Shown here: positions 1-64,000 of the stretch, one piece after another | Layout: every line of letters starts with the position of its first letter | Position numbering within the stretch: position 1 is the first letter of the stretch | From: Squalus acanthias | Taxonomy: Eukaryota | Direction of reading: 5' to 3' | Length of the DNA stretch: 64,000 bases | Assembly (NCBI GenBank): GCA_030390025.1 | Contig: JASTWF010000334.1 | Span: forward strand, 1-64,000 | The notes under the pieces: generated by a model | Told to the model about the DNA's origin: nothing | Seen by the model: only the letters and a program-made list of their open reading frames with translations | The model's database searches: none | Translations under genes and position numbers: made by a program

Positions 1-593
1 CTGACCCGAGTGAGGTCGTTGAACTTTTTTGCGGCATTGAACATGGGTCCTGGGCACCATGCTCCTGGAGGAGACGCCTCTGAGCCACCTCCCTCCACAC
101 TCTTCTGTACTCGCGTGGCCAAAGGCCTCCTGCACTCTCAGGGAAGAGTATAGATTTTCTGCGCTCCACCGCGCCAACCAGAGCATCCAAGGCCCGCTCG
201 GTGAAGCGCTGAGCTCGTTCTCCACCCTCTCCATCCTTGGCAGCAAAATGGATTCACAGGTCTCCTCCAGGCCGAGATTCAAGGCTGCAATGAGCAGGGT
301 GTGGCTGGGGAGCAAGTTGCCCCCCCCCCCTTTAAGAACTGGCCGGCGCCAGTGTGTCTGTGTTCCCTCGCTAACTGGCAGCACCTGCGCTGCGCTCGCG
401 CGCTGAGTTAGCGCCTCACTGCTCGGCCTTTGTGCCTTAAGACAGGTGGTGCAGCGCCTGATTTAGTGCTCCACTCACCTCCCGGGGCGGTAAAAGTGAA
501 GTTTCCAGTCAGTGGCGATAATTAGCGCCAGGCGCTAATTTTTGCGTCCAGACGATATTTGCGCCCAAACGGGGCGCGACCTAATTTTTCCCC
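1..593 (-). mobile_element. End of a PIF/Harbinger transposon carrying a degraded Myb/SANT-like exon 1
   Basis: Minus strand of 1-240 reads, with frameshifts, RAQRFTERALDALVGAVERRKSILFP..VWREVA..RTHVQCRKKFNDLTRV. The terminus AATTTTTCCCC is at 583-593. 400-593 is the near-exact reverse complement of 23455-23650. Confidence 0.85.
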
Positions 594-1544
594 AAAGAGT
601 TGTAGGCTTACAGAGCCTATCTCTGAGACTGAGAATTGCTTGCCCCTTCCAGCAAATTCTGTCTTCCTATTTGAAAGTTTGATATTTTATACCCTTTTTG
701 TCACTGGTATCTCCTTTGAATTTTCTGCTGATGTCAGCTAATTATCTCTAGTCATGTTTCTGTTGACCCCTTGCTATTCTTACAGTCAGTTAATTTGTTG
801 CATTAAGAATTATGTCTCCTCCTTTAGGTGTTCAAAACTTATCAAAACTTATCATATAAACAATGTGACAGCAGTGGTTCTATTTGATGCCATTTTTACG
901 AAGATCTCCTGTTCAATTCTTAAGTCACCTCAGCTGGTGTAAGCAGACTTCGTGTCTCCTATGTATTCCAAGTTCAACACAAAAACAATGTGATTCCTTG
1001 GTGTATCTATTGATGTCATATTTATGAAAGTCTTCTTTTCGTATCTTTTTACAACAGGTAAATTAAAAACACTTCAACCGAGTACATGATTGTCTTCCTA
1101 GCTACCTCAGTTGGTTGTATTAAGAATTCTGTCTCCTGTCTTTCATTTGATGTCATATTTAGGAAGGCATATGTTTCTTTAATGTTCTGTGTTTCTGTTT
1201 CCCGAAGTGTTGGTTTATGACACCTTAACATTAAACCATTGTGCTCTTTCATGTGCCTGTTTACAAAGTGTTGTTTTAAAACAATTTATCCGGGTATATT
1301 GGTTGTCTGTTTTCCAATGCTACAGACTTAGAGGAACCTCCAACCTGTTGCTTCAATAGGGCTACTGTTTCAGTGTCAACAACTGATTCTTATCTCAAAA
1401 GCTTGTAAGCTGTTTACAGCTTTGTGTCGTTGAGGCTTTTAGATTTTCAAACCCAGTTTGTCATGTTTAATAAAGTCAGAATATTTCATAGAATGGTGTA
1501 TTTTTCTGAATAGGTATGGCTCATTCCTTCACAAACTAAAGTCA
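594..1544 (-). repeat. AT-rich segment with diverged internal repeats and a TATA box; possible LTR (U3) remnant
   Basis: Recurrent motifs TTGATG(T/C)CAT(A/T)TTT (~883, ~1010, ~1147) and TAAGAATT.TGTCTCCT (~804, ~1121). GGGTATAAAA on the minus strand at ~686-695. No convincing ORF. Confidence 0.3.
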
Positions 1545-2034
1545 TATACCAAAAGCATGGTGAACATTTATTTCCTTTCCTCCTGGACATCAGATTCCAA
1601 CGAAGACCAGCCGTGGCAGCAGCAGAACCGTGAACAACAACAGCACCAACAGCAGCAGCACCAACAGCAGCAGCAACAACAGGAGCACCAAGCTGCTGCT
1701 CACCCACTTGAAGCTGCACAGGCCAGAAGGCGCCAGCGCGCGACCACATTGCCAGACGGAATGCAAGGGATGCACTCATGTTGGCCAGATTTGCTTAGCC
1801 TGCACAATCAAACAATTTTGCCTCGCACCTTCTTACCAGAGCATCGACAATGGACAAGAACTTGCAGAGTCCTATTACTTTGACCACCATACTGACAATT
1901 GCAAGTCGCCCTAAGCCCTCAATGTGGAAGTCCCATTTGCAAAATGACACAGGCCACAACTTCAACAGGTTGCCATCAAATCTGTTTATGAAACCATGAC
2001 AAGGATGGCTGATCAAAAAACAAGACATCACAAC

Positions 2035-2119
2035 TACAGAAAACGCTGGAAAAACTCAGCAGGCCAGGCAGCATCCGTAGAGAGAGAAAGAGAGTTGACG
2101 TTTCAGGTCGATGACCTTT
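2035..2119 (-). mobile_element. Short Penelope-terminus-derived insertion with a truncated hammerhead core, inside Harbinger A copy 1
   Basis: Minus strand reads TGATGA-A-AGGTC-ATC-GACCT-GAAA-CGTC-AAC..GATGCTGCCTGGCCTGCTGAG. Flanked by the 9-bp duplication CATCACAAC (2026-2034, 2120-2128). Absent from copy 2. Confidence 0.75.
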
Positions 2120-4119
2120 CATCACAACACCCAATTGACTACCCTTGTGACTACTTGTGCTTTATCTTCCTCTTACGCATGCTCCTACGTGGTGCTTCCC
2201 CTTTGGCTTAAGCAGATGTGCTGGCCCCTTGCTCACTTTCTTGCTGCTCCTGTCTCGACACCTTTGGCGGGCGTCCTCTGGGGTTGCGAACCTGTGAGGG
2301 CTCAGCATCGGTCTGCTGCTCCTGCGGCTGTGCAGGGGCTGAGACGCCCATCTCAGTTGGGTGAGGACTCTGGTGCGGCTCTGACCGACGGCTTTGCAAT
2401 GGCATGTTTGTGTGAGCGCTTGGAGAGGAGCCCCCAGTTCCTTGTTGTCTGCCACCAACATCCCTCTCAGGGGTCAGCCCCACTTCAGAGCTAGCAAGTG
2501 GCTTGACAGAACCTCGCTGCACTACAGGGGGGCCATGAGGACACGTTTCTGCACTGGAACTCCTACTCCAGAGGACTTCCATGAAGGTCTGGTTTGTATG
2601 CTCAATAACTGACCATCACTCCTCAAGAGATGTCATTCTATTCTGAACATTGACCATGTTTTCAAGACCTTGGTGACTAAGCTCCTCCATGGTCGTAGCC
2701 ATCCTCTCCTCTACCATAGCCAACCTCTCCTCAAAGCCAGCCTTACCACGGAGGTAGCCATCCTTTCCACGAAGGTTGCCACCCTTTCCGTGGTGATGCG
2801 TTCATGCGCCAATGCCTCTACAAAGGCTCTGCTCATGTTCGCGATAGACTCCTCCATTCGCTCCACACTCTCAGCGACCCTGGAGACAAAGCTTGCCAGA
2901 GACTCCTGCACCTGTTCCTGGAGTTCCAGCAACACTCTCCTTCTGCATGGACCCGGAGGCACAGGGTCGACATGCAGCTAAGCCGAGCTGGCAGAGTCCT
3001 ACGTCCTCCAACGAGGACTCTCCACTGCTGTCCCTGTCTCCACCATCTGCTGATGCTCACTTGTGAGCTGTGATACACCAGGTGACAACACTACTCTATC
3101 TCGTGAAGGTCCCACCGATGTGTGAGTGTCTGCGCTGGTGCTGGGTGCGCTGAATTCTGCTGACGCTGCGCCCTCAGAGATTGCAGCTTCCTCTGAGGAA
3201 TCTGGAGGCTCAGGCTGTTCCTTCTGGACAGTGGGGAAGGGGGGCTTTCGATGGTCCTGTGGGGGAGTAAAGGAAAGAGTTTGAGATGTGCGGTCAAGGT
3301 TACATGCACATTGAATAGTGCAGATGATCAGAAGTCAATATGTTAGAGCATCAGAATCATGATCAGTGACTCATCCCGGCGATTTCCAGGGCTGCCTCCT
3401 CCCAGGCGGTGAGCTGGGCTACTGAGTGTGGCCCTCCTCCTGTCATGGCTCTTTCCCTCTTATTGTGTGCTCTCTTTTCCTGCAATGAGGGACACAAGTG
3501 GAGTTTGAGTGAGAATGAAGGAGTGAGTGTAGAGAATCTATAGCTTAGATGCTTAGAAGGAGACAAAGGGCCCTCCTTGTGTGTTGTAAGATGTTGTCAT
3601 TGCATCACAGTGATAGGGAGTGTGAGGGCTGCATGGTCGAATAGTTAAGTGAATGTGACCATTGAGAGAGAGGAAATGGGTAAGGGTTCAGGGATGTAAG
3701 TGTCAAGTGGGATGTGGAAGAAGAGGTTGGCAAAGCAGAGTGCTGGTGAGGAGAGGCACTGGGGATCAGATTGAGGGTGATGGAAAGTCATACTCACTTT
3801 TCCTGTGCGGAGAAGGTCATGAAACCTCTTCCTGCACTGCAGCCAGGTTCTGCGGCTCATCGAGATGGAGTTGACCTCCTGGGCCACTTGCAGCCACACA
3901 GCTTTAGTCTGCTGGGGTGGCTTTTTTCTCCCTGAGGAAGGGAAGAGCACCTCCTTATTGGATCTTGCTCCCGCCACCAGAATTTGGAGGGAGGGCTCAT
4001 CGCCGCATGGAGCACACTTTGGCCTACTGGTGGACATAGTCAATCATAGTGCTTACTAAAATGGCCATAAAGTTTGCAGTCTCCAGAAGAAGCCAGGCTG
4101 TTTGCAGGCCTTAAAATCC

Positions 4120-4404
4120 CTGTGACCCCACCTCATTGTCTTAGTTGTATTTTGCTGTGTCTTTGATATAATGTCTTCCTGACTGACCTGATTGTCTCTC
4201 TGCCGAGGTGTGATAAAAGGCAGTCAGAAAGATTAACTGTAGTCGTCTGACATTGTACGCTGCACAGGCATTGTTCTCTTTCTATATATGCTTTGACGAT
4301 TCGTATTCCTTCACTTCACCTGACGAAGGAGCAGCAGCTCCGAAAGCTTGTGATTTCAAATAAAAATGTTGGACTATGACCTGGTGTTGTGCGACTTCTC
4401 ACTT
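4120..4404 (+). mobile_element. Penelope pLTR-like / retrozyme-like insertion
   Basis: Absent from the equivalent site in copy 2 (GGCCTTAAATCCAGCAGC at ~27378). Flanked by TTAAAATCC / TTAAATCC. Contains TATATA (~4283), a hammerhead motif and AATAAA (4359-4364). Confidence 0.75.
4316..4353 (+). ncRNA. Minimal type I hammerhead ribozyme motif
   Basis: TCAC-CTGACGA-A-GGAGC-AGCA-GCTCC-GAAA-GCTT-GTGA. It has the conserved CUGANGA and GAAA boxes, a 5-bp stem II, a palindromic AGCT stem III and a TCAC/GTGA stem I. Confidence 0.8.
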
Positions 4405-4608
4405 TTAAATCCAGCAGCATTGATGACGTCATCAGAGGCGACTTTCTGGATGAAAAGACTCATTGGGCCAGGGGTTCCCACACGCTGGAAATCAATTGCT
4501 CAATTAGGGGAAAATCGCACTTTTTCCCCACTTCACTTCGGAGTCGGGGTCCTGACACGAAAACCACCTGACATGCTCCAGCCCGCCCACAATGGCAAAA
4601 TCGAGCCC

Positions 4609-5214
4609 TATATGTCATTCCCTATTGCCAGAGAAGACCAGAGGCAGAGAGCACTCGGATTCAACAGGATTGCGGGATTCCCCATGGTCCAGGGAGCCAT
4701 TGACTGTACACATGTGGTAATGCAAGCCCCTCATTTAAACTCAGGGGTGTTCAGGAACAGGAAGGGATTCCATTCCCTCAATGTACAGATTGTCTGCGAC
4801 CACCGGCAGAGCATCATGCAGGTGATTGCCTGCTATCCAGGGAGCTGCCACAATGCATTTATAATGAGACAGTCATCCGACCCACAGATCTTTAAGACCC
4901 AACGCAATGTACATGGCTGGCTACGAGGTGACAAGGGATACCATCTGATGCCATGGCTCATGACTCCCGAGAAACCCCCAGACACCAGATGAGCACTCAT
5001 ACAATGAGAGCCATTCAGCCACCAGGAATATCATTGAGCAGACCATTGGAGTCCTCAAGCAGAGGTTTAGCTGCCTTGACCATTCAAGAGGTCCCCTGCA
5101 GTACTTGGCCAAGAAGGTGTTCACATTTGTGGTGAATGCTCGACAATCTGGGGATCGTGAGATACCAGCTGTTACCACCAGTAATTGTGCCAGAGGGTCA
5201 AGCTCAGGAGCCAC

Positions 5215-5245
<31 letters not shown>

Positions 5246-5925
5246 AGAAGAGGAGGGGTCCAGCAGGAGCACCAGAGGCTTCCAAGTTGACAGGCTGCAC
5301 CGAGGAGGGACGCTGGCTGCCATCTAATTGAACAGCTCTTTTGAGAGACCTGCTCCACCATCAGACTCTGGAGCACTGTTGCCACACAATGCACCTTCCA
5401 TGACTTAGGGTCCATCAGGCAGTCCATCATCTGCACTCAATCCTTTCAACCCATTCCCCATGAAGATCACAATAAAAATGACCACCGATTCCACTGCTAC
5501 CCAATTACCATGATCACTGTTTATATACATCAAAAAAAACTATGTATACATGACATAAGCAACATCACTTACAAATATTATACTATTCACCCTGGTGCTT
5601 ACCCTTAGCACTCTCTATAAGTGCTCTTGCTTAATCTAGTGCTTCTACGAAGTGCAACCCCAGTGGTAGCAGCAGGCGAGGTGCATGGCTGCTGAGAATC
5701 TGAAGAGGGCAGTTCAGATGTCCTCCTGGGAGACCCTTGAGAGGCTGTTGGCCCTTATAGCCCCGCCTCAGACTGCACCATCTCAGCATGGGCTTCAGCA
5801 ATCTGGGCCGCCTGGCTGGCAGACAACAGCAAGGGCAATGGTAGAGTGGTGGGGTGAGAGCAGCAATGCTGGCATCTGGAGAGGGGCCATTCGGTTCCTG
5901 TTCCATGTTTCCCACACTACTACCT
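4609..5925 (+). pseudogene. 3' half of a HARBI1-like Harbinger DDE transposase plus the 3' end of its convergent Myb partner
   Basis: Motifs [44 protein letters not shown] and (R)NIIEQTIGVLKQRF, followed by an acidic E-run. Stop codons are present. Confidence 0.9.
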
Positions 5926-6034
5926 CAGGGCCTATGTTCAGCCCACCTGATGGAGGACAGATCTGTGGGCATCGGAAGTCCTGCAGTGATGTCCTAGCTC
6001 TGCGATAATGAGCTTCTGACAACCATTTTCCTTT

Positions 6035-6207
6035 AGGTCAGGTGTGACTCCAGTCATTGGAGAGTTTTCACTTTGATCCCCCTTAACCTCAGTTTGGCTC
6101 GGGCTCCTCGGTTGAGTGCTGCCTCTATGTTGAGAGAAGCACCTCTCACCTCTCCTCTGGCACTCAGCTGTTGTGCCCAGATCAAGGCTCTGGTGACGTC
6201 TGGAGCC
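6035..6207 (-). mobile_element. CR1/L2-group LINE RT fragment
   Basis: Reverse complement matches 43690-43880. Confidence 0.65.
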
Positions 6208-6619
6208 TTTCAGTGTGAAAGAAGATGGAAGGCAGGCCCTGCTGAATGATGTATCAGTTACCCGTTTGATGTATCTGTGGGCAGCAAACTGGCCGAGAAT
6301 GTGGATGATCCCTCAGTTAGTCAGGAGGCAGAAAAGTTGGGAGAGGATACTATTAAAGGGACATGGCAGAATAGGAGGACAAAGGAACTTACAACCTTTG
6401 AAAGGCTTAAAGACATCTCCAGTCATTGACAGCCTTTGCAAAGGCTGAAGGGAGAGAGACAAAAATGAAAGTACCGGAAGGCCAAGGTGGAGGCCTGAGT
6501 CTGCAGGCAAGTGAGGGGCTGCCCAGCCCCTGCACCCTGCCGAAGGTTGTTGAAGTGGAGGTGATGCTGCATGATGTGGTTGCTAAGAGGGTTGCCCTCT
6601 GTGTCCCTCTGCCTCACTT

Positions 6620-6908
6620 CCCATCACTCTGTCTCACTCTGTGTCACTCTCTGTCACTCTCCTTCAATGTGTGTCGCCCTGCGTCAATTTGCGTCACGCT
6701 GTGTCAATCTGCCTCAGTTTTTCTCAGTCTGCATCACCCTGTCACTCTGCACGACGCTGTGTCACTCTGAGTCACTCTGAGTAACTCTGTGTCACTCTGT
6801 GTCACTCTGTGTAACGCTGTGTCAATCTGTCCCACACTGTGTCATTCTGTGTCACTCTGAGTAACTCTGTGTCACTCTGAGTCACTCTGAGTCACTCTGT
6901 GTCACTCC
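6620..6908. repeat. 10-bp tandem repeat (GTCACTCTGT)n, degenerate
   Basis: Directly visible. Confidence 0.9.
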
Positions 6909-7505
6909 CCATGCATCCATGTTGCATCAAGTGTGGAAGAAGTATAGGCAGACCTGAGAGCATAGCTGGTCAACATGGTCACTGGCTGTCCCAACACCGT
7001 GTTGCAAGGTGGCTGCAGACATCCTCACAGCAGATAGCACAGCTCTGCACCTGGCTCCTTGCTGACCTGGAACCTATCTATAAAGTTCCCCACTGTTTGG
7101 ACGTTGTGGAGAGTTGAAGGATTAACAGTCGAACTGCTTCATATCATGGAACAATAGACTTTCCAATATAAACAGGATGGCTTGAAGTGTCGTGAGAAGA
7201 AAGCATAGCTGGTCTTCTGACGTGAAAAATGCTTGTGTAAGGAAATAAGTTATGATGTCAGCCATTGGTGATTAAAGTGTAACTTTAGGGGCTAAGGTAA
7301 TAAACATAGGTAGAGGTTTCCAATAGTTATAGTATAGAGAGATAACGGTTGATAAAGCCCGTTCTTCAAAGATGTTGGGAACAGTTAGGTCAGGAAGTCT
7401 TGTTTAAGGGAAGTAGCTTTGGAATAAACAACTACAACTGTTTACATGAATAGACTGTCTACATTATGCAGTCTTATCTTACCTTTGATGTAGGCAAAAT
7501 ATAGT

Positions 7506-10500
7506 GTACTCAAATCCTCTTGCAATGAAGGCCAACATGCCATTTGCCTTCCTATCTGCTTGCTGAACCTACATGTTTGCTTTCAGTGACTGGTGTACAA
7601 GGACACCCAGGTCCCTTTTTTGTACATCAGCATTTACCAATCTAGCACTATTTAAATAATACTCTACCTTTCTGTTTTTCCTACCGAAGTGGATAACTTC
7701 ACATTTATCCACGTTATACTGCATCTGCCATGTATTTGCCCACTCACTCAACTTGTCTAAATCGCCTTGAAGCCTCTTTGCATCCTCCTCACAACTCACA
7801 ATCCCACCTAGTTTTGTGTCATCAGCAAACTTGGAAATATTACATTTGCTTCCCTCATCCAAATCATTGATATATATTGTGAATAGCTGGGGCCCAAGCA
7901 CTGATCCCTGCGGTACCCCACTAGTCACCGCCTGCCACCCGGAAAAAGACCCATTTATTCCTACTCTCTGTTTCCTGTCTGTTAACCAATTTTCAATCCA
8001 TGCCAGTATATTACCCCCTATCCCACGTGCTTTAATTTTGCACACTAACCTCTTATGTGGGACTTTATCAAAGGCCTTCTGAAAATCCAAATACACCACA
8101 TCCACTGGTTCTCCCTTATCTACTCTACCAGTTACATCCTCAAAAAACTCCAGTAGGTTTGTCAAACACGATTTCCCTTTCATAAATCCATGCTGACTTT
8201 GTCTAATACCGTTGATATTTTCTAAGTGTCCTGTTATCACATCCTTTATAATAGACTCTAGCATTTTCCCTACTACTGATGTTAGGCTAACCGGTCTGTA
8301 GTTCCCTGTATTCTCCCTCCCTCCTTTTTTAAATAGTAGGGTTACATTTGCCACCCTCCAATCTGCAGGAACTGTTCCATAATCTATCGAATTTTGGAAG
8401 ATGACAACCAATGCATTCACTATTTCCATGGCTACCTCTTTAGTACTCTGAGATGCAGATTATCAGGCCCTGGGGATTTATCAGCTTTCAGTCCCATTAA
8501 TTTCTCCAGCACTATTTTTTTACTAATACTAATTTCCTTTAATTCCTCCTTCTCACTAGACCCTTGGTTCCCTAGCATTTCTGGGAAGTTATTTGTGTCC
8601 TCTTCCGTGAAGACAGAACCAAAGTACTTGTTTAATTGCACTGCAATTTCCTTGTTCCCCAGTATAAATTCTCCCGTTTCTTACTGTAAGGGACCTACAT
8701 TTGCCTTCACTAATCTTTTTCTTTTTACATACTTGTAGAAGCTTTTACAGTCCGCTTTTATGTTCCTTGCAAGTTTACTCTTATACTCTATTTTTCCCCT
8801 CTTAATCAATCTCTTGGTCCTTTTTTGCTGAACTCTAAACTGCTCCCAATCCTCAGGCTTGCTACTTTTTCTGGCAACTTTATATGACTCCTCTTTGGAT
8901 CTAATACTATCCTTAATTTCTTTTGTTAGCCATGGTTGAGCCACTTTTCCTTTTGTGTTTTTGTGCCAGAAAGGAATGTATAACTGTTGCAATTCATGCA
9001 TTCGTTCCTTAAATGTTAGCCATTGCCTATCCACCATCATGCCTTTTAATGAAGCTCCCCAATCTATCCTATCCAACTCACTCCTCATACCATCGCAGTT
9101 TCCTTTGTTTAGATTTAGGACCTTAGTTTCGGATTGGACTTCTTCACTTTCCATTTTAATGAAGAATTCTATCATGTTATGGTCACTCTTCCCTAAAGGA
9201 CCCCGCACAACAAGGTTATTAATTAAAACCTTCTCATTGCACAATACCCAATCTAGGACAGCCTGTTCCCTAGTATGCTCCTCAACGTACTGGCCTAAAA
9301 AACCATCTCGTACACACTCCAGGAATTCATCCTCCACAGTATTATTGCTAATTTGGTTTGGCCAGTCTATATATAGATTAAAGTCACCCATGATTACTGT
9401 AGTACCCTTGTTACATGCATCTCTAATTTCCTGTTTGATGCCATCCCCTACATTTCCACTACTGTTTGGCGGCCTATAGACAACTCCCACCAATATTTTC
9501 TGCCCTTGGTTCTTCTTAGCTCCACCCAGACTGATTCTACATCTTGATTTTCTGAGCCAATATGCTTTCTCACTATTGCTCTGATTTCATCCTTTACTAA
9601 CAAGGCCACCCCACCTCCTTTGCCTTTTCACCTGTCCTTCCTAAATATCGAATATGCTTGAATATTCAGCTCCCAGCCTTGGTCACCCTGCAGCCATGTC
9701 TCCGTAATTGCAATTATATCATATCCGTTTACATCTATTTGTGTTGTTAATTCTTCAACCTTATTACGAATGCTTCGTGCATTCAGATACAGTGCCTTTA
9801 GATTTGTGTTTTTAACATTTTTAGACATCTTAACATTTTTTTGTACTATGGCCCTATTTGTCTTATTACCATTTTTTCTTACCCAGACCCTATTTGTTAG
9901 TGCACTCCTTTGTTGGTACACTCTGTCCCTTCCTAACTCAATCTGGTTATCCTTACCCCAATCACTTTCCTGCACTGCTTCTTTGTCTTTTCTCTTTAGC
10001 ATTCTAGATTTCACTCCACCAGGACCCTCCCCCACCCCCCTTATTTAGTTTAAAGCCTTATCTACCTCCCTAGTTATTCGATTCGCTAGAACTCTGGTCC
10101 CAGCATGGTTCAGGTGTAGTCCGTCCCAACGGAACAGCTCTCTCTTTCCCCAGTACTGGTGCCAGTGCCCAACGAATTGAAACCCACTTCTCCCACACCA
10201 ATCTTTGAGCCATGCATTCATCTCCCTGATCCTATTGACCCTATGCCAATTTGCTCGTGACTCTGGTAATAATCCAGAGATTATGACCTTTGTGGTTCTG
10301 CTTTTTAATTTAGTCCCTAGCTGCTCAAACTCTCTCAACAGAAACTCTTTCTTTGTCCTACCTATGTCGTTGGTACCTACGTGGACCACTACAACTGGAT
10401 CCTCCCCTCCCACTCCAAGTACTTCTCCAGATGTCCTTTACCCTGGCACCGGGTAGGCAACATAGCCTTCGGGACTCACGCTCCTGGCTGCAGTGAACAG

Positions 10501-10652
10501 TGTCTATCCCCCGAACTATACTGTCACCTACTACAACCACCTTCCTTTTTACTCCCCCCACTTGAACGGCTTCCTGTACCACGGTGCCATGGTCAGTTTA
10601 CTCGTCCTCCCCGCAGTCCCCGCACTGGTCCACAAGGGTTGCAAGAACCTCG
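7506..10652 (-). mobile_element. CR1 LINE (ORF1 SGNH esterase, ORF2 APE endonuclease-RT), truncated at both ends
   Basis: Esterase motifs GDSIVRG, HVGTND and DGLHLN. Endonuclease motifs YLNARSI..TETW, YRPP, GDFN and SDH. RT motifs YLDFQKAFDKVPH, GVPQGSVLGP and FADD. A few stops and frameshifts. Confidence 0.97.
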
Positions 10653-10664
10653 AATGTTTTGGGG

Positions 10665-11277
10665 GTTGTGTGCAGCCTTCTCTGGTAGCAAATATAAAGG
10701 GGACATATGTAAGTGAAGAGGACCACCAGGAAGATAGAACACAGCCAGAGCAGATTGGATGGAGGTGACAGGCTTTGTGAGTGCTGTCCCACCTGTGGCC
10801 CAATCGTGCATCCTTTCAGGAAGCTGCAAGGTTACCAGCTGAGTGTACAAACATGTAACAACATCTCCATGGGTTGTTTTAGTAAGATTGTTTATTGCTC
10901 CTCACTATTAACTTGGACTAGCTGCGTGAGGGAGAATGCACAACACTTTGCCAAATGCTGATCTTTGTAAGCACACAGGAATATTCATCATTTCCATATC
11001 GACCAGCCAATCCGGATCCAGGCCTGATTCCCAGTCCTTTCCCCCACATTCCTGCTGGTAATGCACTTGAAAAGCCGTAGATTTTCAGGGCCAGTGTTCC
11101 TTACAGCTGTGTATTGACACTTTCACATCAGGTTGATTCGGAGAGAACCCTGTGCTGTTTGAATAACTGTGTAAACTCCTGCTGGTGTCCTGGGCACCAT
11201 GTCACAGCTTATCTCACACTCTTCTTTCTTACATATGTCCCCTTTATATCTGCTTCCAGAAGAAGGCTGCACACAAC
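10665..11277. repeat. ~50-bp inverted repeat pair enclosing a fragment of an unclassified interspersed repeat
   Basis: TTGTGTGCAGCCTTCT(-/T)CTGG(T/A)AGCA(A/G)ATATAAAGGGGACATATGTAAG at ~10666-10713 (+) and ~11228-11276 (-). 10745-10980 matches the reverse complement of 35820-36060. Confidence 0.8.
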
Positions 11278-11744
11278 AGGAGGCAGTGCTGGTAGACTGG
11301 AGGACCGGAACTCACTAAAGCTTTGGAACGCTGACAACTTATCAGGAGAGGGCCAATAAATTATGGGTGTGGAGTTAGTAGAGAAGGTGGGAAGCCTGAA
11401 CTTGGACCTCTGACACAAAGCTGGAAAAGACTTTGTGTTGCCACAGTACTTGATACTTGAGACAAGACACATTTATTGACCTACAGTAGGGCACAATGAG
11501 AGTAAAAATCTATTGTATATTGGAAATAAATACGGCCACAGAGAGATTCACTGACATATTAAAATGTGTCAATGTTCTCACCCCTGCAGAGTCCTGGGTC
11601 TGCTCAATTCTCGGCCTCTCAGTGACAGAGGAAGAGCCAAGTAGCCTGGACAGGCTGTACAGAAAGAACTGGAGACGGCAACCACAGGGCAGCCTGGGAA
11701 CTGAACTGGAGCTGGCTGAGCCGGGGAGACACACCCACAGCTGA

Positions 11745-12048
11745 GGGAGGAAAGGGGGAGAGAGAGAGAGAAACAGAGAGAAAGTGAGAGAGAGAGAGAG
11801 ACAGAAAGGGAGAGAGAGATAGCGAGAGAGAGGGTCGGAGAGAGATTGAAACAAAAATAGAGCGAGGGATGAGAGAGACAAAGAGACCGAGAGACAGAGC
11901 AGGAGAGAGAAAGAGGGACAGACAGAAAGAGAGAGAGAGAGAGAGAGGCAGAGATAAAGCGAGAGAGAGTGATAGTGACAGAAAGGGACAGAGATAGGGA
12001 CAGGGAAAGAGAGGGAGAGAGAGAGATAGAAACGGAGAGATAGACAGT
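11745..12048. repeat. Degenerate (GA)n microsatellite, continued at 16276-16465 after a Harbinger insertion
   Basis: Directly visible. Confidence 0.9.
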
Positions 12049-13183
12049 GGGCAGAATTTTCCGGGGTGTCAGTGGGCGCGATATGTTGGGTCTGCCAGCG
12101 CTGAGCAGACCTGACACGCAGCTGTGGAGGAGTCAATTGTAATCATTAGTGGCACTTAACAATGCTTTTTTCCCAGCTGTTTGATTTTGACAGGTCGTCC
12201 ACCGGTTTCCCACTGTGCTTAGATCTCATCAGTGAATCTGAGGCGGGAGGTCCAATGCCATTGTTTCAGCTGATGAGTTGTCAACTTCAAATATCAAGTC
12301 AAAGCTCCCAGCTGATTGAGAAATGTTCCCTTTGGCACTAGCTTCTCTAACCTGCATTTCCAATACAGATTCAGGATGCTGCAAGTCTTTACACAAGTCT
12401 CCATCCAGTCTGACCTCATTACCTCTCCCACCATTGACAGATAGCTTCTGTCATCTCTACTTCACCTGCCATCTATTCCATCAGAATTATTGCCCTTGAA
12501 ACTATCTCACCTTGGTCCTCAGAATCCCACCACAATCAGCCGCACCACCAACATCACCAGGCACACCAGCAGCACCAACAACAACACCAACCTTCTCCGC
12601 CATCACCTGATGCTACACAGGACGGAGGGCATCATCACCCAATCATATTGCTGCCCGGAATGGCAGGGATGGCCTCACCATGGCCACATTTAATTCACTT
12701 GATGCTGCACACCCTGGCTGACACATGATGTGCCAGGTTGGCACCGCCCCACACCAACACCATAAAGCATCCATCCCTGCAATGCCCAAGCCATTCCTTT
12801 CACACTCATCAGCATTGCGGGGGGTACCGTTATCTCTCACCATTCACTGCAACTCACTAAGCCACTTCCAAAGATGCACACAAATCTGTCCAAGAACGCA
12901 AAGTGTTGAAAATAAAGACTTCAATGATTGACAGCTCATTAACAGGAATTAACATGAACATTGGCTAAAACACACAAGTGCCTACCCTTGTGTGTTGTTA
13001 ATTGGTATGATTGCACTAGGATGAGGGTGAGTGTGAGGAGTGGCTAGTGAGATGGGGAGGTGATAATGTAGATAGAGAGGGATGGGTGTAGGTGCAAGGT
13101 AAGTTGGTGTGAGTAAGGATGTATAGGAGTAGGGTAGGGAAGGCAGAGTGATGTGGATGTGATGAGTGGCAGAGCAGGATAAG

Positions 13184-15661
13184 AGGGCGATTTTCTGATG
13201 TCGGAGGAGGCGGGTTTGGAGGCGGGTATGGCGTGTAAATCAGAAACAATGAGGGCGGGTTCGGAACCCGCCTCCAGCCCGCCTCCGCGGGATTTTGCCG
13301 GTGCTGGTTTTGGAGGTCAGGAAACGGTCCTGCCTCCAGCTGGCCATAGTGATACTTGTGATCATTAAATGCTCATTAAGGGCCTCTCTAAACCTATTTT
13401 GAGAGGCCTTCGTGATTTTTCGAGCATTTCGGCGTGCTCCACGCACCTCCTAAACCACGCCAAGTAAACCTGGCGGGTTGACTCGTGGGTGGCCTCCTCA
13501 CAGCTGCAGGTCCAACAAGACATCGTTTATTTCATCAGGGATTACTTGCAGGTGCCAGACCTTTGCTTTAAAAGGTCTCTGAGCACTTTTAGAAGGCCTT
13601 CCAAAGTCAGAGGTGCTGCAGCTTGAATCTATCAACTGTGGGACCTACTTGGAAGACCCTCTCCCCACTTGCAATGAGCGCTTCCCCAAAGAAGGCATCT
13701 GCAAGCAGCATGGGGACCATTTGTTTTCTTTCTGCATGGACCTCAGATGAGGATGAGGAGCATCCACGGCAGCAGCAGAACCAGCCAGCTCAGGAGCAAC
13801 AGCAGCAGGAGCCCCAACCTCCTGCTCAGCCACCTGATGCTGCACAGGGCAGAAGGCACCAGCGCATCGAGGCACCTCGCCGAAGGAGATATCCCCGACA
13901 GAGGGTTTACAGACAGAGGATGAGCTACCTCAACATGAGTGAGCAGCAGTTCCAAAGGAGGCTGAGACTTTCGCGAGAGTTTGTCCGAGAGATCTGCGGC
14001 CTGCTGCAGAAAGACCTGGTGCCCAGAGGATCGGGTGGATACCCCTTACCAGTGGCTGTCAAAGTCGCCACCGCACTCAACTTCTTTGCCTCAGGCTCCT
14101 TCCAGGGATCATCAGCAGACATCAGTGGCATCTCCCAGTCGGCTGCCCACAGTTGCATCACGCAGGTTACTGATGCCCTTTTTGCTAAGGCCCACAATTA
14201 CATCCATTTCACAAGGGGTCAAGCAAGTATAACCGCCCGTTCGGTTGGCTTTGCAAATATGGCAGGCATGCCAATGGTGCAGGGCGTCATAGACTGCACA
14301 CATGTGGCCCTTAGGGCACCCCATCACAACCCAGCTATCTTTGTCAACCGCAAGGGCTTCCACTCCCTCAACGTACAGCTGGTGTGTAACCACAAGAAGG
14401 AGTTCTTGCATGTTTGAGCCAAGTTCTGTGGTAGTTGCCATGAATCTTTCATCCTGCGGCAGTCTAGTGTTCCTCCGCTTTTCAATCTGCCAAACCAACT
14501 TAACGGATGGCTCCTTGGTGACAAAGGCTGCCCCATGAAGAAGTGGCTAATGACGCTGATCAGGAGGCCAGCTAACGAGGCAGAAGAGCGCTACAACGCC
14601 AGCCACACTTCAACCAGGTCCAACATTGAGCAAACCATTGGGTTGTTGAAGATGCGCTTCTATTACCTTGAATGATCAGGTGGAGCCCTGCAGTATACAC
14701 CATACAGGGTCTCCAGAATGGTCGTGGTCTGCTGTGCATTGCACAGCATCGTGGCTTGCAGCTTCCTGAGGAGCAAGTAGCTCAGTTCTAGCCCTCCTCA
14801 GATGAGGATGAGGAGGAGGAGGAGCAGGAGGCTGAGGCAGAGGAGGAGCAGGAGGAGGTACGAGCGCCGGTGTATCGACCAGCAGCAGCGGCAGCATGCG
14901 AGCACATGACTGCCCGGGATGGAAGGGATGAACATATCCTGGCCAGATTTGCATAGGTTGCCCAAGTTGGCACATGTCCTTGGGTCCATACTCAGACATC
15001 ATTGACAATGGACATGACTCTCTTGCCTCCTTTCACTCAGGCCACCAACCTGACAATGCAAGTGTGGCGGAGCCCGCAATGTGGAGCTGCCTAAGGTGAA
15101 TGAACAGATGCCATAACGCCAACATTTTGGCATCAAATCATTTTAATGCTTTCCAACAGGGATGGCATTTCATCAATACACAGAAACATTCTCCCAATCT
15201 GCACACAGATGTGGAGGTTATATCCCTTGCCAGCTGTACCCACACAACCTTCTTTGGGAGGCCTCTTCCTCCCAGATGAGTGGAAGAGCACCTCCCTGCT
15301 AGCTGCCACCCCATCAAACAACATTTGCAGCACCTCATCCGAGAGCCTTGGGGAGGCCTTGCCTTGGAATTGGCTATAGTGGGATCTCAAAATATGTTGC
15401 AGGTGGTGCAGCATAGGCAGAAATCCTGTGGAATGAGCCAAGGGAGCAAGAAGCCATAAAATCAGTCTGGAAAAATGATGTCAACAGAGGTGGGTTTCAG
15501 TCCCAAAATACTAATTGAGCAAGGGCATCCCACACCTCTGAAATCAGGTGGCCAATCATGGGAAAATCTCAATTTTTTGAAAACTATCAGTGGAGGCGGG
15601 TTTCAAACCCACCCAAACTGTAACCTGCCTGCATCTCGGCTCCAGTGTGAAAATCGCCCCC
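13184..15661 (+). mobile_element. Harbinger element with a near full-length transposase and a truncated Myb remnant
   Basis: TIRs GGGCGATTTTC / GAAAATCGCCC. Myb remnant PRLSDEVLQMLFDGVAASREVLF on the minus strand (15150-15365). TSD is not clear. Confidence 0.85.
13710..14956 (+). pseudogene. HARBI1-like DDE transposase (~415 codons) with premature stops and indels
   Basis: [84 protein letters not shown]. First stop at 14415. Confidence 0.92.
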
Positions 15662-16465
15662 AATGTTTTGTGATCTACTGAGATCATTGAAAGGTTTGTG
15701 CCACGATGAGGTAGAAGATCAACCATGATCTTATTGAATGGCGGAGCAGGCTTGAAGGGCCAAATGGCCGACTCCTTCTCCTATTTCTTATGTTATGTTC
15801 TTATACTGCAGCCTGGTCCTCCCTGCTTGTGTCCTCCTGTGCAATGTGCAACCAGGCTGCGTTGGTGTCCTGGGGAGGTCTCTTCCGCCCATTGGAAGGG
15901 AAGAGAACCTCCCTGCGTGCTGTGACTCCCTCCATAAGCATATGGAGGGAGTCATGGGAGAGCCTGGGTGCAGCTCTGCATCTTTGTGCAGTGCTTGTCA
16001 GGGGTTGAAGCACCTCAATGCTGTAGAACACTGACAGCTCAAATATCAAAGTAAATTTGCACATGGTCCCTTTAAGGAAACCAGCTGATGACGTGTCATC
16101 GAATGACGTCATTAGACCCGCTTCCTTCAATTGGCCAGCAAACGTGCTGGGCGGGCTTAACAAGCCTCATCAGGGGAATGTCATTTTACACAGCGGGCTG
16201 GAGCCAGCAGCGAGGCCGTAACCCACCACCGAACTCTCCCGACACGGACCCGCTGAGGTTGGTAAAATCCAGTCCAGTGAGACAGAGGGAGAGAGAGAGA
16301 GAGAGAAAAGGACAGAGAGAGGGAAAGAGAGAGAAAGTGTGAGAGAGTCACAGAGAGAAAGGGAGAGAGGGAGAGAGAGACAGACAGAAACACAGAAAGT
16401 GAGAGACAGAAACAGAGAGAAAGATAGGCAAGTAGAGAAGGCAAGAGAGAGAAACAGAGAAAGAG

Positions 16466-18036
16466 CACAAGTGCACTAATGGATCTGCCCATCCCTTCCA
16501 CTCTGGAAAGGAAGGGCTCCACGCTCTGCGCAAAGCCCTGTGCGAGGCCCTGGTGCTGGACTCCTCCATGCTCTTTGACATTGCATTCAGGCATTCTGGC
16601 AGGCCTGCCAATGCGCCAAGCATTTCATTGTGCATGCCCATCAACGTTCATCTGTAGGCCGCCCCATCTAAGTCCTCTGGAGCAGTACTCGTGTGCCACC
16701 ACACTCTCCGGGGAGCTTGCACCTATGCTAGCCTTTCCTTCTGCCTTGGCTACAGCCCACTCATGCCCGGTGACTCACCACGTGACGATCCAGCCTCTAA
16801 GCTACCCTCTAATGTCTGCGCAGTGCCAGTATCTGAGCTGGTGGCTGCGACTGTCAGATCGAGTGACGGTGTTTCTTCTTCATCATCACTCTCCTCTCCC
16901 TCTTCCTCTTGCACCATTGGCTATGCAGATTGAATTTCTTGACTAGCTGAAAGGAGAAAGGCCCAAGGATAAGGTTGTGGTGAGGGGAAGGAGGGAAAAG
17001 AAGAGGTGCATGCTTACACCATCTGCAGCTTGTAAATCAGAAGAGATTGTGCGATGAGGGGGAAGTGGGATGTGAGAAGGAGGATAACGTATAAAGATAC
17101 CGGCTTCTTATATTCTTACAGCTCCACCACTGGCTATGGGCACAGCCATGCCCCACCCAAGAATGATCAGCACCTTCTCCTCCATGGGGGTGAGGTGATG
17201 CAGGCGAGCCTGTCCCCCACCGGTTAGCTTCTGCAAGTGCCGGTTATGTGCCACCTTCTCCTGCAAGAGAAAGGAAAGTGTGTCAGTGAGTGTGGTGCAA
17301 TGTGTTTGGATGATGTGCCTGTCATGGTTGAACAGCTGCCAGTGTGTGCAAGCTGTGAGATTTGGGTGTGAGGCTTGCAGCAGTGGTAAGTGAATGTGAG
17401 TATGAGTCGTGTTTGGTGGAGAATGTTGGTAGCTGAGTGATGGGGGTATGGTGCATTGAGCAGTTTGTGATGTTAGTGCTGCCGATGCTGGGATATGGCA
17501 TTTGAAGATGAATTCACTCGTGTGAGGTCATTAAACTTCCTCCGGCACTGCGTCCACGTCCTCGGGGCTACACTGCTGGCATTTACCACAGTGGCTATCT
17601 GCTCCCACTGCACTTTGCTCTGTTGCCTGGAGGGCCTCCTGGCCCGCTATGGAAAGAGGACCTCTCTCCTCCTATTGACCTCCTGCACCAAAACCTCCAC
17701 TGCTGCATCAGAGAATCTTGGTGCACACTCTCTCCCCTGTTGTGTCATCATTAGTTGTTCTTTTCCACTCTCTTCCCAAGCCAGTTCAATGATCTGCTGC
17801 AGTCAGAATCCACCTCCCTTTTAAAAGGTCCAGACTGCCTTTAAGTAGTGCAGGTTAGCTTTAATTTGTGCCAGCCTCACATGTACTTGGATTCCCTGCT
17901 GAGCATTCAGCCACTCAGCAGCATATTCAGCACTGGGCTGAACGCCACAATCATGGAAATGATCAGGCAGCACAAACAGGCACAGGATGCTAGCGAATCC
18001 CCACGCCCATTTTCATGGGGAAATGAATTTCTAGGC
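16466..18036 (-). mobile_element. Harbinger remnant: spliced Myb/SANT gene and terminus
   Basis: Minus strand reads RECAPRFSDAAVEVLVQEVNRRREVLFP..WEQIATVVNASSVAPRTWTQCRRKFNDLTR (~17515-17740), followed by EKVAHNRHLQKLTGGG (exon 2, ~17261). Confidence 0.8.
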
Positions 18037-18039
18037 CTT

Positions 18040-19740
18040 AAGTTAATTTACATTGCATGTGATCCATTGGCTGGGTCATAAGCTCATGCAAGGCTCCTCT
18101 AGCACTTTCTGACTCCTGTTTCAATCTCCTCGGGCTGGATTTTCTCAATGGAGACGAGCTGGAGGTGGGACTGCTGCTTGTCGGTTCAATGTCCCGCCTC
18201 CATCATCTTCTGGCCAACTAGCGTGATTTGCCCCTGATTGACCTTGTTAAGCCCGCCTTGCGGGCTCAGCAGGCCAATTAGGGGGGAAGTCACTGACAGA
18301 GCACTTTAACGTCTGACGTGCTATCTGTCAAGATTTCTTAAAAGAAGAAATGTCAGCGTTTGACAGCTCTGTAAAGCTGTCAAACACTGACATTCTCTGT
18401 AATTTGATGAGGCCTTGTGTTCAGGACTCATCAAACCTTTCAACTTTGTAGATTTCAGATGGCTGTTGGGTTGGAGGATCCAACAGCCAGTCTGTGAAAT
18501 CGACAAGGAAGATGTCGGCTCTCCCAATCCAGGGTGGGTGAAGGCTGTAGGCAGAAAACAAGGTAAGTGAACATTTTTTAACACTTAACACTCACCTTCC
18601 ATACTTACCACACCACACTTGCACCCATCACTCACCTCTCCATCTTACTTTCAGGTGCCTCCCACCCCCGCAGACCTCCTTCATGTCTCCTCCAACCCGA
18701 TGGGGTTAACAGGCAGTTAAAAGTATTTAATGCCTTTCCCGCCTCCAGGAGACGGGACCCGAAGCAACACATCTTCCCGCCTCCTGGCAAAAGGGGACGC
18801 AGGCGGGATGTGGGCGGGTTTGCCATCCGCCCCCACTTTCTGCTACTTTACTGGCAGTCCCGCCTCCATGCCCGCCTCCTCGGGGCTGAGAAAATCCAGC
18901 CCCTCTTCTCTGTTTGTATAATATCCCATTCCTGTATTGCTTGCTGACTCCCTAACCCTGGGGCTGTAGTGTTAGTAGCTGACAATGGTGACTGAGCCAA
19001 CATGATCGATACATCCTCCAATCATTGTTGATGTGTCGCCTCACGCTGCGCTTTCTCTTTTCACACATCACTTCTTCTATTTTCGCTTATCTGCATGCAA
19101 AAGTGAGCTGTGTATCCTAACAAATGCGTTGCTGATTTTAATGTCAGCTTTTTGTCATTCACCAACCCCTCTATGTGGGTCATCGCCATCGCACACGGCT
19201 CATTAGTTTTGGTCATTACGGTGACCAACACCTCACTACCGGCTACGTCAATAGTTTCTTTTGAAGAGCTTCCCTGACAGTCGCCATGGTTACTTGAACT
19301 ATTGGAAAGAGAACCCCACCCACCCACCAAACGGGTTTCCTACCTAAACAAAATATGGTTTTGTACAAGTCCCGATCGCCCTGGGTACATACTGTCACAC
19401 TAGCAGGAGTGTTGCTAGTCCGGTCCTGTCATAGTCGCCAATTGTAAGAACATTCGAATCTGCCACCAAATATGGTTGCAACATAATCCTTTTATTGTGT
19501 CCGACCAAATCCAGACACATGCAATGTCTTTAAGCAGTAGACATACAGTGAAATTAACACAATTACCCCATTTTTCTCTGGGTAGAGGCATAAACTTACG
19601 TAATTATTTCTAACCACAGTACAAATCTACAAGCCATTTATAACTGAAAAGAAAGCTAAGACCTTAATAATATGAGATTAAACAAAATCCTAAACCTACA
19701 TATATATGTATACATGACTAGCGTATCTTACACACATAGG
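18040..19740 (-). mobile_element. 5' part of an LTR retroelement (LTR, PBS, degraded gag-like frame), split by a MITE
   Basis: Minus strand: AATAAA (~19491-19496), LTR-like end ..TTCTTACA, then a PBS-like TGGCGACTATGACAGGAC (~19424-19441). A long frame with few stops follows and resumes across the MITE (..ARGALHELMTQPMDHMQCK). Confidence 0.5.
18132..18902. mobile_element. 771-bp Harbinger/Tourist-like MITE
   Basis: Perfect 16-bp TIR GGGCTGGATTTTCTCA / TGAGAAAATCCAGCCC and a 3-bp TSD CTC. Confidence 0.92.
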
Positions 19741-20886
19741 ATGTCATTTGTGACTTTGATTAGCACCATTTCAGTGCTGTGGCAGAGGTGGAAAGCTAAT
19801 TGAAGAGGTTCAAACATGGAGTTGATGGAAAGATTGGCCCAGTACTGGAAGTGACAATACATTCAAGGACTTTGGAGAGGAATAGAAGGTTGGAGATGCG
19901 GTAGTAGTCCGCAGGACAGAAGGGTCAAGGGTGAGTTTTTAGAGTGGGCGGTCAATACGGCAGATTTGAAAGGGAGCGGGACAGTGCCAGAGGAGAAGGA
20001 AGAGTTTACAATATCAGCTAGCATAGGGGCCAGAAGTTAAGGGAAGTTGGGTGATCAGCAATTTAGTGGGACTAGCTCAAGAGATCGGGAGATGGGTCTC
20101 ATGGACAAGGTGAGGTCAGAGAGGGGAGATAAGAGAGAAATTAGAGAAAGATGCAAGTTCAGGGCTAAGGCAGGGGGAACCTTGGGGTAAGTTTGGCTTG
20201 GTGGTCTCGGGGAAAGGAGGGAAGTGGCAGAGGCAGCTGAACAGATGGTCTCAATCTTAGTGACAAAGAAGTCCGTGAGCTTCTTGCATTTGATGTTGAA
20301 GGTTAGAGTGGAGAAGCAGGGGTGAGGGGATTGGGGAGAAGGTTGGTCGTAGAGAAAAGAAGCCGGGGGTTGTCTTTGCATTCCAGGATGATTCTGGAAC
20401 AGTGAGCAGCTTTGGCAGAGGAGAGCAGGAGCCGATAGTGTTTGATGTGATCCAGCCAGAGCTGGCGATGAATGGCGAAACCAATTCTCCACCATAAACA
20501 TTCACATCTGTGCCCTTGGATTTAATGGAGTGGAGATGGGGGCTGTACCAGGGGGTATGACCAGGGTGGGCCAGAATAAGGGTTTTACTGAGGACAAGGC
20601 ATTAAAGGTGGAGGTGAGGGAGTAATTGAGCAGATCGGTAGCTGCAGAAGTATTGTGGCAAATGAAGGGCCAAAGGCTAGACAGTTGGGAATTTGTAAGT
20701 GACTTGGGGAAGTGTTTTTTCAAGGGTCAGACGCAGAAGGAAGTGGGGTTGGGAGCACGAACAGGGACGTGAGTGGAGAGAGATAAAGAAAGTGATCAGA
20801 GATGGCATTGTTTGTGATTGAGATGATGGGAGTAGAGAGGCCACGTGAGATGGCTAGTTCGAGGGGATGGTTGTGGATATGGCCAC
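19741..20886 (-). mobile_element. Old L2-type LINE fragment (EN/RT linker)
   Basis: Translates to HPLELAISRGLSTPIISITNNAISDHF and DFFVTKIETI. Homologous to 41913-42130. 20805-20885 recurs at 21298-21382. Confidence 0.75.
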
Positions 20887-21176
20887 TTTTACTGGTTCAA
20901 ATTCTCAAACACATGCTCTCTGGATTATTAGTCCAGTAGCATAACCACTACACTACCATAAACTACCAGACACAGTCCAATAGTCAATAGCATAGTACTG
21001 AGTGTAATGTGGAGCGAGGAACAGACTTGAAAGGAATACACTTTTGTTTGAAGAGTATTCGCTGAACAAGAATTTAATCCACAATGATATTAAGCTTTGA
21101 TTGATCACCTAACTGGTAACTTAACACTTTCAATTTTGTACAATCTTACCAACTTACTTCTAATTACAGATCAGAT

Positions 21177-21298
21177 GTGACTGGACTATTCAACTTGTGT
21201 GTGACTGGGCTGTTCAACTTGTGTGTGACTGGGCTATTCAACTTGTGTGTGACTGGGCTATTCAACTTGTGTGTGACTGGGCTATTCAACTTGTGTGT
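21177..21298. repeat. 24-bp minisatellite x5 (GTGACTGGGCTATTCAACTTGTGT)
   Basis: Directly visible; it explains the THKLNSPV repeat in the ORF track. Confidence 0.95.
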
Positions 21299-21387
21299 GG
21301 CATTATTTGTGATTGAGACGATGGGAGTAGAGAGACCATGTGAGATGGCCAGGTCGAGGGGATGGCTGTGAATATGGCCACTTGTGT

Positions 21388-23454
21388 GAGAGTACAACGC
21401 CAACATGTTCCCGTAAAGGTCAAGGGTGGGAGCAACAAGCCCAGGGAACCCTGGACGTCAAGGGATATATAAGAATGGATTAGGAAAAAAAGTGAGGTTT
21501 TTGGCAGATAGAAAGGACTAAAAACAGTGGAAGCCCTAGAGGAGTATAGAAAGTGCAGGGGGGTACTTAAAAAAGAAATTAGGAGAGCAAAGAGGGGGCA
21601 TGAAAAAACACTGGCAGGCAAAATAAAGGAAAATCCCAAGGTGTTTTATAAGTATATTAAGGGCAAGAGGATAACCAGGGAAAGAGTAGGGCCCATTAGG
21701 GACCAAAGTGGCAATCTGTGTGTAGAGCCGGAAGATGTGGGTGAGGTGTTAATAAATATTTTGCATCTGTGCTCACTATGGAGAAAGACGATGTAGGCAC
21801 AGAAATCAGGCAGGGGGATTGTGATATACTTGAACAACTTAGTATTGAGAGGGAGGAGGTACTAGTGGTTTTAGTAGGCTTAAAAGTGGATAAATCCCCA
21901 GGCCCAGATGAGATGTATCCCTGGCTGCTGTGTGAGGCAAGGGAGGAGATTGCAGGGGCTCTGACACAAATTTTCAGAACCTCTCTGGCCACAGGGGAGG
22001 TGCCAGAGGACTGGAGGACAGCTAACATAGTTCCATTATTCAAGAAGGGTAGTAGGGATAAACCAGGGAATTACAGGCCAGTGAGCCTAACATCAGTGGT
22101 AGGGAAATTATTGGAATAAATTCTGAGAGACAAAATTAGTCTCCACTTGGAGAGGCAAGGATTAATCAAGAATAGTCAGCATGGCTTTGTCAGGGGGAGA
22201 TCATGTCTGACCAATTTGATTTAATTTTTCGAGGGGGTGACTAGGTGTGTGGATGAGGGTAGTGTAGTTGATGTAGTCTACATGGACTTCAGTAAGGCTT
22301 TTGATAAAGTCCCGCATGGGAGACTGGTCAAGAAGGTAAGAGCCCATGGGATCCAGGGCAATTTGGCACATTGGATCCAAAATTGGCTTAGTGGCAGGAG
22401 GCAGAGGGTGATGGTCGAAGGTTGTTTTTGTGACTGGAAGCCTGTGTCCAGTGGTGTACCGCAGGGATCGGTGCTGGGTCCTTTGCTGTTTGTAGTGTAC
22501 ATTAATGATTTAGATATGAATGTAGGAGGTATGAGCAGTAAGTTCGCAGATGACACGAAAATTGGTGGAGTGGCAAATAGCAAGGAGGGAAGCCTCAGAC
22601 TACAGGACAATATAGACGGGTTGGTCAGATGGGCAGAACAGTGGCAAATGGAATTTAACCATGAAAAGTGTGAGGTGATGCATTTTGGGAGGACTAACAA
22701 GGCAAGGGAATGCACAATGAATGGTAGGACCCTAGGAAGGACAGAGGATCAGAGGGACCTTGGTGTCCATGTACATAGATCCCTGAAGGCAGCAAGACAG
22801 GTAGATAAGGTGGTTAAAAAGGCATATGGGATACTTGCCTTCATTAGCCGAGGCATAGAATATAAGAGTAGGGAGGTTATGATGGAGCTGTACAAAATGC
22901 TAGTTAGGCCACAGCTGGAATACTGTGTGCAGTTCTGATCGCCACACTATAGGAAGGATGTGATTGCATTGGAGAGGGTGCAAAGGAGATTCACCAGAAT
23001 GTTGACTGGGCTGGAGCGCTTCAGCTACGAAGAGAGACTGGACAGGCTGGGGTTGTTTTCCTTAGAGCAGAGAAGGCTGAGGGGGAACCTGATTGAGGTG
23101 TACAAAATTATGAGGGGCATAGATAGGGTAGATAGAAAGGAACTTTTCCCCTTCGTAGAGGGATCAATAACAAGGGGGCATAGTTTCAAGGTAAGGGGCA
23201 GGAGGTTTAGAGGGCATTTGAGAAAAAACTTTTTCACCCAGAGGGTGGTTGGAATCTGGAACTCACTGCCTGAAAGGGTGGTAGAGGCAGGAACACTCAC
23301 AACATTCAAGAAGCATTTAGATAAGCACTTGAAATGCCATAGCATACAAGGCTACGGACCAAGTGCTGCAAAATGGGATTCGAATAGGTAGGGCTTGATG
23401 GCCGGCGCGGACACGATCGGCCGAAGGGCCTCTTTCTGTGCTGTATAACTTTAT
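21388..23454 (+). mobile_element. 5'-truncated CR1 LINE with RT, 3' UTR and a tail interrupted by a MITE
   Basis: RT motifs YMDFSKAFDKVPH, GVPQGSVLGP and FADD; C-terminal RGHSFK..FFTQRVV. The tail CTGTATAACTTTAT resumes as TATGACTCTAT at 24348. Confidence 0.97.
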
Positions 23455-24347
23455 GGGGTAGAAATTAGGTCGCGCCCCATTTGGGGCGCAAATATCGTCT
23501 GGACGCAAATATTAGCGCCTGGCGCTAATTATCGGCACTGACTGGAAACTTCACTTTTACCGCCCCGGGAGGTGAGTGGAGCGCTAAAGCAGGCGCTGCA
23601 CACCTGTCTTAAGGCGCAAAGGCCGAGCAGTGAGGCGCTAACTCAGAGCGCTGGCGAAACTCATGTAATGTCAGTCAGCAATGGAACACACACACAATGG
23701 CACCGGCCAGTTCTTAAAGGGGATGGTTAATCTTGCTTTCCATCCACATCCTGTTCATTGCAGCCTTGAATCTCGGCCTGGAGAGACTTGCACATCAAAT
23801 GTGCTGGAAAGAACAATGGAGAGTACCAGGCAAAGAGCTCAGAGTGCAGCTCCCACAGTCTCTGCTAAATCGATACAAGGAATGGCAAATCAAAATGAAC
23901 CTGCAAAGTGCTGCTCAGTACCCAAAACTCCTTCACACAACGTTGAATCTCTCCAGAAGTCTCTCCCTCTCTCTCTCAGAATGCGTAGTTCAAAAATGCC
24001 ACCAACAATAAAAGACAGGAAGAGGCCCCCTTTAAATAGCGCCTCCCCCAGCCCCACAGCAATTGATAGCGTTCCAGTCTTCTGGTCGTTGGAAGCGCCA
24101 GGCGGTAAGGCAGGGGGCACCACTCAATTTCCACTCCGGGGCGCCACAAGGGCGTTGCACCATGGAATGACGTCACAATCTGCGCGCGCAGGTGGTCGCA
24201 GCAGTAAGTTTTAGCGCCGCCGCACAATGTCAAGTTAAGTTCCCGAGCGGCGCAAACATCGCTGCGCCCGGGCGTTAGCGGCATTGCGCCCCATTAGCGC
24301 CCTCTTAAGGCGCTAACGGGAGGCGCAACCAACTGAATTTTTCCCCC
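23455..24347. mobile_element. GC-rich Harbinger non-autonomous element/MITE
   Basis: Termini GGGGTAGAAATT / AATTTTTCCCCC with TSD TAT. Left part matches 230-593 inverted; right end matches the starts of 38183 and 54526. Confidence 0.9.
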
Positions 24348-24358
24348 TATGACTCTAT

Positions 24359-27300
24359 GGGCTTGATTTTGCCAGGCCCGTGGAGGCAGGATTGGAGGCA
24401 TGTGAGGTGTTAAAATTGCAAAAACTGGTGGGCGTGCCCTATCCTGCCTCCATCCCGCAATTTTCCCACATGCGAGTTTTCTGACCCCGTCTCTATCCCG
24501 CCTCCCAGAGGCGGGAAAGGCCCTTAAGGCCCTTAACAACCAGTTAAGTGCCTCTATAATCCCATTTTGAGAGGCCTTTCTGATTTTAACACTTTTCCCA
24601 CGTGCTTCCCGCCTCCTCTGAACACGCCAGTGAAACCTGGTGGCAACACAAGTGGATTGCTTACTTACAGCTGCAGCTCCACCATTAAAAATGTGTTTTC
24701 AGCAATCTTCATTTGTAAGTGGCAGAACTTTGTTGTCTCAGGTCTGGGGGAACTTTAAGCAGGCATACCCATTGTTGTGGAAGTTTGGAGCCTGACACCC
24801 ATCTCCAGTGTGACCTCCTGGGAAACCCCTCTCGCCACCTTGACTGAGCGCTTCCTCAACTGAGGCATATACCAGAAGCATGGGAACCATTTATTTGCTT
24901 TCCTCCTGGACATCAGATTCGGACGAAGACCAGCCGTGGCAGCAGCAGAACCATGAACAACAGCACCACCAGCAGCAGCAGCATCAAAAGGAGTGCCAAG
25001 CTGCTGCTCACCCACCTGAAGCTGCACAGGCCAGAAGGTGCCAGCGTGCGACTACATTGCTGCCTGGGATGCAAGGGAGGCACTTCACCAGATTTGCTTA
25101 GCCTGCACAATCAAACACTTTTGCCTCGCACCTTCTTATCAGACCATCGACAATGGCCAAGATCCTGTGGATTCCTATCACTCTGACCACCATACTGACA
25201 TTTGCAAGTCATACTAAGCCCTCAATGTGGAAGTCCCATTTGCGAAATGACAGACGCCACAACTTCAGCAGTTTGCCAGCAGAATTTTTTATCACACTAA
25301 GCATGTGCTGGCATTTCAAGATTAAACACAACATTACACCCAAGTGACTACCCTTGTGACTACTTGTGCATTATTTTTCTTTTACGCGTGCTTCTACGTG
25401 GTGCTTCCCCTGTGACATCAGCAGATGTGGAGGCCCCTTGCTCACTTTCTTGCTGATCCTGCCTCGACACCTTTGGCGGGCGTCCTCTGGGGTTGCGAGC
25501 CTGTGAGGGCTCGGCAACAGTCTGTTGCTCCTGCGGCTGTGCAGGGGTTGAGACGCCGATCTCAGTTGGGTGGGGACTCTGGTGGGACTCTGACCGAGGG
25601 CTCTGCAGTGGCATGGAAGTGTGAGCGCTTGGAGAGGAGCCCCCACTTCCTTGATGTCTGCCACCAACTTCCCTCTCATGGGTCAGCTCCACCTCAGTGC
25701 TTGCAAGTGGCTTGAGAGCACCTTGCTGCACATCAGGGGGGCCATGGGGACCCGTCTCTGCACTGGCAGTCCTACTCAGAAGGACTTCCATGAAGCTCTG
25801 GTTTCTCTGTTAAATAGCTGACCATTGCTCCTCCAGAGATGTCAGTCTATTCTGAACACTCACCATGTTTTCCTCACTTCGGCGACTTACTGCCTCCATG
25901 GCCGTAGCCAGCCTTTCCACAGAGCTTGCCATCCTTTCCGTAGTGCTGCGTTCATGCGCCAATGCCTCCACAAAGGCTCTGCTCATGTTAGCGAGGGACT
26001 CCTCCATTCGCTCCACACTCGCAGCTACCCTAGAGACAAAACCTGCCAGAGACTCCTGCACCTGTTGCTGGAGTTCCAGCACCGCTGTTCTTCTGGATGG
26101 ACCCGGAGGCACAGGATTGACATGCAGCTGAGCCGAGCTGGCAGAGTCCTGCGCCCTCCGACGAGGACTCTCCATTGCTGTCCCTGTCTCCACCATCTGC
26201 TGATGCTCACTTGTGAGCTGTGATACACCAGGTGACAACACTACTCTATCTCGCGAGGGTCCCACCGAGGTGTGAGTGTCTGCGCTGGTGCTGGGTGCTC
26301 TGAATTCTGCTGATGCTACGCCCTCAGAGGTTGGAGCTTCCTCTGAGGAGTGTGGAAGCTCAGGGTCTTCCTCCTGGACAGTGGGGATGGTGGCTTTGGA
26401 TGGTCCTGTGGGGAAGTAAAGGAAAGAGTTAGAGATGTGAGGTCATGGTTACATGAACATTGAATAGTGCAGATGATCATAAGTCAATCAGTTAGAGCAT
26501 CAGCTTCATTATCAGTGACTCATGCAATGTCAATGAGAGAGATGCCAAACTATTCTGGCACCAGCTTGCTGTGATGCGCCCGTCTGTCCGTCCCCCACTT
26601 GCGCACCCTCCTCCACTCCCACAATCTCCAGGGCCGCCTCCTCCGCAGGGGTGAGCTGGGCTATTGAGGGTGGCCCTCCTCCTGTCCTCGCCCTCTCCCT
26701 CTTATTGTGGGCTCTCTTTTCCTGCAATGAGGGACACAAGTGGAGTTTGAGTGAAAATGAAGAAGTGAGTGTAGAGATTCCATAGCATAGATGCTTAGAA
26801 GGAGACAAAGATGGAGTGAGGTGCCAGGACCAAGGGCCCTCCCTGTGTGTTGTAAGTTATTGTCATAGCATCACAGTAGTAGGGAGTGTGAGGGCTGCAT
26901 AGTCGAATAGCTAAGTGAATGTGAACATACAGAGAGAGGGAATGGGTAAGGGTGCAGGGATGTCAGTGTCAAGTGGGATGTGGAGGAAGAGGTTGGCAAA
27001 GCAGAATGCTGGTGAGGAGAGGCGATGGGGATCAGATTGAGGGTGATGAGAAAGTCATACTCACTTTTCCAGTGCGCAGAAGGTCATGAAACCTCTTCCT
27101 GCACTGCAGCCAGGTTCTCCGGCACATAGACAGAGAATTGAGCTCCTGGGCCACTTGCATCCACACAGCTTTAGTCTGCTGAGGAGGCTTTTTCCTCCCT
27201 GAGGAAGGGAAGAGCACCTCCTTATTGGATCTGGCTTCCTCCACCAGAGCTTGCAGGGCGGCTTCATCAAAGCGTGGAGCAGACTTTGGCCTGCTGCTGG

Positions 27301-27585
27301 ACATCGTTGCTGAAATAAGGGCTTACAGCAATGGGCATGAAGTTTGTAGTCTGCAGAAGAAGCAAGGCTGCATGCAGGCCTTAAATCCAGCAGCACTGAT
27401 GACGTCATCGGAGGCGACTTTCAGGATGGAAAGACTAATTGGGCCAGGGGTTCCCACACGCTGGAAATCAAGTGTCCAATTCGGGGAAAATCGCAATTTT
27501 TTCCCACATCTCATTGGAGATAGGGTGGCTAACACGAAAACCAGCTGACACGCCCCCAGCCCGCCCCAATGGCAAAATCGAGCCC
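24359..27585. mobile_element. Harbinger family A, copy 2 (TIR to TIR, 3.2 kb): transposase deleted, Myb gene retained
   Basis: TIRs GGGCTTGATTTTGCCA / TGGCAAAATCGAGCCC. Transposase stub at 24880-25101. Confidence 0.92.
25360..27304 (-). pseudogene. Harbinger Myb/SANT-like DNA-binding gene, 3 exons (27304-27065, 26721-26562, 26405-25360), ~481 codons with one in-frame stop
   Basis: GT-AG junctions with phases 0 and 1 join into one frame: Myb domain (APRFDEAALQALV..WMQVAQELN..TWLQCRKRFHDL), EKRAHNKRERARTGGG, a coiled coil, and C-terminal RRSTRKRK. Single TAA at 25810-25812. Confidence 0.85.
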
Positions 27586-27657
27586 GTTAACTCTGTTTCT
27601 CTCTCCACATATGCTGCCTGACCTGCTGAGTATTTCCAGCATTTTCTGTTTTTAGTT
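27586..27657 (+). mobile_element. Penelope-terminus-derived short repeat (hammerhead core missing)
   Basis: GTTAACTCTGTTTCTCTCTCCACATATGCTGCCTGACCTGCTGAG; same family as 2035-2119 and 49549-49654. Confidence 0.7.
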
Positions 27658-28225
27658 TATACTAGTTAGGCTACAGCTGGAGTACAGTGTACAATTCTGG
27701 TCACCACATTACAGGAAGAATGTGGTTGCACTAGAGAGGGTACCGAAGAGATTTACGAGGTTGTTGCCAGGATGAGAAAAGATTGGATAGGCTAGGATAG
27801 TTTTCTTTGGAACAGAGCAGGCTGAGGGGAGACTTGATTGAGATTTATAAAATTATGAGGGACCCAGATAGAGTGGATAGGAAGGACCTATTTCCTTTAG
27901 CAGAGAGGTCAATAGCCAGGGGGCATAGATTTAAAGTAATTGATAGAAGGATTAGAGGGGAGTTGAGGAGAATGTTTTTCACCAGAGGGTGGGGGTGCGG
28001 GGTGGGGTCTGGAACTCACTGCCTGAAAAGGTGGTAGAGGCAGAAACCCAAATCACATTTAAAAGTACTTGGATATGCACTTGAAGTGCTGTAACCTACA
28101 CGGCTACAGGTCAAGAGCAAGAAAGAGGGATTAGGCTGGATAGCTCTTTTTCGGCTGGGCAGAGACGATATGTGTCGAATGGCCTCCTTCTGCACCATAA
28201 ATTTCAATGATTCTATAATTCTATG
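27658..28225 (+). mobile_element. CR1 3' fragment
   Basis: RLRGDLIEIYKIMR..RGHRFK, followed by the 3' UTR. Confidence 0.9.
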
Positions 28226-28744
28226 AAACAGAGGTAGAAAGGCGGAGAGTTTTAGAGAGGGAATTCCAGAGCTTAGGGCCTTGGCAGCTGAAGGCACGGC
28301 CACGAATTGCTGAGCGATTAAAATCAGGGATGCTCAAGAGGTCAGAATTAGAGCAGCGCAGATATCTCGGGGGGTTGTGGGGCTGGAGATAGGGAGTGGG
28401 GCGAGGCCCTGGAGGGATTTGAAAAGAAGGATGAGCATTTTGAAATCGAGGCGTTACTTAACCTGGAGTCAATGTAGGTCAACGAGCACAGGGATGATGG
28501 GTGAACGGGACTTGGTGCGAGTTAGGACACGGGCAGCAGAGTTTGCATGACCTCAAAGTTACGTAGGGTAGAACGTGGGAGGCCAGCCAAGAGTGCGTTG
28601 GAATATTCAAGTCTAGAGTTAACAAAGGCGTGGATGAGGGTTCCAACAGCAGATGAGCTGAGACAGTGGCCAAGTTGGGCGACATTACAGAGGTGGAAAT
28701 AGGCGGTCTCAGTTATGGTGAGGATATGTGGTCAGAAGCTCATT
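28226..28744 (-). mobile_element. L2 3'-region fragment
   Basis: Homologous to 29150-29670 and, inverted, to 43140-43470. Confidence 0.8.
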
Positions 28745-28869
28745 TCATTCCAAGCCACTGAAAGGCCTCCACTCTCCAGCCAGAACCTGATAACTGGAGG
28801 ACATTGTGAGAACGTGTTCGATAGCCTCGGGGTTAAATCCAGACCGGGTCAGATTGAAAATCTCTGACA

Positions 28870-30010
28870 GGGCCTGGGTACTACCTAATGTTACAGTCCT
28901 GTCCTCCCCCCGACCCCCACAGCCCCCAGGGACTAGGTAGTACATGTGGTTACAATACAACAACAACAACTGGCATTTATATCGTGCCGTTAATGTAGTA
29001 AAATGACCCAAGGAACTTCACAGGAACAATTATCAAACAAAATTTGACACCGAGCCACATAAGGAGATATTAGGGCAGGTGACCAAAAGCTTGATCAAAG
29101 AAGTAGGTTTTAAGGAGCATCTTAAAGAAGGAGAGAGTTGTCGAGATGTGGAGAGGTTTGGGAAGGGAATTCCAGAGATTAGGGCCTAGGTAGCTGAAGG
29201 CACGGCTGTCAATGTTTTTTTTTGGGGGGGAGCAAAACTGGTGGGGTGAAGACAATCGGGCAGGCGCAAGTGGCCAGAATTGGAGGAGCGCAGAGATCAC
29301 GGAGGGATGTAGGGCTGGAGGAGGTTACAGAGATAGGGAGAGGTGAGGCCATGGAGTTACTTGAACACAAGGATGAGAATTTTAAAATTGAGTCATTGCC
29401 GGACCGGAAGCCAATGTAGTACAGCAACAACAGAGCTGCTGGGTGAATGGGCTTGGTGCAAGTTAGGATACAGGCAGCAGAGTTTTGGGAATCTCAAGTT
29501 CACAGATGGTGCAAGGTGGGAGGCCGACCTGGAGAGCATTGGAGCAATTGAGTCTGGAGGTAACAGAGGCATGGATGAGGGATTCAGCAGCAGATGAGGT
29601 GAACCAGGGGCGGAGATGGGCGATATCGAGGAGGGGTAAGTAATGGAGAGAATATGGGGTCGGAAGCTCAGCCCAGTCAAATAGGAATGCAAGGTTTTGA
29701 AGAGTCTGGTTCAGCCTCAGACTGTGCCAGGGAGAGGGATGGAGTCGGTGGCTAGGGAATGAAGTTTGTGGCGGGGACCGAAGACAATCATTTTGGTCTT
29801 CCCAATATTTAATTGGAGGAAATTGCTGCTCAGCCAATACTGTCTTTTCACCCCAGGGACTGTGTCTTAGGGGGTCACAATAGTATGTTTTCACCCCAGG
29901 GACTGGGGACTACGTAGGGTTACAATACTGTCCTCATACCCCAGGGACTGGGTCTAATGTGGTTACAATACTGTCCTTTCCCCTCACGGTTTGGGTAGTG
30001 TCTGGGATTA
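28870..30010. repeat. Degenerate ~40-bp minisatellite (CCCCAGGGACTGGG..GGTTACAATACTGTC) interrupted by an L2
   Basis: Units at 28870-28957 and 29836-30010. Confidence 0.7.
28958..29834 (-). mobile_element. L2 3' end with (GTT)n tail
   Basis: Translates to IHASVTSRLNCSNAL and LHWLPV. (CAA)n tail on the + strand; CAATAC duplicated at both junctions. Confidence 0.85.
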
Positions 30011-30189
30011 CATTTCTTTCCATATAATTCTGGCCATTTGTATGTTTGAGTCAAGACACAGTGTGTCGGCAGGCTATTCTTCATGGGGGGTTTTCACTGT
30101 GGTCACAACCGGATCCCAGCCTGTCCTCCCTTTGGGTTGTGTCTCTTGTCAGTCAGGCTGACCAGGGAAGGCCCAGTGGAGAAGTGAGG

Positions 30190-30440
30190 CAGTCGCTGAG
30201 GTTCAGAAACGTCCATATACACTTGTACTTCCTGCAGGAACGTTGGATAATGAGGAGCCGCAGGAACGCTGGCTGATTTCCGCCTCCCTATCCCAGGGGT
30301 TCTGAGGCCAAGTGTAGCCTCCCTAAAGCTACACTGAGATCAGCTAATTTAGCTCAAACCCGGAATGGACACTGGCACCTGCCTGGCTCGGATAGTTCAG
30401 AGACTCAGTGCCCAAATCCAGTGAACCGTCGGGAGCTCAT
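30190..30440 (-). repeat. Old SINE-like interspersed repeat
   Basis: Minus strand GGGAGGCTACACTTGGCCTCAG..AAATCAGCCAGCGTTCCTG resembles 52265-52490 (+). Confidence 0.45.
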
Positions 30441-30830
30441 TGTGTATTCATTCATTTATTTTCACATTTCAGGGGATCCCTGGATTAGGGTCCATTCCGA
30501 AAACCCTTCCCTCAGTGAAAGGTGGAAGTCTCATCTCCTGGTCATCGGAGAAAAGTTCCAAGCTAATCCCTCGGTTACTGAGATCATCCAAGTACAGTTG
30601 CAGGGAAAGAAAGGACACAACTGCCCAGCTTAGTGGGAGGCTCATAGGAAAAGCATTGATCATCAGAGACAAGCAGCACAAGACACTCTGTCCCCCTGAG
30701 CCCTCTTCAATTCTGGCTGTGTAGATTCTTGAAGATCTGTGGTGGTTGGTGTTCGATATAATTGAAACCAAATGCACCTACGGTTGACGGGAACGGGATC
30801 ACAGTCCCAGGCACAAGTTGTCCCAGATGT

Positions 30831-31803
30831 CTTCTTCTTCTTAGGCAGTCCCTCGGAACCGAGGATGACTTGCTTCCACATTAAAAATGAGTTCGCAGGT
30901 GACTGATGAGTCCAATGCGGGACCTACAGTCTCTGTCACAGGTGGGGCAGACGGTGGTTGAAGGAGCAGGTGGGTGGGGTGCTTGGGTTGACGTGCGCTC
31001 CTTGCGCTGCCTGCGCTTGGCTTCCGCTTGCTCCCGGCGAAGAGACTCGAGCTATTCGGCGCCTTCCCGGATGCTTCTCCTCCACTTTGTGCAGTCTTGG
31101 GCCAGGGATTCCCAGGTGTCAGTGGGGATGTTGCACTTTTTCAAGGAGGCTTTGAGGGTGTCCTTGAAGCGTTTCCTCTGCCCACCTGGGGCTCTCTTGC
31201 CGTGCCGGAGCTCCGAGTAGAGCGCTTGTTTTGAGAATCTCGTATCGGGCATTCGGACAATGTGACCCGTCCATCGGAGCTGATCGAGCGTGGTCAAAGC
31301 TTCGATGCTGGGGATGTTGGCCTGAGCAAGAACACTGACGTTGGTGCGCCTATCCTGCCAATGGATTTGCAGGATCTTGCGGAGGCAGCGTTGGTGGTAC
31401 CTCTCCAGTGCTTTGAGGTGCCTGCTGTACATGGTCCATGTCTCTGAGGCATACAACAGGGCGGGTATCACTGCTTCTCTGTAGACCATGAGCTTAGTGC
31501 CGGGTTTGAGGTCCTGGTCTTCAAACACTCTCTTCCTCAGGCGACCGAAGGCTGCACTGGCACACTGAAGGCGGTGTTGGACTTCGTCGTCGACGTCTGC
31601 CCTTGTTCACAGTAGGCTCCCGAGGTATGGAAAGTGGTCCACATTGTCCAAGGCCTTGTCGTGGATTTTGATAATCGAGGGGCAGTACTGTGTGGCGGGG
31701 GCAGGTTGGTAGAGGACCTTTGTCTTACGGATGTTTAGTGTAAGGCCCATGCTCTCGTATGCTTTGGCGAAGGTGTTGACGATGGTTTGGAGTTCGACCT
31801 CCG
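30831..31803 (-). mobile_element. 5'-truncated RTE-clade LINE
   Basis: TKLMVYREAVIPALLYASETW..HQRCLRKILQIHWQD..QLRWTGHIVRM..GGQRKRFKDTLK. (AAG)n tail and TSD AGATGT (30825-30830, 31804-31809). Confidence 0.95.
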
Positions 31804-31964
31804 AGATGTAGAATGTAGGTGAAGGCTGAATAGATGAAGACACTGAGATGCTTGTATCATTTTCCAGTCCCCGACTGCCCCTTTCACTTACCTGTGTGAC
31901 TTTTACAGATACTCAGTTCTGAGCAGAGGAGTCTTGTCTTGAATCGGGCTTCAATTGGTCGGTT

Positions 31965-32195
31965 GTCTGTCTCTCTCTCTCTCTTTGTTTGTCTCTCTTT
32001 CTCTTTATTCTCATTCTCTCTGTCACTCTCCATCGCTCTGTCTCTCTGGCATTCTCTGTCTGTCTCTATTTTTCTCTCTCTGTCTGTCTGTCTGTCACTT
32101 TCTGTCTCACTCTTTCTGTCTGCCTCTGTATGTCCGTTTCACTCTATCTGTCTGTCTTTCTCTATCTGTCTCTCTCTGTCTCTCTATCTCTCTCC
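31965..32195. repeat. Degenerate (CT)n microsatellite
   Basis: Directly visible. Confidence 0.9.
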
Positions 32196-32199
32196 CTTC

Positions 32200-33510
32200 A
32201 CACCACAAGCTAGCACTTGTCCCTCTGTTTCATTTCAGGAGCTGAATATGTGGAAGCCCCTGTCCCAGTGGTGGAAGAGGAGCTCAGTCTTCCTGAAGAT
32301 GGACCTTCACTCAATCTGACTCTCGCAAGCACCAGCTCAGATATTGGTACCACGCGTACTTTAGAGGGTACGTTAGAGGAGGTATCTGCATGTACTGACT
32401 CACCGGGCACAATTGCGCAGGAGCTAGGGCAGGTGGGTAGGCTGCCACAGATGCCAGCTCACTGGAGGGGAGATTGCATACTAGCTCTACTGCAGAGAAC
32501 CCAGATACTGACTTTGAGGGCCCAGCTTACCGAGGAAGGCAGATGGGCCCCTACCAGCAAATGCGATGGTCACTGGGCAGCCTGCCAGTGAGTTTGAGCA
32601 CAATGTTACCGAGCACAGAGGAGTCCAATGTTAACTTGTGTCAAAGCTTCGTGCAGAGCATGGAGATATTCTGTCCAACATGGATGGAGTGGTCAGCTCC
32701 ATCAACACCACAGTGGCGACCCTGCCATGGAGCCTCTCCTGACAGTTCTCCAGCTGCCATGGAAGCTCAGACAGCTGTCACCTTGGCATTGAGGGCTAAT
32801 ATTGTCATTGGGCTTCCAGGGCATCATGTCAGTCCTGCACTCTGCTCTCACGCAGACCCATAGCAGTGCTGAGGCCCAGTCTCAGAAGAGTGGCTTTGGC
32901 TCCATGGGAGAAGTACTTGCTGTGGTCTCTCAGGGCATGGCTGCCCCTCCATCACCCACTCCATTGGTGCCCTTGATAGTGGCACACAGCCAGCTGGGCC
33001 TGACTGCCCCAGCCCACATCAAGATGCTGCCATCTGCAGCCGGGCTCTCTAGGCCCAGAGTTGCTCAATGTCGCTCACCATGGCCATCTGAAGTGTCCTC
33101 AATGGAAGCTCAGCAGCCTCCCACCTCCCAAGGTATAGACACTGGGGAAACACTTTGTAGGAGATCTAGGATAGGTAATCGAGCACTAATGGCTGGTACA
33201 AGGGTGAATTATAATCATTCCTGCTGATGATAACATACACTGGGACAATATTTGTTTGATAAATTTGTTTTTTGTCTGGATTTGGTGTTGGTGTTTATAT
33301 TTGTCATGAAGTGATTTCAAGACCCATGAAGCTGGACTGAAGGAAGGGAATCGGATGGCGATAGTAAGGATGGTGGTGATAAGGCCTGTGTGATTGTTGG
33401 TGTACTGGCGATGGGAGTGATGATTTAGGTGAAGTGCTCTTCGATGAACTCTGTCAGTTTGGGTCACTGGTGCTCGATGCCTCTCCTCCTCCTGCTGCTG
33501 CACATCTTGT
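32200..33510 (+). mobile_element. Harbinger remnant: last exon of a Myb partner gene and the convergent transposase 3' end
   Basis: Acceptor TTTCAG at ~32238, then ..LTLASTSSDIGTTRTLEG..STEESNVNLCQSFVQSME, similar to the 16.5-16.9 kb element. Confidence 0.65.
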
Positions 33511-33521
33511 GACAGAGTATG

Positions 33522-33781
33522 TCTGCCACTCTTTCTCTCTGTCGCTCTCTCTCTCTCTCTGTCGCATATCTCTTTGTCTCTCTCTATCTCCTCTCACTCT
33601 GTCTCTCTCTATGTCTCACTCTCTCCATCTGTCTCTCACTCCCTCTCTGTCTTTCTCTCTCCCTGTCTCTCTATCACTCTGTCTATATTTCTCCATCTCT
33701 CTCTCTCTGACTCTCTCTCACTGTCTCACTCAATCTTTCTTTCTCTCTATCTTTCTCTGTCTCTCTGTATCTCTATCACTA

Positions 33782-33814
<33 letters not shown>

Positions 33815-34140
33815 GTGCCTCTCTTTGTCCCTCTTTCTCTCTCTCTACCTCTCTCTGTCTCTCTCTCACTGTCTGTCTGTCTGTCTGTCCGTCTGTCTGT
33901 CTCACTGTCTCTCTGTCTCCCTCTCCCTCTGTCTATCTCATTCTATGTCTATCTCTCTGTCTCTCTCTCTCTGTCTCTGTCTCTCTCTCTCCCTAGCTCT
34001 CTGCCTCTATCTCTCTGTCTCGCGCTGTATCTCCCACTTTCTGTCTGTCTCTCTCTCTGGCACTCTCTCTATCTTTCTGTCTCGATCTCAGTCTCGCTCT
34101 CTCTCTCTGTCTATCTCGCTCTGTCTATCTCTCTCTCTGT

Positions 34141-34171
<31 letters not shown>

Positions 34172-34610
34172 CCTCTCTCTGTTTCTGTCTCTCTTTCTGT
34201 CTCAGTCTCTCGGTGTCTCTCCCTCTCAGTCTCTCTCTCTCTGTCTCTCACTGTCTCTGTCTCTCTCTGTCTTTGTCTCTCACTGTCACTGTCTCTCTCT
34301 GTCTCTGTCTCTTTGTTTCTCTCTTTCTCTGTCTCTCTGTGTCTCTCCCTCTCAGTCTCTCTCTCTCTGTCTCTCTCTCTGTCTCTCACTCTCTGTCTCT
34401 CTCTGTTTCTCTGTTCCTCTCTCTGTGTCTCTTTCTGTGTCTCACTCTGTCTCTCTCACTCTGTCTTTCTTTGTCTGTCTCTGTTTCTCACTGTCTCTGT
34501 CTCTCTCTCTCTCTGTCTCTCTCTCTCAGTCTCTCTCTGTCTGTCTCTCAGTCCCTCTCTCTGTATCTCACTCTGTCTCTCTCTCTCTGTCTCACTTTCT
34601 CTCTCTTTGT
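33522..34610. repeat. ~1.1-kb compound (CT)/(CTGT) polypyrimidine tract
   Basis: Directly visible; the S/L-rich ORFs over it are artefacts. Confidence 0.95.
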
Positions 34611-35220
34611 CCCCATGAAATATAGCCCGGGAAGGTAAGGAAGGAATTGTGGAAAAATGGTCCACGATTGCGGGAGGGGGGGAAGCCCACGCCTGGGGAG
34701 GTTCGAGGTATCCTTGTTGGGTAAAGAGGGGCACTCCTGCTCCTCCAGGCTGACAAGGAATCTGTAAAAGTTTAAAACTAACATTTACTGGACCTCCCGT
34801 GCCCAGGACCCTCGCTGTTCCCAGCTTTAGCTGGTGTGTTTGTGACCATGTGGGCCATAGTCGGGCCCAAGGTTAAAATGGGGTGCACGTTCCGATAACA
34901 TCATCGGGGTCAATGTTCCCCGTAATTTTTTTGGGTGTAGGCGGATCCTTTAAGGGGCTGTGCAGGCCATTCAGTTTCGCGCATGTGCAAATTTTAACAT
35001 TGGAAAAGCCGGTCCTGGACTGGTCAGGCAGAGAGCTGCGAGGCTGCACAGTTTAGAGGGAACGTTGATCAGGGTGCAACTTTGCTATTTAAACTAGGCC
35101 CCACTCCTCTGGGCTAGGTGGCCTTCTGGTGCCTGATTTCAGGCGAGTTACAGGGGTGGGGGTGGGGGAGGGGTGGGAAAGAATCAGGAATGCGGTGCGA
35201 AATCTCACCACCATCTGAAC

Positions 35221-35680
35221 GGTGTCAGTCGTGGCTCAGTTGGTAGCACTCTCACCTCTGAGTCTGAAGGTTGTGGATTCAAGACCCTCTCCAAAGACTT
35301 GAGCCCCAAAATCTAGGCTGACACTCCAGTGCAGTACTGAGGGAGTGCCGCACTGTCAGAGGTGCCATCGTTTGGATGAAATATTAAACTGAAGCCCAGC
35401 CTGCTCTCTCAGGTGAACGTAAAAGATCCCATGGCACTATATTGAAGAAGAGCAGGGGAGTTATCTCTGGTGTCCTTGCCAATATTTATTCCTCAATCAA
35501 CATCAGTGAAATAGATTACCTGGTCGTTATCACATTGCTGTTTCTGGGAGCTTGCTGTGTACAAATTGGCTGCTGCGTTTCGTACCTTACAACAGTGACT
35601 ACACTTCATTGGCTGTAAAGCACTTTGGGACGTCCTGAGGTCATGAAAAGCGTTATATAAATGCAAGTCTTTCCATCTTT
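35221..35680 (+). mobile_element. tRNA-headed DeuSINE (SacSINE1/AmnSINE1-like)
   Basis: A box TGGCTCAGTTGG, B-box-like GGATTCAAGACC, Deu-like core GTGCAGTACTGAGGGAGTGC..AAAAGATCCCATGGCACTAT and 3' ATATAAATGCAAGTCTTT. Confidence 0.88.
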
Positions 35681-35809
35681 CTTTTTCTTTTAACCCCTGC
35701 CGCCACCCATACCATTAGTGCCAGGCGGGGGAGGGGTTAAAATAACCCCCTGTAATTCTAACACAGGCAGCTCTATGAGACGGACACATCACCCAGTGAA
35801 ACAGAAGAC

Positions 35810-36270
35810 GGTGTGCGGCCTGTGTGTTTACAAAGTTCACCAGTTGGCAAAGTGCCTGGAATTCTCCCTCATGAAGCTATTCCAAGTTAACAGAGAGCAG
35901 CAATAAACAGGCCTAGCAAAACAATCGATGGAGAAATTGTCACTCAATTGGCAACTTTACAGAAACCAAATATTTCTTCCTCAATAATTTCCAGGTTTGA
36001 GTAACAGGTGGGACAGCAGTCACACAGCCTGTCACTTGTACCCTTACTGGCTGGCTCTCTTACAACAGGATGTGAGTTACACGGAAAGATTTTATGAAAA
36101 GCAGCTGATAGTACAACAGATAAAGATCCATCGCCACCTAAGCAGCGGCTCTACTTCATATCAAAATCTGTCCACTCAAATTCCCACGAGCTTTGCTTAA
36201 CCCTTTCCACATGCTCCCACTATGAACCCTTCACATTTTAGAGTAGAAATAACTGCTGGTTAATCAAATA
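35810..36270. repeat. Unclassified old interspersed repeat
   Basis: 35820-36060 matches 10745-10980 inverted; 36060-36270 matches 49345-49730 inverted. Confidence 0.75.
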
Positions 36271-36354
36271 AATTCTTAACTCACTGACACCACAGGGATG
36301 GCACAGCCAGACGTAGTGAAGTTCAACTCCTCTCAACTTTTCTGTCTCCAGACT

Positions 36355-39163
36355 AACATAGGGACAGGAGGGTGTGACTGTGACTCAGACAGGTAAGGGG
36401 ACCCCAGGTGCAGTGCTGGAGGAGCCTCGGCCTTTGCCCTTAGCCAACAGGTACGAGGTTCTTACTGCCTGTGTGGATGAGGGCAAAGTCTGCAAGGTGG
36501 ACAAGCCAACTGACAATGGTATTGTGGTACAGGAGGCCATTCAAATGGGGGTGGGATGAAAAGGAATGTGCTAGTGCTAGGGGACAGTATAGTCAGGGGG
36601 ATAGATACTGTTCTCTGCAGCCGCGACTGGGAGTTCCGAAGGGACAGAGAGCTTAACAATGGTAATAGGACATTAGTGGCTAAGGTGAAATCAGGAAAAA
36701 ATAGAAAAAAGTTAAAGCTAAAGGCATTATATCTGAATGCACGAAACATTCACAACAAAATAGATCAATTAACAGCACAAATAGAAATAAATTGGTTTGA
36801 TTTAATAGCCATTACGGAGACATGGTTGCAGAGTGACCGAGGTTGGGAACTAAATATTCAAGGATCGTTGACTTTTACAAGAGATAGGCAGAATGGAAAA
36901 GGAGAGGGAGTAGCCTTGATAATAAAGGATTGGATAAACACAGTAGAGAGAAAGGATCTTTGCTCAGAAAAACAAGATGTAGAATCACTTTGGGTGGAGC
37001 TAAGAAACAAGAGGTAGAAAACACTGGAGGGAATAGTTTACAGGCCCCCCAACAGTAGTTGCAGTGTCGGGCACAGTATAAATCAGGAAATTACACGTGC
37101 ATGTAACAAGGGTAATGTGGTAATCATGGGGGACATTCATTTTTATATAGACTAGGCAAACCAAATTTGCAGTAATAATTCAGAGGACGAGTTCATGGAA
37201 TGCATTCAAGATAGTTTTCTAGATCAGTATGTCGAGGAACCAATTAGGGAACAGGTTATTTTAGATCAAGTATTGTGCAATGAGGCAGGCTTAATTAATA
37301 ACCTTGTAGTAAAGGAGCCTCTGGGGTGTGGTGATCATAATATGATAGAAATTTATATTGAGTTTGAGAGTGATTTAGTTAAGTCTGAAACTAGGGTCTT
37401 AAATTCGAACAAAGCAAACTACATAGGCATGAGAGGCAAGTTGGCTAAGGAAAATTGGAAAACTAGATTAAAAGATATGACAATAGATAAGCAATGATAA
37501 ACATTTAAAGAAATAATTCATAATTCACAATGAATATACATTCTCTGAAGGAATAAAAATCTCATGGGATAATAGAATGAGATTAAACTAGGAAGAGACA
37601 TAAAAACAGACTGTAAAAGCTTCTATAGGTATATAAAAAGGAAGAGATTAGCGAAAGTAAACATGGGTCCCTTGTAGGCAGAGATGGGAGAAATTATAAT
37701 GGGGAATAAGGAAATGGCAGAGATATTAAACAAATACGTTGTATCTGTTTTCACGGAAGAAGACACAAAAAACATTCCGGAAATAGTGGGCAACCAAGGG
37801 TCTAGTGAGAATGAGGAACTTAAAGGAATTAGTATTAGTAAAGAAATAGTACTGCAGAAATTAATGTGACTAAAAGCCTACAAATCACCTGGACCTGATG
37901 GCGTACATACAAGGGTTTTAAGAGAGTTGGCAGAAATAGTGGATGCATTAGTGTTGATCTTCCAGAATTCGCTAGATTCTAGAATGGTCCCAGCGGATTG
38001 GAAGGTAGCAAATGTAACCCTGCTATTTAAGAAAGGAGGGAGAGAGAAAACGGGGAGCTATAGACCAGTTAGCCTGACATCAGTAGTAGGGAAAATGCTA
38101 GGATCTATTATTCGGGACGTGGTAACAGGGCACTTAGAAAATGATAATATGATTGGGCAGAGTTAACATGGAGAATAAGAGTGGGGGAAATATTGAGTTG
38201 CTTTGCGCCTCCCGTTAGCGCCTCCTCTTGAGTGCCGGGCTCTTTTCCCGGTACCCCGCTCCCCAGTAGTCCAGCAGGGTCCTGGTGCACGCCGCGTTAG
38301 GCCCCTCCTGTCTAATCAGGGGAGGGAGGCCTGCAATACCGCGGCTCCATGTGCCGACGCGCTTGGTGCTGTTGCACGTATCGCCGCGATACTGAATGGT
38401 GGCGCCCCAGGAGGGATGGAAGCACTTCCAGTAGTGCCCTGCCTCCTGCTTGGGGTGCTACCACTCAATTTATGGCGCGGGGACGCTAACTTTTTCAAGG
38501 TGCTAAAAGTAGCGTCCCAGCGAAGTTAGCGCCCCAAAGGAGGCGTGACCGAATTTTTCCCCCAAGAAGTCTTGCTGCAATTATATTCGGTCTTGGTGAG
38601 ACCACACCTGGAGTATTGTGTACAGTCTTGGTCTCCTTACCTAAGGAAGGATGTACTTGCATTTGAGGGAGTGCAACGAAGGATCACCAGACTGATTTCT
38701 GGGATGGGCGTATTGTCCTATGAGGAGAGAGTGAGGAGACTCGGCCTATATTCCCCAGAATTTAGAAAAATGAGAGGTAATCTCATTGAAACATATAAAA
38801 TTCTTACAGGGCTGATAGGGTAGATGCTGGGAGGATGTTTCCCCTGGCTGGGGAGTCTAGAACCAGGGGTCACTGTCTCAGAATAAGGGGACGGTCATTT
38901 AGGATTGAGATGAGGGGAAATTTCTTCACTCAAAGGGTGGTGAATCTTTAGAATTCTCTACCTCAGAGGGCTGTGGATGCTCAGTCATTGAGAATATTCA
39001 AGACAGAGGTCGATATATTTTTGGATATTAAGGGAATCAAGGGGTATGGGGATAGTGCAGGAAAGTGGAGTTAAGGTAGACAATCAGCCATGATCTTATT
39101 GAATGGCGGAGCAGGCTCGAAGGGCCAAATGGCCTTCTGCTGCTCCTATTTCTTATGTTCTTA
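36355..39163 (+). mobile_element. Degraded CR1 with internal deletions and a MITE insertion
   Basis: GDSIVRG, YLNARNI..TETW and YRPVSLTSVVGK motifs; 3' UTR ending CCTATTTCTTATGTTCTTAT. Confidence 0.93.
38183..38563. mobile_element. GC-rich Harbinger MITE
   Basis: Termini GGGGGAAATATT / AATTTTTCCCCC; homologous to 54526-55264. TSD is not evident. Confidence 0.85.
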
Positions 39164-39318
39164 TCATCGGCATTCACGGCCAGTTTGCTGCCCGCAGATA
39201 CATCAAACAGGTAACTGGCACTTTCATTTCTGGCTCCCATGTTAGCTGGTTTTATTAACGGGTCTCTGTCCTCAGGTACTGTCTCCCTCTCCTTCAAATC
39301 TGCCGTTATAAGAACTAA

Positions 39319-41912
39319 AGATGCTCCGCCATTCAATAAGATCATGGCTGATCATCAACCTCAACTCCACTTTCCCGCCCTGTCCCCATATCCCTTGATT
39401 CCCCTAGAGTCCAAAAATCCATCTATCTCAGCCTTGAATATACTCAAAGACTCAGCATCCATAGCCCTCGGGGGCAGAGAATTCCAAAGATTCACAACCC
39501 TCTGAGTGAAGAAATTCCTCTTCATCTCGGTCTTAAATGGCCTACCCCTTATCCTGAGACTATGCCCCCTAGATCGAGAATCTCTAGCCAGGGGAAACAA
39601 CCTCTCAGCATCTAACCTGTCAATCCCCTTCAGAATCTTATATGTTTCAATGAGATCACCTCTCATTCTTCTAAACTCCAGAGAGTATAGGCCCATTCTA
39701 CACAATCTCTCATCCTAGGACAGCCCTCTCATCCCAGGTATCAATCTAGTGAACCTTCGTTGCACCACCTCCAAGGCAAGTATATCCTTCCTTAGATAAG
39801 AAGACCAAAACTGTGCACAGCACTCCAGGTGTGGTCTCACCAAGGCCCTGTACAATTGTAGCAAAACTTCCTTACTCTTATACTCCAACCCCCTTGCAAT
39901 AAAGGCCAACATGCCATTTGCCTTCCTTATTGCTTGCTGTACCTGCATGCTAGCTTTCTGTGTTTCTTGCACGGGGACACACAAATCTCTCTGAACACCA
40001 ACATTTAAAAGCTTCTTACCATTTAAAAAATATTCCGTTTTTCTATTCTTCCTACCAAAGTGAATAACCTCACATTTCCCTACATTATACTCCATCTGCC
40101 ACCTTACTGCCCATTCACTTAGTCTATCTATATCCCTTTGCAGGCTCGTTGTATTCTCCTCACAGCTTACTGTCCCACCTAGCTTTGTATCATCAGCAAA
40201 CTTGGATACATTACACTTGGTTCCTTCATCTAGGTCACTAATATAGATTGTAAATAGCTGAGGTGCGAGCACTGATCCTTGCAGCACCCCACTAGTTACA
40301 GCCTGCCAACCTGAAAAAGACCCGTTTATCCCTACTCTCTGTTTTCTGTCCATTAACCAATCCTCTATCCATGCTACTATATTGCCCCCAACCCCATGAA
40401 CCCTGATCTTGTGTAATAACCTTTTATGTGGCACCTTATCGAATGCCTTTTGGAAATCCAAATATATGGCATCCACTGGTTCCCTTTTATCTACCCTGCT
40501 AGTTACATCCTCAAAAAACTCTAATAAATTTGTCAAACACGATTTCCCTTTCATGAAACCATGTTGACTCTGCCTAATCGGGTTATGATTTTCTAAGTAC
40601 CTCTTCCCTAACAATGGATTCCAGCATTTTCTCGATGACTGATGTCAGGCTAACTGGCTTGTAGTTCCCTGTTTACTCTCTCCCTCCTTTCTTCAATAGC
40701 AGTGTTACATTTGCTACCTTCCAATCCGCTGGGCCCGTTCTAGAATCTAGGGAATTTTGGAAGATCAAAACCAATGCATCCACTATCTCTTCAGCCACCA
40801 CTTTTAGAACCCTAGGATGTAGGCCGTCAGGTCCAGGGGATTTGTTGGCTTTTAGTCCCATTAGTTTCTCTAGTACTTTTTCTCTACTTATATTAATTAT
40901 GCTAAGTTCGTCACCCTCATTCGACCCTTGGTTCCCCACCATTTTTGGTATGCTTTTTGTGTCTTCGACTGTGAAGACAGATACACAATATTTGTTCAAC
41001 GTTTCTGCCATTTCCTTATTCCCCATAATCATTTCTCCTGTCTCAGCGTCTAAGGGACCAACGTTTACTTTGGCTACTCTCTTCCTTTTTACATAGTGTA
41101 GAAGCTCTTACAATCTGTTTTTATACTTCTTGCTAGTTTTCTCTCATATTCTATTTTTTCCCTTTTAATCAATTTTTTGGTCATCCTTTCCTGGTTCCTG
41201 AAACTCGCCCAATCCTCAGGCTTACTATTATTCTTTGTAATATTATAAGCTTCTTCTTTCAATCTAATGCTATCCTTAAATTCTTTAGTTAGCCACAGAT
41301 GGATCACTTTTCCTATGGAGTTTTTGTTTCACAATGGAATGTATTTTTTTTGAGAATGATGAAATATTTCTTTAAATGCTAGCCACTGCTTATCTACCGC
41401 CATACCTTTTAATCTATTTTTCCAAGCTACCTCAGCCAACTCGCCACTTATATCTATGTCATTGGATTTATTTTAGTTTAAGACTCTAGTTTCGGAGTTA
41501 GGCAAGTCACTCTCAAACTTAATGTGAAATTCTATCATATTATGATCACTCTGCCCCAGAGGATCCTTCACTATAAGATTGCTAATTAACCCTGTCTCAT
41601 TACACAATACAAGATCTAAAATAGCCTGTTCCCTGGTTGGTTCCATGACATACTGTTCTAGGAAACTGACCTGAATGAATTCCATTAATTCGTCCTCCAG
41701 ACTACCTTTATCAATTTGATTTGTCCAGTCTATATGAAGATTAAAGTCCCCCACGATTATTGCATTACCTTTGTTGCAAGCTCCTACTATTTCTTGATTA
41801 ATATTCTGTCCAACGGTATAGCTACTGTTAGGGGGCCTATGTACTACTCCCACCAGTGTTTTCTGCCCCTTGTTATTCCTTATCTCCACCCATACTGATT
41901 CTACTTCCTGAT
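39319..41912 (-). mobile_element. 5'-truncated CR1 inserted into an L2
   Basis: EN, RT and 3' region motifs. The L2 sequence AAATCTGCCGTTAT (39297-39309) resumes at CATCCCCTCTCCTCAAAAAA (41913). Confidence 0.95.
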
Positions 41913-43646
41913 CATCCCCTCTCCTCAAAAAAACAACCATTGACCCTCCAGCCTTGCAAACTACCACTCCATCATCAACCTCCCATTCCTCTCCAAAGTC
42001 TTTGATCATGTTGTGACCTCCCAAATCCATGCCCATCTTTCCCAGAACTCCATTTTTGAATCTCTCCAATCAGGTTTCCACCCTTGCCACAGTACCAAAA
42101 CGGCTCTGATCAAAGTCACAAATGACATCCTATGTGACTGTGACAAAAGTAAATGATCCCACTTCGTCCTGCTTGGCCTGTCTGCAGCCTTTGACGTGGT
42201 TGACCACTCCATCCTTCTCCAACACCTCTCCACCGTCGTCCAGCTGGGTGGGACTGCACTCGTCTGGTTCCATTCTTATCTATCTAATTGTAGCCAAAGA
42301 ATCACCTGCAATGGCTTCTCTTCCCACTCCCGCATCGTTACCTCTGGTGTCCCCCCAAGGTACTATCCTTGGCCCCCTCCTATATCTGATCTACATGTTG
42401 CCCCCGGCAACATGATCTGAAAGCACAGCGTCAGTTTCCACATGTACGCTGACGACACCCAGCTCTACCTCACCACTACTTCTTTCGACCCCATCCACTG
42501 TCTCCACTGCTTGTCTGACTTCCAGTACTAGATGAGCAGAAATTACCTCCAATTAAATATTGGGAAGACAGAAGCCATTGTCTTCGGTCCCCGCAAAAAC
42601 TCCGCCCCCGAGCCACCAACTCCGTCCAGCTCCCTAGCATCTGTCTGAGGCTGAGCCTTTGGTATTAGCTGTGGCTCAGTGTGTAGCACTCTCGCCTCTG
42701 AGTTAGAAGGTTGTGAGTTTATTCCCACTCCAGACACTTAAGCACAAAAATCTAGACTGACTCTCCAGAGCAGTACTGAGGGAGTGCTGCACTGTCGGAA
42801 GTGCCGTCTCTCAGATGAGATGTTAAACTGAGGCCCGGTCTGCTGTCTCAGGTGGATGTAAAAGATTCCACGGCACTATTTCAAAGAAGAGCAGGGGAAT
42901 TATCCCCAGTGTCCTGGCCAATATTTATTCCTCAATCAACATCACTAAAAACAGATTATCTGGTCATTATCACATTGCTGTTTGAGGGAGCTTGCTGTGC
43001 GCAAACTGGTCTGTGTTTCCAACATTACAACAGTGATTACACTTCAAAAAGTACTTCATTCACTGTGAAGCGTCTTGGGACGTCTAGTGGTCATGAAATG
43101 TGTTACATAAATGCAAATCTTTCTTTCTTTCTTTGAACCAGACTGTGCCCGTTCTCGCACCAAGTCCCGTTCAACCATCACTCCTGTGCTTGCTGACCTA
43201 CTTTGGCTCCCGGTTAAGCAACACCTCGATTGTAAAATTCTCATCCTTTTTATCAAATCCCTCCATGGCCTCACTTCTCCCTATCTCTGTAATCTCCTCC
43301 AGCCCCACAACCCCCCAATCCCAAACCCCCAAGATATCTGCGCTCCTATAATTCTGGCCTCTTGAGCATCCCTGATTTTAATCGCTCAACCATTGGTTGC
43401 CGCACCTTCAGCTGCCTAGGCCCTAAGCTCTGGAATTCCCTCCCTAAACCTCTCCACCTCTCTATCTCTCTTTCCTCCTTTAAGACGCTCCTTAAAACCT
43501 ACCTCATTGACCAAGGATCATCCCTAATTTCTCCTTATGTGAATCGGTGTCAAAGTTTGTGTTATAACACTCCTGTGAAGCACCTAGTGATGTTTTATTA
43601 CATTAAAGGCACTATATAAATACACGTTGTTGTTGTTGTTGTTGTT
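41913..43646 (+). mobile_element. L2 LINE RT and 3' end with (GTT)n tail, interrupted by a DeuSINE
   Basis: Motifs LSAAFDVVDHSILL, PQGTILGP, YADD and LLWLPVKQ. Confidence 0.9.
42660..43133 (+). mobile_element. tRNA-headed DeuSINE (SacSINE1-like), second copy
   Basis: Collinear with 35221-35680; TCTT tail. Confidence 0.88.
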
Positions 43647-43689
43647 ATCGTTCAGCAGGGCTTACACTTCCATCTTCTTTCATACTGAG

Positions 43690-44258
43690 AGGCTCCAGGA
43701 CTCGTCAGTTCCTTGATCCAGGCATGGACACAAGAGCCGAGTGCCAGAGGAGAGGTGAGAGGAGCTGCTCTCAACATAGAGGCAGCACTCGACCGAGTGT
43801 GGCACCAAGGAGCCCGAGCAAAACTGAGGTCAATGGGGATCAAAGTAAAAACCCTCCAGTGACTGGAGTCACACCTAACCCAAAGGAAGGTGGTCGTGGT
43901 TGTCAAAGGTCAATCATCGCAGACCTAGGACATCAGTACAGGACTTCCTCAAGGAAGCATCATTGGCCCAACTACCTTCAGCTGTTTCATGAATGACCTT
44001 CCCTCCACCATAAGGGCAGGACTGGGGCTGTTCACTGATGATTCCACAGCATTCAGCTCCATTCATAACTCCTCTGATAAAGAAGCAGCCCATACCAGCC
44101 TACACAGGGACCTGGATTAAATCCAGCCTTGGGCTGACAAGTGGCAGGTAACATTTCCACCACATCAATGGCAGGTAATGACCATCTCCAACAAGAAGAG
44201 GCCAACCAAATCCCCCCGACTTTCAATGGCACCATCACTGTTGAGTCTCCACCACCTG
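43690..44258 (+). mobile_element. Old CR1/L2-group LINE RT fragment
   Basis: PQGSIIGPTTFSCFMNDLP..LFTDD and WADKWQVTF. Confidence 0.75.
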
Positions 44259-44259
44259 A

Positions 44260-44915
44260 GAGGAGCCGGCAGCAGCGAGGAGGCATAACTACAGCGGGAG
44301 GCCGAGGACAGCGCGGACCTGCGAGGAGCCGGCAGCAGCGAGGAGGCATAACTACAGCAGGAGGCCGAGGACAGCACGGACCTGCGAGGAGCCGGCAGCA
44401 GCGAGGAGGCATAACTACAGCGGGAGGCCGAGGACAGCGCGGACCTGCGAGGAGCCGGCAGCAGCGAGGAGGCATAACTACAGCGGGAGGCCGAGGACAG
44501 CGCGGACCTGCGAGGAGCCGGCAGCAGCGAGGAGGCATAACTACAGCGGGAGGCCGAGGACAGCGCGGACCTGCGAGGAGCCGGCAGCAGCGAGGAGGCA
44601 TAACGACAGCGGGAGGCCGAGGACAGCGCGGACCTGCGAGGAGCCGGCAGCAGCGAGGAGGCATAACTACAGCGGGAGGCCGAGGACAGCGCGGACCTGC
44701 GAGGAGCCGGCAGCAGCGAGGAGGCATAACTACAGCAGGAGGCCGAGGACAGCGCGGACCTGCGAGGAGCCGGCAGCAGCGAGGAGGCATAACTACAGCG
44801 GGAGGCCGAGGACAGCGCGGACCTGCGAGGAGCCGGCAGCAGCGAGGAGGCATAACTACAGCGGGAGGCCGAGGACAGCGCGGACCTGCGAGGAGCCGGC
44901 AGCAGCGAGGAGGCA
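44260..44915 (+). repeat. 63-bp CpG-rich tandem array (10 full units plus a partial one) at the 5' end of a CR1
   Basis: Unit GAGGAGCCGGCAGCAGCGAGGAGGCATAACTACAGCGGGAGGCCGAGGACAGCGCGGACCTGC; very few substitutions. Confidence 0.97.
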
Positions 44916-47355
44916 GATACAAATCCGTCGAATTCCAAAAGAACAGCAAAATCAAGGAGTGACGTCACAGGACTGCAGGAAAGGGTCCGAGAGCGGGAGC
45001 AGTCAAACAACAACAACTGCAAAACCGCTAAAGTGACGTCACAACCAGGGAAGGAGCTGATTGGTAAGTAGGACCTGGTCAGTATTTCTACAGTCCAGTC
45101 GTTAAAATAAAAGTAAGGTCTCTAGTTTAGAGTAAGTAGTGTTTAAAGGGAAGTAAGGTCCCTAGTGTATTTAATAGTCTTTAATTTAAAGGAAGTAAAG
45201 GGAGTAAATTAAGGGTAGGACATGGCACGGCAGCTCGGCAGCGTGGAATGCTCCTCCTGTGCTATGTGGGAAGTCAGGGACACTTTTGGTGTCCAGAGCT
45301 AACACATGTGCAGGAAATGGCTCCAGCTACTCGAAATCCGCGTTTCGGAGCTGGAGCTGCAGCTGGAGTCACTGTGGAGCATCCACGAAGCTGAGATCTT
45401 CATGGATAGCAAGTTTAACGAGGTGGTCACACCGCAGGTAAAGGGAGCACAGGCAGACAGGGAATGGGTGACCGCCAGACAGAGTAAAAGAACTAGGAAG
45501 GTAGTGCAGGAGTGACCTGGGTCCATCTCCCTCTCCAACAGATTTTCCGTTTTGGATACTGCTGGGAGAGATGGTTTCTCAGGGAAATGCAACAAGAGCC
45601 AAGTCAGTGGCACTACGAGTGGCTCAGCTGCACAGGAGGGGAGGAAAAAGAGTGGGAGAGCAATAGTGATAGGGGATTCTATCGTAAGGGGAACATATAG
45701 ACATTTCTGTGGTCGCAGACGTGACTCCAGGATGGTATGTTGCCTCCATGGTGCCAGGGTCAAGGATGTCACTGAACGGCTGCAGGGCATTCTGAAGGGG
45801 GAGGGCGAACAGTCAGAGGTCGTGGTTCACATTGGTACCAATGACATGGGTAGAAAGAGGGATGAGGTCCTGCAACAAGAATTTAGGGAGCTAGGTAGCA
45901 GATTAAAAAGCAGGACCTCAAAGGTTGAAATCTCTGGATTACTCCCAGTGCCACGTGCCAGTGAGTATAGGAATAGGAGGATAGAGCAGATGAATTCTTG
46001 GCTAAAGAGTTGGTGCAGGAGGGAGGGCTTTAGTTTCCTGGATCACTGGGTCTGCTTCTGGGGAAGGTGGGACCTGTAGAAGCCGGACGGGTTGCACCTG
46101 AACCGGAACGGGACCAACATCCTTGTGGGGAGGTTTGCTAGTACTGTTGGGGGGGTTTAAACTAACTTGGCAGGGGGATGGGATACGGAGTGGAGCTATA
46201 GTAGGAGGTGATGCACAGCCAAATATAGAGGAAAAAACAAGTCAGCCTGGAAGGCAGAGCAAATATGTAACGGCACAAGGGAGTATGGCAAGTCTGGATG
46301 GCATTTATTTTAATGCAAGGAGTCTTGCGAGTAAGGCAAATGAATTGAAGGTGTTGATGAACACATGGGAGTATGATATTGTTGCTGTCACAGAGACATG
46401 GTTGAGGGAGGGGCAGGACTGGCTGCTCAATATTCCGGGGTATAGAATCTTCAGGCGAGACAGAGGGGGGTGTAAAAGAGGAGGGGGTGTCGCAATATTA
46501 ATCAAGGAGTCAATTACTGCTGGAAGGAGGGATGATATCTTAGCAGGTTCCTCTAATGAGGCCATGTGGGTAGAACTTAAAAACAAAAAGGGGGCAAGCA
46601 CTTTGCTGGGAGTGTACTATAGGCCCCCAAACAGTCAGGGGGAGATAGAGGAACAGATATGTAAGCAAATCTCAGAGAAGTGTAGAAATAATAGGGTAAT
46701 AATAGTAGGGGATTTCAACTTCCCCAATATTAACTGGGATAGTCAGAGTGTGAAAGGCTTAGAGGGTGCAGAATTCTTAAAGTGGAGCCAGGAGAGCTTT
46801 TTGAGCCAGCATGTAGCAAGTCCTACAAGAGAGGGGCCGGTACTGGACCTAATTCTGGGGAATGTAGCTGGGCAAGTGGTAGAAGTGTCAGTGGGAGAGC
46901 ATTTTGGTGACAGTGACCATAATTCGGGGAGATTTAAGTTAGTCATGGAAAAGGACAAAGATGGACCGGAAATAAAGGTTCTAAATTGGGGGAAGGCCGA
47001 TTTTAATATGATAAGGCAGTATCTGGCCAAAGTGGACTGGGATCAGCTACTTGTAGGAAAATCCACATCAGAGCAGCGGGAATCTTTGAGAAAGGAAATA
47101 GAGAGAGTACAACGCCAACATGTTCCCGTAAAGGTCAAGGGTGGGACCAACAAGCCCAGGGAACCCTGGATGTCAAGGGATATACAAGAATGCATTAGGA
47201 AAAAAAGGGAGGCTTTTGGCAGATACAAAAGACTAAAAACAGTGGAAGCCCTAGAGGAGTATAGAAAGTGCAGGGGGGTACTTAAAAAAGAAATTAGGAG
47301 AGCGAAGAGGGGGCATGAAAAAACACTGGCGGGCAAAATAAAGGAAAATCCCAAG
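44916..47355 (+). mobile_element. 5' half of a young CR1: 5' UTR, ORF1 (CxxC finger/zipper, esterase) and ORF2 endonuclease; RT missing
   Basis: ORF1 MARQLGSVECSSCAMWE..IRVSELELQL..GDSIVRG..HIGTND. ORF2 YFNARSL..TETW..YRPP..GDFN..SDHN. Confidence 0.95.
44959..45065 (+). promoter_or_regulatory. Two perfect CRE palindromes (GTGACGTCAC) and an inverted CCAAT box in the CR1 5' UTR
   Basis: GTGACGTCAC at 44959-44968 and 45033-45042; CTGATTGG at ~45057-45064. Confidence 0.5.
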
Positions 47356-49069
47356 ATTGCAGATGGCCTTGTAGAGCGACCTGAAGCACTCTTGGCGTAG
47401 AAGGGCAGGCTGCAGACTGCAGCATCTTGGCCTGGGCTGCAGCTGTCTGAGTTGGCTGGCTGGTTAACTACTTGATAATCATCTCAATTGGGTCCCCCGC
47501 CGCTGCCGGTCGGGTCGGCTCCGCGATGACAGACACGCCTGACGGAAAGGCGCGTGGGAGCGAGATGACAGCAGGTTCTTGACCCGCTGTCAAAAATAAC
47601 AACTTTCCCACCTGACCCGCCACCGATCGCACCCGCTACCACTCCGGAAAATTCTGGCTTTTGTCTCTCTCTCTGTCTCTCTGTCTGTCTCTCTCTGTCT
47701 CACTTTATCTGTCTTTGTCCCCATCGAAATGTTGACCAGGAAGTTAACGAAGGAATCATGGGGAAAATGATCCATGATTAGGGAGGTACCGTTATGTCTC
47801 ACCATTCACTGCAACTCACTAACCCACTTCCAAAGGTGCACACAAATCTGTCCAAGAACACAAAGTGTTGAAAATAAAGGTTTCAGTGTTTGACAACACA
47901 TTAACAGAAACTTTACATGAACATTGGATAAAACATTCAAGTGGCTACCCTTGTGTGTTGTTAGTTGGTATGATTGGACTAGGATGAAGGTGAGTGTGAG
48001 GGGTGGCTAGTGAGATGGGGAAGTGATAATGTAGATAGAGAGGGATGGATGGAGGTGCAAGGTAAGTTGGTGTGAGTAAGGGTGTGCAGGAGTAGGGTAG
48101 GGAAGGCAGAGTGATGGGGATGTAATGATTGGCACAGCTCTGCCTGTTTGTCTTTGGCAAGAGCGAATGAGATGAGAGAGAGCCTCAGTGACTTCCCTTA
48201 TGCAGCAGTGAGATGTTGCTTATATCTCCAGCAGCAGGCTGGAAGGAGCCAGATGTATACATGTTCAGTACCTTCACAGCCACAGGCAATGCGATCCTTG
48301 CCCTGCTCTGAGGTTGGAGATGAAGCTGCAGCAGATTGCAGATTTCAGTGATGACTTCTTTAGTGAAGTGCTGACGTCTCAAGCATTGGTCGCCGCTGAA
48401 GTTCAGGTAAGAGAATTGCTCCCGAAACACCCTCTGCGGATATGGCCTGCTGCTGAGAGCCCTTCTCCCCCTCCTCCTCCCTCTTCCAGCAGCTTGTCAT
48501 GCTCTGTGTGGCCCCTGCTCATTCTCCCAGTTATGCTCAATGCCAAGCAGGAGACCTATTGGGCCACCCATGTCTGGAAGCAACTGGTTTGTGCACAAGC
48601 CTTTAAGTCACTAAGAAAGTACTTCAGCACCAGCCAGACCCCTCCCTATAGAATACTGAAACTATAAACAAGAATGGAAAAGTATCCAAAACAAGTAGAA
48701 TTGCACCTATAGCCAGAAGAAATAACCCACAACTAACCTGCAAGTAGTCGATAAACTCTTTAAATAGCGCTCGTTGTGGGTGGGGGGATGGCGGGGGATT
48801 GGGGGGTGTCGTTCATTCCAGTTAACATTGTGTCCAGCTGTGCAAAGTTAAGGAAGGGCATAGGCTGGAGCATGGAGCTCCAAAATGGCAGCACTGGCGT
48901 CATAATCTATCTTCTCCACATGCTGTCTGCGGTCGTTAGTTACGCACGCACTAACCCCTTTACGAAGGTGTCGGAAGTAAGTGCAGGCATCGCGGACGCC
49001 ATTTTTGTAGTTTAACAGGCCTCGTCACACCCAAAAAAAGGGCACTACAGAGCCCAATTTCAAGCCCCC
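47356..49069 (-). mobile_element. Mosaic of Harbinger remnants including the 5' part of a HARBI1-like transposase
   Basis: YPQRVFREQFSYLNFSGDQCLRR..LPVAVKV..SGSFQ (48230-48445). 47780-48140 matches 12820-13175. Terminus AATTTCAAGCCCC at ~49068. Confidence 0.75.
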
Positions 49070-49548
49070 ATGCTTCCACATCTACTGCAATGTCCTTGTC
49101 TACTCTTCCTGTTACTTCTTCAATTTCTACTTTCTGCCAATCCCACGAATGCGCAGCAGTTCATACACGAGAGAAGATTAAAGCCTGAAGTTACCATTGG
49201 TGAAATTAGTGGGCCAATCGGTTAACACGTTCCTCACCCCACAATATTAACACAGGAGGTAACCCATTTATTTTAACTGGGTCAAGACCTCCATCACAGC
49301 AGTGAATGGTGGAGTGTGATAGGAACAGGTCCAGTGTCTGTCCCGCTGATATCACCAACAGTTATTTCAGCTATTAAGTGTGAAGGGTTCATTGTGGGAG
49401 CAGGTGGATAGTGTTGGGCAAATCTCGTGGAGAGTCGAGTGGACAGACTCTGAGCTGGGTTGAGCCGCTCTGCAGTGGGTGAGTTTGTTTTGGGAAAGAC
49501 CTTGATTCCCACTGACAAGTAGACAGACTAAGACTGATCTTTATCTGT

Positions 49549-49654
49549 AGCAAAATACTGCATGACGGGTCCTCGACCCAAAACGTTAACTCTGTTTCTC
49601 ACTCCTCGATGCTGCCTGACCTGCTGAGAGTTTCCAGCATTTTCTGTTGTTGTT
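49549..49654 (+). mobile_element. Short Penelope-terminus-derived insertion with a degenerate hammerhead
   Basis: Perfect 16-bp TSD ACTGATCTTTATCTGT (49533-49548, 49655-49670). Contains CTGCATGAC-GGGTC-CTC-GACCC-AAAA-CGTT and a (TGT)n tail. Confidence 0.8.
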
Positions 49655-50663
49655 ACTGATCTTTATCTGTTGTGCTAACATTAGCTGATTTGCATAAGAT
49701 TTTACTGTGTAACTCGCCTCCTTCTGATGACACATGGTTATCAGTTTGTTTATTTTTCCACTGTACCTAGTGTGATATTTTAAAATTTATTCTCGGGATG
49801 CGAGCATTGCTGGCAAGGCCAGCATTTATTGCCCATTCCTAGTTGCCCTGAGAATGTGGTGGTACAGTTTTTTGATGTGTCTGAGTGTCTTGCTTGGCCA
49901 ACTCTGAGGGCAGTTGAGAGTCAACCACTTTGGTGAGGGCTGGAGTCACATATAGGCCGGACAGGGCAAGCACAGCAGTTTTCTTCCCTTAAGGACATTA
50001 GTCAACCAGTTGGGTTTTTACAACAAATTTCGCTCGCAAATTTAGAAATTGTACTTCCAATTCCTGAGTGAAAATTGTTGATGTAAATGGTGAAAAACTG
50101 TGGTCCCAGCAACAATCCTTGTGGAACCACTTCCCACCTGTCTGAGTAACTACCTTTAACCCCTACTCTCTGTTTTCTATTTTGTAGCCAGCTTGCTCGC
50201 CATTCTGCCTCTTGTCCCCTGACTCCACATGTTCTTACTTTAGTCATGAGTCTACTATACTATTCTTTACAAACAGATTACAATCTCACTGCAGCCAGTA
50301 CATGAAGGAGACCTTCCGCCATGGTGAGAAACGGGGAAATAGATGGAGTTCAGATCTATTACAAAAGGGATTGGATTGTTTTATATAAAAATTCGCAAGT
50401 TTTTCTGCATATTTATCACTTTATTTTTGGGGTCTTCATCTCAATATAATGGTCACCAACTCCTAAATTTTCTCATTGATAATATTCATTAAATCCTAAT
50501 ATTATAACTGCCTTCACTTACAGGCTGATCACTGGGTCAGGAAGCGTGACTGCAGTTTCCATTTCTCAGTGAGCAGTTACAGTGCCACCTTGTGCAATCT
50601 CATATGTAGCTCACAAACAATCCAGTGGTTTCCAGCCCCACCTGTTCTCAGCTGCCAGTCACT

Positions 50664-50795
50664 GATTGGTCAGCAGTAATTTTGACATCATTAATGGTCC
50701 AGCCAATTGTGAAGGTCTCCACAATCTGCTATATATACACATGCAGCAGCACTTGAAACCTCATCACATCAGACAACTGGGAGAGAGAAAGAGAG
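50664..50795 (+). promoter_or_regulatory. Candidate core promoter and non-coding exon 1 of the lectin gene
   Basis: GATTGG (~50664), CCAAT (50703), TATATATA (50730-50737), Inr-like TCATCAC (~50761), donor GAG|GTAGG at 50795/6, and a 77-nt intron to TTTCAG (50872). Confidence 0.6.
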
Positions 50796-50900
50796 GTAGG
50801 AATGGGAGCAGCAAAACCCTCCCTTTACTTGAAACCTTGAAGCTAATGTTGAATCGTTTTGTTGTGTTTCAGGTTCGAGGAAAGGAACTTCACTGCAGAC

Positions 50901-50955
50901 ATGATGCTGGTGACAGTTTTGTTGCTGAGTGCATTACTCATCAGTGATGTGGCAG
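50901..50955 (+). CDS. Secreted C-type lectin, coding exon 1 (signal peptide)
   Basis: MMLVTVLLLSALLISDVA, ending at a phase-1 donor CAG|GTAGG. Confidence 0.85.
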
Positions 50956-51018
50956 GTAGGGCCAAATGATTCTAATAGCTTTCAATATAAATTACTGCAA
51001 CAATAAATAAATATTAGA

Positions 51019-51140
51019 AATGGCAGTACAGGCAGTATATCAGGACTGTAGAATATGGGAATTTTTGGACAGTAAGACAGTCCCAGATTACTACACCTGT
51101 AGGAAATGTCTCTTCCTTGAGACACTCACGCTCAGATCAT
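51019..51140 (+). mobile_element. CR1 ORF1 zinc-finger fragment (intronic)
   Basis: MAVQAVYQDCRIWE..YTCRKCL resembles the ORF1 start at 45222. Confidence 0.6.
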
Positions 51141-51445
51141 TGAGGTGGAAGGGCAGGTGTTGTATCTCCTGTGCTTGCGTGGGAAGGTGCTGTGGGAAGG
51201 GGAGCACGTGTTGGGGGTGATAAAAGAGTGGACCAATGTGTTGTGAGGATACAGATCTTTCAAAATGCTGAAAGGGAAAGGGAGGGAAAGTTGTGTGAGT
51301 TTTTGGCTTTATAATAGATATTGGTTGACAGCCTATCTCCAGAAATGCAGATGGAGAAGCCGGGAAAGGAAGAGTCAGAAATGGACAATGTGAAGACAAA
51401 GGAGGTGTAGAAATTTGAAGCAAAGTTGATGAAAATTTCAAGTTG
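51141..51445 (-). mobile_element. Penelope-like element RT C-terminal/linker fragment (intronic)
   Basis: NFINFASNF..FTLSISDSS..ISGDRLSTNIYYK and TFPRKHRRYNTCP, a degenerate Cys linker of the kind that precedes GIY-YIG. Confidence 0.65.
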
Positions 51446-51449
51446 GAGT

Positions 51450-51735
51450 CATAAATATGAGATAGTCACCAATCAATCCAATAAGGATTTCAGGAGAACC
51501 TTCTTTACCCAGAGAGTGGTGAGAATCTGGAACTTGCTACAATATGGAGTAGTTGAGGTGAACAGCGTAGATGCATTAAGGGGAAGCTAGATAAGCACAT
51601 GAGGGGAAAAGGAATAGAATGATATGCTGATAGGATTAGAGGAAGTAAATAGAGAGGGAGGCGGCTCCTGTGGCATTGGCTAGTTGGGCCAAATGGCCTG
51701 AATCTGTGCTGCAACTTCTATATTATTCTATGGAA
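51450..51735 (+). mobile_element. CR1 3' end fragment (intronic)
   Basis: FFTQRVVRIWNLL followed by the 3' UTR. Confidence 0.8.
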
Positions 51736-51931
51736 ACAAACATGGTGTGTGAGGACAGGTTTGTGCAGGAAGGTGAAAAGCTGTGCCCCCTGTGCAGGCC
51801 CCGCCCCCTGTTCATGCTCCACCCACCATCTGCCCATCAATTTCTAGCCTCACAAATCAGAAACTTTCAAGGTTTGGGGATTGCTGTTGTGATTATTGCA
51901 GCTTGTTTAGTCTAATTCCCTTTAACTGCAG

Positions 51932-52107
51932 GTTTTGATACTCTGAGTAGCACATTGGAGAATGGGCAACTGGAGACAAAGACGGATCAGGATCAGGACC
52001 TTGGAAAACGTGACGTCCTTCAGAGCGGATATTGTTTTGATGGCAGGTTTTATTTTGGTTATTGTTACCAGTTTGTCCCTCAGGAAAAGACTTGGATAGA
52101 AGCTGAG
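51932..52107 (+). CDS. Secreted C-type lectin, coding exon 2 (pro-segment and CTLD start)
   Basis: CTGCAG acceptor in phase 1; GFDTLSSTLENGQLETKTDQDQDLGKRDVLQSGYCFDGRFYFGYCYQFVPQEKTWIEAE; donor GAG|GTAAGT in phase 0. Confidence 0.92.
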
Positions 52108-53494
52108 GTAAGTCCCTGGAGTCTCCATTTTAAGTTATTGGCTTTGTTCCTCAGTGTTTCTAAATATGACCAGACACAGAGAATGAAAGAACCTTCTTTT
52201 TTATATCTGGACAGTTCTGATTGACTCAGTGTGTTCCATTAGTGGGTAACATGGTCTACATTGTATTCTACATTAAACACTGAGGGCACTGAACTGTGAC
52301 AATGAGCCCTACAGACAAGGAGGGTCCCAGGATCATCCATGGACAGTGATGAGGGAGTTACAACTGGTCTGAGTGTCTCTGGATTAGAAAATAGTAAAAT
52401 CAGCGCGACTCCCTGGTCCTGATCACCATCCAGTGAAACCTTCTGCAAAATGCATTGTGTGGAACTTTGGTGGGGACAGGATTGGGCTCCAGATCCTGCT
52501 CTTCAGATCAAAGATGACAAGGTCCATTTAAAGGATCTGCTGTCAGCCCATTGAAAGGGCAGATAGTTGTGAAAAACCTGTATCCGTTCAGCTAAGATTT
52601 CAGACATTTCCAAAAGCTGACAAGATGCATCCAATGTTTGTTAGTTTTACATTGAATGGTCTTCCCAGGTCTCTTTCATTGAATGGGTCTGTAATGTCTC
52701 CCCAGGTCAATTCATTTGCTCCCTTCGTATTGGGCAATGTGCATTTGCATTTAAATATTTAAATTCCCCCATGTGACATTAGCAAGATAAATTGTATACC
52801 TGGGGCTAATTTATTTTGAGCCCTTTTAGACTGTTTAGGACTTCCATGATATTTATTCTACTTGTATTACTGCTTTTGGGAGAGCACGTTGGCCACACAT
52901 TCCCTTTTAAATATTTGAAGGAAGTAATGATCTATATATTACTAAAACCATGTATACAGCTTGCACTTCCTGTCCACACTTTGTATGTCAACATTTATAA
53001 TGTGAAAACTGTTAAAATATAGATAACGAAAAATGAAGGCCACTCACTTAGCTTTCACAGAATAATGGACAAATTCCAGAATGCCATTAAATAAAAATGG
53101 AATTTAATTTATTGGGGCAGAAAGTCAACTCACACCTGTCCATTTTGCACTTAACAAAAGGCGGTAGGAGGACACCTCGATCGCCCCTTTGATGCCCAAA
53201 GCCTGCCCGACGCAATATTCAGCCGGGCCTGAAAATGGGCGAGCAGCCCGCCTGAAACAGGCCTAAACCTACTTAAATATGCAAATTGTGTCCTATGCCG
53301 ATTGTAGGACCCTCATGCAAAATTCAGCTACAATTGGGCAGAGCTTGCATCGTACAGGCTCCACCCAGTTACACCAGGGTATGTGACCTAAAGCTTCGTC
53401 AATGATGTCGGTTTTAAAGAACGGCTTGAAGGAGTAAAGAGAGTCAGAGAGGTTTAGGGAGGAAATTACAGAGCTTGGGCCAAGGCAGCTGAAA

Positions 53495-56400
53495 CATAGA
53501 AACATAGAAACATAGAAGATAGGAGCAGGAGTAGGCCATTCGGCCCCTCGAGCCTGCTCCGCCATTCGATGAGATCATGGCTGATCATCCAAACTCAGTG
53601 CCCTGTACCTGCCTTCTCCCCATATCCCTTGATACCTTTAGCTTTAAGAAATCTATCTAACTCATTCTTGAATATATTTAATGACTTGGCCTCAACTACC
53701 TTCTGTGGTAGAGAATTCCACAGGTTCACCACTCTCTGGGTGAAGAAATTCTTCCTCATTTCTTTCCTAAATGGCTTATCCCTTATCCTTAGATTATGAC
53801 CCCTGGTTCTGGACTCTCCGACCATGGGGAACATTCTTCCTGCATCTAGTTTGTCCAGACCTGTCAGAATTTTATATGTTTCGATGAGATCCCCTCATTC
53901 TTCTTTTCTCCAGCGAGTATAAGCCCAATCGACCTAATCTCTCCTCATATGTCATTCCTGCCATCCCAGGTATCAGCCTTGTGAATCTTCGCTGAACTCC
54001 TTCCTGAAGGCACGGGCACCAATGGTTGAGCACTGAAAATCAGAGTTGTGCAGAAAGCCAGAATTGGGGGAGTGCAGAGATCGCGGACGGTTGCAGGCCT
54101 GGATATAAGAACATAAGAAATAGGAGCAGGAGGAAGCCATTTGGCTCTTCAAGCCTGCTCCAGCATTCAGCAAGATCATGGCGCGATCTTCTACCTCAAC
54201 TCAACTTTCCCACACTGTCACCATATCCCTTGATTCCCTTAATATCCAAAATAAAATCTGTCGCTCTCTGCTTTGAATATACTCAACGACTGAGCATCCA
54301 CAGACCCCTGGGGTAGAGAATTCCAAAGATTCACAACCCTTTGAATGAATAAATTTCTCCTCATCTCAGTCCTAAATGGCCGATCCCTTATTCTGAGACT
54401 GTGACCCCTAGTTCAAGACTTCCCAACTAAGGTAAACATTCTCCCAGTATCCACCCTGTCAAGCCCTGTAAGAATTTTATGTTTCACTGAGATCACCTCT
54501 CATTCTTCTAAATTCTAAGAACTTAGGGGGAGAAATTCGGTTGATTTGCGCCTCCCGTTAGCGCCCTAAGAGGCTGCTGATTGGACGCAAAGCAACTAGC
54601 ACCTGGGCGTGGCGCCGCTAACGCCTCCCGCGAAATTCAGCAGGAGATTAGCGGCGGCAGTAACCGTTAGCACTCCATGGCGCTGCGCCGCCGGCGATGA
54701 CATCATCGCCGTGCGCAGCGACCCGCTTGTGCACCGGCTGCGATCTTCAGTAGCCCCCTGACTTACCGTTGGACGCTATGCCCAATGGGGTCAGGGGGGC
54801 CTACCTGCAGTCAGGGCGGCGCAAATTAAAGGGACGGTGCCATGCGGCCATTTATGTTGCTGGCCGCCTGGCTGCACCTGCCCGCTTTGCCGTCCATGGC
54901 CTGCTGTGAGGTTCCCCCCGCGGAGTGCCGGCTGCGCTCCGTGAGCCCGGCACTTCTCTTGAGTGGCATTCCGATCCCTGGTGGCCAAGCTGGGCCCCGG
55001 GTTGCACTGCGCAAGGTCCCACCCCTTTAATAAGGGGAGGAACGCCTGCAGTACCGCGGCGCGATGTGCCGCCGGGCGTGGTGCTGCGGCACTTAGCGCC
55101 GCGATATTCGCTCGCAGCACCTCAAGAGGGAGGCGGGCCGCTTCCAGTAGTGCCCCGCCTCCCTCTTGGGGCGCTACTGGTGAATTTCGGGCGCGAGAGT
55201 GCTAACTTTTTCGGGGCACTAAAAGTAGTGCCCCAAATGGGGGCGCGATCCAATTTTTCTCCCCTTAATGTTTCATTGAGATCACCTCTCATTCTTCTAA
55301 ATTCTACAGAATATAGGCCTAGTCTCCTCAATCTCTCCTCATAGGACAATCCCTCCCATCACAGGAATCAGTCGTTGTGCTCCCTCTAAGGTAATTCTAT
55401 CCTACCTTGGGTAAGGAGACCAAAACTGTACACAGTACTCCAGGTGTGGTCTTGCCAAGGCCCTATATAATTGCAGTAAGAATTCTTTCCTCTTTACACT
55501 CCAATCGTTTTGAAATAAATGCTAACATATCATTTGCTTTCCTATTTGCTTGCTGTACCTGCATGTTAACCTTCAGTGATTCGTGTACAAGGAAAGCCAG
55601 GTCCTTCTGAATACCAACATTTCCCAATCTCTCACCATTTAATAAATATTCTGCTTTTCTGTTTTTCCTATCGAAGTACAGAACATTTCTTCACATTATA
55701 CTCCATCTGCCATGTTCTTACCCATTCACTTAACCTGTCTTTATCCCTTTGCCAGCTCTTTGCATTCTCCTCCCAACTTACTTTCCCACTTAGCTTTGTC
55801 TCGTCAGTAATCTTGGATACATTACACTCGGTCTCCTCATCTAAGTCATTGATGTAGATTGTAAGTAGCTGAGGACAAAGCACTGATCCTTGGGGTACCC
55901 CTCTAGTTACAGCCTGCCAACCTGAAAATGACCCATTTATTCCTACTCTCTGTTTTCTGTCCATTGACCAATCCTCAATCCATGCTAATATATTACTCCC
56001 ACTCCCATGAGCCCTAATTTTGTGTAATAACCTCTTGTGTGGTACCTTATCGAATACTTTCTGAAAATCCAAATACATTACATCCACTGTTTTCCCCCTT
56101 ATCTAGCCTACTAGTTACAACCTCAAAACTTAATTAGATTTGTCATACACAATTTCCCTTTCAGAAATCCATGTTGACTCTGCCCAATCATATTTTGATT
56201 TAAGTGCCCTGTTACCACATCCCTAATAATAGATTCTAGCATTTTCCCGACTACTGATGTCAGGCTAACTGGCCTATATTTCCCTGTTTTCTCCCTCCCT
56301 CCTTTCTTGAATAGCGGGGTTACATTAGCTACCTTCCAATCCACGGGGACCATTCTAGATTCTAGAATTCTCGAAGATCAAAACCGATGCATGCACTATC

Positions 56401-59400
56401 TCTGTAGCCACCTCTTTTAAAACCCTAGGATGTCGGCCATCAGGTCCAGGGGATTTGTTGGCTTTTAGTCCCATTAATTTCTGCAGTACTATTTCTGTAC
56501 TAATACTAATTTCTTTAAGTTCTTCATTCTCACTAGACCCTTGATTCCACACTATTTCCAGAATGTTTTTTGTGAAGACAAATACAAAGCATTTGGAGGT
56601 GGTTAGAGAGATAGGGGAGGGGCGAGGCCATGGAGGGATTTCAAAACGAGGATGAGAATTTTAACATCGAGGCATTACTGGACCGGTAACCAATGTTGCT
56701 CAGCGCACACAGGGGTGATGTGTGGAACATAGGAACACGAGTAGGCCATTCATCCCTTCGCACCTGTTCGCCATTCAAATAGATCATGGCTGATCTTTAT
56801 CTGAACTCATCTACCTGCCTTGGTTCTATAACACTTAATACCCTTGCCTAATTTTCCATTGACTCCAGCCTCAACAGCTTTTTGGGAGAGAGTGCCAGAT
56901 TTCCACTACCCTTTGTGTGAACAAGTGCTTCCTAACATCACCCCTGAACGGCCTGGCTCTAATTTTAAGGTTATCTCTACCTACCTTATCACCTCCTTTA
57001 ATCATCTTAAGCACCTCAATTAGATCGCACCATAATCTTCTATACTCAGGAAATACAAATAGTCAGAGCAACCTGTCCTCATAATTTAACCCTTTTAGCC
57101 CCGGTATCATTCTGGTGAATCTGCGCTTTTAGCCTTTAGTCTTTTAAATTTGTTTTGTACCTGTCCACTAGCTTTCAGTGATTTCTGTACTTGGCCTCCT
57201 AAATCTCTCTGTTGCTCCTTCATAGTTCCTAGCTTCTCACCATTTAGATAATATTCTGATCTATCTTTCTTCGGACAAAGTGGATGACCTCACACTTCTC
57301 CACACCTAATTCCATCTGCCACAGTTTTGCCCACTCACCTAATCTAACAACATCCCTTTGCAACTTTCTACTTTTATCTACACTATTTACTGTGCCACCT
57401 AACTTAGTGTCATCAGCAAACTTAGATCTACGGCTCTCTATTCCTTCATCTAATTCTTTTATACATATAATACCTGCAGCGGTTCAAGAATACGGCTCAC
57501 CACCACCTTCCCCAGGCCAATTAGGGATCGGCAATAAACACTGGCCTTGCCAGCGATGGTCAATTCCCATGAACAAATAAAAAAGGAAAGTGAAAAGCTG
57601 AGTCCCCAGTACAGATCCCTGGGTGACACAACTGGTCACATCCTGCCAATTTGAGTGCATACCCATTATCCCTAATCTGTGTTCTACCTCAGCAATTCCC
57701 TACTCAAGCCAATAGGCTGCCTCCAATTCCACGTGCTCTAAATTTTGTTAGCAGTCTCTTATGTGGAACTTTATCAAATGCCTTCTGGAAGTTCATATAA
57801 ATAACATCCAGAGATACTTCCTTATCTGCCACGTTCCTTACCGCCTCAAAAAATTCAACTAAGTTCGTTAGACATGATCTGCCCATCGTGCCTGTGCCGG
57901 CCGAAGAAGAGCTCTCCAGCCTAATCCCACTTTCCAGCTCTTGGTCCGTAGCCGTGTAGGTTACGGCACTTCTAGTGCATAGAATGTACTTTTTAAATGT
58001 GATGAGGGTTTCTGCCTCTACCACCCTTTCAGGCAGTGAGTTCCAGAGGCTCACCATCCTCAAGGTGAAAAAGTTCTCAACTCCCCTCTAATCCTTCTAC
58101 CAATTACTTTAAATCTATGCTCCCTGGTTATTGACCTCATTGCTCAGGGAGATATCTCTTTCATATAGGCCCCTCATAATTTTATACACTTCAATTAAGT
58201 CTCCCCTCCACCTCCTCTGTTTCAAAGAGAACAACCCCAGCCTATCCAGTCTCTCCTCATAGCTGAAATTCTCCAGTCCTGGCAACATGTTTGTAAATCT
58301 CCTCTGTACCCTCTCTCGTACAACCACATCCTTCTTGTAATGTGGTGACCCAAATTGTACGCACTACTCTAGCTGTGGCCTAACTAATATTTTATACAGC
58401 TCAAGCATAACTTCCCTGCTCTTGCATTCTATGCCTTGGCTAATAAACGAAAGTATCCCGTATGACTTTTTAACCACCTTATCTACCTGTCCTGCTACCT
58501 TCAGGGATCTATGGACATGCACTCCAAGATCCTTCTGTTCCTCTACACTTCCCAGTATCCTACCATTTATTGTGTATTCCCTTACCTTGTTAGCCCTCCC
58601 CAAATGCATTACCTCACACTTCTCTGGATTGAATTCCATTTTGCCACTTTTCTGCCCATCTGACCAGTCCATTGATATCTTCCTGCAGTCTACAGCTTTC
58701 TTCCTCACTATCAACCATACGCCCAATTTTTGTATCATAGAATCATAGAACGGTTACAGCACAGAAGAAACCATTCGGCCAATCGAGCCTGTGCTCACTC
58801 TCTGCAAGAGCACTTCAGCTAGTCCTACTCCCCCGCCCTTTCCCCGTAGCCATGCAATTTTTTTTCCTTCAGGTACTTATCGAATTCCCTTTTGAATGGC
58901 ATGATTGAATCTGCCTCCACCACCCTTTCAGGCAGTGCATTCCAGATCCTAACCACTTGTTGCGTAAAAAAGTTTTTCCTCATGTCGCCTTTGGTTCTTC
59001 TGCCAATCACCTTAAATCTGTGTCCTCTGGTTCTCAACCCTTCCGCCAATGGGAACAGTTTCTCTCTATCTACTCTGTCTAGACAACACATGATTCTGAA
59101 CACCTCTATCAAATCTCCTCTCAACTTTCTCTGTTCTAAGAACAACCCAAGAAGTGTCATCAGAACACCTCTTAATCATACCCGTACATTGAAATTGAAA
59201 TCATTGATATATACCACATAAAGCAAGGGACCTAGTACTGAGCCCTGCGGAACCCCACTGGAAACAGCCTTCCAGTCACAAAAACACATGTCGACCTTTG
59301 CCCTTTGCTTCCTGCCACTGAACCAATTTTGGATCCAAATTGCCACTTTCCCTTGGATAACATGGGCTTTAACTTTTCTGACCAGTCTGCCATGTGGGAT

Positions 59401-62135
59401 CTTGTCAAAAGCCTTGCTAAAATCCCTGTAGACTACATCAAACGTGCCAACTTCATCGACCCTCCTTGTTACCGCCTCGAAAAATTAGATCAAGTTGTAG
59501 GGCTGGCGGAGGTTAGAGATAGGGAGGGGCGAGGCCATGGAGGGATTTGAAAACAATGAGAATTTTTAAATCGAGGTGTGCTTAAATTGGAGCCAAAGTA
59601 GGTCAGCGAGTACAGGGGTGATGGGTGAACAGGACTTGGTGCAAGTTCAGACACGGGCAGCAGAGTATTGAATGACCTCAAGTTTACAACGTTAGCAGTC
59701 CTCCAGTACCTTGCCTGCAGCCAGAGAGGTTTGGAAAATGATGGTCTCTGCTATTTCTTCCTTTGCTTCTCTTAACAGCCTGCGATACATTTCATCCGGG
59801 CCTGGTGATTTATCGACATTCAAAGATGCTAAACCCCTTAATATTTCCTCTCTCACTATGTTTATCTCATCTAATATTTCACACTCCTCCTCCTTAACTA
59901 TGATGTCTGCATTGCTCCCCCCTCTTTTGTGAAGGCAGCAGCAAAGTATTCATTAAAAACCAAACCCACGTGTTCTGCCTCCATACACAGGTTACCTTTT
60001 TGGTCTCCAATAGGCCCTACTCTTTCCTTAGTTATGCTCTTTATGTATTTATAAAATATCTTTGGGTTTTCCTTGATTTTACTTACCAATATTTTTTCAT
60101 GCTTCTCTTTGCATTCCTAATTTCCTTTTTAATTTCACCCTGCATTTTCTATACTCCTCTAGGCTTTCTGCAGTATTTAGTTCTCGGTATCTGACATCAG
60201 TTTCCCTTTTTTGCCTAATCCTACCCTGTATGCCCCTTGACATCCAGGGGGCTCTAGATATGGGAGTCACACCCTTTTTCTTTGTGGGAACATATTTGCT
60301 CTGAACCCTCACTATCGCCTCCCACTGCTCTGACACTGGTTTACCTTCAAGAAGCTGCTTCCATCCACTTTTGCTAAATCACATCTCAGCTGAGTAAAAT
60401 TGGCCTTTCCCAATCGAGAACTTTAACTTGAGTTATCTTTGTCCCTTTTCCATAACTATGCTAAATCTAACTGAATTATGATCACTACCACCAAAATGCT
60501 CTCCCACTGATGCCCCTTCCACCTGCCCAGCTTCATTCCCTAAAACTAAGTCCGGAACCACCCCCTCTCTTGTTGGGATTGCTACATACTGGCTATAAAA
60601 ACGTTCTCCTGAATGCATTTTAAGAATTCTGCACCCTCTAACGATTACACTGATTCTATCCCAGTTAATATTTGGGCAGTTGAAATCCCCTACTGTTACT
60701 GCCCTATTGTTTTTGCACTTCTCAGAAATGTGCCTACATATTTCCTCTTCTGTCTCCCTCTGACTATTTGGAGGTCTATAGTACACTCCCAGCAGTGTGA
60801 TTGCCCTTTTTGTTCTTCAGTTCAACCCATATGGCCTCATTTGATGATCCTTCAAAGATATTGTCCCTCCTCACAGCTGTAATTGTTTCTTTAACCAATA
60901 TTGCGCTCAGTCCCCACCCCCACCACCTGAACACGCCCCCTGCCCCGCATCCTTTTATATCCCCTTTCTAACTCGTCGGAAAACCCTGTAACCAGGAATG
61001 TTGAGCTACCATTCCTACCCTTCTTTCAGCCATGTTTCAGTAATAGCTGTGATATCATACTTCCACATGTCTATCTGTGCCTTATTCACTAGACTCCTTG
61101 CATTGATGTATATACCATTAAGCACTGCCATATTCCTTTGTTGCCTATTTTCTAACTTTTGTTCCCTCTGCCTTCCAAACTCACTTACCAATTTACTGCC
61201 TTCCATTTCCAGCTTTTGCTTCTCTCCCTTCTGAATCTACACTCAGTTTCCCATCCCCCTGCCAAGCTAGTTTAAACCCTCCCCAACACCATGAGCAAAC
61301 CTCTCCGTGAGGATATTGGTCCCGGCCCTGTTGAGGTGCAACCTGGCTTGTACAGGTCCCACCTCCCCCAGAACTGGTCCTAATGCCTCAGCAATCTAAA
61401 GCCCTCCCTCCTGCACCATTTCTCCAGCCAAGCATTCATCTGCTCTATTCTCCTATTTCTGTACTCACTAGCATGTGACACCGGGAGTAATCTGGAGATT
61501 ACTACCTTTGAGGTCCTGCTTAATAATCTCTTTTCCCAGGTCTCTAAAATCAGCCTGCAGGACTTCATCTCTCTTTCTACCTATGTCATTGGTACCGATA
61601 TGGACTACAAACTCTAGCTGTTCACCCTCCCCCCTCAGAATATCCTGCAGCCGCTCAGTGACATCCTTGACCAAGGAGGCAACATACCATCCTGGAATCA
61701 CGTCTGCGGTGCAGAAACATCTGCCTGTTCCCCTAACTAATGAATCCCTCAACACTATTGCTTTTCTGATTTTCCTCCTCCACCCACCACCCCCACCCCC
61801 AGCTCCCACTGTACTCCCCAGAGGAACCATCACTCTCTCCAGTATTCACCGGTTGGAGACCGAGATGCACTCAGGGGACTCCTGCACTACCTGCCTGGTC
61901 CTCCTTGTCTGTCTGTCCGTCACCCATTAACTCTCTGCCTGCTAACTCTTAAGCTGCAGGGTGACCACCTCCTGAAACGTGTTATCCACATAGCTCTCAG
62001 CCTCACGGACGCACTGCAGTGACACCAGCCGCTGCTCAACCTCTGAAACTCGGAGCTCGAGCTCCTCCAGCTGACGACACTTCCTGCACATGTGGTTGTC
62101 CAGGACACGAGAAGCATCCTGGACTTCCCACATGG
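53495..62135 (-). mobile_element. Stack of nested antisense CR1 copies (with small L2 and LINE-tail pieces) filling the large lectin intron
   Basis: Multiple CR1 3' ends (53500, 54110, 56725, 57880, 58735), RT segments (55400-56590, 57180-57880, 58330-59490) and EN/ORF1 (59700-62135). Confidence 0.9.
54526..55264. mobile_element. GC-rich Harbinger MITE
   Basis: Termini GGGGGAGAAATT / AATTTTTCTCCCC with the canonical TSD TTA. Confidence 0.92.
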
Positions 62136-62606
62136 CACATGATGGCCAGATAAATCTGTCAGTGTGGGCGTGGTCACTTTGCAGTGATGTGGACTGCAAC
62201 ATCTGTATTGACAGCAGCTGTATGGATAAAGATTGGGGAGAAGAGGGGAAACAATGCCAGATAGCCCACAGAACATTCAACCACAATACCAGCCCAGTGT
62301 CAGCTGATGCACAGAAGCTGCTGAAACTTCAATCTGGTGGTTTGAAGCCATTGAACCCCCATGAGATTGTTTCCCAGTAATCAGTGCCAGCGTCCCACTA
62401 TTCACTTAATCCACAGTGAAGTTTGGAGTCAGTCCATATTGGGACGACATGGACTTATAACAGCAGGTTGTATGTTTTATTGTTCACCTTTAGCAAAAGA
62501 ATAGAATGTTTCAACATTAAACATATTACATGGAGCGACAGAACTGAATATAATCAATGTAACAAGGTGAAAAACAACAAATGGTCTGTTTTATTTTTTA
62601 TTAAAG

Positions 62607-62747
62607 CTGCACTGCCGAGCACTGGCTCCAGGCGGCCATCTTGCCTCCATACACTCGCAGGAACAGAACGAGTTCATTCGACGGGTGATTCATGAAAAAG
62701 ACGCATTAGATCCTTATACTTGGCTCGGTTTGAATGACATCTACAAG
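62607..62747 (+). CDS. Secreted C-type lectin, coding exon 3
   Basis: Acceptor TTTTTTATTAAAG; LHCRALAPGGHLASIHSQEQNEFIRRVIHEKDALDPYTWLGLNDIYK (HLASI and WLGL motifs); donor AAG|GTAATG; phase 0-0. Confidence 0.95.
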
Positions 62748-62832
62748 GTAATGTTGTCTGAGAGGTTATATCATAAATTGTTTATTGTAACAGAAATATA
62801 CATGTTTAAATTATGATTTTATATTTCCACAG

Positions 62833-62941
62833 GAGGGGGCTTTCCTTTGGACTGATGGATCGGCAACAGATTTTACAAACTGGGGTGCGGGTCAACCCGA
62901 TAATTATCACGGAAAAGAGAACTGTCTGCATTTAAATTACC
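62833..62941 (+). CDS. Secreted C-type lectin, coding exon 4 (QPD sugar-binding loop); the terminal WND-C exon is not in the window
   Basis: TTTCCACAG acceptor; EGAFLWTDGSATDFTNWGAGQPDNYHGKENCLHLNY; phase-1 donor C|GTAAGT. Confidence 0.95.
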
Positions 62942-63124
62942 GTAAGTTGATGCTGCAAAGTGTGACAGTGTTTTTATTGGAACTTAAATCCAGACAACTG
63001 GATAGATCGACTGAGATTAATGAGCTTCTAACTGGACTCAGTGTGGTTGAGTTTTAGACTTCGGCAGGGCTCAACTTCTGCATCTTTTGCAGCCACCTTC
63101 CAAGTAAAGCTGTTTAATAGAGGA

Positions 63125-63706
63125 ATGAACACGGGTCACACACTGTCGATAGAGGAATGTACACTGGGTGTAACACTGTCGATAGAGGAACGTACACTGG
63201 GTGTAACATTGTAGATAGAGGATCGTACACTGGGTGTAACACTGTCGATAGAGGAATGTACACTGGGTGTAACGCTCTAGATAGAGGATCGTACACTGGG
63301 TGTAACACTGTCGATAGAGGAACGTACACTGGGTATAACACTGTCGATAGAGGAACGTACTCTGGGTGTAGCATTGCAGATAGAGGAACGTACACTGGGT
63401 GTAGCACTGTAGATAGTGGAATGTACACTGGGTGTAACACTGCAGATAGAGGAACGTACACTGGGTGTAACATTGTAGACAGAGGAACGTACACTGGGTG
63501 TAGCACTGCAGATAGAGGAACGTACACTGGGTGTAACACTGCAGATAGAGGAACGTACACTGGGTGTAACATTGTAGACAGAGGAACGTACACTGGGTGT
63601 AACACTGTCGATAGAGGAACATACACTGGGTGTAACACTGCAGATAGAGGAACGTACACTGGGTGTAACATTGTAGATAGAGGAACGTACTCTGGGTGTA
63701 AAACTG
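63125..63706. repeat. 33-bp intronic minisatellite, ~17 copies (TACACTGGGTGTAACACTGTCGATAGAGGAACG)
   Basis: Directly visible. Confidence 0.97.
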
Positions 63707-64000
63707 CAGTTTCTCCCTCCACTCAATTGACTATCTCTTTGGATTCTGCAGTGTTGAGGCTAAAGTGAGACCAACCTTATAATTGGCCCACATTGAATGA
63801 GCTGTTCCTGACATGGCTGGAGCCGTACTCCCATTGGACAGGATTCCACTCTGTGTTTACACAGCGTTCTCAGAAAATTATTCAACCTTCCTGTATCCGG
63901 CCCTCACTTTACTGATACACCAAACACCCCGCCCCCTTTCCACAGGGGGTTCAATTCCCAGATTTAAAATGATATAATCCGGACACAGAGATTCTAACTC

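Follow-up and report, generated by a model that had tools for sequence, protein, structure and literature searches.

A minimal hammerhead ribozyme motif in a probable truncated Penelope-like element end inserted in a shark Harbinger transposon

Introduction

Minimal hammerhead ribozymes of Penelope-like elements (PLEs), together with solo or truncated pseudo-LTRs (pLTRs), optional tails and short target-site duplications, have already been published, including in reviews (PMC6155905, PMC6765202). The minimal hammerheads described by Cervera and De la Pena in 2014 (PMC4209133) have a CUGANGA core, an extra nucleotide before G10.1, a G10.1-C11.1 pair, a short stem I and a palindrome at 15.2-16.2 only; they are flanked by a U-rich 5′ side and an AU-rich 3′ side, and mostly occur as single dispersed copies derived from truncated PLEs. 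All of these traits recur at the locus described here. In Fig. S3 of that work, the turtle (Chrysemys) entry shares the letters G, C, U and U flanking the cut, and its stem I is likewise followed by AAUAAA. Neither Fig. S3 nor Table S1 has an entry from a cartilaginous fish, and the family of the present insert is not listed.

Two further systems are close to it. The Penelope pLTRs of the rotifer A. vaga (Arkhipova et al. 2013, PMC3846280) share with the insert a short pLTR, a putative TATA box with an initiator-like TCACT, an optional tail, duplications of 8-10 bp, microhomology junctions and the occurrence of solo pLTRs. They differ in the TATA-initiator distance, which is 20 bp by the authors' count as against 30 nt in the insert. 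For Penelope of D. virilis, a TATA-less internal promoter was described (PMC2377424). PAc, a Poseidon-type PLE of Anolis carolinensis (Frangieh et al. 2024, PMC11167929), likewise uses an A/T-rich target and has an optional AC-rich tail; its insertions end internally to the RNA, and its hammerhead lies upstream of the priming site and is uncut in the template. Unlike Penelope/Poseidon, however, the endonuclease ORF related to the present family carries a CX2-5CxxC linker, and protein-assisted cleavage is a feature of PAc.

Animal non-LTR retrozymes (PMC7229834; bioRxiv 10.64898/2026.07.22.740005) resemble the insert in size, low GC content, type I hammerhead, pLTR ancestry and the presence of dispersed monomers. 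In contrast to them, the insert carries a minimal rather than a canonical hammerhead, forms no tandem array in the DNA analysed and shows no fixed unit length. An expansion of PLEs has been noted for the whale shark. In the literature searched, no shark-specific description of the insert's family was found; Repbase, Dfam and the supplements of the 2026 preprint may include it.

The Insert and Its Target Site

The locus lies in a stretch of 64 kb (the window), within a PIF/Harbinger DNA transposon. The two ORFs of this host element are divergent, and the insert occupies the spacer that separates them. The features of the host and of the target site are as follows.

3789-4040, minus strand: exon of the Myb/SANT-like ORF of the host Harbinger (Pfam PF13873, E=9.9e-10)
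4111-4119, plus strand: left target-site copy, TTAAA exact at 4111-4115; read as 9 nt, it has one A more than the right copy
4405-4412, plus strand: right target-site copy TTAAATCC, TTAAA at 4405-4409; its first one or two T also match the 3′ end of the element
4699-5104, plus strand: HARBI1-like DDE transposase remnant of the host Harbinger (PF13359, E=2.3e-17 and E=7.1e-08)
27381-27388, plus strand: empty target site in the paralogous Harbinger copy, with TTAAATCC once (self-comparison, junction model)

The transposase downstream of the insert is frameshifted, being split over two reading frames near 4970. All six of its protein matches are HARBI1-like proteins of the sharks Heptranchias perlo or Pristiophorus japonicus (42-64% identity), which agrees with the shark host proposed for the insert's family by an earlier, first-pass annotation of the letters alone. 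A third, more diverged Harbinger-like copy was observed at 13376-15950, with a DDE match at 14046-14660 and DNA matches to 3872-3993, 4423-4525 and 4681-4803.

The insert itself, 285 bp at 4120-4404 on the plus strand, has a GC content of 42.8% and is without a long ORF; its ends are uncertain by 2-4 nt. Its absence from a paralogous Harbinger copy, as first proposed, is borne out. In the self-comparison of the window, 2127-4115 and 4405-4608 are 85-87% identical to the paralog at 25336-27585, leaving a clean gap where the insert lies; the flanking alignment blocks pair 3382-4115 with 26624-27385 (85.7%) and 4405-4608 with 27381-27585 (87.4%). In junction modelling, the best model takes out 294 bases, and the starts from 4111 to 4116 all score alike, so that the exact duplication is TTAAA. 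A joint from 4110 to 4405, with five letters fitting both sides, is present in contigs of three of the four runs examined, from three organisms. The contigs that skip the insert in this way are other Harbinger copies or empty alleles. The self-comparison detected no further copy of the insert within the 64-kb window at E<0.01.

The flanking duplication of about 8 bp had also been claimed, and this holds in part. Five base pairs, TTAAA, are exact, and an exact 8-bp duplication was rejected, as the left copy has an extra A: eight base pairs are obtained only with a one-base slip. An 8-bp duplication followed by a later slip of one base is the simplest reading of the target site. The repeat family includes the CC at 4118-4119 as well, contigs of run X10 matching from 4118; as these two letters are shared, the 5′ boundary of the insert is ambiguous. 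A short target-site duplication at an A/T-rich site, as found here, is among the traits expected of PLEs.

The Hammerhead and Its Flanking Motifs

Four motifs follow one another on the plus strand of the insert.

4283-4290, plus strand: TATA-box match TATATATG (TATAWAWR), its first T 30 nt before the initiator A; putative promoter element
4311-4317, plus strand: initiator match TCACTTC (YYANWYY), A4313 being the predicted start; stem I begins 3 nt further on
4316-4353, plus strand: minimal type I hammerhead motif, fitting the consensus in Fig. S3 of PMC4209133; predicted cut between 4349 and 4350
4359-4364, plus strand: match to the poly(A) signal, AATAAA; a G/T-rich stretch lies downstream at about 4382-4391

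The TATA box, the hammerhead letters and the AATAAA are thus present as originally read. Stem I of the hammerhead has 4 bp (TCAC 4316-4319 with GTGA 4350-4353), and stem II has 5 bp (GGAGC 4328-4332 with GCTCC 4337-4341) closed by a 4-nt loop. The core consists of CTGACGA (4320-4326) and GAAA (4342-4345), with A4327 as an additional nucleotide after A9. The palindrome AGCT (4345-4348) stands in place of stem III and is followed by U17 at 4349. Every core position fits the published PLE consensus: C3, U4, G5, A6, N7, G8 and A9 at 4320-4326, G12, A13, A14 and A15.1 at 4342-4345, and U16.1 and H17 at 4348-4349. The predicted cut after CUU at 4349 agrees with the standard numbering.

A structural descriptor of our own gave a single site, this one, over both strands of the window and no match in 300 dinucleotide shuffles. 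Three features that PMC4209133 describes beyond the descriptor used there are likewise found, namely the nucleotide between 9 and 10.1, the G10.1-C11.1 pair (G4328-C4341) and a palindromic 15.2-16.2 without a stable stem III, stems I and II being formable. A U at position 17 is frequent in Fig. S3 of the same work. The covariance-model check of the first-pass annotation, in turn, gave no hammerhead family in Rfam at E up to 10 for 3500-5000 and 4290-4380, with one chance match each. On its own, CTGANGA..GAAA occurs in the window about as often as chance predicts (8 found, 8.3 expected). The minimum-energy fold of 4305-4365 consists of hammerhead stems I and II; the fold z-score of the region is ordinary (−1.39), and the 3′ end is likewise unremarkable.

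TATAWAWR and YYANWYY are the consensus patterns of the TATA box and the initiator, and about 30 nt is their usual spacing. In 20,000 shuffles of the insert, TATAWAWR alone appeared in 242; in four, a TATA box was paired with an initiator 29-32 nt away, the initiator test having been picked after the sequence had been viewed. Of the TATAWAWR sites in the window, 1/15 on the plus strand (the one at 4283) and 2/16 on the minus strand have an initiator partner. AATAAA is common by chance, occurring in 738 of 20,000 shuffles. No poly(A) run closes the insertion, whose end lies 40 nt beyond the AATAAA; this would be expected of priming inside unprocessed RNA, as shown for PAc. A bacterial promoter scan, of a type unsuited to this genome, found nothing.

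An Abundant Family with a Variable 5′ End

Parts of the stretch were found in 20 of 24 listed runs, from eight studies covering seven organisms and one unlabelled row. Detailed mapping covered assembled contigs from four of these 24 runs, two of them presumed RNA, and may favour contigs resembling the window; of 331 loose ends 24 are listed, and of 42 variant rows 40. In each of the four runs, 185 to 6,787 contigs align, as expected of a very abundant repeat. Summed over contigs, depth at 4380-4394 exceeds the left flank by a factor of 314 to 8,597 across these runs, and 4305-4319 by a factor of 5.6 to 30; these ratios are not copy numbers, and the profile is 3′-biased. At about 4320, all four show an upward step in depth of 2.4- to 3.9-fold. 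Among the 24 loose ends listed, five lie before 4311-4318. A short CTAAC word was observed near this junction in runs X3, X9 and X19; this may reflect a further subfamily, or else copies headed by the hammerhead that recurrently have a short 5′ end.

The family extends beyond both ends of the insert. Four contigs of run X10 continue 5′ of 4118, and past 4406 an AC-rich continuation, missing from the window copy, is present in 39 contigs of run X3 and 13 of run X9. By analogy, this continuation fits the optional tail of PLEs, which is 30-40 bp long (PMC8557442, PMC11167929). Four head-to-tail back-joints are listed in run X3, returning to 4252, 4264, 4350 and 4368. One contig of that run joins 4393 back to 4350, the first base past the predicted cut; it could be a copy of cleaved RNA or a local 44-bp duplication aided by similar words. 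The continuation past both ends, the depth rising towards the 3′ end and the scattered back-joints point to variable 5′ truncation and partial tandems with no fixed unit. Variable 5′ truncation, a defined 3′ end and an optional tail are again traits of PLEs.

Among the variant rows listed (40 of 42), 7 of 285 places separate the window copy from the run X3 majority, and none of these is in the ribozyme. The Harbinger paralogs diverge by 13-15%, and by this comparison the insertion looks young. The variants listed that the hammerhead consensus tolerates are at N7, in loop II (two), at H17 and at one wobble; the H17 change, U to C at the cut-site position 4349, makes up 16% of the depth in run X3. 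Two that it does not tolerate are U4C (1-14%) and one stem I change (4-12%). Among the 32 variable places listed in the insert, one of 13 core positions and 31 of 272 others are affected (p=0.56), and no significantly lower variation was found in the core, stems, TATA box or AATAAA (p 0.16-0.82). No listed variant falls in the eight TATA places, which is not significant. There are no compensatory base changes among the contig variants listed for the four runs, and such data could hardly show covariation.

Link to Penelope-Like Element Coding Sequences

A scan of metagenomes gave two marine contigs, L001 and L002, which overlap by 677 bp at 99.6% identity. The core and stem II were fixed in the search pattern; 28 of the approximately 61 letters matching the two contigs were preset. 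Outside the pattern, they share with the window stem I, an upstream ACGATT, the AATAAA and the downstream words GGAC and GTG. The TATA box is absent from these contigs of a distant family. L001 and L002 may be host or environmental animal DNA within microbial assemblies. Matches L003 and L004 in prokaryote genomes lack a proper stem II, one also having G at position 17, and were dropped as chance; two hammerhead patterns gave no match in viral contigs.

The related hammerhead of L002 is preceded on its own strand, at a distance of 750 nt, by the end of a GIY-YIG ORF (48-581) with a C-x3-C-x2-C linker. Pfam gave no name to this endonuclease fragment; it is 44-47% identical to two proteins combining reverse transcriptase (RT) and endonuclease, and relatives include turtle proteins and one protein of Scyliorhinus torazame. 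The CX2-5CxxC linker occurs in this ORF of the related family and in the shark protein P0042; as Nematis also has it, it marks the putative source as Neptune or Nematis. On L001, the shared 677-bp part adjoins an RT fragment in inverted orientation (RVT_1 at E=1.5e-5, under the curated cut-off). The best match of this RT fragment among 120 proteins, a set gathered with a Neptune-type query, is the Scyliorhinus torazame protein just named (65% over 86 aa). At its start, L002 carries part of its own 3′ region in inverted orientation. By analogy with the head-to-head arrangement described for PLEs (PMC8557442), the two contigs would represent such a layout of 5′-truncated copies; they are two overlapping contigs of one family related to that of the window, and possibly a chimeric assembly.

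Beside the insert there is no PLE ORF, and the 64-kb window holds no clear one. Weak PLE-type tblastn matches on the minus strand at 51287-51445 (E about 5e-4 to 9e-4) and 40225-40461 (E 9e-5) could stem from the degraded RT of either a PLE or a LINE. Elsewhere in the window, two tandem arrays, each open in several reading frames, were observed at 44254-44915 (period about 63 bp, copies 98-99% alike) and 63117-63709 (about 66 bp, 84-89% alike), as well as an imperfect palindrome of 114 bp at 55089-55202 (76% self-complementary).

Is the Ribozyme Active?

Minimal hammerheads were reported not to cleave as monomers and to cleave little as dimers (PMC4209133). Of nine Xenopus dimers, one cleaved and eight did not (bioRxiv 10.64898/2026.07.22.740005); cleavage by the PAc hammerhead needs the PLE protein and PAc insertion does not need cleavage (PMC11167929). 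The role of PLE hammerheads is stated as open in PMC8557442 and PMC11167929.

In two-strand folding of the present motif, both a pair of monomers (−25.8) and another possible duplex (−31.5) are more stable than the double hammerhead (−23.3 kcal/mol), in energy models that leave the tertiary contacts of the core out of account. The hammerhead stems have a probability of 3-4% in the read-through RNA 4313-4406 and of 26-34% in the whole insert; the RNA 4313-4385, which ends near the poly(A) site, folds into stems I and II. Self-cleavage of the lone window copy appears doubtful, since there is one copy, the active dimer is not favoured in the folding models, and published minimal hammerheads are inactive as monomers or depend on protein. 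The hammerhead at 4316-4353 is intact but alone, and most likely inert at its locus; the folding models make activity less likely without deciding the matter.

Origin of the Insert

The insert is very probably the retrotransposed 3′ end (3′ UTR or pLTR) of an endonuclease-positive PLE, probably of Neptune type, that arrived 5′-truncated, tail-less and dead. The origin from a PLE terminal repeat, which the first-pass annotation had proposed, is supported by the fit of the motif to the PLE consensus, the 3′-biased depth and the optional tail. Judging by how PLEs are known to work biochemically, an autonomous copy would have supplied the GIY-YIG endonuclease to cut an A/T-rich site in the spacer of the Harbinger element. 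Reverse transcription would then have begun inside the RNA, at an inner tail-less site about 55 nt past the ribozyme cut, with priming probably aided by the one or two shared T. Synthesis halted after about 285 nt, and the 5′ end was joined through short microhomology, as the outcome at the site, with its duplication of 5-8 bp, shows. Duplications of 8-10 bp and microhomology junctions are reported for PLEs (PMC3846280). As both sides of the cut site were copied, the template RNA had not been cut at its own hammerhead.

The hammerhead, the TATA box with its initiator and the AATAAA would all be parts of the parent pLTR. In partial tandems, this pLTR may act as the promoter of the ORF that follows it and supply the 3′ end of the one before, and cleavage would presumably take two copies or the element's protein. 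A more specific proposal, made tentatively and rather unlikely to hold in full, concerns the function of this arrangement: transcription would start at the TATA box and initiator at about 4313, and a cut after 4349 would strip a capped leader of about 37 nt, the ribozyme acting as a decapping or translation switch and not as a cutter that resolves tandems. The step in depth at about 4320 could equally come from subfamilies sharing only the 3′ module.

Of the other readings, a non-LTR retrozyme monomer is improbable. It would be a fixed non-autonomous unit of about 285-360 bp, transcribed from tandem arrays, cut by paired hammerheads, circularised and reinserted by PLE enzymes. The size and GC content of the insert do fit the 150-450 bp and under 45-50% GC given for retrozymes (PMC7229834), the 2026 preprint has retrozymes with a mean of 363 bp in its one chondrichthyan genome, dispersed monomers being counted, and head-to-tail joints do occur in run X3. 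The four joints listed, however, all return to different places, the family passes both 4118 and 4406 with its depth rising 3′-ward, and the window holds a single copy and no tandem array of the insert; the fixed solo pLTR or retrozyme unit first envisaged is therefore not upheld. Moreover, the motif is of the minimal PLE type and not of the canonical loop-loop type by which retrozymes are defined in PMC7229834. The preprint (bioRxiv 10.64898/2026.07.22.740005) derives retrozymes from pLTRs, and to that extent the two readings overlap.

It is very improbable that the cassette is functional where it lies, its RNA from about 4313 cleaving itself in trans or with PLE protein, or the cassette ending or driving transcription towards the transposase. 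The intact motifs, the few differences from the run X3 majority among the rows listed, the rare TATA-initiator spacing and the folding of 4313-4385 would suit such a role, but a young insertion would look intact anyway, the read-through RNA and the paired strands favour other folds, the downstream transposase is frameshifted and most Xenopus dimers failed to cleave. Hardly any credence can be given to the solo LTR of an ordinary LTR retrotransposon with a hammerhead-like motif arisen by chance. In the insert, TG (4121-4122) and CA (4400-4401) look like LTR termini, and the TATA box and AATAAA stand in LTR order; yet the bases flanking this TG and CA differ and form no duplication, the family runs past both places without fixed ends, and the hammerhead is far beyond chance and common to PLE-linked contigs. 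An ordinary solo LTR is thus largely refuted.

Outlook

As one among very many truncated PLE ends, a single locus is of little weight. What it adds to the motif described in 2014 is a shark example with a clean empty site. The copy is also long enough to retain the region upstream of the ribozyme, where the TATA box and initiator predict a start at the ribozyme's edge. If the tentative switch were true, the ribozyme would be the first part transcribed, with three bases from the start to stem I, and a start at about 4313 would explain the surplus of copies running from hammerhead to tail as full-length short transcripts, a by-product of the promoter resembling SINEs. A start mapped beside the ribozyme in a family of such very high copy number would make the role of PLE hammerheads testable by 5′-end sequencing.
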